Below, one piece after another: positions 1 to 64,000 of a DNA stretch of 64,000 nucleotides (position 1 is its first letter; every line of letters starts with the position of its first letter). The stretch comes from Eledone cirrhosa (lineage: Eukaryota), in contig OZ024743.1 in NCBI GenBank assembly GCA_964016885.1, forward strand, positions 94,736,001 to 94,800,000, written 5' to 3'. The notes beneath the pieces were generated by a model that saw nothing but the letters and a program-made list of their open reading frames with translations, did no database searches and was not told the DNA's origin. The translations under genes were made by a program, and so were the position numbers.

Positions 1-8
1 TTATATAT

Positions 9-53
9 AGTCATAGTCCTTTCGTCACACACTCTGTGACCTCTTCAGTGACT
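9..53 (-). ncRNA. Minimal type I hammerhead ribozyme in the PLE pLTR
   Basis: Minus strand reads AGUCA CUGAAGA G GUCACA gagug UGUGAC GAAA GGAC UA^UGACU: intact core, 5-bp stem I and 6-bp stem II. Confidence 0.88.
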
Positions 54-257
54 GGGGATTCCTTTCTTTGTTTCTGTGCCTTTCCTTTCTTCTGTCCTAC
101 GCCATTTTGTTTCTGTGTGTGTGTTGTGTGCTCAGTTTGCGCATGCGCCACATCCGGGTGTCTGTGTGTGTTTGTGTTCATTTATCTATTTGTTTATTTA
201 TTTACATGTTATTGGTTGGTTGTTTGTTCTATGTGTGTGTGTGTTTTCATTTTGTCC

Positions 258-3200
258 TTAATTGTAAGTTGTGATGTTGCTGTTCCACTCATATTTTCTA
301 TTTAATTTTGGTTGTAATTCTTTTATGTTTATTGCCTCTGTAATTTGTCTAAACATTGCATCTTTTCTGTGTGTAGATTCTATTTTTATTTCTATGTTCT
401 CTAATTTACCCTTGTGTTCTATCTTAGCATGTTGGTAGAGTACAGATGATTCTTTATTATCTTGAAGGTCTCGCCAGGGTTCATTTATCCGTTCCCCTAT
501 ACTACGAGCTGTCTCACCTATGTACACTATATTTTTGTTTCTACATTGTCCTTCAGTACATCTTATGCTATACACTACATTTCTAGTTTTACAGTTAATA
601 TGGGGGCTTATTTTACAGGTTATACATTTCCTATCTATACATGAGGGTCTTTGGAACGGGTATGTCTTGCTAATAAGTGTTTTTACGGAGGTACCTGGTC
701 TTTCTACTATCTTAATATTGAGTTTATGTTTATTTAGGGCCCTTCTAAATTTGTAGGCTAGTTCGCCTCTAGGGGTTGTGTCGATGAACATTACACTCTG
801 GTATTTATTGCTATCATACCATGAGTTTATTCTATTGGCCTTGTTCCTAGTTCTTTCTATTCTATTCCAAAATTTGCTCCTATACAAGGGGCAGGTCCCA
901 TTTATGTCATTATTTACCATTTTTTCCCATTTGGTTCTGGCTCCTCTATACACTCTGATTCTATCTCTCTGATTGTAGACAGAGAACTGCATACGGTGGG
1001 TGAAGTGTTGTATGTGTCTCTCTAGTTCTTCGGGGTTGCACATGCGGGACACATTTCTCATCACCCGTACCAAATACGCAATCAGTATGTTGATTTTGGT
1101 ATGGTCCGAAATGGCCGAGTTTCGGTGGATCAGATGTTTGGAAGTCATGGGTTTGGCATAATGGGAATGGAGGATTTGTTTTTGGTTGTTAATGGTATCT
1201 AACCAGAGCTCTGTGTCTAGTACAGGTAATCGATGGTTGGGGTGTCTACTTGGGTAGTCTATAGTAACTCTAATGCTCTGGTGGATGGAGTTTGCTATTT
1301 GCTGGATGCTTTCCATTGTGTTTTTCTCTAGTTCCTGACTGTTCTCTAGTGGGGGTGTCTTAACTACGATGTTTATATCATCTACGTAGCGGGAGTACAT
1401 TATCAGGGTTAAGCTGTCTTCTAATTGTTCTTTAAGTTTAAGTTTAAGTCTACTGTCCCACCATACCATGAATAAGTTAGCTATGTCGCCTGCAATGCTA
1501 ACACCAATGGCTGCTCCTTCCTCTTGGGCATATGCTTTTCCATTAAATTTGAACATATGTTCCTTAAGGGTTAATTTTATGCTGGCCCCTACCGCATGTG
1601 CAATCATTTTCTTCAGTTCATCGTGGTTTTCGGGTGTCCGTATGGCTCTGGTCCACCCGTTCCATCTATCTGTGTGGGTTTTCTTGGTCATTGAGGTAAT
1701 GGTAGGTGGTCTACCTCTTGCTGGTCTTGTAGGGCACAGGTTGCTAAGGTCATATGTGTCTAGGTAACTATTACTATGGGTAAGCTTAAGTAGAAGTCCC
1801 AGCTCACTGGTATCAATCCCACGGAATTCAACCTTGCTCTCGCTGATCATTTCTACGCATTTCTCCACAGCAAAATCCACGTCAATAGATGGATACAGGG
1901 ACACAACATCCATACTGCCTATTATGCAGTTTGTTAGGTCCCCAGATCGGTTACCCACGCCGATTCTGCTGAGGAGGTCCTCCGTGCTGTCACATACATC
2001 TGGGGACATCTCAATGATGGGCCGTATGATCAGGGAGAGGAAGTAGGACAGTCTGTAGTTACTAGCAATGTTAGCGCCACAGACTGGCCGTGTTGGTGGT
2101 CCCGCGACAGGGTCACAGCCCGTTTTATGGTCTTTTCGAAGCCCATACAACGCCGGCACGTCATTGTTCCAGGCCTGGAAGTTGTTGGCAGTCTTTTTGT
2201 TGGGCTGCATTATATTCGTCCACATCACCATATGGGCATTGAGGGCTTTTTCTCTATCCTCATGCTCCTGTGGTGTTACCTCTCTTGTGTTAGTGATGTG
2301 GGGTTGCATTGCCTGGATGTAGTTTGGCAGGCTGTCAACCGACATTCTGCCAGACTTGTCTGTTGGGAAGCATGCTATCTCTCCATTACGTGAGCGCTGC
2401 ATGAGCTTACGCAAGCGATTTGCAGGTTTTTCTCCCAGTTGCTGGGCCTCTATTCTATTATGCTTCTTGCTATACTGTTCTATAATATTTCTAAGTTCGG
2501 ATCTAGCTATACTAAATTGTGCTTCTGTTTGTTCATCGACCTGCGACGGCAACTGCGTGCGTTTGTTAAATGGTAAAGTCGTGGCGTGGACTCGTCGCAG
2601 GTCGAATGATTTATCGGAGGGATTATAAAACGGAGAGTTCCAGGCTGCTGCTTTATGTGTACTAGTGCTATTGTTATTGTTAGTTGTGTTGTTTCTATTT
2701 CTATTTCCACCAACAGCCTCATGGTTGTTTCTATGTCTCTCATAATTACTCCTGTCTCTTTCCACTGGCTCAATGTTGTTATCTACCCTATTTTGTGTGT
2801 CTGTGTGTTCGTCTTGGTTATTCTCTTTGTCCTTAGTCTCCCTTCTCCTTTTAATCCTATTACTTTCCCTTATTTCTGTGATTTCTGTGCTACTGTCATT
2901 ACTTGTTTTCTGTGTCTGTGTGTTTGTTAAGATTGTGGTGGTGGTGAGAGGCATTGAATGCGTGTGTGTTGTTGTTGTTGATGTGTGCTGTTGTTGATGT
3001 GTGTTGTTGTTGTCTCCGTGTGTGTTATCGTTGTTGTGTGTGTTGTTATTGTTGTTTGTGTCTGCGTGTCTGTTGTTGTTGTTTCTGGGTATGTTGTTAT
3101 TGTTGTTGTTGTTGATGTGTGTGTTGTTGTTATTGTTGTTTGTGTCTGTGTGTCTGTTGTTGTTGGGATGTGTGTTGTATATGTGTGTGCGTATATTGTT

Positions 3201-3761
3201 GCTTTTGTTTTTGATGCTCCAGCGTAGTTTTGTAAATGATTTTTCTATTTCTGACAGACAACTAATCATATTTACCTTCTTGAATGTCGCAAATTTCGGC
3301 GGCAAACATAACACAGACATTTCATCATTATCTATTTTTGCGTTCCCATATATGTTGGTGTTTTTGTTGTTGAACTCTTCTGATAATGAGGTGTCGGCCA
3401 TGTTGATACCGTCAATTTTGTCGGGATATCTATTGGTATACTCTATAGTATCCTGATTTAGCTTTGCCTGTTTAAGCCACTTTAGTTTCCTGTTAAAGTG
3501 CTTATCACATTCTTGAGTAATGTACTGTTCTTCAGGGCGTATAAGGCTTATAAATATTAGTTTCTCTCTTGGTGTGGTGATCCTAGCTATTTCTTGTATT
3601 AGGTTACTCTTTTGTTTTTCTTGATGACTTAATTCTCTATAGATCTTCTTTTTTATGTTTAGAATTAATGTTCGTTTTAGCCTATCTGCTTGTTTTTTTG
3701 GTGAGTTGTAATCTTCTAACGTCGGTATTGATGGTGTTCGTGTAGATTCTGGACGAGGCAC
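258..3761 (-). CDS. PLE polyprotein (RT + GIY-YIG endonuclease), unit A1; true start probably ATG 3945 across a +1 frameshift
   Basis: RT motifs TDKSG, RPV, MDVVSLYPSI, QEEGAAIG, RYVDD, LPVLD; Cys knuckle; VVYSIRC...YIGETARS; E...LNRK. The ORF-track start is a GTG. Confidence 0.92.
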   Translation of the reverse strand: MPRPESTRTPSIPTLEDYNSPKKQADRLKRTLILNIKKKIYRELSHQEKQKSNLIQEIARITTPREKLIFISLIRPEEQYITQECDKHFNRKLKWLKQAKLNQDTIEYTNRYPDKIDGINMADTSLSEEFNNKNTNIYGNAKIDNDEMSVLCLPPKFATFKKVNMISCLSEIEKSFTKLRWSIKNKSNNIRTHIYNTHPNNNRHTDTNNNNNNTHINNNNNNNIPRNNNNRHADTNNNNNTHNNDNTHGDNNNTHQQQHTSTTTTHTHSMPLTTTTILTNTQTQKTSNDSSTEITEIRESNRIKRRRETKDKENNQDEHTDTQNRVDNNIEPVERDRSNYERHRNNHEAVGGNRNRNNTTNNNNSTSTHKAAAWNSPFYNPSDKSFDLRRVHATTLPFNKRTQLPSQVDEQTEAQFSIARSELRNIIEQYSKKHNRIEAQQLGEKPANRLRKLMQRSRNGEIACFPTDKSGRMSVDSLPNYIQAMQPHITNTREVTPQEHEDREKALNAHMVMWTNIMQPNKKTANNFQAWNNDVPALYGLRKDHKTGCDPVAGPPTRPVCGANIASNYRLSYFLSLIIRPIIEMSPDVCDSTEDLLSRIGVGNRSGDLTNCIIGSMDVVSLYPSIDVDFAVEKCVEMISESKVEFRGIDTSELGLLLKLTHSNSYLDTYDLSNLCPTRPARGRPPTITSMTKKTHTDRWNGWTRAIRTPENHDELKKMIAHAVGASIKLTLKEHMFKFNGKAYAQEEGAAIGVSIAGDIANLFMVWWDSRLKLKLKEQLEDSLTLIMYSRYVDDINIVVKTPPLENSQELEKNTMESIQQIANSIHQSIRVTIDYPSRHPNHRLPVLDTELWLDTINNQKQILHSHYAKPMTSKHLIHRNSAISDHTKINILIAYLVRVMRNVSRMCNPEELERHIQHFTHRMQFSVYNQRDRIRVYRGARTKWEKMVNNDINGTCPLYRSKFWNRIERTRNKANRINSWYDSNKYQSVMFIDTTPRGELAYKFRRALNKHKLNIKIVERPGTSVKTLISKTYPFQRPSCIDRKCITCKISPHINCKTRNVVYSIRCTEGQCRNKNIVYIGETARSIGERINEPWRDLQDNKESSVLYQHAKIEHKGKLENIEIKIESTHRKDAMFRQITEAINIKELQPKLNRKYEWNSNITTYN

Positions 3762-3945
3762 ACTGCTTTATGAAGCATAGTTGTCGAGATGTTATGGTTT
3801 TTCGTAGACAACAGAACATGGTGGTTTTCAGTATCTTGTTAGCCTTGCTAAGGCTTACGATATTTCGTTTCTGAATTTGTTTAGCAAGATTCTTTATCTG
3901 AAATCGTGTGTTGAAACCGATATTGTTATACTTTGGGAGGGTCAT
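3682..3945 (-). CDS. N-terminal segment of the PLE ORF, separated by an A7 run (same in 7728-7991 and 39517-39780)
   Basis: In the partial copy at 35262-35709 (A6) this peptide reads in frame into KKQADRLKRTL. Confidence 0.75.
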   Translation of the reverse strand: MTLPKYNNIGFNTRFQIKNLAKQIQKRNIVSLSKANKILKTTMFCCLRKTITSRQLCFIKQCASSRIYTNTINTDVRRLQLTKKTSR

Positions 3946-4085
3946 GTTGCCAATAAGAAACATACGCACCAGTTGCTTTCACTTCAATTTATTATATATT
4001 TATAAATTTATAAATTTACAAATCTACAAATTTATAAATTTCTGGTTGGTTGGTTGGTTCCACAACCAGATAGTTGTTTATATAT

Positions 4086-4130
4086 AGTCATAGTCCTTTC
4101 GTCACACACTCTGTGACCTCTTCAGTGACT
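4086..4130 (-). ncRNA. Minimal type I hammerhead ribozyme in the PLE pLTR
   Basis: Identical to 9-53. Confidence 0.88.
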
Positions 4131-4334
4131 GGGGATTCCTTTCTTTGTTTCTGTGCCTTTCCTTTCTTCTGTCCTACGCCATTTTGTTTCTGTGTGTGTG
4201 TTGTGTGCTCAGTTTGCGCATGCGCCACATCCGGGTGTCTGTGTGTGTTTGTGTTCATTTATCTATTTGTTTATTTATTTACATGTTATTGGTTGGTTGT
4301 TTGTTCTATGTGTGTGTGTGTTTTCATTTTGTCC

Positions 4335-7300
4335 TTAATTGTAAGTTGTGATGTTGCTGTTCCACTCATATTTTCTATTTAATTTTGGTTGTAATTCTTT
4401 TATGTTTATTGCCTCTGTAATTTGTCTAAACATTGCATCTTTTCTGTGTGTAGATTCTATTTTTATTTCTATGTTCTCTAATTTACCCTTGTGTTCTATC
4501 TTAGCATGTTGGTAGAGTACAGATGATTCTTTATTATCTTGAAGGTCTCGCCAGGGTTCATTTATCCGTTCCCCTATACTACGAGCTGTCTCACCTATGT
4601 ACACTATATTTTTGTTTCTACATTGTCCTTCAGTACATCTTATGCTATACACTACATTTCTAGTTTTACAGTTAATATGGGGGCTTATTTTACAGGTTAT
4701 ACATTTCTTATCTATACATGAGGGTCTTTGGAACGGGTATGTCTTGCTAATAAGTGTTTTTACGGAGGTACCTGGTCTTTCTACTATCTTAATATTGAGT
4801 TTATGTTTATTTAGGGCCCTTCTAAATTTGTAGGCTAGTTCGCCTTTAGGGGTTGTGTCGATGAACATTACACTCTGGTATTTATTGCTATCATACCATG
4901 AGTTTATTCTATTGGCCTTGTTCCTAGTTCTTTCTATTCTATTCCAAAATTTGCTCCTATACAAGGGGCAGGTCCCATTTATGTCATTATTTACCATTTT
5001 TTCCCATTTGGTTCTGGCTCCTCTATACACTCTGATTCTATCTCTCTGATTGTAGACAGAGAACTGCATACGGTGGGTGAAGTGTTGTATGTGTCTCTCT
5101 AGTTCTTCGGGGTTGCACATGCGGGACACATTTCTCATCACCCGTACCAAATACGCAATCAGTATGTTGATTTTGGTATGGTCCGAAATGGCCGAGTTTC
5201 GGTGGATCAGATGTTTGGAAGTCATGGGTTTGGCATAATGGGAATGGAGGATTTGTTTTTGGTTGTTAATGGTATCTAACCAGAGCTCTGTGTCTAGTAC
5301 AGGTAATCGATGGTTGGGGTGTCTACTTGGGTAGTCTATAGTAACTCTAATGCTCTGGTGGATGGAGTTTGCTATTTGCTGGATGCTTTCCATTGTGTTT
5401 TTCTCTAGTTCCTGACTGTTCTCTAGTGGGGGTGTCTTAACTACGATGTTTATATCATCTACGTAGCGGGAGTACATTATCAGGGTTAAGCTGTCTTCTA
5501 ATTGTTCTTTAAGTTTAAGTCTACTGTCCCACCATACCATGAATAAGTTAGCTATGTCGCCTGCAATGCTAACACCAATGGCTGCTCCTTCCTCTTGGGC
5601 ATATGCTTTTCCATTAAATTTGAACATATGTTCCTTAAGGGTTAATTTTATGCTGGCCCCTACCGCATGTGCAATCATTTTCTTCAGTTCATCGTGGTTT
5701 TCGGGTGTCCGTATGGCTCTGGTCCACCCGTTCCATCTATCTGTGTGGGTTTTCTTGGTCATTGAGGTAATGGTAGGTGGTCTGCCTCTTGCTGGTCAGG
5801 TTGCTAAGGTCATATGTGTCTAGGTAACTATTACTATGGGTAAGCTTAAGTAGAAGTCCCAGCTCACTGGTATCAATCCCACGGAACTCAACCTTGCTCT
5901 CGCTGATCATTTCTACGCATTTCTCCACAGCAAAATCCACGTCAATAGATGGATACAGGGACACAACATCCATACTGCCTATTATGCAGTTTGTTAGGTC
6001 CCCAGATCGGTTACCCACGCCGATTCTGCTGAGGAGGTCCTCCGTGCTGTCACATACATCTGGGGACATCTCAATGATGGGGCGTATGATCAGGGAGAGG
6101 AAGTAGGACAGCAATGTTAGCTCCACAGACTGGCCGTGTTGGTGGTCCCGCGACAGGGTCACAGCCCGTTTTATGGTCTTTTCGAAGCCCATACAACGCC
6201 GGCACGTCATTGTTCCAGGCCTGGAAGTTGTTAGCAGTCCTTTTGTTGGGCTGCATTATATTCGTCCACATCACCATATGGGCATTGAGGGCTTTTTCTC
6301 TATCCTCATGCTCCTGTGGTGTTACCTCTCTTGTGTTAGTGATGTGGGGTTGCATTGCCTGGATGTAGTTTGGCAGGCTGTCAACCGACATTCTGCCAGA
6401 CTTGTCTGTTGGAAAGCATGCTATCTCTCCATTACGTGAGCGCTGCATGAGCTTACGCAAGCGATTTGCAGGTTTTTCTCCCAGTTGCTGGGCCTCTATT
6501 CTATTATGCTTCTTGCTATACTGTTCTATAATATTTCTAAGTTCGGATCTAGCTATACTAAATTGTGCTTCTGTTTGTTCATCGACCTGCGACGGCAACT
6601 GCGTGCGTTTGTTAAATGGTAAAGTCGTGGCGTGGACTCGTCGCAGGTCGAATGATTTATCGGAGGGATTATAAAACGGAGAGTTCCAGGCTGCTGCTTT
6701 ATGTGTACTAGTGCTATTGTTATTGTTAGTTGTGTTGTTTCTATTTCTATTTCCACCAACAGCCTCATGGTTGTTTCTATGTCTCTCATAATTACTCCTG
6801 TCTCTTTCCACTGGCTCAATGTTGTTATCTACCCTATTTTGTGTGTCTGTGTGTTCGTCTTGGTTATTCTCTTTGTCCTTAGTCTCCCTTCTCCTTTTAA
6901 TCCTATTACTTTCCCTTATTTCTGTGATTTCTGTGCTACTGTCATTACTTGTTTTCTGTGTCTGTGTGTTTGTTAAGATTGTGGTGGTGGTGAGAGGCAT
7001 TGAATGCGTGTGTGTTGTTGTTGTTGATGTGTGCTGTTGTTGATGTGTGTTGTTGTTGTCTCCGTGTGTGTTATCGTTGTTGTGTGTGTTGTTATTGTTG
7101 TTTGTGTCTGCGTGTCTGTTGTTGTTGTTTCTGGGTATGTTGTTATTGTTGTTGTTGTTGATGTGTGTGTTGTTGTTATTGTTGTTTGTGTCTGTGTGTC
7201 TGTTGTTGTTGGGATGTGTGTTGTATATGTGTGTGCGTATATTGTTGCTTTTGTTTTTGATGCTCCAGCGTAGTTTTGTAAATGATTTTTCTATTTCTGA

Positions 7301-7991
7301 CAGACAACTAATCATATTTACCTTCTTGAATGTCGCAAATTTCGGCGGCAAACATAACACAGACATTTCATCATTATCTATTTTTGCGTTCCCATATATG
7401 TTGGTGTTTTTGTTGTTGAACTCTTCTGATAATGAGGTGTCGGCCATGTTGATACCGTCAATTTTGTCGGGATATCTATTGGTATACTCTATAGTATCCT
7501 GATTTAGCTTTGCCTGTTTAAGCCACTTTAGTTTCCTGTTAAAGTGCTTATCACATTCTTGAGTAATGTACTGTTCTTCAGGGCGTATAAGGCTTATAAA
7601 TATTAGTTTCTCTCTTGGTGTGGTGATCCTAGCTATTTCTTGTATTAGGTTACGCTTTTGTTTTTCTTGATGACTTAATTCTCTATAGATCTTCTTTTTT
7701 ATGTTTAGAATTAATGTTCGTTTTAGCCTATCTGCTTGTTTTTTTGGTGAGTTGTAATCTTCTAACGTCGGTATTGATGGTGTTCGTGTAGATTCTGGAC
7801 GAGGCACACTGCTTTATGAAGCATAGTTGTCGAGATGTTATGGTTTTTCGTAGACAACAGAACATGGTGGTTTTCAGTATCTTGTTAGCCTTGCTAAGGC
7901 TTACGATATTTCGTTTCTGAATTTGTTTAGCAAGATTCTTTATCTGAAATCGTGTGTTGAAACCGATATTGTTATACTTTGGGAGGGTCAT
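4335..7991 (-). pseudogene. PLE unit A2 ORF, frameshifted
   Basis: An 11-nt deletion near 5797 and a 14-nt deletion near 6110 relative to unit A1 split RT across three ORFs. Confidence 0.92.
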
Positions 7992-8131
7992 GTTGCCAAT
8001 AAGAAACATACGCACCAGTTGCTTTCACTTCAATTTATTATATATTTATAAATTTATAAATTTACAAATCTACAAATTTATAAATTTCTGGTTGGTTGGT
8101 TGGTTCCACAACCAGATAGTTGTTTATATAT

Positions 8132-8176
8132 AGTCATAGTCCTTTCGTCACACACTCTGTGACCTCTTCAGTGACT
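8132..8176 (-). ncRNA. Minimal type I hammerhead ribozyme in the PLE pLTR
   Basis: Identical to 9-53. Confidence 0.88.
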
Positions 8177-8380
8177 GGGGATTCCTTTCTTTGTTTCTGT
8201 GCCTTTCCTTTCTTCTGTCCTACGCCATTTTGTTTCTGTGTGTGTGTTGTGTGCTCAGTTTGCGCATGCGCCACATCCGGGTGTCTGTGTGTGTTTGTGT
8301 TCATTTATCTATTTGTTTATTTATTTACATGTTATTGGTTGGTTGTTTGTTCTATGTGTGTGTGTGTTTTCATTTTGTCC

Positions 8381-10225
8381 TTAATTGTAAGTTGTGATGT
8401 TGCTGTTCCACTCATATTTTCTATTTAATTTTGGTTGTAATTCTTTTATGTTTATTGCCTCTGTAATTTGTCTAAACATTGCATCTTTTCTGTGTGTAGA
8501 TTCTATTTTTATTTCTATGTTCTCTAATTTACCCTTGTGTTCTATCTTAGCATGTTGGTAGAGTACAGATGATTCTTTATTATCTTGAAGGTCTCGCCAG
8601 GGTTCATTTATCCGTTCCCCTATACTACGAGCTGTCTCACCTATGTACACTATATTTTTGTTTCTACATTGTCCTTCAGTACATCTTATGCTATACACTA
8701 CATTTCTAGTTTTACAGTTAATATGGGGGCTTATTTTACAGGTTATACATTTCTTATCTATACATGAGGGTCTTTGGAACGGGTATGTCTTGCTAATAAG
8801 TGTTTTTACGGAGGTACCTGGTCTTTCTACTATCTTAATATTGAGTTTATGTTTATTTAGGGCCCTTCTAAATTTGTAGGCTAGTTCGCCTTTAGGGGTT
8901 GTGTCGATGAACATTACACTCTGGTATTTATTGCTATCATACCATGAGTTTATTCTATTGGCCTTGTTCCTAGTTCTTTCTATTCTATTCCAAAATTTGC
9001 TCCTATACAAGGGGCAGGTCCCATTTATGTCATTATTTACCATTTTTTCCCATTTGGTTCTGGCTCCTCTATACACTCTGATTCTATCTCTCTGATTGTA
9101 GACAGAGAACTGCATACGGTGGGTGAAGTGTTGTATGTGTCTCTCTAGTTCTTCGGGGTTGCACATGCGGGACACATTTCTCATCACCCGTACCAAATAC
9201 GCAATCAGTATGTTGATTTTGGTATGGTCCGAAATGGCCGAGTTTCGGTGGATCAGATGTTTGGAAGTCATGGGTTTGTCATAATGAGAATGGAGGATTT
9301 GTTTTTGGTTGTTAATGGTATCTAACCAGAGCTCTGTGTCTAGTACAGGTAATCGATGGTTGGGGTGTCTACTTGGGTAGTCTATAGTAACTCTAATGCT
9401 CTGGTGGATGGAGTTTGCTATTTGCTGGATGCTTTCCATTGTGTTTTTCTCTAGTTCCTGACTGTTCTCTAGTGGGGGTGTCTTAACTACGATGTTTATA
9501 TCATCTACGTAGCGGGAGTACATTATCAGGGTTAAGCTGTCTTCTAATTGTTCTTTAAGTTTAAGTCTACTGTCCCACCATACCATGAATAAGTTAGCTA
9601 TGTCGCCTGCAATGCTAACACCAATGGCTGCTCCTTCCTCTTGGGCATATGCTTTTCCATTAAATTTGAACATATGTTCCTTAAGGGTTAATTTTATGCT
9701 GGCCCCTACCGCATGTGCAATCATTTTCTTCAGTTCATCGTGGTTTTCGGGTGTCCGTATGGCTCTGGTCCACCCGTTCCATCTATCTGTGTGGGTTTTC
9801 TTGGTCATTGAGGTAATGGTAGGTGGTCTGCCTCTTGCTGGTCAGGTTGCTAAGGTCATATGTGTCTAGGTAACTATTACTATGGGTAAGCTTAAGTAGA
9901 AGTCCCAGCTCACTGGTATCAATCCCACAGAACTCAACCTTGCTCTCGCTGATCATTTCTACGCATTTCTCCACAGCAAAATCCACGTCAATAGATGGAT
10001 ACAGCAACACAACATCCATACTGCCTATTATGCAGTTTGTTAGGTCCCCAGATCGGTTACCCATGCCGATTCTGCTGAGGAGGTCCTCCGTGCTGTCACA
10101 TACATCTGGGGACATCTCAATGATGGGGCGTATGATCAGGCAGAGGAAGTAGGACAGTCTGTAGTTACTAGCAATGTTAGCTCCACAGACTGGCCGTGTT
10201 GGTGGTCCCGCGACAGGGTCACAGC
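8381..10225 (-). pseudogene. PLE unit A3, 5'-truncated (RT C-half + endonuclease)
   Basis: Homology ends at 10225 and is followed by an inverted segment at 10226-10309; carries the same 11-nt deletion. Confidence 0.92.
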
Positions 10226-10889
10226 AAAAGGACTGCCAACAACTTCCAGGCCTGGAACAATGACGTGCCGGCGTTGTATGGGCTTCGAAAAGACCATAAA
10301 ACGGGCTGTTTACTTAAAGGGAGATAATCTTTGAATATTTTCATATTTCATAAATTATTATTTTATGTCCTAGGTCGAAGGCAAATAATCGATCAAATAG
10401 TTTCGGTTACTCTCGGGTCCTTTTAGTTTACATATTGAGACCCCAACCCACCCTATTCATTTTGTAACGTATGTGATTTCGGGTAATGTACTATTTCAGT
10501 CATATAAACGACAGGTGGGGATGGAACAGGAGCGGTCGGTATGGACACATTTGAAAAATTAACAAGCGGGGTGTCGGGGAGGGATTGTTCGAGACCCGTG
10601 AGTAGGTGAATATTAACATAGTAACGATATCTCGGTAGCGCTAGTTTACTTAAAGGGAGATAATCTTTGAACATTTTCATATATAATTTATTATTTAGGA
10701 TGCTTTCCCCAATCATATGTTAAAGGGAGATAATCGGTAAAAGGTATCGGTTAAAAGAAATTTCAGAGTATATCAATTTAAGCCAAATTGAATTTAAATC
10801 ACCTATATCAAGCTAAATCAAATCAAATCAATATCATTATCTATATTCAGAATTGGTTTGATCTTTTTAATAAAATTCTTTTCTTCTAT

Positions 10890-11165
10890 GAATTTGTTTT
10901 GCGAGATTTCTTATCTTGAAACAGATATTGTTATACTTTGGGTGGGTCGTGTTGTCAATAAGAATACACGCACATGTCAGTTTTCACTTCAATTTATCAT
11001 AAATTTCCGGTTGATGGGTTGGTTCAGTAACCGGAAGATTGTTTATATATTGTCAAAGTTCTTTCGTCACACATTCTGTAACCTTTTCAGTGACTAGGTT
11101 GTTTTATTTTGTGTGTAGCTCCTTTGTTCTGTCCTGCACCATCTTGTTTTTGTGTGTTCTTTTCT
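10890..11165 (-). mobile_element. Older diverged pLTR of a related PLE subfamily with a decayed hammerhead at 11051-11095 (duplicate at ~42677-42952)
   Basis: Colinear with 3890-4200 (gatattgttatactttggg...ctttcgtcacaca...ttcagtgact); core mutated to CUGAAAA. Confidence 0.8.
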
Positions 11166-12289
11166 TTTACATTTCTTTCAACTTCATTTGAGTCCTGAAG
11201 TTTATAAAATGGGAATATTATTATTTTTTTAATGCGTCAGTTTCCCAAATGACTACTTAGGGTCTTTGATCTGTTGATGGTGTACTGATGAATGTGTGTA
11301 TTGTTTATATGGACCCGTAACTCCTGGAGGAACCGTGGGTGTCGCCTTTGCCATTTTGTTAGCGGGGCATGGCTGAGGCACCGCTTAGACTAAATTATAG
11401 TATCTGTCCCTCCCCATTTCCCTTTCAATCGTTGCTTGAATATTGGTTGCTACGAGACGTGTAGAATACTCTATGCTGAGTAAATATAACAATCAATTGT
11501 TTCTTTTATCCTGGACATCCTGCTTGACGCATCTACTGGCTCATCTACAGCGAAGTCAAAGGAAGTTCTAGCCAGACAAAGCTATAACGCCGAAGCAAAT
11601 CAATTAAACCGTTGATTGAAGCTATACCTACATATAGAATTAGAGAGAAAGTGACGTCCTCTATCAACTAACTTACCCTGTGGATCCCGGTCGACAAGAT
11701 GGAGAATACATTGCCTCGAAGGTCGGTGAGGGAGACGCGCTGGAACAGCCATTCCACCATGCGGGGATCGCACCTGAGGAAGGCCAACCCCGCTCCAATA
11801 GCAGTGAGTAGGAATGTGGTCTGGGGATAGTGGGGGTGACAAGAATGCCGGAAATCTCCACTGCTACAGGCCCTATCACAAACCTATCAGAGAGCGGCCG
11901 TTACTTTTCTTGATTTAAATCCAAATAACGTTTACAATTTCCGCGTATGATTTTAATGTATAAAAATAGGAAAATATATGATGTAATATTATGTTTATTC
12001 AGATTCATAATAAAACTCAATTATAATTCTTTGTATGAAAAATAAATAATTATTTTGATAAATGAATAAATGATTACAAAAGGTAACGAAATGAAAAAGT
12101 TCATGTGATATTCTGTTCAAAATTAGCACCGGATTTCGTAAATATATATAGATATATCTCACCATATATTTATTTATTTATATATCTGTTTTACTATTGT
12201 TAAATAGTGTTCCATATTTCTATCTTTCTCACCATTCATTCTCCATATACACAACCATTTATTCATCAATCAATCCATCCATTTTTTCT

Positions 12290-12360
12290 TCCATCCATCC
12301 ATCCGTCCATCCATCCATCCATCCATCCATCCATCCATCCATCCATCCATCCATCCATCC
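12290..12360. repeat. (CCAT)n microsatellite
   Basis: Directly visible; longer in block B (~44074-44153). Confidence 0.95.
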
Positions 12361-13072
12361 AATCCATACATCTTCCCATCCTGCAATCCATTCTTACGTT
12401 GACTGTTGTTAAATGATGTTCTCTCTTAAATAGTACAATTCAAACGTCTTTTGAAACTACACGTTCAAATGTGTAGTTTCATTAGGAATGTTGCTTAGTA
12501 AAAATGTTGCTGGGTTAAAATCTATAATGACAGTATCCACGAATACATCTTTTTGTCGTGGGGTCAAACCTTCTACCATAGCCACAGGAAGCCATAATAT
12601 ATCTGCCATATGCACAAATAGCATAATGAGAACATATTTGTAAGCAAGGCTGTTTGTCTCTCGATTTACAATCACATCCTTTAGGAACGACACATTTTTT
12701 GTTGATGTAACATTCTGTAATAGAGAAAGAAGAAAGGTTAGCTGAAACAAGACAAATTTACGAAATAGGAAATATATATGTATAGAATTAATAATCATTT
12801 ATAAACCAAATGCTTTGGTGCTTATCGTCTCAAATTTACAAGTTGCGTGAAGCTGAATAGTCCTACAGCAAATATGTGATTAGATGGCAGATACAACCTG
12901 AAACTAGCAACATTTGTGTGTTTTTAAGCATACACACGCACTATATGCAAATGAGCATCGCCAACCAAAATTTAATAGGCAAACAGCATATAAGCTTTTA
13001 GTTTATTCTTGTCTTATGACAGTGTATATAAAAGCATATCCTTATGTTTATGTATAATAATTTTAAAAGGTG

Positions 13073-13525
13073 TGAACATGTCACAGTTATCTCAGCAGTG
13101 GTGAGAATGCCAGGTAGATATTTATGCATTTTATCCTTCAACAGTAACATATATTTACTTGCTACTGAGACAAAATCTGCTAAAACCTATATAGTGTTTG
13201 CATATCAATAATCCGCTAGTGAAAGGGAGATAATTAGGTAGCAATATCAGCGTTTTTCGTCACAGGGTTGTATATGTTTAATATATAATAAACACAAATC
13301 TCGCCTTGAAATTTTCAAAAAGTAGGGATCATGTCACAGGTATCTTAGTATTGGTGAGAATGTAAGATAGCTATTTCCGGATTGTTATCCTTCATCAGTG
13401 ACATTTATTCATTCGCTACAGAGACAAAATGGGTTAAATCTCCTATGGTTTTTGCGTATAAGACATTAAATGGAGATGCTCATTTGCATATAGTGTGAAC
13501 ATTACTGTTGAAAGGGAGATAACTA
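13073..13525 (-). repeat. Diverged ~253-bp tandem repeat with hammerhead motifs (duplicate at ~44869-45321)
   Basis: catgtcacag...tggtgagaatg...atccttca.cagt.acat...gctac.gagacaaaat...gaaagggagataa occurs twice. Confidence 0.75.
13360..13404 (-). ncRNA. Partly decayed type I hammerhead ribozyme
   Basis: AUGUCA CUGAUGA A GGAU aaca AUCC G GAA AUAGCUAU C^UUACAU, with a palindromic stem III. A more decayed copy is at 13107-13150 and a duplicate at 45156-45200. Confidence 0.6.
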
Positions 13526-14234
13526 TGTTGTACTAACACACACATTGTTCTTTGTCTTGTATGTTGAACCCATAACTTGTAGTAAAGGCATGGTAGTGTC
13601 ATACAGCGTTTCTTGGACATTTTTGAAACCTGGTGGAGTCTACTCCACCCAAGGGCTAATTACAGTCAACTTCTTCCAGGGAGGGCGAGAGAGAGTGATA
13701 GAGTGAAGAAGTGAGTAAGAAATACAGAGGTAAAAAAAAACGACACCAGTATTGGACTGGTATCTTTTATTATCGATGACGAATCGATGAAAGGCCTAGT
13801 TGACCTCAGCAAGATTTGAACTGACAGAGTAGAGAGCCGGAATGAAGACTTCAAAGCATTCTATCTGACGTTCTAAAGACTTTGTTAATTCGCCGCCTAT
13901 TTATCTTGTAGGATACATTATATATTGTAACGAAATGTGAACCCATGAAAAACTAATGCTGTATGTCTGTTTTGGTATACGTCCTCAAATATAAACATTC
14001 TTCACTACTCTAGTTACAATAACCTATACTGACCTATATTTGTTTATTTTAACCATGATATGGTCACATACACCCCCCTCCTTTGATAAACAGTTCTTCA
14101 CACTTCGACTACCCCTACCCTTATTAGACTACAACCATCACCATCTACCATATCCATAAGAGCTACTATCACATACAAATATACATATGAGTGCACATTA
14201 CACTGCTCTGAAAAGTTTAACATTATAAAAATAA

Positions 14235-14415
14235 GTGTTTCTACTTTTGGCACACGGCCAGCAATTACCCCAGTGCATTACTGGTACTTTATTTTATCGA
14301 CCCCGTAAGGATGAAAGGCAAAGTTAACATCGGCTGGATTTGAACTCTGACCGTAAAGGGACGTAACTATGCTGGAAAGCATGTCCAACCCTCCACCGAT
14401 ACTGCACATTGACCG
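14235..14415 (-). mobile_element. tRNA-derived SINE (cephalopod type)
   Basis: Head contains a B-box (GAGTTCAAATCC); core reads gcctttcatcct..ggtcgataaaataaagtaccag. Confidence 0.8.
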
Positions 14416-14444
14416 CCCAATTCACTGCCAAAAAATAATGGGTT

Positions 14445-14640
14445 CTAATTTAAGTAGAAAATCAGCAATTTGGGGAAGAGGAAAATCGATTAAATCGACC
14501 CCAGTACTTTCCTGGTACTTAATTATATCGGCTTCTGGAAGGATGAAGGGTAAAGTTGACTTCAACAAGATTTGAAACGAGAACGTAAAGAACCGGAACA
14601 AGTACATGGCACTTTGTCCGGTACTTTAACGATTCTACCA
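14445..14640 (-). mobile_element. tRNA-derived SINE, immediately 3' of the tyrosinase stop
   Basis: Same family core (atcgaccccagtac...ctggtact...ggatgaa..gttgac...gatttgaa). Confidence 0.7.
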
Positions 14641-14656
14641 ATCAAAACATACATAA

Positions 14657-16586
14657 TTACTTACTTTGAGATGTTGTTGTTGTTGGTACTAGTGTTGTTG
14701 TTGTTGTCGGTACTGGTGTTGTTGTTGTTGTCGGTACTGGTGTTGTCGTTGTGGTTGTTGTTGTCGGGGTTGTTCTAGTTGTGGTTGTTGTTGTTGTTCG
14801 AACTGGTGTGGTCGTTGTTGTAGTCACATTACTGCTGGTAAATGGCCACCGGCTGTCATCACAGTGGAAAACAATTGGAATATTCTGGTGCTTCAGTTTC
14901 GGTCGAATCTGGTTGTTATAATCCCAGACCTTCATGTAAGTATCTGCGAGGGTTTTACCGTAGAAGGCAGTGTCGTTACGAGTTATGTTCAAAAGTCCTA
15001 TACATTCTGTGTATCTTGGTGGGTTGGAACCTGGAACTAAGCAAGATGGCCGGCATATTCTTCCACATTGTTCCGTAACTGTTAGAAATACGAGAGCAGC
15101 TCCTTTTTCGGGGTCTCTGATACCGATATAAGCTAGATCTGATGATACAGCTAATCTACGGTCCACTACCACCATTTCTTCATAATTTCCAAAATAATTG
15201 ATGCCACTGGCTTGAACATTCACTCTTCCTGCTGGTCCACAACACTTATTCATTCGACAAGTAGAATTACTGGACGAGGAATTTTTGGATAGACTGTTGT
15301 CGTATATATCATTCAATAAGTTTGGTTGACCATTTACGATTGGGAAATTTCCAAATCTCATCGTCTCGTAAGGTCGTTCGTAAATTATTTCGATCGGAAT
15401 AAATGCCCATTCTTTTAAATCACACACACGGTTGATACAAAACATATTTTGATAGGGAATGAGAGTATTACAACGAGTTGTTGATTTAGATTTTGTTACA
15501 CATCTTCCATTTTCGCATGTTAAGTATCGAGGATTACAAAGATTTGGATTGTAAGTACAATTTCCAAGTAAGTAATCATAATCATATTTGTAAATACCAG
15601 TGTAACTTTGAGTTACTTTTAATGCTTCTGCGACTGTTAAATTCATAATGCCAATACTTTGGTTGGGAGCATAAATATCTAAACCAAAATCTGTAGGATA
15701 ATCTGTTGCAGGATCGATGTTGTTTTTCCTTTGGTTTTCATTGAAACGTGTGTGAACAAGTTCTACATAACTGTGAAGTAGAAAGAAGAAAGGATCCATG
15801 GGTGCAGATGGAATCATAGACATATGTCCTCCAACAGAAACGTGCATAGAATTATGCATAAGTTCAAAGTTATAGCGTCGGTCAGCGTTTGGTTCTGATA
15901 TTTCCTCGAGTTTCGTTCGAGTGAGAACATCTTCGATATTACGATGTGTTGGCAAAGTTGTGCTGAAACCTCCATTCCTTACTAGATGACCAGATGGTGT
16001 GGTCCAATTAGCAAACGGTCCACGATTTACAAATCCATTGACTGTTCCCATGAACGTGTCCGACCAGATAATGGAATCTCGAGGATTAGAAAGAGAAGCA
16101 TCAAGAGTTGGATCCCAAAATGGAATTGCTACAGTTGGTACTTTTGTACGAAGAGCATCTTCCATCCTGAAATTTAAAAATAAAAACCACATTAACATAT
16201 TTCTAATGACATATTTAATGAATGAAATATTACGAGGGATTTATTTAAATTATCAATTATTTTAATTATTAAGATCGTATTTGTTTCAAAACTTATCTAA
16301 CGGGCTTAAATAAAATTTATATAAAATTCTCCGAATTGAGAGATCACAGCTCCGATACTATAGGCATGTGGAAGGAATGTCTCAGGAAAGAATCGCTGGA
16401 CAGATTTTACGGCCAAAACCAACCGGCAGGAGGCCCAGGAGTAGACCCGGGCATGATGGTCGGACCACATCCATGAGCCTGGCTGGTTTCGCTTGAGGAT
16501 CCAGTCGGATCAGTTGGAGATGGTTGCTTCTGACAGGACCGACTGGAATGAGTGTGTGACGACTCTGCCTTCACGACCCTCTCAGA

Positions 16587-16632
<46 letters not shown>

Positions 16633-17773
16633 TGTTTGTGTATGTTGTGTTATGTTGACCTAGGATTTTGGATATAAAATAGTAGTAATCTTCGTTTTTT
16701 TTCATTAATGCTTTATTTTAACATAGATGGAGGAAAAGACTATGAAAGGGGACCAAAAGGGAAATGAAAAGAAGAAAAAAAGAAGAATCAAGCAACGAAA
16801 GAAAGGGAAAATGGGGGACAGATACTACACCCCAGTTTGAGCAGTGCCTCAGCTGCGCCCTGTGGACAAAATGACAAAGGCATATACCACGGAGAATGGC
16901 TAGAGATACCCGCTACAACAGCCATCCCATCTCACGGGGCTTCCTCCTCGAGCTAGCTGCTGTCTTTCCGATAAGCATTGTGGGGACCACGGACATCAGA
17001 GGTCTCGACGGACACCGGTACAACGAAGAAGCGGTTGGTCAGGACCCGGTATTAAACTACAATTATATTTCATGCCTTGCGGTATTCATTTTGGCTATCT
17101 TCTCTCTGAGTTCAAATCCCGCCGAGGTCAACTTTGCCTTTCATCCATTCAAGGTCGAAAATAGTACCAGTCTAGTACTGGGATCGATACTTCCTCTATA
17201 TATCTTTCTCACTTTCATTCTCTCACTCTATCTTTCTCTGGAAGAAATCTGCTTTATTCAGAACTAGGGTGGAGACGGGCTCTGTCAGGTTTTAAAAAAT
17301 ACCATAGAATCACTGTATGTCAATATGGGGCTCCTACAAGTCCCACACAAGAACAACTGTTAAAACAGCAAAATGCCGACAATATTCATGGAATAATGGC
17401 GAAAAATCAGCGCAAGAGTAGCTGTTAAAACATGGTATTTAACGGCATTTTGGTGTTAACAGCTATTCTTGCGATGAGTTATATTTTTCATTATTCTATG
17501 AATTCTAATATTAAAGTTATTAGCATAATATTACAGTAGAAAAAATAAGTAATTGGAAAATACTGAATTATTTACATTTTTAAATAAACTCTGTGCCAGG
17601 TGAGGAATACAGGACCATTGTGAGCATTTCTGGCAGTCGCACCTGTATGGAGGAAGGCGATAGCATCGTAAACATTTGGTTCCATGCTCTGTAAGATAAA
17701 GAAAGAGATATAAGACATTACAATCATTGAAACAAAATATGGAGGCAGGTGTATATATATACACACACACACG

Positions 17774-17811
<38 letters not shown>

Positions 17812-19391
17812 ATTACTTCTCTCGTAAGTGTACATATATATGAATATATAGTGAATTTTTTCTTTTTAAAACTTGTATCACTATCAACTTATACACAACA
17901 GCAACACGTCTCTTCTCTTTGCTCTTTAACCTCTTAAAACGTATTGAAGCACAACTAGAGTGTCCTGTCGAGATTTCTTAACCCCACCTTTTTTTTATCA
18001 TAGTTCTATTGAAATACATTGCAAATAATTTTCAATGAATTTATGAAAATATATTTTTTTAAATGTTGGAATTCAGTAAAATAACGTTTTCATTAGTAAG
18101 CTGGTTACATAAAATTATGATGGAATGTTTCTATATAATTATGAACACTTTAAAGCGGACAATTTTATATCATAGAATAGGAGCTGTTTTAAGTATCAAA
18201 AGGGTTAAATGCTATAATTATACTTCTTCTAAATGATGCAAATGATGATATTGTACAAGTAAACACTTGATCAAATATAAAGACTGTCTGAACAGAAGGT
18301 TATTGAGTATATAGCTCTGTAGCCGGCACGTTACAATGCAAATGACCCCGTAACTCACATACTTTACTAGCGTGTATTAAATCGATCTGCTATGAATAAT
18401 CCACTTCCACTCACGAAAGTATCTATATGTAGATAATATACTAGATTTCTCACTTCGCAGCATCCTCAACATCTGCTGGAGTGATAGAGCGATTTTGTTA
18501 CCAGCATTGAAGTTCTTGAAGAGACAGAGAGCACCAATGCATGTTTCCCGAATAGAAAATCATCATCGCTGCATGGCGAACTCTTCATTTTCCACTGAAA
18601 CAGAGGGATCCGCAGCAAATGTACAAGGGTTCTCTAAAGAAATCTCTTTAAGCATGTCATATTGATCACCACCAGAGGTATGATATGTCCTCTGATCAGG
18701 TGATCTGGTGACATACCATCTGTCAATTTCCTCCTTCGAGAATGAATGGAGGACTGTTGATGAAGACAAAAGTCCGGGGAAGAAATGTAGTATGGTAACA
18801 CTGAAACCAGAACAAAATTAGACTTACTCTTGCTTTAGTCGTGTTTGCCTATCTTACGTTTTTCTCGTCAGTTACCAGCGAGCCTACGATAGATGTGGAC
18901 AGCCCCTTTCATAAATCTTCGTTAACGAAGTAAAGTCATGATACTAGTTTAGTAAAATATCAAAGTCTGTCAGTACTCTGAACTTCTCTCAATAATATTC
19001 ATATAAAAAAATAGAACCTTACCGTATCTTGTTTTAGAAGATGAATACTACGGTGGAAATCATATCTTTCTTGTTCACTGAGTTGTCTATATTCCTTCCT
19101 TACTCGGAGCATTATCATAGGATTTGGTTGTGATGTTTTTGGTTCATCGGTTGGTAGATTATAATTTAGATAGTTTGTTGTCCAATTAGGACATATTTTC
19201 GCCATTTGGAGCTGACCGATGCAATATTTCCATATATCGGCCTTCTTTTCAATTGGTGGATTTGTCGATTTGCATACATTATTAAAACAGTCTGGAACAT
19301 AGCTACCTATTTCTGGAACATAATACTGTATATCTGACTTCACGTAAACAAAAGCCAGCAATATGATGAATGCTAGGTACAGACGATTCAT
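14657..19391 (-). CDS. tyr: Secreted tyrosinase / type-3 copper protein, copy A; coding exons 19391-19023, 17688-17576, 16166-14657; 663 aa
   Basis: Signal peptide; RVRKEYRQLS; CuA H..AHNGPVFLTWHR; IPFWD; CuB HNSMH..GG.M...P.DPFFFLLH. GT-AG junctions join in phase 0 and phase 2 to give WHRVYLKMMEDALR. Confidence 0.93.
16328..16631 (+). mobile_element. RTE-type LINE 3' end with (AAT)n tail, in a tyrosinase intron (duplicate at ~48124-48448)
   Basis: Encodes RIERSQLRYYRHVEGMSQERIAGQILRPKPTGRRPRSRP followed by an AAT tail. Confidence 0.8.
17070..17190 (+). mobile_element. SINE fragment
   Basis: gagttcaaatcccgccgaggtcaactttgcctttcatcc. Confidence 0.75.
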
Positions 19392-19580
19392 TGCTGAAAA
19401 TATAAGAAAATGTAAAACATCATTCAGACGAAAGCATGGCTGTTAAGGAGTCTACTTTGCAACCACGTAGTTCTAGGCTCTGTCACTCTGTGCGGTGCTT
19501 CGAGCAAGTGTTTTCTACTAGTGAAATTTGGTAGACAGAAATTACAGTGTGTCTGTCTGTCTATATGTTTGTTTGTGTGT

Positions 19581-19582
<2 letters not shown>

Positions 19583-19672
<90 letters not shown>
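19583..19672. repeat. (AG)n microsatellite
   Basis: Directly visible. Confidence 0.95.
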
Positions 19673-19676
<4 letters not shown>

Positions 19677-21193
19677 TATCTCCGTATCTTTGTTTACGTT
19701 TATGTTTGTGTGTGCAGTATTTGTTCCAGCTCTTGAGATCATTAGCTCAATCCTCATCGAAATCAACTTTGCCTTTCATTCTTCCAAATTTGATAAAACA
19801 AAGTGTCAGTTCAATACAAGGATCGATTCTCTACCTCCTCTCTATTTCTCTAGAAGAAGTCGGTTATGTTCAGACCTAGAGAGAGATGGGCTCTGCCAGG
19901 TTTAAAGTGGATGTAACGACGAGACTCCACCAGGAGTTAAGAGCTCAAAAGACGCACACTTATGGGATTCAACTCACATATTTGCTTCTTTTTATGGCTT
20001 ACACTAAAACTAACCTGGGCGGGATTTGAACTCATCCATTTACACAATAATAATTTCAATAAATGCTGGAAAGAACGAGTTGATCTTGGTAAATATTGGT
20101 TTCAAATGTTCTAATTGAGGCGAGTTTAAAGAAATACCCTGTCTAATCGAATATCAATTCAAAATTAAGATATATAACACTGACATTCTCCCTCTACCTA
20201 TTTATGTATTAAATTTTGTTACTTGGTCTGCAAAACAAACTTCGAAAATTGAAGTATTTCAAAACCATGTCATGAGATTTATTACTGGTAAACGCCTAAC
20301 AGACAGAGTTAAAATATTATTGTACATCTACGAGAAATGATACAACAATGAGCAGTTTTTGATAGCAATTCTCTCAAGTTGTTTTGCTACGTCAAATTTT
20401 CTATTTGTTGTCTCCCGAAAATCTTTCTGAAGAGGATATTATATCTTGAAAGAGAAATTAGGACGTTCCAATGTATATGAAGAGATCAGAGCCTAAAATC
20501 TGCTTGGAGCATATAGTACATGAAAAGCGAAAATGAAGACGCCTCACTGATAGCTGGAGACACCATTTCCTAAAATGGTCTTAATCCAAATCATGGAAAG
20601 AACTCAATAAAATGACAATGAACAGAGAGAGAAATGGAAAAAATACGTTCGTAAAGTTTCATACTCTACTACCGGAAACGGAAATAACGATTACCAAGCA
20701 GATTGCTAGATTTCTTCAATCGTGATTCAGTGAGACGATTATTATATTTTTGTTTGCTGTTACTAATACAATGTTTTGGAGTCTTTTGAGGTGGGAGAAA
20801 TGAGATAAGATTGAGTGATGTTTATGAAGAAAATATCGGAGTTATTTGAATTATCTCTACAATCCTCACGAAATTATTTCAAAATAATTAGCCATTTTGT
20901 CTCTATTGTGGGGTCGTTTACAATTGCTAACGTCTCTCTTGGGAATCCAGTCAGTTCTGTAAAGAGCGTTGTTTTAAATTATTGGACCTATTGTAGTATA
21001 TTACTGGTATATATTTAACCAAGCGTAATGTAAGTTAAATCAAAGGTAACCAGAAACATCTGTGAATTGATTTAAATAGCAATAACTTCATAATGTATTG
21101 ACACTAGTAAGACATGGAGATGGTGTTGTATAAATTAGAACTTCAGTTATGATATTGCTGTATGAACTTGTCATAATACAGTAAGACTCTTAC

Positions 21194-21275
21194 CTTCAGT
21201 TGGTTCTTAACACTTCCAGAACAATGTAGCTTGACAAAGTGATATGAATTCTTAAATAGTTACGGTATATATATA
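21194..21275 (-). promoter_or_regulatory. Putative tyrosinase promoter and non-coding exon 1 (TATA 21275-21266, Inr ~21240, donor after 21194)
   Basis: TATATATATA lies ~30 nt before TCACTTT, followed by AAG|GTAAGA. The ATG exon starts 2 nt after a ttttcAG acceptor, so an upstream exon is needed. Confidence 0.6.
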
Positions 21276-21879
21276 GAGAGAAATAGAAATATTTGGAAAT
21301 ACCAGAATCTAATTAACTCTATGCCTATTGTTGGTATATATAATAACACATGGGAAGCGATGAATTAATTGCATGTTTCATGCTCTCCCACACACACTGC
21401 CCATCCCACAATTGTTGCAATCAAACGTCCTTTTACAGTTGTTGATATCACTCGATACAACACGTGCTTATAGTAATCTTACATCAGTCAATGCTGTCCA
21501 TCCCGGAACTCTCAGTTTATGACGAAATGCATTGCATTGAATATTTTTGAAACCCGTTGTTCAGGTTGTGGACTTTCTTTCCCACATCAGTCTGCACCAA
21601 GCAGACATATGGTCAAAGGCGTTCCATTCGTGACCATCCCATCGTTCTTTGTTGTTGTATATATATTTTAGGATTACATTGGACAATGTGTTCTCCCGTT
21701 TTATAACGGAGGGAATTTGACTATGAAGTTTGTACTCCGTGGTTTGTAACTAACTTTTTAGTTGCAGCCATGTCATGAGTCCTTAAACTTTTGTTGGAGA
21801 GAGCCCATACCTCTCCAAGTTTGAACAGAGAGAGAGAGAAAGAGTGAGAGAGATAGAGAGAGAGAGAGAGAGTATTAGA

Positions 21880-22015
21880 CCGGTACTTTATTTATCGATC
21901 TCAAAAGGAGAAAGACAATGTTGACCTCGGTTGGATTTGAACTCATGGCACAGGGAGCCGGCGCAAACACCGCAAAATATTCTATCTGACATTCTAACGA
22001 CTCTGCCAATTTGCA
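21880..22015 (-). mobile_element. SINE fragment
   Basis: ggtactttatttatcga...gttgacctcgg..ggatttgaactca. Confidence 0.7.
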
Positions 22016-23261
22016 GCTTAAATTGTTATATGCAATATGAGAATGACAAAAAGAAAAAAGAAAACACATGGAGGAGAAATGCAAAAGCAGGGGACCCTAC
22101 ACCCTTGACTGCACTTCACAGACAAGATGGCGAAGGCATTACTGTAGAGACGAGCCAACAATACTTGTTGCGTCAGCCATTTCTACCTCATGAGGTCAAC
22201 TTTACATCCTTGATGGACAGTGTATATCAGCTACTGCATCTTACGGACAAAATGGTGAAAGCATTGTCGTGGAGAACAGACAACGATACTCAATACATTT
22301 ATCCATTCCACCTCGTTGAGCTCCTTCCTCAAGCATAATGCCCTCCCTATTGGGAGGAGGAAAAATGACAATCTGTGGATCGAGGGAACCCAACGTCTCA
22401 ACACATTATACTCAACTGTAACCTATGTAGTATGAGAATTTAATCCTAAATTATAGGACTTCAAACATTATCTTGGGAATGACTTGAATAATAATGGGCT
22501 CAAACAGATGAATTACCACTAATATCGAAAGAATTGGAAACGCATGATGTGGTTGGAGTATTACACCTAAACCTTTGCTCATAAGATAGTGGGTTAAATT
22601 CCTCCATGGAACTACGCGTTGTTTTCTTGAATAAAATATGTTATTTTATGGTGCTCTTTTTACCAGGAGTTGTGCCTCACAGATAGTAATCAATAAAGGA
22701 AAAGACCAATGAAATAGTTGTTTCCTTGGTCCAATCTGATGACCAGATTCTATTCTATTTTTTCCCCTAAAGAAATTAAGGTGTTATATTTATCGATATT
22801 TCGGAGGAACCCATAAAAGGTGACCTCGGCACTATCAACTGATTTGAACAACGGTACTCTCACTTCATCTTATTAGGTAATCGAAGCTGGAATGGCTTAA
22901 CTTGAAGGTCTGGTGATAGGAGAGATGGGCAGATAGATTTAAATCCAACGAGAATCGAATTGGAATTTCATCGATCTTGGATCGATATTATAAAGTACCA
23001 TGTGCGGGTCTCGAACGCAACAGACTAAACTTGCGCTCAACGTGTGCTCCGCTGTCTGTGTTGAGAAATACAATATATATACATACAATATATATACATA
23101 TACAATTGTTTCTATATCGATCAGCTCATGGTACATTTATAATTTTATAATCATGGGGCCTGACTCTTCTTCGACATCTCCTTAAATATGCGCGTTTTAT
23201 ACACACACACACATATATATATGCGTGTGTGTGTGTGTGTGTGTCTGTGTGTATGTGTGTG

Positions 23262-23384
<123 letters not shown>

Positions 23385-23399
23385 ATATCATCATGATCA

Positions 23400-24520
23400 T
23401 CATTTTACGTTCGCTTTTCCCTGCTTGCAAGGATGAGACGGGTCCTCTTCAGCACAGAATCTCTCCATTCGTCATGGTTCCCAGTCATCTCTGTGAGCTT
23501 CAGCGATCTGAGGTCAGCTCTCACCACCTCCGCCCATGTTTTTCGTGGTCTTCCTCTACTGCGACTTCCTTCCACCGGGATTTCTTGGTACTTCTCCACC
23601 CAGCCGTCACCCTCCATGCACATTTGTCCCACGCACTACAGTTTATCACTCATATACTGTTTCACTCTCAACCCGTCTATGCTTGATCGTACGCGCACAT
23701 TGACATTGTACATCCATTGGAGCATGCTTACTTCATTTCTCTCCAGCCGTCGCATATCCTCCGCATTTGCTGCCCATGTTTCACTACCATGCAGCATCGC
23801 TCATCTCACACAGGCATCTTATGACCGACCTTTCGTTCGTAGGGCGAAACACTTCGTTGTCAACAGAGGAGGCAGCTCTCTAAACTCCTTCCATCCTGTC
23901 CTTATTCTAGATATTATGACCTCGGAGCATCCTCCTCGCTTGCTAATATGATCACCTAGGTATCGGAAGCTATCAACTACCTCTATAGATCCTACTTGCA
24001 TTTGAAAAATATGCTTATCACTGACACTTCTACTATCAATTTTCCCTGAACATCCACTACATATGAGGTTTTCCTTTCCTGTTACTTTGCCTGCTATCCC
24101 ACTACACCTATTGTGTATCCAAAATCTGCATTGTGTACATTCTATAGAGTTTATATCCAACTCCTTCTCTATATACAGTATATGGTCATTTCCCTGATGG
24201 AATCAGACTTTTGTCCTCTTTCCTACTTATCACACTTTAGTCTTTGCTAGGTTCACTCTCAGTCCTCTTGAGTCCAACTGCTGTTTCCTTAGCCATAATT
24301 TATTCTCTAGCCCCTCTGCTGTTTCTGCTATACCAGATCGTCAGAATAGAGAAGTTCCCATGGGCAGCCAGTATTAAACTCCTCTGATATGGCTTGGAGA
24401 ACTAAAATGAATAAAAGTGGGCTGAGGACTGAACACTGATGTACTCCTACTTGTGTCTGGAATTCCTCACTAAACTCCATTCTTACTCTCACTTTACTAA
24501 CAGCTCCTCTCTACATAGCT
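23400..24520 (-). mobile_element. Decayed RTE-clade LINE (RT and 3' end; duplicate at ~55218-56339)
   Basis: GCPWELLYSDDL-like motif, EVVDSFRYLGD, RIRTGWKEFRELPPLL, GRPRKTW. Confidence 0.85.
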
Positions 24521-24701
24521 TAAGGGAACAAAGAATCAGTGTTGCATCATATACATATTTATTTACATATTACATGTGTTACACTGTTGATCAGCTCGAG
24601 GAACGATCGATTAATGTTCGATTCTGACTCTGGAATCGTAAAGCTCCACAGATATGTTTTAACATGTAGACTGGCGTCAACACTGATTCTTTGTTCCCTT
24701 A
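24521..24701. mobile_element. MITE with perfect 24-bp terminal inverted repeats (duplicate at 56340-56520)
   Basis: TAAGGGAACAAAGAATCAGTGTTG ... CAACACTGATTCTTTGTTCCCTTA. Confidence 0.8.
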
Positions 24702-24737
24702 TATATTATTATTATTATTGATACTCTGCTCTCCACC

Positions 24738-24765
24738 ATATATATATATATATAAATATAAATAA

Positions 24766-24856
<91 letters not shown>

Positions 24857-24863
24857 TAAATAA

Positions 24864-24922
<59 letters not shown>
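24738..24922. repeat. (AT)n microsatellite (others at ~23297-23388 and 25378-25452)
   Basis: Directly visible. Confidence 0.95.
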
Positions 24923-24925
<3 letters not shown>

Positions 24926-25129
24926 GGAAAAAATGAAACGATATTTCATTTCCCACTCTTAGTACGGCTGTTACTTAAATATAAGTATGTACACGTACAT
25001 ACATATTTGTATACAGACGTACAGTAGTTTGTATATATATATATACATACATGCACAAATAAATAAATATATAAACAGACTAAATAAAGATGGTTTAGAA
25101 AATACAATGCAACGGGAGGAAACAATAGC

Positions 25130-25172
25130 ACCACTGACGATGTTGCAGATATGCAACGAAAGAACTTTGATA
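25130..25172 (+). ncRNA. Minimal type I hammerhead of a second PLE family
   Basis: ACCA CUGACGA U GUUGCA gaua UGCAAC GAAA GAAC UU^UGAU; stem I is imperfect. Confidence 0.75.
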
Positions 25173-25372
25173 AACTATATATATGTGTTTGCGTCTATAT
25201 TGTATCTGTATTATTTTTGACCGTTGGTCAGCCAATGGCAACATTAAGGACCGAATAAATTAGATTACCGATATAAAAGACACAGAAGCGAAAAGCGAAA
25301 ACCAACCAAACAGTGAGTGTGTTCTGTTATTAATTCTGGCAATATTACACAAATATAACCCTCCCCAAGTAT

Positions 25373-25451
<79 letters not shown>

Positions 25452-25454
<3 letters not shown>

Positions 25455-26257
25455 CTTTATTAGCCACAAGGGCGCAACAAGAAAGGGGACAATACAAAGA
25501 CATGCCGGGGATTTTACATACAGTCGTGTAAAAAATATAAAAACAAACAATTTCAACAATCGAAATCCCCAATAGGGGGGAGGCGCCACAAATGGGTTGT
25601 TTAATACCCCGTCGATAGAACAACCCTCAACCCAAGGAGCGTGTTGTGCAAGTGCTCCTTTCTTCCTTTTGCTCTCTTCCTCAACCTACAGGCTTATAAA
25701 CAGAGAAGGCCCAATCACTCGGGCCATTTTCGCTTCTTTCACCCACCTTTCAGTAAATTTACTGGGGTGCAGTGCCTCTCTCTCCACCCTGATTCTCCTT
25801 CTAAAGGGATACTTAAAGAATGGAATCAATTGTTGTCCGGAGAGAAAGGCATCTGTCCTCAGTCCTCTCAACCTCGTCCACCATATAACTTCTTTCACCA
25901 TAGCCACCGTACAGAGGAAAACCGACTCTCTTTCGTTTTTGAAAGAGTCTGGCGGTTTGATCCTTACTATGGACTCGGCAGTCAACTGTATTTGTCCCAT
26001 ACGCGACAGCAGTTGTTCTGCATAGTTCCACAGGTCGCTTACGCCCGGGCAGTGTACAATTGCGTGCAGAACTGTTTCAATGTCCTGCGCACATCTTGGA
26101 CACGTCCTCTTGGACGGATCCCTGCCAGGGCGTCCGTGCCTGTAGATCTTGTCACGAACCGGTAGAGCTCCTCGGTAGCACTGCCAGGCCAGGGACCTCT
26201 GGAAGTTGTCCATAGGTCCCGGGCGGAAAGTCCTACCAAACATACTGGTGAGTTCAT
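25452..26257 (-). mobile_element. 5'-truncated Tx1/L1-clade LINE insertion (block A only)
   Basis: zf-RVT-like AWQCYRGALPV...CPRC...ETVLHAIVHCP; AATAAA followed by an (AT)n tail; absent at 60480-60540. Confidence 0.85.
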
Positions 26258-27364
26258 CAGATAGATAGATATATATGCAATGACTGATGATATGCAATTA
26301 CAATAAATTTAGTCCATTAGATTATTATTCTTATATCGTTAAACAAAAGTGTATTATCTGCATATGGCATCTGATTTGCTTGAATATAACCATAAGCATT
26401 AGTACAAGAAAAGACTATTTATTTCTATATTACCATTCTTTAGGATGTTTTAGGATGGTGGATTTATAATCATGAAATCGTGCTTTCACGTTTTGTTCTT
26501 GAGCAGGACGCTTCATTTCCAATTGGTCAAGTCCGCTCAGCTGAAATATAAAAAAGAGTTGTATGCGTAATGACTGCAGATTAAATACTAGTCTGACGGG
26601 CAGGAATCACTCAAGTGTGGTTCTTATTGCCACAAGTGTGACCTTTTCTGTCTCATTGCTTTTGATTTTGCAGCCACGACGGTAGCTCTGGAATGATTAT
26701 GTGGTTTTCAGAGCCTTATAATTTCATACTGATTCCTCTTGACACCTGGTCATCTCCTGTGACCTTTTCACACACATATATTGTGCTATAAAAGTCACAA
26801 GGAGTTAGGGGGTGTTAATACCACTGCAAATGCCCTCTAGTTGTCACTCTTTTATTTCGCTGGTTCAGGTATTGTGGTATGAACCTATGCGTATATCTGT
26901 GGAGGACTTGCTGCTTCCACTAATCCTCTTTGTTGAAAACCTGGCGGATGTTTTCATGTATTTTGATAGGATTGATGGAAACCAAATCCTTCCACACATC
27001 GTCTAGGACCTCCTGCAACTGTTCTTTTTAGGTAATGTGAAGCCTTTGAACGTTTAACAATACAGAGATATGTTACCCTCCTTTTTTGTTTTGGCTCTTG
27101 TAAGTGTTGCTCCGACATTTTAGATCATATCCGTTGCTAATATTTTTGGGAAAAGCACGAGTATGCCCCAATGACATTGTTTCTCACATTTTAAAATCTA
27201 AAATCTTTTGTCTCCTCTGAAGAAGGAATAATTCGCCTCTATTTTATAGAAACCTTTGAATACAATAAACATTTATTTCTTCTCCAGGAAATGAATGAGC
27301 AATTAAAACAGCTTTAATGTATTTTTTTAAATAAACAATAATAAATAGGGACGAATGATTAATA

Positions 27365-27551
27365 ATTGTTTCTACTTTAGGCACAAGGCCAGCAAATACC
27401 CAGTGCATTACTGGTACTTTATTTTATCGACCCCGTAAGGATGAAAGGCAAAATCAACCTCGGCGGGATTTGAACTCAGATCGTAAAGGGACGTAACTAT
27501 GCTGGAAAGCATGGCGTCCGACCCTCTACCTATACTGCCAATCCACCGCCC
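27365..27551 (-). mobile_element. Full-length tRNA-derived SINE (duplicate at ~61626-61812; further copies at ~32260-32470, 32912-33101, 57275-57438)
   Basis: Minus strand reads ggcggtggaTTGGCAGTATAGG (A-box) ... GAGTTCAAATCC (B-box), then the conserved core. Confidence 0.85.
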
Positions 27552-27841
27552 TTTACTGCCAATCCGGTAGTTTCTTATATACATTTAATGAACATATACA
27601 TTTATATACATTTAAAGACACCGTGGAAACTATTGCGATAGTCAAGTATTACGTTGGATATTTGCAGTAGTGAGAATTACGATACAAATACAATCAAGGG
27701 CATAAAAAACAAATATTGCCACATTTGTTTATATCTTTATATTCACACGGTCAAAGAAATAACTGTATAAAGTAGGCCTAATTAAAATATATCAAACAGA
27801 ACACACCCAAAATAACATTACCCGTATAATAAATGCTGAAA

Positions 27842-27872
<31 letters not shown>

Positions 27873-28379
27873 CTTGAACCCTCCAATATTGAACTAGTTC
27901 TTTATTTATTGACCTCAAAATGATGAAAGCAAAGTTAACCTCATCAGGATTTGAACTCAGAGCACAAAGTGTCGGAATGTGTGATGCAAAGCATTCTATT
28001 CGACGTTCAATTCACCGCGTTTAGTTGAACCGCTGATCAGCAAAGCGTTAATTGAAGATTTTCTCAGGAGGCTCAGGACGTATCATGGATAATTTGTGAG
28101 AAGGTATTTGAGTATCTTCTCCACGCGTGGATTCTGGAAATATAAGTCTTGAGTAAAGTAAAAGCAATTAAAGGTACATACATCAAATTTAAATACAGTA
28201 GTACAACCCCATCATCTTGTGACAATAGGAATGTATTTGAGAGATCAGGGGAGGGCTGGTTGAACTGTAGCCAAGAGCCAACAATATTTTAAATAGCCCC
28301 AAACATAAATAAACGTTAACTTTATAGATTAATACAAAGTACGCTTTTCTTAGCCATTAATTTTACTTCCTTTGCAACA

Positions 28380-29220
28380 ACAGTTGCTACAGTTCCCTCG
28401 GTTTGTCCAGTCTAGATATTAGTCATGAGATCACTACCAAATATTTTGCTCTCTTTCAAGATCGAATGAAACTTCTTACTCCTCTCATGTTTTTCAACGA
28501 GTTTCAACATCCAGTCGTTTGTTGCTCCAAGATATTTAGCCAGTCTAATTGTAGTAGTTTTGTAAGACAGTTCAAATTGCTTCGGACTCATTGAGTTCTG
28601 GGAAGGTAAAGACAATCCACATCTGCCTTTGAGTGCCAATTCTCTTTATTTCACTGAAATTCCAGTTCAACACATTGAAGCGATAATTAACAACTGGAAT
28701 TGTCATGTGCATTTAGCTCAGATTTCAGAACTGCTCGTTTTCTCCTATAACATTCTTTCCTTATATTCTCTTTCATGATTGCATGCTGAATGTCGGAGCC
28801 TTCATTTATACCTAGGTATTTATAGGTTTGTTTCTGCTCAAGTTCGTTTATAACTGCTCCAACACCCAATTCAACTTATCAAACCCAACATCCAGGCACA
28901 TTTATCAAACCCAAATTCCATCTCGGTGTAATCACTGAATATTTTCACAGTACGTAAAAGGACTTCAAGCTCATCATTGTCTTCGCCATATAGTTTTAGC
29001 TAATCCATATACAATAAATGGCTTATTTTCCTGTCGTCAATTTTATATCGATAATTTTTTCTGTTAAGTCCCATTGTAAGGGATATACAAATTATTAGAG
29101 GTGAAAGTGAGTCACCTTGGAAAATGCCACAGTCGATGCTAATATTGCTTGAAATAAGTACTCCATTAGAATTATATAACTGGAGATTCATGTTCCACAA
29201 TAACATGTTGTTTCAGAAAG
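28380..29220 (-). mobile_element. Decayed R4/Dong-like non-LTR RT fragment (duplicate at ~62660-63455)
   Basis: GIFQGDSLSPL, ISHLLYMD, MEFGFDKC, YKYLGI. Confidence 0.8.
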
Positions 29221-29405
29221 TTAGAAATTATTGGAGAAAACTGATGAGTAGATGGAGGGAAGTCATCGATAATGATGTGAATTATATAGAGGGCTAATTT
29301 TTAATAAAATGTGAAATTTGATGACTTGTTTTTCTGACCTAAATTTCGGACATTACTTATGGGATGACCTGATAAATGAGGGTAACGTCTTCTTCCTCTT
29401 TCTGT

Positions 29406-29546
<141 letters not shown>

Positions 29547-29834
29547 CTCTAAACAAATGACTTCTTTTTCTCTCTCTATTCGCTTGACGCCCTCGCTCTC
29601 TCTATATAGATTAGGGTGACGTCGCAACTTTCTGTCTATCTACCTCTTTCTGTCACCTCGAAAGCACACAACGTTCGCTTTTCTATCTCTATATACATAT
29701 CTCTCACTGGGCACTCCCCCTCTAGATACACAGTGAGCGTGACGGACGGACCGACGAACAGACAGTGCTCTTATAATATAGATTGGGGAATTTTCTTTTC
29801 AATCTATTTTTTCAGAAATCATCATTATTATTGA

Positions 29835-31900
29835 TTTCTTTATTAGCCACACAGGGCTCACATTAAGAAAAAATTAAAGACAGTACAGGACGGTACAGTG
29901 TAGGGTTTTTTTCGTGTAAAATAAAATTTATAACAGAGACTAAAAAATAAACAATTAAATAATGAAACAACAAATTCCTCAAAAGTGGGGAGACCTCTGA
30001 CTGTCACTCGTAGAGAAAGCCCACAAAAAGCCTCGGTCACCCTGACTGCTAGGGCAAGTGCCCTCTCCCAGCTGTCCTCCTTCAATCTACAGACGTATAC
30101 TCAAGGCAGCCCATTTATTCGGACCATGATCGCCACTTACACCCACCTTTCAACAAACTGGTTGGAAGGCAGCATTTCTCTCTCCACCCTGATTTTCTCT
30201 TCAAGTGAAATCGGAAAAAGATAATCAGAGCTTCACCGAAGAGAAAAGTTCTGCTCTTCAACCCTTTCAAACGCGTCCACCACACAACCTCTTTTACCAT
30301 AACCAGCAGGCAGATGAAAACTTTCCTCTAAAGGAAGGCGGGTGAGCGATCTACACAAAAGATTGTCGATAGTCGCATCCTTCCACACATGACAGCAGGT
30401 GTTCGACATAAACCCACTGGTCAGCAATACTCGAACACTCGATGGGTGCGTGCAGGACGATTTCAAACTGGCAAAGCTCCACGGTAGCACTGGCAGGCCA
30501 GGGATTTCTGGAAGTTATCCATGAACCCTAGACCGAAAGTCCTCTGAAAAAGAGTGGCTAGTTTATTTTTCCTCAACGCCCAGAATCACCCCGAGAACGT
30601 CGTCGCTCTTACCATCCACGACAACATCCACCTTATGCGATACATCATAGAAAGTGTGGCTAAGAAACCTGGCACGAGTGGGGCCCTGATTAATTTAGAT
30701 TAGTCGAAAGCTTCGATAGGGTCGACCATCGCTACTGCGCGGCAATCCTCAAAGTAGTTGACTTCGGACCCGTTTTCAGGGGCTGGATCGCTGTAATGTA
30801 CTGCGACATATGCTCTGTGGTTAGAGTGAACGGTCACCTTACGGAATCGTTCAACATCATGCATTCGGTCCACCAAGGTTGTTCTCTTTCGTCACTTTTG
30901 TATGTATTGACTCTTGAGCCATTACTACACAAATTGGAGACGTCACAGGGTATCCTGCGCGAACTAGGATGTGGGAGATCTGTGTCAACATATGCCGACG
31001 ACGTCATCGTAGTGGTGTCGAACACCAAACAAATCGAGTTGATCAGAATCACTCTCAAGGAGTAAGAAGCGGTAACAGGAGCAAAAATGAACCAAGAAAG
31101 GTCGCTGGGTCTTTCTGTAGACTTGTCCCTGCAGCTCGGCATTTGCAGGGACAGGTCTACACCGTTTAACAGCATCATTGGACGCTGGCCGAACAGACAG
31201 GTTGAATTGTTTAGTGTTTGATTTGGTCCAGACCTCCCTATGAACAAAACTCGGGGCGAGGTAATGCCTATATAGTCGACTACTTTGAATTATGGACAAC
31301 CTATACTAGACGTATCTATTTCTCTACAGAATATCTAGATACGATCTGGATGACCCGGTGCGGTTTGTCTGTCTTCACAATGGCACATTTGGGAAATCCA
31401 GTCAGTACCTGTCAGACAGCTGGAAGCGACTGAGTATGTTAGCGTGGTATTTACACCTCCTCCCCTATCTGCTAGTACCACACAGTCCCAGCCTGTATCC
31501 AAGATACCGTTCCAGTCCCCCATGACTCTAAAGAGCGGAATGCTCCTAGAAATGTTTCAATGCGCTTGAAGAAATCAGACCGTCCTACTCATGTGGGGCT
31601 TAGACTGCCACAAGCCTGAAGACATACTCTTCATTGCTAGTCAGCACTACCAACGTATCTTCTAGATCTAGGAATATGATTTGTATCGCGAGATCCAGGC
31701 CTTTCCGAAACAACACAGCTTGGAGCTGCGTAAACTTCGTAGCCACCGAAAATGGATGTAAAAGTTGGTGCGTCGAAAATTCTGGTGTTGCTGATAACCA
31801 CCACATCTGTATTTAGTGAACTGAGGTCGTTGAGTTGGTGACTCTGCTTCCAAGATGACCTCAGGCCACGTAGCTCCGTGCATTTACATGGCTTATCCTG
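29835..31900 (-). mobile_element. Decayed Tx1/L1-clade LINE with an internally inverted RT segment
   Basis: APE motifs (RGLRS, RLVAV, GDWN) and the 3' end (same tttctttattagccac as 25452) are on minus. RT motifs KAFDRVDH, QGCSLS and YADD are on plus at ~30680-31250. Confidence 0.82.
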
Positions 31901-31939
31901 AATGAAGTCATGTTCGATGAAGAGGAAGAAAAGTAGGAA

Positions 31940-32165
31940 AGGCAATCTGTCCAGCGATTCTTTCCTGATACATTCTAACCACATGCCCATACTATCGTAG
32001 CTGTGATCTCTGAATTGGAGAAGTAGCAGCTCTACCTGGAGTGACTCTCTCATCTCCGAGCTACACACTTTATCGAGTAACGTTACTCTAAAGACCCTTC
32101 GGAGGAACCTCATTTCGGTTATTGCTCAAGATTCATGGCCATAGATAAGGGTTGGCACGAATACC
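31940..32165 (-). mobile_element. RTE LINE fragment
   Basis: EMRFLRRVFRVTLLDKVCSSEMRESLQV; overlaps in sequence with the element at 16328. Confidence 0.75.
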
Positions 32166-34203
32166 GTGAATATATATTATCCAATATCAATAATATATAT
32201 ATAAATAGTATCAATATATGATTTAATATGAATATCAATATATTATCCAATACCAATAATTGTTTCTGATTTATGCACAAGGCTAACCATTTTGAGGGAG
32301 AGAAAGTCGATTAAATCGACCCCAGTGCGTTACTGGTACTTTATGTTATCGACCTCGTAAAGACAATCGTCAAAGCTAACCTCCGTGGGATTTGAAATCA
32401 GAACGTAAAGGGACGTAACTAAATGCTACAATGCATTTTGTCCGAATCTCTAGGGATTTTACCAATCCAGTGTCCTCTACTTTATAAAAAAAAGACAAAT
32501 ACTTAACTCCTGAAATCTAATATCATGTAATAATGATATTTTAGTCCAAGGTTTGAATTTAAATTTGAATACTTTAATAAAGTCGGTATTTGGTGGGTTT
32601 GTGCTTTAGGGTTAACCCTTTTGATATCAACCCGCCTGAAACCGCCCATTGTTCTATGATACAAAACTACCTGTATTAAAACCTTGCATTATAATTTTAT
32701 TTAAGAACATTTTGTTAAATGATGTTCTAAATATCAGATTAATAATAAGAAGGTAAAATATTTTACTAAATTTCTTCATTTTTTAAAATTTCAAAATTAA
32801 TTGAAATGCATTGGCAGCAACTTTCATGAGAAATATGGTAACTAAATGCTACAATGTATTTTGTCCGGTGCTCTACCAATTCTGCCAACCCACCGCCGTT
32901 TCAATATCAATAATTGTTTCTACTTTTGGCACAACGCAAGTAATTACTGCAGTGTATTATTTGTACTTTATTTTATCGACCCCGTAAGGATGAAAGGCAA
33001 AGTCAACCTCCGCGGGATTTGAATTCAGACCATAAAGGGCCGTAATATTTTGCTGCAAAGCATGGCGTCCGACCCTCTACCGATACTGCCAATCCACCGC
33101 CGTTTCAATATCAATAATACCGCTATATCAACGCCGTCTGAAGAAGGATTATCCAGAAGACGCAGGATTATAAATATATTTTATTATTTCATGCAAAGCC
33201 AAACATTTTAACATACACTTTTGAGTGCACCAGATTCCCAGTAGAAACAGTAGAAAGCGGTTAACTTCACCCTAACCGGTGGATCTTCAATCGAGCGTGG
33301 GTAGGTAAACGTGAGTGTTTCTATATTCATTTTTTTACTATAAAAATAATGGTGATGTATTATTTATTATGTGCTTCCGGAATAGCTATTTATTTGTTTG
33401 TTTGTTCATTTATTAATGTCCTTAGTTTTACACAACTTCTTGTTTGACGTATTTTTTCTTTAACGTTCATGAGCCACTAAATCCTGTTCCATATAACTGT
33501 TTTGTCTTTTTCGCCTATGCTCCTACGGTTTTTACACACACACCTCACTCGTTTTTAACACCTCATGTAATTGTATGCATGAATTAAATTAATGACTAAT
33601 TTACTTCTAGTTGAGGTTTGGATCAAATATTCAGCATGTCTTCAAAGGGAAGATGCATAAAAAAAAGAAAAAGCTATATTTTCTATAGTAAAACGGCACA
33701 TGTTTCTAAATGTACTCTCATACTTCAATGTTTACATCAATAGTAAGTTGCTGAATATCCTCGTCAACTGGGAATAATTACATTAATTTTCCCAAATTGT
33801 TGAATGATAGTCTCAATGGTCTGAGAAAATAAGAAAAAAAGAGTTAGTAGCTAGGTGTTAACTCTATTACGTGATCAATTATCATTTAAATCCCCCAAAA
33901 GCCTTGTGTGGTATGTTTCCGAATAAAAACACAAATCACATGCCACTAAATGTGCTTTTTATGAATTTTCAAATGTCACAAACACAAAGGTGTATTTTCA
34001 ATGTTTCTTTTCATTACTCTGGCATAAATCTATAAATGTCTCACTTGATTCTTTTAATTTTAACTGACTCAGGGTTGTATATGAACGATAATTTTGTCAT
34101 ATGTTAATTTGAAACGCCTGTGACACGCAAGTTCAGCAACAAACAAAGATTCAGTGCCAAATGTCCTTTCTAACTACTAAGATATAAAGATATATCATTT
34201 AAT

Positions 34204-34375
34204 TACTGTTTTTCCCGGCGCTGAAGACGCTTCGTCTTCGAGAAGGCACCCTAATTTTGACAACCAAAAATTTGAAAAAAATAATATACAACCTTCGGCC
34301 TCCAGGACGCATGGTAGATTTTTGAGACTTATTTTAGGAAAAAAAGTACTGTCTTCGACGCCGGGAAGTACAGTA
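34204..34375. mobile_element. Tc1/mariner-type MITE
   Basis: TIRs TACTGTTTTTCCCGGCGCTGAAGAC and (reverse complement) TACTGTACTTCCCGGCGTCGAAGAC. Confidence 0.75.
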
Positions 34376-35261
34376 TTTAATTATTATTAAGGACAGACCA
34401 TAACAAAGAATAACATAGTGTATGCTATTTTACATTTTCCTGGTCTGTAAAATGCAGCTTCCGGTCAAAGGTAAGTAATATCAAATCCATATCATGGACC
34501 CTTAACTCCTAATGGAGTCGTCGAGGTGCTGGCGTGACTTACGACATGACTCAAGTATTTAAATCTGGCGGAGTCCATCTCTGTTTATGTCTGAACACAA
34601 CTGAGTTCTTCCAGAGAAAGAAAAGGAGAGGGCGAGAGAGGGGAGAGGGTATAAAGGAAAAATCGACCTCTGTATTGGACTAGACATGAAACAAAGTATT
34701 GGTGGTGGTAGTGGCTAGGGATATGTTCAACTCAAATACTTCCAAGGCGGTGTCCCAGCATAACTGCAGTAAAATAATTGAAACAAGTAAAAGAATAGAT
34801 GAATAAAAGAATAACTAACAAGAGGACAGCGTTTCTCTCCCCGGCTTCTTAAACATCAGCCCCCCCTCTGCCCCCCACATTTTGGTAGGCAGTGAAATGT
34901 AACTGCCCCAGTGTCCTTTCTTAAGTAAGAACGCCAGTCAAGGGAGGCAAAATATTTTGTTACATAACTATGCAATGTTCTGTTGTTTTGTGTTCCTGAA
35001 AATTAACCAATGTTCAGAATTAAGCTTTTACAAGTAAATTTTGGCCACAAATGTCCTGCCTTTGTTACCGACTTCATTTTGCTATTTATGAAGTTGTTAT
35101 TGTGTGTGTATGTGTGTATGTGTGAGTGTGTGTGTGTGTACGTGTGCGCGCGTGTGTGTGTATTTACCCTTAACAGTCGGCGCTATCTGTATATGTCACG
35201 TAACATGTTCCATCGATTGACTACCACGCATCGCAAATCGATAATAGACAGACAAACAGCT

Positions 35262-35709
35262 AGTGCTTATCACATTCTTGAGTAATGTACTGTTCTTCAG
35301 GGCGTATAAGGCTTATAAATATTAGTTTCTCTCTTGGTGTGGTGATCCTAGCTATTTCTTGTATTAGGTTACGCTTTTGTTTTTCTTGATGACTTAATTC
35401 TCTATAGATCTTCTTTTTTATGTTTAGAATTAATGTTCGTTTTAGCCTATCTGCTTGTTTTTTGGTGAGTTGTAATCTTCTAACGTCAGTATTGATGGTG
35501 TTGGTGTAGATTCTGGACGAGGCACACTGCTTTATGAAGCATAGTTGTCGAGATGTTATGGTTTTTCGTAGACAACAGAACATGGTGGTTTTCAGTATCT
35601 TGTTAGCCTGGCTAAGGCTTACGATATTTCGTTTCTGAATTTGTTTAGCAAGATTCTTTATCTGAAATCGTGTGTTGAAACCGATATTGTTATACTTTGG
35701 GAGGGTCAT
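35262..35709 (-). pseudogene. Partial PLE ORF N-terminus without the frameshift (A6)
   Basis: MTLPKYNN...VRRLQLTKKQADRLKRTL... is one continuous frame, truncated at the element end. Confidence 0.85.
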
Positions 35710-35849
35710 GTTGCCAATAAGAAACACACGCACCAGTTGCTTTCACTTCAATTTATTATATATTTATAAATTTATAAATTTACAAATCTACAAATTTATA
35801 AATTTCTGGTTGGTTGGTTGGTTCCACAACCAGATAGTTGTTTATATAT

Positions 35850-35894
35850 AGTCATAGTCCTTTCGTCACACACTCTGTGACCTCTTCAGTGACT
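35850..35894 (-). ncRNA. Minimal type I hammerhead ribozyme in the PLE pLTR
   Basis: Identical to 9-53. Confidence 0.88.
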
Positions 35895-36098
35895 GGGGAT
35901 TCCTTTCTTTGTTTCTGTGCCTTTCCTTTCTTCTGTCCTACGCCATTTTGTTTCTGTGTGTGTGTTGTGTGCTCAGTTTGCGCATGCGCCACATCCGGGT
36001 GTCTGTGTGTGTTTGTGTTCATTTATCTATTTGTTTATTTATTTACATGTTATTGGTTGGTTGTTTGTTCTATGTGTGTGTGTGTTTTCATTTTGTCC

Positions 36099-39000
36099 TT
36101 AATTGTAAGTTGTGATGTTGCTGTTCCACTCATATTTTCTATTTAATTTTGGTTGTAATTCTTTTACGTTTATTGCCTCTGTAATTTGTCTAAACATTGC
36201 ATCTTTTCTGTGTGTAGATTCTATTTTTATTTCTATGTTCTCTAATTTACCCCTGTGTTCTATCTTAGCATGTTGGTAGAGTACAGATGATTCTTTATTA
36301 TCTTGAAGGTCTCGCCAGGGTTCATTTATCCGTTCCCCTATACTACGAGCTGTCTCACCTATGTACACTATATTTTTGTTTCTACATTGTCCTTCAGTAC
36401 ATCTTATGCTATACACTACATTTCTAGTTTTACAGTTAATATGGGGGCTTATTTTACAGGTTATACATTTCTTATCTATACATGAGGGTCTTTGGAACGG
36501 GTATGTCTTGCTAATAAGTGTTTTTACGGAGGTACCTGGTCTTTCTACTATCTTAATATTGAGTTTATGTTTATTTAGGGCCCTTCTAAATTTGTAGGCT
36601 AGTTCGCCTCTAGGGGTTGTGTCGATGAACATTACACTCTGGTATTTATTGCTATCATACCATGAGTTTATTCTATTGGCCTTGTTCCTAGTTCTTTCTA
36701 TTCTATTCCAAAATTTGCTCCTATACAAGGGGCAGGTCCCATTTATGTCATTATTTACCATTTTTTCCCATTTGGTTCTGGCTCCTCTATACACTCTGAT
36801 TCTATCTCTCTGATTGTACCCAGAGAACTGCATACGGTGGGTGAAGTGTTGTATGTGTCTCTCTAGTTCTTCGGGGTTGCACATGCGGGACACATTTCTC
36901 ATCACCCGTACCAAATACGCAATCAGTATGTTGATTTTGGTATGGTCCGAAATGGCCGAGTTTCGGTGGATCAGATGTTTGGAAGTCATGGGTTTGGTAT
37001 AATGGGAATGGAGGATTTGTTTTTGGTTGTTAATGGTATCTAACCAGAGCTCTGTGTCTAGTACAGGTAATCGATGGTTGGGGTGTCTACTTGGGTAGTC
37101 TATAGTAACTCTAATGCTCTGGTGGATGGAGTTTGCTATTTGCTGGATGCTTTCCATTGTGTTTTTCTCTAGTTCCTGACTGTTCTCTAGTGGGGGTGTC
37201 TTAACTACGATGTTTATATCATCTACGTAGCGGGAGTACATTATCAGGGTTAAGCTGTCTTCTAATTGTTCTTTAAGTTTAAGTCTACTGTCCCACCATA
37301 CCATGAATAAGTTAGCTATGTCGCCTGCAATGCTAACACCAATGGCTGCTCCTTCCTCTTGGGCATATGCTTTTCCATTAAATTTGAACATATGTTCCTT
37401 AAGGGTTAATTTTATGCTGGCCCCTACCGCATGTGCAATCATTTTCTTCAGTTCATCGTGGTTTTCGGGTGTCCGTATGGCTCTGGTCCACCCGTTCCAT
37501 CTATCTGTGTGGGTTTTCTTGGTCATTGAGGTAATGGTAGGTGGTCTGCCTCTTGCTGGTCTTGTAGGGCACAGGTTGCTAAGGTCATATGTGTCTAGGT
37601 AACTATTACTATGGGTAAGCTTAAGTAGAAGTCCCAGCTCACTGGTATCAATCCCACGGAACTCAACCTTGCTCTCGCTGATCATTTCTACGCATTTCTC
37701 CACAGCAAAATCCACGTCAATAGATGGATACAGGGACACAACATCCATACTGCCTATTATGCAGTTTGTTAGGTCCCCAGATCGGTTACCCACGCCGATT
37801 CTGCTGAGGAGGTCCTCCGTGCTGTCACATACATCTGGGGTCATCTCAATGATGGGGCGTATGATCAGGGAGAGGAAGTAGGACAGTCTGTAGTTACTAG
37901 CAATGTTAGCTCCACAGACAGGCCGTGTTGGTGGTCCCGCGACAGGGTCACAGCCCGTTTTATGGTCTTTTCGAAGCCCATACAACGCCGGCACGTCATT
38001 GTTCCAGGCCTGGAAGTTGTTGGCAGTCCTTTTGTTGGGCTGCATTATATTCGTCCACATCACCATATGGGCATTGAGGGCTTTTCCTCTATCCTCATGC
38101 TCCTGTGGTGTTACCTCTCTTGTGTTAGTGATGTGGGGTTGCATTGCCTGGATGTAGTTTGGCAGGCTGTCAACCGACATTCTGCCAGACTTGTCTGTTG
38201 GAAAGCATGCTATCTCTCCATTACGTGAGCGCTGCATGAGCTTACGCAAGCCATTTGCAGGTTTTTCTCCCAGTTGCTGGGCCTCTATTCTATTATGCTT
38301 CTTGCTATACTGTTCTATAATATTTCTAAGTTCGGATCTAGCTATACTAAATTGTGCTTCTGTTTGTTCATCGACCTGCGACGGCAACTGCGTGCGTTTG
38401 TTAAATGGTAAAGTCGTGGCGTGGACTCGTCGCAGGTCGAATGATTTATCGGAGGGATTATAAAACGGAGAGTTCCAGGCTGCTGCTTTATGTGTACTAG
38501 TGCTATTGTTATTGTTAGTTGTGTTGTTTCTATTTCTATTTCCACCAACAGCCTCATGGTTGTTTCTATGTCTCTCATAATTACTCCTGTCTCTTTCCAC
38601 TGGCTCAATGTTGTTATCTACCCTATTTTGTGTGTCTGTGTGTTCGTCTTGGTTATTCTCTTTGTCCTTAGTCTCCCTTCTCCTTTTAATCCTATTACTT
38701 TCCCTTATTTCTGTGATTTCTGTGCTACTGTCATTACTTGTTTTCTGTGTCTGTGTGTTTGTTAAGATTGTGGTGGTGGTGAGAGGCATTGAATGCGTGT
38801 GTGTTGTTGTTGTTGATGTGTGCTGTTGTTGATGTGTGTTGTTGTTGTCTCCGTGTGTGTTATCGTTGTTGTGTGTGTTGTTATTGTTGTTTGTGTCTGC
38901 GTGTCTGTTGTTGTTGTTTCTGGGTATGTTGTTATTGTTGTTGTTGTTGATGTGTGTGTTGTTGTTATTGTTGTTTGTGTCTGTGTGTCTGTTGTTGTTG

Positions 39001-39596
39001 GGATGTGTGTTGTATATGTGTGTGCGTATATTGTTGCTTTTGTTTTTGATGCTCCAGCGTAGTTTTGTAAATGATTTTTCTATTTCTGACAGACAACTAA
39101 TCATATTTACCTTCTTGAATGTCGCAAATTTCGGCGGCAAACATAACACAGACATTTCATCATTATCTATTTTTGCGTTCCCATATATGTTGGTGTTTTT
39201 GTTGTTGAACTCTTCTGATAATGAGGTGTCGGCCATGTTGATACCGTCAATTTTGTCGGGATATCTATTGGTATACTCTATAGTATCCTGATTTAGCTTT
39301 GCCTGTTTAAGCCACTTTAGTTTCCTGTTAAAGTGCTTATCACATTCTTGAGTAATGTACTGTTCTTCAGGGCGTATAAGGCTTATAAATATTAGTTTCT
39401 CTCTTGGTGTGTTGATCCTAGCTATTTCTTGTATTAGGTTACGCTTTTGTTTTTCTTGATGACTTAATTCTCTATAGATCTTCTTTTTTATGTTTAGAAT
39501 TAATGTTCGTTTTAGCCTATCTGCTTGTTTTTTTGGTGAGTTGTAATCTTCTAACGTCGGTATTGATGGTGTTCGTGTAGATTCTGGACGAGGCAC
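36099..39596 (-). CDS. PLE polyprotein (RT + GIY-YIG), unit B1
   Basis: Open 1165-codon frame with the same motifs as A1; retains FSGY where the other units have FSVY. Confidence 0.92.
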   Translation of the reverse strand: MPRPESTRTPSIPTLEDYNSPKKQADRLKRTLILNIKKKIYRELSHQEKQKRNLIQEIARINTPREKLIFISLIRPEEQYITQECDKHFNRKLKWLKQAKLNQDTIEYTNRYPDKIDGINMADTSLSEEFNNKNTNIYGNAKIDNDEMSVLCLPPKFATFKKVNMISCLSEIEKSFTKLRWSIKNKSNNIRTHIYNTHPNNNRHTDTNNNNNNTHINNNNNNNIPRNNNNRHADTNNNNNTHNNDNTHGDNNNTHQQQHTSTTTTHTHSMPLTTTTILTNTQTQKTSNDSSTEITEIRESNRIKRRRETKDKENNQDEHTDTQNRVDNNIEPVERDRSNYERHRNNHEAVGGNRNRNNTTNNNNSTSTHKAAAWNSPFYNPSDKSFDLRRVHATTLPFNKRTQLPSQVDEQTEAQFSIARSELRNIIEQYSKKHNRIEAQQLGEKPANGLRKLMQRSRNGEIACFPTDKSGRMSVDSLPNYIQAMQPHITNTREVTPQEHEDRGKALNAHMVMWTNIMQPNKRTANNFQAWNNDVPALYGLRKDHKTGCDPVAGPPTRPVCGANIASNYRLSYFLSLIIRPIIEMTPDVCDSTEDLLSRIGVGNRSGDLTNCIIGSMDVVSLYPSIDVDFAVEKCVEMISESKVEFRGIDTSELGLLLKLTHSNSYLDTYDLSNLCPTRPARGRPPTITSMTKKTHTDRWNGWTRAIRTPENHDELKKMIAHAVGASIKLTLKEHMFKFNGKAYAQEEGAAIGVSIAGDIANLFMVWWDSRLKLKEQLEDSLTLIMYSRYVDDINIVVKTPPLENSQELEKNTMESIQQIANSIHQSIRVTIDYPSRHPNHRLPVLDTELWLDTINNQKQILHSHYTKPMTSKHLIHRNSAISDHTKINILIAYLVRVMRNVSRMCNPEELERHIQHFTHRMQFSGYNQRDRIRVYRGARTKWEKMVNNDINGTCPLYRSKFWNRIERTRNKANRINSWYDSNKYQSVMFIDTTPRGELAYKFRRALNKHKLNIKIVERPGTSVKTLISKTYPFQRPSCIDKKCITCKISPHINCKTRNVVYSIRCTEGQCRNKNIVYIGETARSIGERINEPWRDLQDNKESSVLYQHAKIEHRGKLENIEIKIESTHRKDAMFRQITEAINVKELQPKLNRKYEWNSNITTYN

Positions 39597-39920
39597 ACTG
39601 CTTTATGAAGCATAGTTGTCGAGATGTTATGGTTTTTCGTAGACAACAGAACATGGTGGTTTTCAGTATCTTGTTAGCCTTGCTAAGGCTTACGATATTT
39701 CGTTTCTGAATTTGTTTAGCAAGATTCTTTATCTGAAATCGTGTGTTGAAACCGATATTGTTATACTTTGGGAGGGTCATGTTGCCAATAAGAAACATAC
39801 GCACCAGTTGCTTTCACTTCAATTTATTATATATTTATAAATTTATAAATTTACAAATCTACAAATTTATAAATTTCTGGTTGGTTGGTTGGTTCCACAA
39901 CCAGATAGTTGTTTATATAT

Positions 39921-39965
39921 AGTCATAGTCCTTTCGTCACACACTCTGTGACCTCTTCAGTGACT
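39921..39965 (-). ncRNA. Minimal type I hammerhead ribozyme in the PLE pLTR
   Basis: Identical to 9-53. Confidence 0.88.
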
Positions 39966-40169
39966 GGGGATTCCTTTCTTTGTTTCTGTGCCTTTCCTTT
40001 CTTCTGTCCTACGCCATTTTGTTTCTGTGTGTGTGTTGTGTGCTCAGTTTGCGCATGCGCCACATCCGGGTGTCTGTGTGTGTTTGTGTTCATTTATCTA
40101 TTTGTTTATTTATTTACATGTTATTGGTTGGTTGTTTGTTCTATGTGTGTGTGTGTTTTCATTTTGTCC

Positions 40170-42012
40170 TTAATTGTAAGTTGTGATGTTGCTGTTCCAC
40201 TCATATTTTCTATTTAATTTTGGTTGTAATTCTTTTATGTTTATTGCCTCTGTAATTTGTCTAAACATTGCATCTTTTCTGTGTGTAGATTCTATTTTTA
40301 TTTCTATGTTCTCTAATTTACCCTTGTGTTCTATCTTAGCATGTTGGTAGAGTACAGATGATTCTTTATTATCTTGAAGGTCTCGCCAGGGTTCATTTAT
40401 CCGTTCCCCTATACTACGAGCTGTCTCACCTATGTACACTATATTTTTGTTTCTACATTGTCCTTCAGTACATCTTATGCTATACACTACATTTCTAGTT
40501 TTACAGTTAATATGGGGGCTTATTTTACAGGTTATACATTTCTTATCTATACATGAGGGTCTTTGGAACGGGTATGTCTTGCTAATAAGTGTTTTTACGG
40601 AGGTACCTGGTCTTTCTACTATCTTAATATTGAGTTTATGTTTATTTAGGGCCCTTCTAAATTTGTAGGCTAGTTCGCCTCTAGGGGTTGTGTCGATGAA
40701 CATTACACTCTGGTATTTATTGCTATCATACCATGAGTTTATTCTATTGGCCTTGTTCCTAGTTCTTTCTATTCTATTCCAAAATTTGCTCCTATACAAG
40801 GGGCAGGTCCCATTTATGTCATTATTTACCATTTTTTCCCATTTGGTTCTGGCTCCTCTATACACTCTGATTCTATCTCTCTGATTGTAGACAGAGAACT
40901 GCATACGGTGGGTGAAGTGTTGTATGTGTCTCTCTAGTTCTTCGGGGTTGCACATGCGGGACACATTTCTCATCACCCGTACCAAATACGCAATCAGTAT
41001 GTTGATTTTGGTATGGTCCGAAATGGCCGAGTTTCGGTGGATCAGATGTTTGGAAGTCATGGGTTTGGCATAATGGGAATGGAGGATTTGTTTTTGGTTG
41101 TTAATGGTATCTAACCAGAGCTCTGTCTAGTACAGGTAATCGATGGTTGGGGTGTCTACTTGGGTAGTCTATAGTAACTCTAATGCTCTGGTGGATGGAG
41201 TTTGCTATTTGCTGGATGCTTTCCATTGTGTTTTTCTCTAGTTCCTGACTGTTCTCTAGTGGGGGTGTCTTAACTACGATGTTTATATCATCTACGTAGC
41301 GGGAGTACATTATCAGGGTTAAGCTGTCTTCTAATTGTTCTTTAAGTTTAAGTCTACTGTCCCACCATACCATGAATAAGTTAGCTATGTCGCCTGCAAT
41401 GCTAACACCAATGGCTGCTCCTTCCTCTTGGGCATATGCTTTTCCATTAAATTTGAACATATGTTCCTTAAGGGTTAATTTTATGCTGGCCCCTACCGCA
41501 TGTGCAATCATTTTCTTCAGTTCATCGTGGTTTTCGGGTGTCCGTATGGCTCTGGTCCACCCGTTCCATCTATCTGTGTGGGTTTTCTTGGTCATTGAGG
41601 TAATGGTAGGTGGTCTGCCTCTTGCTGGTCAGGTTGCTAAGGTCATATGTGTCTAGGTAACTATTACTATGGGTAAGCTTAAGTAGAAGTCCCAGCTCAC
41701 TGGTATCAATCCCACAGAACTCAACCTTGCTCTCGCTGATCATTTCTACGCATTTCTCCACAGCAAAATCCACGTCAATAGATGGATACAGGGACACAAC
41801 ATCCATACTGCCTATTATGCAGTTTGTTAGGTCCCCAGATCGGTTACCCATGCCGATTCTGCTGAGGAGGTCCTCCGTGCTGTCACATACATTTGGGGAC
41901 ATCTCAATGATGGGGCGTATGATCAGGCAGAGGAAGTAGGACAGTCTGTAGTTACTAGCAATGTTAGCTCCACAGACTGGCCGTGTTGGTGGTCCCGCGA
42001 CAGGGTCACAGC
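40170..42012 (-). pseudogene. PLE unit B2, 5'-truncated and frameshifted
   Basis: Has the 11-nt deletion plus a 2-nt deletion near 41124. Confidence 0.92.
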
Positions 42013-45000
42013 AAAAGGACTGCCAACAACTTCCAGGCCTGGAACAATGACGTGCCGGCGTTGTATGGGCTTCGAAAAGACCATAAAACGGGCTGTTTAC
42101 TTAAAGCGAGATAATCTTTGAATATTTTCATATTTCATAAATTATTATTTTATGTCCTAGGTCGAAGGCAAATAATCGATCAAATAGTTTCGGTTACTCT
42201 CGGGTCCTTTTAGTTTACATATTGAGACCCCAACCCACCCTATTCATTTTGTAACGTATGTGATTTCGGGTAATGTACTATTTCAGTCATATAAACGACA
42301 GGTGGGGATGGAACAGGAGCGGTCGGTATGGACACATTTGAAAAATTAACAAGCGGGGTGTCGGGGAGGGATTGTTCGAGACCCGTGAGTAGGTGAATAT
42401 TAACATAGTAACGATATCTCGGTAGCGCTAGTTTACTTAAAGGGAGATAATCTTTGAACATTTTCATATATAATTTATTATTTAGGATGCTTTCCCCAAT
42501 CATATGTTAAAGGGAGATAATCGGTAAAAGGTATCGGCTAAAAGAAATTTCAGAGTATATCAATTTAAGCCAAATTGAATTTAAATCACCTATATCAAGC
42601 TAAATCAAATCAAATCAATATCATTATCTATATTCAGAATTGGTTTGATCTTTTTAATAAAATTCTTTTCTTCTATGAATTTGTTTTGCGAGATATCTTA
42701 TCTTGAAACAGATATTGTTATACTTTGGGTGGGTCGTGTTGTCAATAAGAATACACGCACATGTCAGTTTTCACTTCAATTTATCATAAATTTCCGGTTG
42801 ATGGGTTGGTTCGGTAACCGGAGGATTGTTTATATATTGTCAAAGTTCTTTTGTCACACATTCTGTGACCTTTTCAGTGACTAGGTTGTTTTATTTTGTG
42901 TGTAGCTCCTTTGTTCTGTCCTGCACCATCTTGTTTTTGTGTGTTCTTTTCTTTTACATTTCTTTCAACTTCATTTGAGTCCTGAAGTTTATAAAATGGG
43001 AATATTATCATTTTTTTAATGCGTCAGTTTCCCAAATGACTACTTAGGGTCTTTGATCTGTTGATGGTGTACTGATGAATGTGTGTATTGTTTATATGGG
43101 CCCGTAACTCCTGGAGGAACCGTGGGTGTCGCCTTTGCCATTTTGTTAGCGGGGCATGGCTGAGGCACCGCTTAGACTAAATTATAGTATCTGTCCCTCC
43201 CCATTTCCCTTTCAATCGTTGCTTGAATATTGGTTGCTACGAGACGTGTAGAATACTCTATGCTGAGTAAATATAACAATCAATTGTTTCTTTTATCCTG
43301 GACATCCTGCTTGACGCATCTACTGGCTCATCTACAGCGAAGTCAAAGGAAGTTCTAGCCAGACAAAGCTATAACGCCGAAGCAAATCAATTAAACCGTT
43401 GATTGAAGCTATACCTACATATAGAATTAGAGAGAAAGTGACGTCCTCTATCAACTAACTTACCCTGTGGATCCCGGTCGACAAGATGGAGAATACATTG
43501 CCTCGAAGGTCGGTGAGGGAGACGCGCTGGAACAGCCATTCCACCATGCGGGGATCGCACCTGAGGAAGGCCAACCCCGCTCCAATAGCAGTGAGTAGGA
43601 ATGTGGTCTGGGGATAGTGGGGGTGACAAGAATGCCGGAAATCTCTACTGCTACAGGCCCTATCACAAACCTATCAGAGAGCGGCCGTTACTTTTCTTGA
43701 TTTAAATCCAAATAACGTTTACAATTTCCGCGTATGATTTTAATGTATAAAAATAGGAAAATATATGATGTAATATTATGTTTATTCAGATTCATAATAA
43801 AACTCAATTACAATTCTTTGTATGAAAAATAAATAATTATTTTGATAAATGAATAAATGATTACAAAAGGTAACGAAATGAAAAAGTTCATGTGATATTC
43901 TGTTCAAAATTAGCACCGGATTTCGTAAATATATATAGATATATCTCACCATATATTTATTTATTTATATATCTGTTTTACTATTGTTAAATAGTGTTCC
44001 ATATTTCTATCTTTCTCACCATTCATTCTCCATATACACAACCATTTATTCATCAATCCATCCATTTCTTTCTTCCATCCATCCATCCATCCATCCATCC
44101 ATCCATCCATCCATCCATCCATCCATCCATCCATCCATCCATCCATCCATCCATTCAATCCATACATCTTCCCATCCTGCAATCCATTCTTACGTTGACT
44201 GTTGTTAAATGATGTTCTCTCTTAAACAGTACAATTCAAACGTCTTTTGAAACTACACGTTCAAATGTGTAGTTTCATTAGGAATGTTGCTTAGTAAAAA
44301 TGTTGCTGGGTTAAAATCTATAATGACAGTATCCACGAATACATCTTTTTGTCGTGGGGTCAAACCTTCTACCATAGCCACAGGAAGCCATAATATATCT
44401 GCCATATGCACAAATAGCATAATGAGAACATATTTGTAAGCAAGGCTGTTTGTCTCTCGATTTACAATTACATGCTTTAGGAACGACACATTTTTTGTTG
44501 ATGTAACATTCTGTAATAGAGAAAGAAGAAAGGTTAGCTGAAACAAGACAAATTTACGAAATAGGAAATATATATGTATAGAATTAATAATCATTTATAA
44601 ACCAAATGCTTTGGTGCTTATCGTCTCAAATTTACAAGTTGCGTGAAGCTGAATAGTCCTACAGCAAATATGTGATTAGATGGCAGATACAACCTGAAAC
44701 TAGCAACATTTGTGTGTTTTTAAGCATACACACGCACTATATGCAAATGAGCATCGCCAACCAAAATTTAATAGGCAAACAGCATATAAGCTTTTAGTTT
44801 ATTCTTGTCTTATGACAGTGTATATAAAAGCATATCCTTATGTTTATGTATAATAATTTTAAAAGGTGTGAACATGTCACAGTTATCTCAGCAGTGGTGA
44901 GAATGCCAGGTAGATATTTATGCATTTTATCCTTCAACAGTAACATATATTTACTTGCTACTGAGACAAAATCTGCTAAAACCTATATAGTGTTTGCATA

Positions 45001-46452
45001 TCAATAATCCGCTAGTGAAAGGGAGATAATTAGGTAGCAATATCAGCGTTTTTCGTCACAGGGTTGTATATGTTTAATATATAATAAACACAAATCTCGC
45101 CTTGAAATTTTCAAAAAGTAGGGATCATGTCACAGGTATCTTAGTATTGGTGAGAATGCAAGATAGCTATTTCCGGATTGTTGTCCTTCATCAGTGACAT
45201 TTACTCACTCGCTACAGAGACAAAATGGGTTAAATCTCCTATGGTTTTTGCGTATGAGACATTAAATGGAGATGCTCATTTGCATATAGTGTGAACATTA
45301 CTGTTGAAAGGGAGATAACTATGTTGTACTAACACACACATTGTTCTTTGTCTTGTATGTTGAACCCATAACTTGTAGTAAAGGCATGGTAGTGTCATAC
45401 AGCGTTTCTTGGACATTTTTGAAACCTGATGGAGTCTACTCCACCCAAGGGCTAATTACAGTCAACTTCTTCCAGGGAGGGCGAGAGAGAGTGATAGAGT
45501 GAAGAAGTGAGTAAGAAATACAGAGGTAAAAAAATACGACACCAGTATTGGACTGGTATCTTTTATTATCGATGACGAATCGATGAAAGGCCTAGTTGAC
45601 CTCAGCAAGATTTGAACTGACAGAGTAGAGAGCCGGAATGAAGACTTCAAAGCATTCTATCTGACGTTCTAAAGACTTTGTTAATTCGCCGCCTATTTAT
45701 CTTGTAGGATACATTATATATTGTAACGAAATGTGAACCCATGAAAAACTAATGCTGTATGTCTGTTTTGGTATACGTCCTCAAATATAAACATTCTTCA
45801 CTACTCTAGTTACAATAACCTATACTGACCTATATTTGTTTATTTTAACCATGATATGGTCACATACACCCCCCTCCTTTGATAAACAGTTCTTCACACA
45901 TCGACTACCCCTACCTTTATTAGACTACAACCATCACCATCTACCATATCCATAAGAGCTACTATCACATACAAATATACATATGAGTGCACATTACACT
46001 GCTCTGAAAAGTTTAACATTATAAAAATAAGTGTTTCTACTTTTGGCACACGGCCAGCAATTACCCCAGTGCATTACTGGTACTTTATTTTATCGACCCC
46101 GTAAGGATGAAAGGCAAAGTTAACATCGGCTGGATTTGAACTCTGACCGTAAAGGGACGTAACTATGCTGGAAAGCATGTCCAACCCTCCACCGATACTG
46201 CACATTGACCGCCCAATTCACTGCCAAAAAATAATGGGTTCTAATTTAAGTAGAAAATCAGCAATTTGGGGAAGAGGAAAATCGATTAAATCGACCCCAG
46301 TACTTTCCTGGTACTTAATTATATCGGCTTCTGGAAGGATGAAGGGTAAAGTTGACTTCAACAAGATTTGAAACGAGAACGTAAAGAACCGGAACAAGTA
46401 CATGGCACTTTGTCCGGTACTTTAACGATTCTACCAATCAAAACATACATAA

Positions 46453-48382
46453 TTACTTACTTTGAGATGTTGTTGTTGTTGGTACTAGTGTTGTTGTTGT
46501 TGTCGGTACTGGTGTTGTTGTTGTTGTCGGTACTGGTGTTGTCGTTGTGGTTGTTGTTGTCGGGGTTGTTCTAGTTGTGGTTGTTGTTGTTGTTCGAACT
46601 GGTGTGGTCGTTGTTGTAGTCACATTACTGCTGGTAAATGGCCACCGGCTGTCATCACAGTGGAAAACAATTGGAATATTCTGGTGCTTCAGTTTCGGTC
46701 GAATCTGGTTGTTATAATCCCAGACCTTCATGTAAGTATCTGCGAGGGTTTTACCGTAGAAGGCAGTATCGTTACGAGTTATGTTCAAAAGTCCTATACA
46801 TTCTGTGTATCTTGGTGGGTTGGAACCTGGAACTAAGCAAGATGGCCGGCATATTCTTCCACATTGTTCCGTAACTGTTAGAAATACGAGAGCAGCTCCT
46901 TTTTCGGGGTCTCTGATACCGATATAAGCTAGATCTGATGATACAGCTAATCTACGGTCCACTACCACCATTTCTTCATAATTTCCAAAATAATTGATGC
47001 CACTGGCTTGAACATTCACTCTTCCTGCTGGTCCACAACACTTATTCATTCGACAAGTAGAATTACTGGACGAGGAATTTTTGGATAGACTGTTGTCGTA
47101 TATATCATTCAATAAGTTTGGTTGACCATTTACGATTGGGAAATTTCCAAATCTCATCGTCTCGTAAGGTCGTTCGTAAATTATTTCGATCGGAATAAAT
47201 GCCCATTCTTTTAAATCACACACACGGTTGATACAAAACATATTTTGATAGGGAATGAGAGTATTACAACGAGTTGTTGATTTAGATTTTGTTACACATC
47301 TTCCATTTTCGCATGTTAAGTATCGAGGATTACAAAGATTTGGATTGTAAGTACAATTTCCAAGTAAGTAATCATATTCATATCTGTAAATACCAGTGTA
47401 ACTTTGAGTTACTTTTAATGCTTCTGCGACTGTTAAATTCATAATGCCAATACTTTGGTTGGGAGCATAAATATCTAAACCAAAATTCGAAGGATAATCT
47501 GTTGCAGGATCGATGTTGTTTTTCTTTTGGTTTTCATTGAAACGTGTGTGAACAAGTTCTACATAACTGTGAAGTAGAAAGAAGAAAGGATCCATGGGTG
47601 CAGATGGAATCATAGACATATGTCCTCCAACAGAAACGTGCATAGAATTATGCATAAGTTCAAAGTTATAGCGTCGGTCAGCGTTTGGTTCTGATATTTC
47701 CTCGAGTTTCGTTCGAGTGAGAACATCTTCGATATTACGATGTGTTGGCAAAGTTGTGCTGAAACCTCCATTCCTTACTAGATGACCAGATGGTGTGGTC
47801 CAATTAGCAAACGGTCCACGATTTACAAATCCATTGACTGTTCCCATGAACGTGTCCGACCAGATAATGGAATCTCGAGGATTAGAAAGAGAAGCATCAA
47901 GAGTTGGATCCCAAAATGGAATTGCTACAGTTGGTACTTTTGTACGAAGAGCATCTTCCATCCTGAAATTTAAAAATAAAAACCACATTAACATATTTCT
48001 AATGACATATTTAATGAATGAAATATTACGAGGGATTTATTTAAATTATCAATTATTTTAATTATTAAGATCGTATTTGTTTCAAAACTTATCTAACGGG
48101 CTTAAATAAAATTTATATAAAATTCTCCGAATTGAGAGATCACAGCTCCGATACTATAGGCATGTGGAAGGAATGTCTCAGGAAAGAATCGCTGGACAGA
48201 TTTTACGGCCAAAACCAACCGGCAGGAGGCCCAGGAGTAGACCCGAGCATGATGGTCGGACCACATCCATGAGCCTGGCTGGTTTCGCTTGAGGATCCAG
48301 TCGGATCAGTTGGAGATGGTTGCTTCTGACAGGACCGACTGGAATGAGTGTGTGACGACTCTGCCTTCACGACCCTCTCAGA

Positions 48383-48449
<67 letters not shown>

Positions 48450-49592
48450 TGTTTGTGTATGTTGTGTTATGTTGACCTAGGATTTTGGATATAAAATAGT
48501 AGTAATCTTCGTTTTTTTTCATTAATGCTTTATTTTAACATAGATGGAGGAAAAGACTATGAAAGGGGACCAAAAGGGAAATGAAAAGAAGAAAAAAAGA
48601 AGAATCAAGCAACGAAAGAAAGGGAAAATGGGGGACAGATACTACACCCCAGTTTGAGCAGTGCCTCAGCTGCGCCCTGTGGACAAAATGACAAAGGCAT
48701 ATACCACGGAGAATGGCTAGAGATACCCGCTACAACAGCCATCCCATCTCACGGGGCTTCCTCCTCGAGCTAGCTGCTGTCTTTCCGATAAGCATTGTGG
48801 GGACCACGGACATCAGAGGTCTCGACGGACACCGGTACAACGAAGAAGCGGTTGGTCAGGACCCGGTATTAAACTACAATTATATTTCATGCCTTGCGGT
48901 ATTCATTTTGGCTATCTTCTCTCTGAGTTCAAATCCCGCCGAGGTCAACTTTGCCTTTCATCCATTCAAGGTCGAAAATAGTACCAGTCTAGTACTGGGA
49001 TCGATACTTCCTCTATATATCTTTCTCACTTTCATTCTCTCACTCTATCTTTCTCTGGAAGAAATCTGCTTTATTCAGAACTAGGGTGGAGACGGGCTCT
49101 GTCAGGTTTTAAAAAATACCATAGAATCACTGTATGTCAATATGGGGCTCCTACAAGTCCCACACAAGAACAACTGTTAAAACAGCAAAATGCCGACAAT
49201 ATTCATGGAATAATGGCGAAAAATCAGCGCAAGAGTAGCTGTTAAAACATGGTATTTAACGGCATTTTGGTGTTAACAGCTATTCTTGCGATGAGTTATA
49301 TTTTTCATTATTCTATGAATTCTAATATTAAAGTTATTAGCATAATATTACAGTAGAAAAAATAAGTAATTGGAAAATACTGAATTATTTACATTTTTAA
49401 ATAAACTCTGTGCCAGGTGAGGAATACAGGACCATTGTGAGCATTTCTGGCAGTTGCACCTGTATGGAGGAAGGCGATAGCATCGTAAACATTTGGTTCC
49501 ATGCTCTGTAAGATAAAGAAAGAGATATAAGACATTACAATCATTGAAACAAAGTATGGAGGCAGGTGTATATATATACACACACACACACG

Positions 49593-49628
<36 letters not shown>

Positions 49629-51157
49629 ATTACTTCTCTCGTAAGTGTACATATATATGAATATATAGTGAATTCTTTCTTTTTAAAACTTGTATCACTA
49701 TCAACTTATACACAACAGCAACACGTCTCTTCTCTTTGCTCTTCAACCTCTTAAAACGTATTGAAGCACAACTAGAGTGTCCTGCCGAGATTTCTTAACT
49801 CCACCTTTTTTTTATCATATTTCTATTGAAATACATTGCAAATAATTTTCAATGAATTTATGAAAATATATTTTTTTAAATGTTGGAATTCAGTAAAATA
49901 ACGTTTTCATTAGTAAGCTGGTTACATAAAATTATGATGGATTGTTTCTATATAATTATGAATACTTTAAAGCGGACAATTTTATATCATAGAATAGGAG
50001 CTGTTTTAAGTATCAAAAGGGTTAAATGCTATAATTATACTTCTTCTAAATGATGCAAATGATGATATTGTACAAGTAAACACTTGATCAAATATAAAGA
50101 CTGTCTGAACAGAAGGTTATTGAGTATATAGCTCTGTAGCCGGCACGTTACAATGCAAATGATCCAGTAACTCACATACTTTACTAGCGTGTATTAAATC
50201 GATCTGCTATGAATAATCCACTTCCACTCACGAAAGTATCTATATGTAGATAATATACTAGATTTCTCACTTCGCAGCATCCTCAACATCTGCTGGAGTG
50301 ATAGAGCGATTTTGTTACCAGCATTGAAGTTCTTGAAGAGACAGAGAGCACCAATGCATGTTTCCCGAATAGAAAATCATCATCGCTGCATGGCGAACTC
50401 TTCATTTTCCACTGAAACAGAGGGATCCGCAGAAAACGTACAAGGGTTCTCTAAAGAAATCTCTTTAAGCATGTCATATTGATCACCACCAGAGGTATGA
50501 TATGTCCTCTGATCAGGTGATCTGGTGACATACCATCTGTCAATTTCCTCCTTCGAGAATGAATGGAGGAAACCAGAACAAAATTAGACTTACTCTTGCT
50601 TTAGTCGTGTTTGCCTATCTTACGTTTTTCTCGTCAGTTACCAGCGAGCCTACGATAGATGTGGACAGCCCCTTTCATAAATCTTCGTTAACGAAGTAAA
50701 GTCATGATACTAGTTTAGTAAAATATCAAAGTCTGTCAGTACTCTGAACTTCTCTCAATAATATTCATATAAAAAAATAGAACCTTACCGTATCTTGTTT
50801 TAGAAGATGAATACTACGGTGGAAATCATATCTTTCTTGTTCACTGAGTTGTCTATATTCCTTCCTTACTCGGAGCATTATCATAGGATTTGGTTGTGAT
50901 GTTTTTGGTTCATCGGTTGGTAGATTATAATTTAGATAGTTTGTTGTCCAATTAGGACATATTTTCGCCATTTGGAGCTGACCGATGCAATATTTCCATA
51001 TATCGGCCTTCTTTTCAATTGGTGGATTTGTCGATTTGCATACATTATTAAAACAGTCTGGAACATAGCTACCTATTTCTGGAACATAATACTGTATATC
51101 TGACTTCACGTTAACGAAAGCCAGCAATATGATGAATGCTAGGTACAGACGATTCAT
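46453..51157 (-). CDS. tyr: Secreted tyrosinase, copy B; coding exons 51157-50789, 49505-49393, 47962-46453
   Basis: Same structure as copy A with all six copper His retained; 6 aa differences. Confidence 0.93.
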
Positions 51158-51350
51158 TGCTGAAAATATAAGAAAATGTAAAACATCATTCAGACGAAAG
51201 CATGGCTGTTAAGGAGTCTACTTTGCAACCACGTAGTTCTAGGCTCTGTCACTCTGTGCGGTGCTTCGAGCAAGTGTTTTCTACTAGTGAAATTTGGTAG
51301 ACAGAAATTACAGTGTGTCTGTCTGTCTATATGTTTGTTTGTTTGTGTGT

Positions 51351-51419
<69 letters not shown>

Positions 51420-52934
51420 CATCTCCGTATCTTTGTTTACGTTTATGTTTGTGTGTGCAGTATTTGTTCCAGCTCTTGAGATCATTAGCTCAATCCTCAT
51501 CGAAATCAACTTTGCCTTTCATTCTTCCAAATTTGATAAAACAAAGTGTCAGTTCAATACAAGGATCGATTCTCTACCTCCTCTCTATTTCTCTAGAAGA
51601 AGTCGGTTATGTTCAGACCTAGAGAGAGATGGGCTCTGCCAGGTTTAAAGTGGATGTAACGACGAGACTCCACCAGGAGTTAAGAGCTCAAAAGACGCAC
51701 ACTTATGGGATTCAACTCACATATTTGCTTCTTTTTATGGCTTACACTAAAACTAACCTGGGCGGGATTTGAACTCATCCATTTACACAATAATAATTTC
51801 AATAAATGCTGGAAAGAACGAGTTGATCTTGGTAAATATTGGTTTCAAATGTTCTAATTGAGGCGAGTTTAAAGAAATACCCTGTCTAATCGAATATCAA
51901 TTCAAAATTAAGATATATAACACTGACATTCTCCCTCTACCTATTTATGTATTATTTTGTTACTTGGTCTGCAAAACAAACTTCGAAAATTGAAGTATTT
52001 CAAAACCATGTCATGAGATTTATTACTGGTAAACGCCTAACAGACAGAGTTAAAATATTATTGTACATCTACGAGAAATGATACAACAATGAGCAGTTTT
52101 TGATAGTAATTCTCTCAAGTTGTTTTGCTACGTCAAATTTTCTATTTGTTGTCTCCCGAAAATCTTTCTGAAGAGGATATTATATCTTGAAAGAGAAATT
52201 AGGACGCTCCAATGTATATGAAGAGATCAGACCCTAAAATCTGCTTAGAGCATATAGTACATGAAAAGCGAAAATGAAGACGCCTCACTGATAGCTGGAG
52301 ACACCATTTCCTAAAATGGTCTTAATCCAAATCATGGAAAGAACTCAATAAAATGACAATGAACAGAGAGAGAAATGGAAAAAATACGTTCGTAAAGTTT
52401 CATACTCTACTACCGGAAACGGAAATAACGATTACCAAGCAGATTGCTAGATTTCTTCAATCGTGATTCAGTGAGACGATTATTATATTTTTGTTTGCTG
52501 TTACTAATACAATGTTTTGGAGTCTTTTGAGGTGGGAGAAATGAGATAAGATTGAGTGATGTTTATGAAGAAAATATCGGAGTTATTTGAATTATCTCTA
52601 CAATCCTCACGAAATTATTTCAAAATAATTAGCCATTTTGTCTCTATTGTGGGGTCGTTTACAATTGCTAACGTCTCTCTTGGGAATCCAGTCAGTTCTG
52701 TAAAGAGCGTTGTTTTAAATTATTGGACCTATTGTAGTATATTACTGGTATAGATTTAACCAAGCGTAATGTAAGTTAAATCAAAGGTAACCAGAAACAT
52801 CTGTGAATTGATTTAAATAGCAATAACTTCATAATGTATTGACACTAGTAAGACATGGAGATGGTGTTGTATAAATTAGAACTTCAGTTATGATATTGCT
52901 GTATGAACTTGTCATAATACAGTAAGACTCTTAC

Positions 52935-53016
52935 CTTCAGTTGGTTCTTAACACTTCCAGAACAATGTAGCTTGACAAAGTGATATGAATTCTTAAATAG
53001 TTACGGTATATATATA
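52935..53016 (-). promoter_or_regulatory. Putative promoter and non-coding exon 1 of tyrosinase copy B
   Basis: Same as 21194-21275. Confidence 0.6.
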
Positions 53017-53564
53017 GAGAGAAATAGAAATATTTGGAAATACCAGAATCTAATTAACTCTATGCCTATTGTTGGTATATATAATAACACATGGGAATCG
53101 ATGAATTAATTGCATGTTTCATGCTCTCCCACACACACTGCCCATCCCACAATTGTTGCAATCAAACGTCCTTTTACAGTTGTTGATATCACTCGATACA
53201 ACACGTGCTTATAGTAATCTTACATCAGTCAATGCTGTCCATCCCGGAACTCTCAGTTTATGACGAAATGCATTGCATTGAATATTTTTGAAACCCGTTG
53301 TTCAGGTTGTGGACTTTCTTTCCCACATCAGTCTGCACCAAGCAGACATATGGTCAAAGGCGTTCCATTCGTGACCATCCCATCGTTCTTTGTTGTTGTA
53401 TATATATTTTAGGATTACATTGGACAATGTGTTCTCCCGTTTTATAACGGAGGGAATTTGACTATGAAGTTTGTACTCCGTGGTTTGTAACTAACTTTTT
53501 AGTTGCAGCCATGTCATGAGTCCTTAAACTTTTGTTGGAGAGAGCCCATACCTCTCCAAGTTTG

Positions 53565-53600
<36 letters not shown>

Positions 53601-53605
53601 GGGAG

Positions 53606-53639
<34 letters not shown>

Positions 53640-55037
53640 TATTAGACCGGTACTTTATTTATCGATCTCAAAAGGAGAAAGACAATGTTGACCTCGGTTG
53701 GATTTGAACTCATGGCACAGGGAGCCGGCGCAAACACCGCAAAATATTCTATCTGACATTCTAACGACTCTGCCAATTTGCAGCTTAAATTGTTATATGC
53801 AATATGAGAATGACAAAAAGAAAAAAGAAAACACATGGAGGAGAAATGCAAAAGCAGGGGTCCCTACACCCTTGACTGCACTTCACAGACAAGATGGCGA
53901 AAGCATTACTGTAGAGACGAGCCAACAATACTTGTTGCGTCAGCCATTTCTACCTCATGAGGTCAACTTTACATCCTTGATGGACAGTGTATATTAGCTA
54001 CTGCATCTTACGGACAAAGTGGTGAAAGCATTGTCGTGGAGAACAGACAACGATACTCAATACATTTATCCATTCCACCTCGTTGTGCTCCTTCCTCAAG
54101 CATAATGCCCTCCCTATTGGGAGGAGGAAAAATGACAATCTGTGGATCGAGGGAACCCAACGTCTCAACACATTATACTCAACTGTAACCTATGTAGTAT
54201 GAGAATTTAATCCTAAATTATAGGACTTCAAACATTATCTTGGGAATGACTTGAATAATAATGGGCTCAAACAGATGAATTACCCCAGATTTCCTGACCA
54301 CTAATATCGAAAGAATTGGAAACGCATGATGTGGTTGGAGTATTACACCTAAACCTTTGCTCATAAGATAGTGGGTTAAATTCCTCCATGGAACTACGCG
54401 TTGTTTTCTTGAATAAAATATGTTATTTTATGGTGCTCTTTTTACCAGGAGTTGTGCCTCACAGATAGTAATCAATAAAGGAAAAGACCAATGAAATAGT
54501 TGTTTCCTTGGTCCAATCTGATGACCAGATTCTATTCTATTTTTTCCCCTAAAGAAATTAAGGTGTTATATTTATCGATATTTCGGAGGAACCCATAAAA
54601 GGTGACCTCGGCACTATCAACTGATTTGAACAACGGTACTCTCACTTCATCTTATTAGGTAATCGAAGCTGGAATGGCTTAACTTGAAGGTCTGGTGATA
54701 GGAGAGATGGGCAGATAGATTTAAATCCAACGAGAATCGAATTGGAATTTCATCGATCTTGGATCGATATTATAAAGTACCATGTGCGGGTCTCGAACGC
54801 AACAGACTAAACTTGCGCTCAACGTGTGCTCCGCTGTCTGTGTTGAGAAATACAATATATATACATACAATATATATACATATACAATTGTTTCTATATC
54901 GATCAGCTCAGGGTACATTTATAATCATGGGGCCTGACTCTTCTTCGACATCTCCTTAAATATGCGCGTTTTATACACACACACACATATATATATGCGT
55001 GTGTGTGTGTGTGTGTGTGTCTGTGTGTATGTGTGTG

Positions 55038-55202
<165 letters not shown>

Positions 55203-56584
55203 ATATCATCATGATCATCATTTTACGTTCGCTTTTCCCTGCTTGCAAGGATGAGACGGGTCCTCTTCAGCACAGAATCTCTCCATTCGTCATGGTTCCC
55301 AGTCATCTCTGTGAGCTTCAGCGATCTGAGGTCAGCTCTCACCACCTCCGCCCATGTTTTTCGTGGTCTTCCTCTACTGCGACTTCCTTCCACCGGGATT
55401 TCTTGGTACTTCTCCACCCAGCCGTCACCCTCCATGCGCATTTGTCCCACGCACTACAGTTTATCCCTCTTATACTGTTTCACTCTCAACCCGTCTATGC
55501 TTGATCGTACGCGCACATTGACATTGTACATCCATTGGAGCATGCTTGCTTCATTTCTCTCCAGCCGTCGCATATCCTCCGCATTTGCTGCCCATGTTTC
55601 ACTACCATGCAGCATCGCTCATCTCACACAGGCATCATATGACCGACCTTTCGTTCGTAGGGCGAAACACTTCGTTGTCAACAGAGGAGGCAGCTCTCTA
55701 AACTCCTTCCATCCTGTCCTTATTCTAGATATTATGACCTCGGAGCATCCTCCTCGCTTGCTAATATGATCACCTAGGTATCGGAAGCTATCAACTACCT
55801 CTATAGGTCCTACTTGCATTTGAAAAATATGCCTATCACTGACACTTCTACTATCAATTTTCCCTGAACATCCACTACATATGAGGTTTTCCTTTCCTGT
55901 TAGTTTGCCTGCCATCCCACTACACCTATTGTGTATCCAAAATCTGCATTGTGTACATTCTATAGAGTTTATATCCAACTCCTTCTCTATATACAGTATA
56001 TGGTCATTTCCCTGATGGAATCAGACTTTTGTCCTCTTTCCTACTTATCAACACTTTAGTCTTTGCTAGGTTCACTCTCAGTCCTCTTGATTCCAACTGC
56101 TGTTTCCTTAGCCATAATTTATTCTCTAGCTCCTCTGCTGTTTCTGCTATACCAGATCGTCAGAATAGAGAAGTTCCCATGGGCAGCCAGCATTAAACTC
56201 CTCTGTTATGGCTTGGAGAACTAAAATGAATAAAAGTGGGCTGAGGACTGAACACTGATGTACTCCTACTTGTGTCTGGAATTCCTCACTAAACTCCATT
56301 CTTACTCTCACTTTACTAACAGCTCCTCTCTACAGAGCTTAAGGGAACAAAGAATCAGTGTTGCATCATATACATATTTATTTACATATTACATGTGTTA
56401 CACTGTTGATCAGCTCGAGGAACGATCGATTAATGTTCGATCCTGACTCTGGAATCGTAAAGCTCCACAGATATGTTTTAACATGTAGACTGGCGTCAAC
56501 ACTGATTCTTTGTTCCCTTATATATTATTATTATTATTGATACTCTGCTCTCCACCATATATATATATATATAAATATAAATAA

Positions 56585-56653
<69 letters not shown>

Positions 56654-56658
<5 letters not shown>

Positions 56659-57187
56659 GGAAAAAATGAAACGATATTTCATTTCCCACTCTTAGTACGA
56701 CTGTTACTTAAATATAAGTATATACACGTACATACATACATGTATACAGACGTACAGTAGTTTGTATATATATATATACATACATGCACACATATATATA
56801 TGCACGTATGGATTCACCGAACATTTATTACAATGCTCTGTGTGTTTGTAAACAAGCATCCCGTATTAAGCCGTAGTGTCTAGCAACCACCGTTGCTCGT
56901 TTGTTCAACACTGACAAAGGAACGCTGTACTAGTTTCAAGCTTGTTAGCTATCGTCAGCAACGTATACCTTCCTGCCAGATTGTTGAACGTATATACTTA
57001 CATTATGCATATTAACGGCTGAGTAGCCCAATTTGCATATCGAGTGGGTTAATCAGCCGGGTGCACCGAAAACGATAAACGGAAAAAATGAAACGATATT
57101 TCATTTCTCACTCTTAGTACGGCTGTTACTAAAATATAAGTATGTACACGTACATACATAAATGTATACAGACGTACAGTAGTATGT

Positions 57188-57195
<8 letters not shown>
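56654..57195 (-). mobile_element. Non-coding retrozyme-like element (422-bp unit plus ~115-bp terminal direct repeat)
   Basis: taaacggaaaaaatgaaacgatatttc... occurs at 56654 and 57076; central hammerhead; flanked by (AT)n. Confidence 0.72.
56922..56964 (-). ncRNA. Minimal type I hammerhead with palindromic stem III
   Basis: ACGUUG CUGACGA U AGCU aaca AGCU U GAAA CUAG UA^CAGCGU. Confidence 0.85.
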
Positions 57196-57277
<82 letters not shown>

Positions 57278-57440
57278 GTTTCTACTTTAGGCACAAGGCA
57301 AGCAAATACCCAGTACATTACTGGTACTTTATTTTATCGACCCCGTAAGGATGAAAGGCAAACTTAACCTCGGTGGGATTTGAACTTAGACTGTAAAGGG
57401 ACGTAACTATGCTAGAAAGCATGGCGTCCAACCCTCTATA

Positions 57441-58041
57441 ATGACGGATAGTCCTGGCTTCTTACTCTATTTTTTAATTCATATGTATCACATCTGCAAC
57501 AACGCATCACGCCATTTTCATCCCTATATGTTTTCCCTCCGCTGTGACCTGTCTCTTTCTCTTCCCTTACTGCTATCCTCTTTCTCTCTCCGCCTTCTCT
57601 CTCCTTCTACCTCTTACTTTCATTCACCCCCTCTGCTAGTCACCCTTTCTCGGCTAGCCTCTTCCTCACACTTCCACTCACTCACTCTCTGCTACTCACC
57701 CTCTCTCACTCCCACTCGTCTGACCTATGTGAAATTCTTTTCTCGCTCACATTTCGCATGGTTCGGATGCATCTTTCGGCTTTCTCGTCTATGATTCGCC
57801 AGATCTTATGTTCACTTGCATCACTGACTTGATTTTCCACCCTTTACGTTGCCTTACCATTCTTGGTTGTTTACATGTCTCTCTTTTTCCACCCAATTCT
57901 TTTTATCCCAATAACTTTATTTAGTTATTGCTCGCGCTGGCCTGAGGTATATGATCTTTAATGCGAAGAAATACCTATGATGGCCAGAAGATCACTGATG
58001 ACGGATAGGCCTGGCTTCTTACTCTATTTTTTAATTCATAT
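57441..58041 (+). repeat. 557-bp unit with a ~44-bp terminal direct repeat
   Basis: atgacggatag.cctggcttcttactctattttttaattcatat occurs at 57441 and 57998. Confidence 0.75.
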
Positions 58042-58449
58042 ATATATATATATATTAGGTTATGCAAGATATGCTTAGGATTATCCTGAATGCAGTAATG
58101 GTTAATTACTGCACTAGATAGAATCGACGTACGGTGAGGGGTTATTCAACGAGTTATGAAAGAACAGTTAAAGAAACTCGATTTTCGATTCTTCCGATAA
58201 AGAATGATTAATAAAACAGGTAGACATCATAAAAAGGTAATTTATTCCGAGTACTTACAAATGTTTCTTTAGTAGTTACACAGCCTAGTGATGCTGTGTG
58301 CAAATTGTAGTTATTTATTTGCAGGTACCCAATTTTCAAATGCTGTTCATCCTACCAAGTCTCAGAGCAAATGGCTAAATTGTAAATTCCCTGGTATTTC
58401 CTAAAGGGAGTTATTGGGGAAGATAGAGTAGAAAAGGAAGAGAGAAAGA

Positions 58450-58519
<70 letters not shown>

Positions 58520-59004
58520 TAGCGGTCGGGGAAATGGGAGAGAGTGGTTTGAAGAATACAGATAGCTTAATCTAAATGTGATAGGGGTCCAACAAATGGT
58601 TTTATTATACTGCTTACTCTCAAAGTGACAACTTAGGCATTGTGTTGATATTGTCAAGTTTAGAATTATTTATTGCCACAGAGAGAAGGTTAGTAGATGT
58701 AGAGTAGGGGGGATATAGACAGAGGGCGAGAGAGAGAGAGAGAAAGGGAGGAGAGAAAGAGAAAGAGAGAGGGGGGACAGAAAAAAGCTAAGAGAAGGGG
58801 AAGGAAAGGCGATATACACCGAGTTGGTAGTTGCATTTTGCTGATCGCACTTAAGTATCCATTTATTACGATAAGCAAGCTACTGGCTTAGAGTGTGTGT
58901 GTGTGGGGTGGGGGGTGGGGGTGGGGTATAGTTGGGAAGTATTATTGAGTGAAATTAGTTAGCGAGAAAGTGGTGTAGTAGTCTCGGGTTCATATGTTAA
59001 GTTA

Positions 59005-59642
59005 TTTTATAGTGAGAAAATTTAGCCTTCAGTTTGTGGTTGCAGTATAACGATCGTTCGATTCTGTCATTTAGTAAGTTGTTTTTAGATTTCAAGATAT
59101 AAAAGAGTTCAAGGTTGCATAATCTGCAGTACTTTAATCCACTCCGATATGCACTAGCATTGGATAATTTATCCCATTTTAAGGTGAACTGCCGGAGGTA
59201 TTCACGGAGTTGTCAGGTCTTATTAACGAGTGTAGTTACATAACGGTGTTCAGGATGTTTAATCGAAAATCAATGACGATACCAGCGTGATTTAAAGGAG
59301 ATACTGGTAGACCCGATTAATACCATTTCTGGTCGTTTGATTCGACAGTGCGTTGGACTCTAGGCATTTATTCTTCAATGGGCATCTCTCGGGTAGGTGG
59401 CAATTGCAGTTTTTGTTATGGGTAACAGCTGTACCATGGATAGGTTGGGATAACAGTTCAGGTGGGTTGTGTAATACCCGTCTCCCATTTGGTGGAAGGG
59501 AGGTTGATATTACGTTATGCCCATCTGTTTCTAAAATATTTTGTTTTGTAGTTTTGTTTAATAATCGCTTTAAGTTAAGTTTTTTTTTTATGTATGCTTC
59601 TAGGTTTGGTGCAGTGGAGTGTGATAGCTTAACAATCTTAGA
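59005..59642 (-). pseudogene. Decayed GIY-YIG endonuclease region of a second PLE family (clade uncertain, Neptune/Hydra-like)
   Basis: Across frameshifts: VKLSHSTAPNL, CNCHLPERCPLKNKCLE, IGSTSISFKSRWYRH, YCRLCNLELFYIL...LLNDRIE...CNHK. Confidence 0.75.
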
Positions 59643-60382
59643 GTGTCTTTTATATCGGTAATCTAATTTATTCGGTCCTTAATGTTGCCATTGACTGACC
59701 AACGGTCAAAAATAATACAGATACAATATAGACACAAACACATATATATAGTTTATCAAAGTTCTTTCGTTGCACATCTGCAACATCGTCAGTGGTGCTA
59801 TTGTTTCCTCCCGTTGCATTGTATTTTCTAAACCCTCTTTATTTAGTCTGTTTATATATTTATTTATTTGTTTATTTTATTTTGTCTTCTTTGCGCATGC
59901 GTTTGCGTGTGTGTATAGTGTTTCGTTTGATGTGTGTTCGTGATTGGGTGATTGTGTATTGGTTAATGTATTCTATCTTTACTAGTGTGTGTTTATATGT
60001 GTTTGTTGTTATTGTGCTTGTGTATGTATTAAACACACACTAGTAAAGATAGAATACATTAACCAGTACACAGTCACCCAATCACGAACACACATCAAAC
60101 AAAACACTATACACACACGCAAACGCATGCGCAAAGAAGACAAAATAAAATAAACAAATAAATAAATATATAAACAGACTAAATAAAGATGGTTTAGAAA
60201 ATACAATGCAACGGGAGGAAACAATAGCACCACTGACGATGTTGCAGATGTGCAACGAAAGAACTTTGATAAACTATATATATGTGTTTGCGTCTGTATT
60301 GTATCTGTATTAATTTTGACCGTTGGTCAGTCAATGGCAACATTAAGGACCGAATAAATTAGATTACCGATATAAAAGACAC
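59643..60382. repeat. Inverted pLTR pair (arms 59643-59995 and 60030-60382) with divergent hammerheads at 59755-59796 (-) and 60229-60270 (+)
   Basis: The arms are near-perfect reverse complements separated by a 34-nt spacer. Confidence 0.9.
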
Positions 60383-60471
60383 AGAAGCGAAAAGCGAAAA
60401 CCAACCAAACAGTGAGTGTGTTCTGTTATTAATTCTGGCAATATTACACAAATATAACCCTCCCCAAGTAT

Positions 60472-60506
<35 letters not shown>

Positions 60507-62102
60507 TAGATAGATAGCTAGATAGATAGATAGATATGCAATGACTGATGATATGCAATTACAATAAATTTAGTCCATTAGATTATTATTCTTATATCGT
60601 TAAACAAAAGTGTATTATCTGCATATGGCATCTGATTTGCTTGAATATAACCATAAGCATTAGTACAAGAAAAGACTATTTATTTCTATATTACCATTCT
60701 TTAGGATGTTTTAGGATGGTAGATTTATAATCATGAAGTCGTGCTTTCACGTTTTGTTCTTGAGCAGGTTGCTTCATTTCCAATTGCTCAAGTCCGCTCA
60801 GCTGAAATATAAAAAAGAGTTGTATGCGTAATGACTGCAGATTAAATACTAGTCTGACGGGCAGGAATCACTCAAGTGTGGTTCTTATTGCCACAAGTGT
60901 GACCTTTTCTGTCTCATTGCTTTTGATTTTGCAGCCACGACGGTAGCTCTGGAATGATTATGTGGTTTTCAGAGCCTTATAATTTCATACTGATTCCTCT
61001 TGACACCTGGTCATCTCCTGTGACCTTTTCACACACATATATTGTGCTATAAAAGTCACAAGGAGTTAGGGGGTGTTAATACCACTGCAAATGCCCTCTA
61101 GTTGTCACTCTTTTATTTCGCTGGTTCAGGTATTGTGGTATGAACCTATGCGTATATCTGTGGAGGACTTGCTGCTTCCACTAATCCTCTTTGTTGAAAA
61201 CCTGGCGGATGTTTTCATGTATTTTGATAGGATTGATGGAAACCAAATCCTTCCACACATCGTCTAGGACCTCCTGCAACTGTTCTTTTTAGGTAATGTG
61301 AAGCCTTTGAACGTTTAACAATACAGAGATATGTTACCCTCCTTTTTTGTTTTGGCTCTTGTAAGTGTTGCTCCGACATTTTAGATCATATCCGTTGCTA
61401 ATATTTTTGGGAAAAGCACGAGTATGCCCCAATGACATTGTTTCTCACATTTTAAAATCTAAAATCTTTTGTCTCCTCTGAAGAAGGAATAATTCGCCTC
61501 TATTTTATAGAAACCTTTGAATACAATAAACATCTATTTCTTCTCCAGGAAATGAATGAGCAATTAAAACAGCTTTAATGTATTTTTTTAAATAAACAAT
61601 AATAAATAGGGACGAATGATTAATAATTGTTTCTACTTTAGGCACAAGGCCAGCAAATACCCAGTGCATTACTGGTACTTTATTTTATCGACCCCGTAAG
61701 GATGAAAGGCAAAATCAACCTCGGCGGGATTTGAACTCAGATCGTAAAGGGACGTAACTATGCTGGAAAGCATGGCGTCCGACCCTCTACCTATACTGCC
61801 AATCCACCGCCCTTTACTGCCAATCCGGTAGTTTCTTATATACATTTAATGAACATATACATTTATATACATTTAAAGACACTGTGGAAACTATTGCGAT
61901 AGTCAAGTATTACGTTGGATATTTGCAGTAGTGAGAATTACGATACAAATACAATCAAGGGCATACAAAACAAATATTGCCACATTTGTTTATATCTTTA
62001 TATTCACACGGTCAAAGAAATAACTGTATAAAGTAGGCCTAATTAAAATATATCAAACAGAACACACCCAAAATAACATTACCCGTATAATAAATGCTGA
62101 AA

Positions 62103-62133
<31 letters not shown>

Positions 62134-63656
62134 CTTCTTCTTCTTCTTCTTCTTCTTGAACCCTCCAATATTGAACTAGTTCTTTATTTATTGACCTCAA
62201 AATGATGAAAGCAAAGTTAACCTCATCAGGATTTGAACTCAGAGCACAAAGTGTCGGAATGAGTGATGCAAAGCATTCTATTCGACGTTCAATTCACCGC
62301 GTTTAGTTGAACCGCTGATCAGCAAAGCGTTAATTGAAGATTTTCTCAGGAGGCTCAGGACGTATCATGGATAATTTGTGAGAAGGTATTTGAGTATCTT
62401 CTCCACGCGTGGATTCTGGAAATATAAGTCTTGAGTAAAGTAAAAGCAATTAAAGGTACATACATCAAATTTAAATACAGTAGTACAACCCCATCATCTT
62501 GTGACAATAGGAATGTATTTGAGAGATCAGGGGAGGGCTGGTTGAACTGTAGCCAAGAGCCAACAATATTTTAAATAGCCCCAAACATAAATAAACGTTA
62601 ACTTTATAGATTAATACAAAGTACGCTTTTCTTAGCCATTAATTTTACTTCCTTTGCAACAACAGTTGCTACAGTTCCCTCGGTTTGTCCAGTCTAGATA
62701 TTAGTCATGAGATCACTACCAAATATTTTGCTCTCTTTCAAGATCGAATGAAACTTCTTACTCCTCTCATGTTTTTCAACGAGTTTCAACATCCAGTCGT
62801 TTGTTGCTCCAAGATATTTAGCCAGTCTAATTGTAGTAGTTTTGTAAGACAGTTCAAATTGCTTCGGACTCATTGAGTTCTGGGAAGGTAAAGACAATCC
62901 ACATCTGCCTTTGAGTGCCAATTCTCTTTATTTCACTGAAATTCCAGTTCAACACATTGAAGCGATAATTAACAACTGGAATTGTCATGTGCATTTAGCT
63001 CAGATTTCAGAACTGCTCGTTTTCTCCTATAACATTCTTTCCTTATATTCTCTTTCATGATTGCATGCTGAATGTCGGAGCCTTCATTTATACCTAGGTA
63101 TTTATAGGTTTGTTTCTGCTCAAGTTCGTTTATAACTGCTCCAACACCCAATTCAACTTATCAAACCCAACATCCAGGCACATTTATCAAACCCAAATTC
63201 CATCTCGGTGTAATCACTGAATATTTTCACAGTACGTAAAAGGACTTCAAGCTCATCATTGTCTTCGCCATATAGTTTTAGCTAATCCATATACAATAAA
63301 TGGCTTATTTTCCTGTCGTCAATTTTATATCGATAATTTTTTCTGTTAAGTCCCATTGTAAGGGATATACAAATTATTAGAGGTGAAAGTGAGTCACCTT
63401 GGAAAATGCCACAGTCGATGCTAATATTGCTTGAAATAACATGTTGTTTCAGAAAGTTAGAAATTATTGGAGAAAACTGATGAGTAGATGGAGGGAAGTC
63501 ATCGATAATGATGTGAATTATATAGAGGGCTAATTTTTAATAAAATGTGAAATTTGATGACTTGTTTTTCTGACCTAAATTTCGGACATTACTTATGGGA
63601 TGACCTGATAAATGAGGGTAACGTCTTCTTCCTCTTTCTGTCACACACACACACAC

Positions 63657-63794
<138 letters not shown>

Positions 63795-64000
63795 CTCTAA
63801 ACAAATGACTTCTTTTTCTCTCTCTATTCGCTTGACGCCCTCGCTCTCTCTATATAGATTAGGGTGACGTCGCAACTTTCTGTCTATCTACCTCTTTCTG
63901 TCACCTCGAAAGCACACAACGTTCGCTTTTCTATCTCTATATACATATCTCTCACTGGGCACTCCCCCTCTATATACACAGTGAGCGTGACGGACGGACC

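Follow-up and report, generated by a model that had tools for sequence, protein, structure and literature searches.

The 64,000-nucleotide stretch of Eledone cirrhosa DNA analysed here (the window) comes from a 3.0-Gb genome and carries, on its forward strand, a 5'-truncated insertion of a non-coding, retrozyme-like element, within which lie the strands of a predicted hammerhead fold (Table 1). The 557-bp terminally redundant element recorded in a preliminary description of this DNA is borne out by a 48-nt repeat at exactly that spacing (57441-57488 and 57998-58045). The insertion is identical in five copies of a local segmental array (C4, 94.65-94.83 Mb). No empty site was obtained, the duplicate within the window being without the whole insertion region.

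Directly 5' of the insertion lies a dispersed repeat of ~165 bp (57275-57438), with at least six further copies in the window, putatively a cephalopod SINE. The window also holds a 353-bp inverted repeat at 59643-60382, whose arms are 98% complementary and stand 34 nt apart, and a segmental duplication of ~31.8 kb (98-99% identity) that relates 3497-23388 to 35262-55164. On the reverse strand, a 527-aa frame occurs twice (14657-16240 and 46453-48036), the first copy with a tyrosinase domain (PF00264, E 1e-16), and a ~4.07-kb tandem repeat occupies 258-10225 and 35262-42012 with open frames of up to 1,169 aa; the two of these frames that were scanned had no Pfam match.

Table 1. Features of the insertion and of the predicted ribozyme (window coordinates)
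Feature	Position	Strand	Letters and basis
5'-truncated insertion, non-coding retrozyme-like element	57441..58044	+	one 557-bp unit plus ~47 nt of redundancy; ends in (TA)n
Left redundant end	57441..57488	+	96% identical to 57998-58045 (repeat family D11); 5' truncation point, inside the CUGAUGA block of the preceding unit
Stem II 5' strand (fourth strand)	57931..57936	+	first position C.A mismatch, then four Watson-Crick pairs and one G.U with 57962-57967
Outer helix P0, 5' strand	57937..57942	+	91.5-92.7% paired; double changes in 5 of 6 pairs
Predicted kink-turn, non-bulged strand	57943..57945	+	3n U, G2n, A1n
Stem III 5' strand, U16.1 at its end	57946..57950	+	GGTAT; ~95% paired; double changes in 4 of 5 pairs
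Predicted cleavage site, A57951 (H17) / U57952	57951..57952	+	H17 letters; inversion arms start there
Stem I 5' strand	57952..57958	+	TGATCT(T); 97-97.7% paired; 6 conserved pairs, the 7th pairs in this copy only
UAA linker, stem I to stem II	57959..57961	+	T 46, A 47, A 47 of 47
Stem II 3' strand	57962..57967	+	six bases before GAAA; pairs with 57931-57936
G12-A13-A14 and stem III 3' strand (A15.1 = 57971)	57968..57975	+	GAA-A at 57968-71, ATACC at 57971-75; register, covariation
Predicted kink-turn, bulged strand	57976..57981	+	3-nt bulge, G1b, A2b, 3b U; letters partly fixed by the search pattern
Outer helix P0, 3' strand	57982..57987	+	pairs with 57937-42
One-nt linker and stem I 3' strand	57988..57994	+	(A)AGATCA; covariation
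C3-A9 core, CUGANGA	57995..58001	+	CTGATGA; N7 free; six other letters
Conserved N-GG(A) tail after A9	58002..58005	+	G 105, G 105 of 108; without a supported partner
3' junction with (TA)n target	58038..58056	+	~93 nt past the predicted cut

Copies elsewhere in the genome are 5'-truncated, often arranged as head-to-head pairs or partial tandems, and end at (TA)n. Tandem units are spaced 445-762 bp apart (20 pairs) and hold one hammerhead each; no informative ORF was found within the units. The family is present in contigs from three sequencing runs of one sample, which give no information on cleavage. A first look with the window region gave 3,159 candidates, 40 of which were scored, and the pattern GAAA-N5-ATGA-N14-CTGANGA has 17,605 matches in the genome versus 17 for its reversed control. 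A pattern combining the site with GAAA matched 731 times (control, 0), and a variant written for a diverged family, D, matched 392 times (control, 4). All loci retrieved from the pattern lists are among the first 100 listed places, on contigs C1 and C2, with 40 regions hand-picked for divergence. In 85 of the 107 distinct matches retrieved, the upstream site block has at least 8 of its 10 positions paired, compared with 2.2% of random flanks and 10 of 121 chance matches in viral contigs; considered as carriers of the family, the viral contigs held such chance matches only. Over 57920-58045 the window copy departs from the majority of its subfamily at two positions, 58009 (a private G) and the variable H17, and is therefore not decayed, contrary to what had been suspected. 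Beyond the ribozyme, the alignment of family D units with the window unit (0.62-0.67) is no better than that of shuffled sequences (0.63-0.68). Rare, more diverged relatives of the fold were also seen (L184, L191, L201-L208 and L333), two of which, L201 and L333, resemble the end of a Naiad.

A core of crossing stems and a fourth strand

The letters and positions given in the preliminary description for stems I and III, the site, GAAA and CUGAUGA were all recovered, as were the exact hammerhead register and the crossing of the stems. C3-A9, G12-A14 and the A15.1-U16.1 pair stand in that register, and stems I, II and III covary, stem II being the least supported. The six core letters other than N7 were fixed by the search pattern and are intact in most copies found without it. 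Among 85 copies, H17 is C in 40, A in 32, U in 12 and G in 1, and N7 is U in 65, C in 15, G in 3 and A in 2; taken together, the avoidance of G at H17 and the freedom of N7 across subfamilies read as a catalytic signature.

Pairing was assessed in two alignments, one comprising the window and 44 of the 47 distinct copies, after exclusion of 3 whose upstream sequence is broken, the other the window and 49 of 77 cluster representatives, hand-chosen for spread (50 rows). The first gave 97% pairing in stem I, 95% in stem III and 91.5% in P0, with double changes in 15 of 17 pairs; the corresponding values in the second were 97.7%, 95.2% and 92.7%, with U-A at 16.1-15.1 in all 50 rows. P0 (57937-42 with 57982-87) is a covarying outer helix that the preliminary description had lacked. 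Stem III pairs as proposed there, with 5 bp instead of 6, since the sixth A and U belong to a kink-turn-type loop, and of the seven pairs proposed for stem I, six are conserved and the seventh varies among copies. The order site, GAAA, CUGANGA with crossing stems sets the motif apart from types I, II and III, in which the circular order is site, CUGANGA, GAAA and the stems are nested, and Rfam returned nothing at gathering score, only sub-threshold matches, in keeping with the original idea of a pseudoknotted hammerhead that standard descriptors miss. Single-strand folding, a method blind to pseudoknots, recovered the P0/III hairpin (z -3.5 for 57937-58008) and found the 101-nt region not unusual (z 0.19). 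A fourth helix between the tail and upstream sequence was rejected, the best ungapped helix being 0.68 paired. Separately, 57976, the first bulge base (+8 from G12), covaries with tail base 58007 (+39) as A-U in 61 and U-A in 21 of 108, which may reflect a tertiary contact or shared descent only.

Stem II had been called weak, having been sought with the strand after CUGAUGA; its actual partner is the strand at 57931-57936, upstream of the range then considered. The four central pairs of this helix are kept in 49, 46, 45 and 47 of the 50 rows of the second alignment, with swaps between U-A and G-C and between C-G and U-A. Neither its paired fraction nor its covariation score was reached by any of 500 shuffles, and slid-register controls gave 28-46%. 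Taken alone, its counts of double-change pairs and of pair types were not above shuffles (353 and 335 of 500), and the relatedness of the copies means that alignment cells do not count as independent events. At its first position, stem II lacks a pair in 30 of 50 rows, the window copy included; the type I hammerheads of this genome's Penelope-type elements (PLEs) also have a non-standard pair at the same place of stem II. The register with the strand just 5' of P0 was found in the main families and in family D alike. Because this upstream strand pairs with the bases before GAAA, the 'extra GAA' once noted there is the end of the stem II strand; the same 9-nt linker is present in 54 of 85 copies, and related families differ from it by substitution.

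That the motif is instead a plain hammerhead of type SGC, whose weak stem II would draw on the strand 3' of CUGAUGA, seems to us very improbable. The block order does match that type, the GG after the core is conserved, and in family D the CC before GAAA could pair with it. However, the downstream strand is 39% paired ungapped and 35.6% with a bulge, against 90-98% for the central pairs with the upstream strand, and the stem I-stem II interaction helix of type SGC is not conserved, its best pairing being 5.0 of 6 versus 4.8 in shuffled sequences (45 copies). The covariation foreseen among homologues thus holds for stems I and III and fails for a stem II restored with the downstream strand. Among other pairings tried, a hairpin GGA-UAG-UCC as stem II is not kept in other subfamilies (by eye), a tandem sheared G.A stem II with the downstream strand fits less well than the upstream partner, and an SGC-type helix of 57982-87 with 58011-16 fits the window subfamily only. 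A twister reading of the UAAUGC linker was dropped, the remaining twister blocks being absent (by eye).

Covariation shows the following wiring, read from the 5' end: the first strands of stem II and P0, one side of the internal loop and the first strand of stem III precede the cut site; the first strand of stem I, UAA and the second strand of stem II come next; and GAAA, the second strand of stem III, the other side of the loop and the second strands of P0 and stem I lead up to CUGAUGA. In this four-strand wiring A9 is not joined to stem II, unlike in all published types.

Between P0 and stem III, a 3-nt bulge is followed by G.A in 39 and A.G in 41 of 47 distinct copies. The standard kink-turn is defined by a 3-nt bulge and tandem G.A and A.G pairs between two helices (PMC5689011), so that the internal loop is, by its letters, a kink-turn of standard type, for which a kinked fold is predicted. 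It shares the 3-nt bulge and the tandem G.A and A.G with box C/D-type kink-turns as described in that source, and differs in standing within a predicted ribozyme arm. In family D, Watson-Crick pairs around the 3-nt bulge replace the G.A pairs, and the kink-turn is thus not universal. In the window copy 3b:3n is U:U and 4b:4n is G:C, by the rules given in PMC5689011 a combination that folds poorly in Mg2+ alone, so that 15.5k/Snu13 or tertiary contacts would be needed.

The box C/D-like kink-turn would fold the III-P0 arm back, thereby bringing together the distal ends of stems I, II and P0, and the kinked arm would replace the usual loop 1-loop 2 contact, allowing a single RNA to fold in cis. 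The same four helices could also form between two RNAs or neighbouring units, as a domain-swapped dimer with stems I and II in trans, an arrangement that we regard as unlikely. With trans pairing the ring would close under less strain, hammerheads of metazoan PLEs and of salamanders are described as acting as dimers (PMC4209133, PMC7229834), family D does without the G.A pairs, and the cis fold, estimated by hand from helix lengths with a kink of 50 degrees, would have a gap of ~10 Angstrom to bridge. By the same kind of estimate, that gap would be bridgeable by a frayed last pair. Moreover, stem III is long and stable, unlike in dimer-type hammerheads as published accounts present them, the fixed helix lengths and the kink-turn accord with a closed monomer, the arms of head-to-head copies beginning at the site are short and mostly carry no second ribozyme, and for SGC ribozymes cleavage of single constructs while they were being transcribed has been published (Eckert et al. 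2023, PMC10085705). By rough geometry, the obligate dimer or trans mode raised in the preliminary description would not be needed, and the cis fold is the one we favour.

Copy ends around the predicted cleavage site

Simple 5' ends were counted in 163 of 174 matches, the 11 without a reference being left out. Nineteen of the 163 fall within the 17 nt at or after the site, against 8.9 expected (p 0.0016), and they spread across 16 nt past the site with no peak at the site itself. Compared with the next interval, the automated excess was not significant (Fisher p 0.11); corrected by eye for (TA)n overshoot, the 5' ends number 26 in the site interval versus 2 in the next. A second cluster of 5' ends lies at the 5' edge of P0. 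Given the spread and this second cluster, RNA structure alone may shape part of the pattern.

Head-to-head junctions were sought with a pattern that occurs at 35 places genome-wide (control, 6), 19 of which were scored as inversions; an earlier search pattern had returned mostly noise with an uninformative control. Two of the junctions had been seen before the test was designed, and an A at H17 makes the length of an arm uncertain by one base. In the 19 scripted junctions, the start of 12 of 38 arms falls on the site or the base preceding it (4.75 expected, p 0.0017), and arms past the site number 2 of 38 (7.8 expected, p 0.009). A gapped recheck of 7 of the remaining 16 places yielded 4 more inversions, and one arm starts at the predicted cut in 13 of 23 junctions by eye and in 10 of 19 by script; four of the 13 belong to subfamilies that, like the window, have A at 11.1. 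With control anchors, 2 places were obtained just upstream and 10 downstream, the latter including ~6 family-like places and showing no peak; these counts are only roughly comparable because the anchors are unequally common. The inversion arms are short, ending ~66 or 114 nt past the site, as expected for copies of the 3' cleavage product.

Since shortened copies often begin at the predicted cut, the motif likely cuts in the animal, as judged from this indirect genomic footprint. About four fifths of anchored copies read through the site, which would call for slow cleavage, re-ligation or a circular template. The majority that reads through would also fit a non-catalytic structural signal, a descendant of a Naiad hammerhead kept for protein binding or reverse transcriptase recruitment, with copy ends produced by reverse transcriptase stalls or nicks in single-stranded RNA. 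The spread of simple 5' ends and the cluster at the P0 edge point the same way, PLE hammerheads are often poor cleavers in vitro according to published accounts, and 8 of 9 Xenopus retrozyme dimers failed to cleave. Nevertheless, H17 avoids G and N7 stays free across subfamilies, and the inversion arms stop at the predicted phosphate and rarely extend beyond it; we therefore hold a purely structural role to be quite unlikely and retain self-cleavage as the preferred reading. In two further copies (L300 and L283), a deletion that removes ~28 nt before the cut has its right end at or beside the predicted cut, an outcome consistent with trimming of the 5' product before it was joined again to the 3' product.

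Likely mobilisation and probable source of the fold

The units are likely non-autonomous PLEs, as they exhibit 5' truncation, 5' inversion, partial tandems, (TA)n targets and a tail at one end; partial tandems, inversions and (TA)n targets are known PLE traits (PMC8557442). Their 3' ends cluster at two distances ~48 nt apart. A very abundant family in the same genome (L101-L120; ~4.1 kb, long open frames, (TA)n targets, 92,447 first-look candidates) is, judging by its motifs, presumably a PLE, although Pfam gave no match. The type I hammerhead in its terminal repeat has a variant core, with C at position 4, and leaves the first position of stem II unpaired. Among the 20 loci of this family compared, no end sequence in common with the units was found. 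The PLE ORFs lying 5' of L170 and L210 are adjacent elements and not the parents of the units. One chimeric junction would link the units to a particular autonomous PLE: at L038:1375-1430, a unit fragment lies head to head with a 5'-truncated PLE reverse transcriptase fragment, possibly through a template switch. On another contig (C5), an unrelated tandem unit (L114, reverse strand 8893 and 9440; ~547 bp) bears a motif resembling a type I hammerhead and probably represents an ordinary non-LTR retrozyme family.

Published SGC and Naiad sequences were compared with the motif by eye. The 3' ends of Naiad_Ovul and of the record preceding it (presumably Naiad_Obim, by table order) agree with the motif in their four helices, loop and spacing and differ from it in their stem letters; the end of Naiad_Esco was too unclear by eye to assign a fold. 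Among the retrieved units none adjoins a Naiad ORF, and a 14-letter Naiad motif has 7 matches in the genome versus 11 for the control; two or three of the 7 look like decayed relatives, and none stands beside a Naiad ORF. The fold probably derives from the end of a Naiad retrotransposon. As cephalopod Naiads are described as old remnants (PMC8557442), another PLE may move the units now.

Taken together, these observations lead us to propose, with fair assurance, that every unit of this high-copy non-coding repeat, likely moved by PLEs, carries a four-strand hammerhead fold predicted to self-cleave after A57951. Transcripts through partial tandems would be cut at the site, thereby setting the RNA 5' end; PLE reverse transcriptase and endonuclease would then prime at AU-rich sites 65-140 nt downstream, at (TA)n nicks, and the PLE machinery would insert 5'-truncated, often inverted copies. 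The 5' product would stay bound through three helices, and its re-ligation, or slow and protein-assisted cleavage, would account for the majority of copies that read through the site.

A bolder reading, which we put forward tentatively, as possible rather than probable, would make this the seventh natural hammerhead wiring, at odds with the rule of three unsplittable blocks, with a four-strand core and a kink-turn cage that needs the host protein 15.5k/Snu13 to fold, hence a protein-switched ribozyme, the one missing from the Naiad clade and its non-coding parasites, present in tens of thousands of copies in animal genomes and covered by no current descriptor. If true, a covarying four-strand form in an animal genome would mean that the core tolerates a break between A9 and stem II, the reported gap of Naiads without hammerheads would close, and a highly abundant class of animal ribozymes would be escaping descriptor searches. 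Its box C/D-like kink-turn would make the arm relevant to protein-gated self-cleavage, a long-suspected and unshown route for switching on PLE hammerheads in vivo, and could offer a new scaffold for RNA switches.

Comparison with known hammerheads and retroelements

The hammerhead has been assumed to consist of three uninterruptible blocks, which allow six possible orders, the non-circular ones having come almost only from environmental RNA (Eckert et al. 2023, PMC10085705). Type SGC, with the order S, G, C, was described from metatranscriptomes; such RNAs were validated and none was reported from the genome of a known organism (PMC10085705), whereas more than 17,000 pattern matches lie here in one animal. 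SGC ribozymes (HRIMA-1 and variants) share with the present motif the order site, GAAA, CUGANGA, the crossing stems, all core letters, a short link between stems I and II and a size of ~70-80 nt. In SGC, however, the stem II strand follows CUGAUGA, while here it lies 5' of everything, and a fourth helix joins the flanks of block C that is absent here. Stem III is here extended via a kink-turn-type loop, and the word 'kink' occurs 0 times in the SGC supplement (PMC10085705). Our literature search, with most subscription journals outside its coverage, found no paper with this wiring and, in the literature searched, no precedent for a tested core with a broken A9-10.1 link.

Non-LTR retrozymes are likewise few-hundred-bp non-coding units with one hammerhead each, partial tandems and PLE co-occurrence (PMC7229834; bioRxiv 10.64898/2026.07.22.740005). 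As reported in these sources, their hammerheads are of type I and were found with type I descriptors, they lie in long arrays, and circular RNA has been shown for them; the motif here is not type I, and its copies are dispersed, truncated and inverted. Naiads (Craig et al. 2021, PMC8557442) have (TA)n targets, pLTR-type tandems, inversions and a tail at one end in common with the units; they are coding and reported to lack canonical hammerheads, Naiad_Ovul being listed with an 'HHR_half_core', whereas the units here are non-coding.

On these comparisons, the motif appears to work like a hammerhead and has the SGC block order, yet it is not a member of type SGC as defined. The novel topology proposed in the preliminary description thus stands in part: the block order alone was already known (PMC10085705), and what is new is a stem II built from a fourth, 5' strand, together with a predicted kink-turn on stem III.
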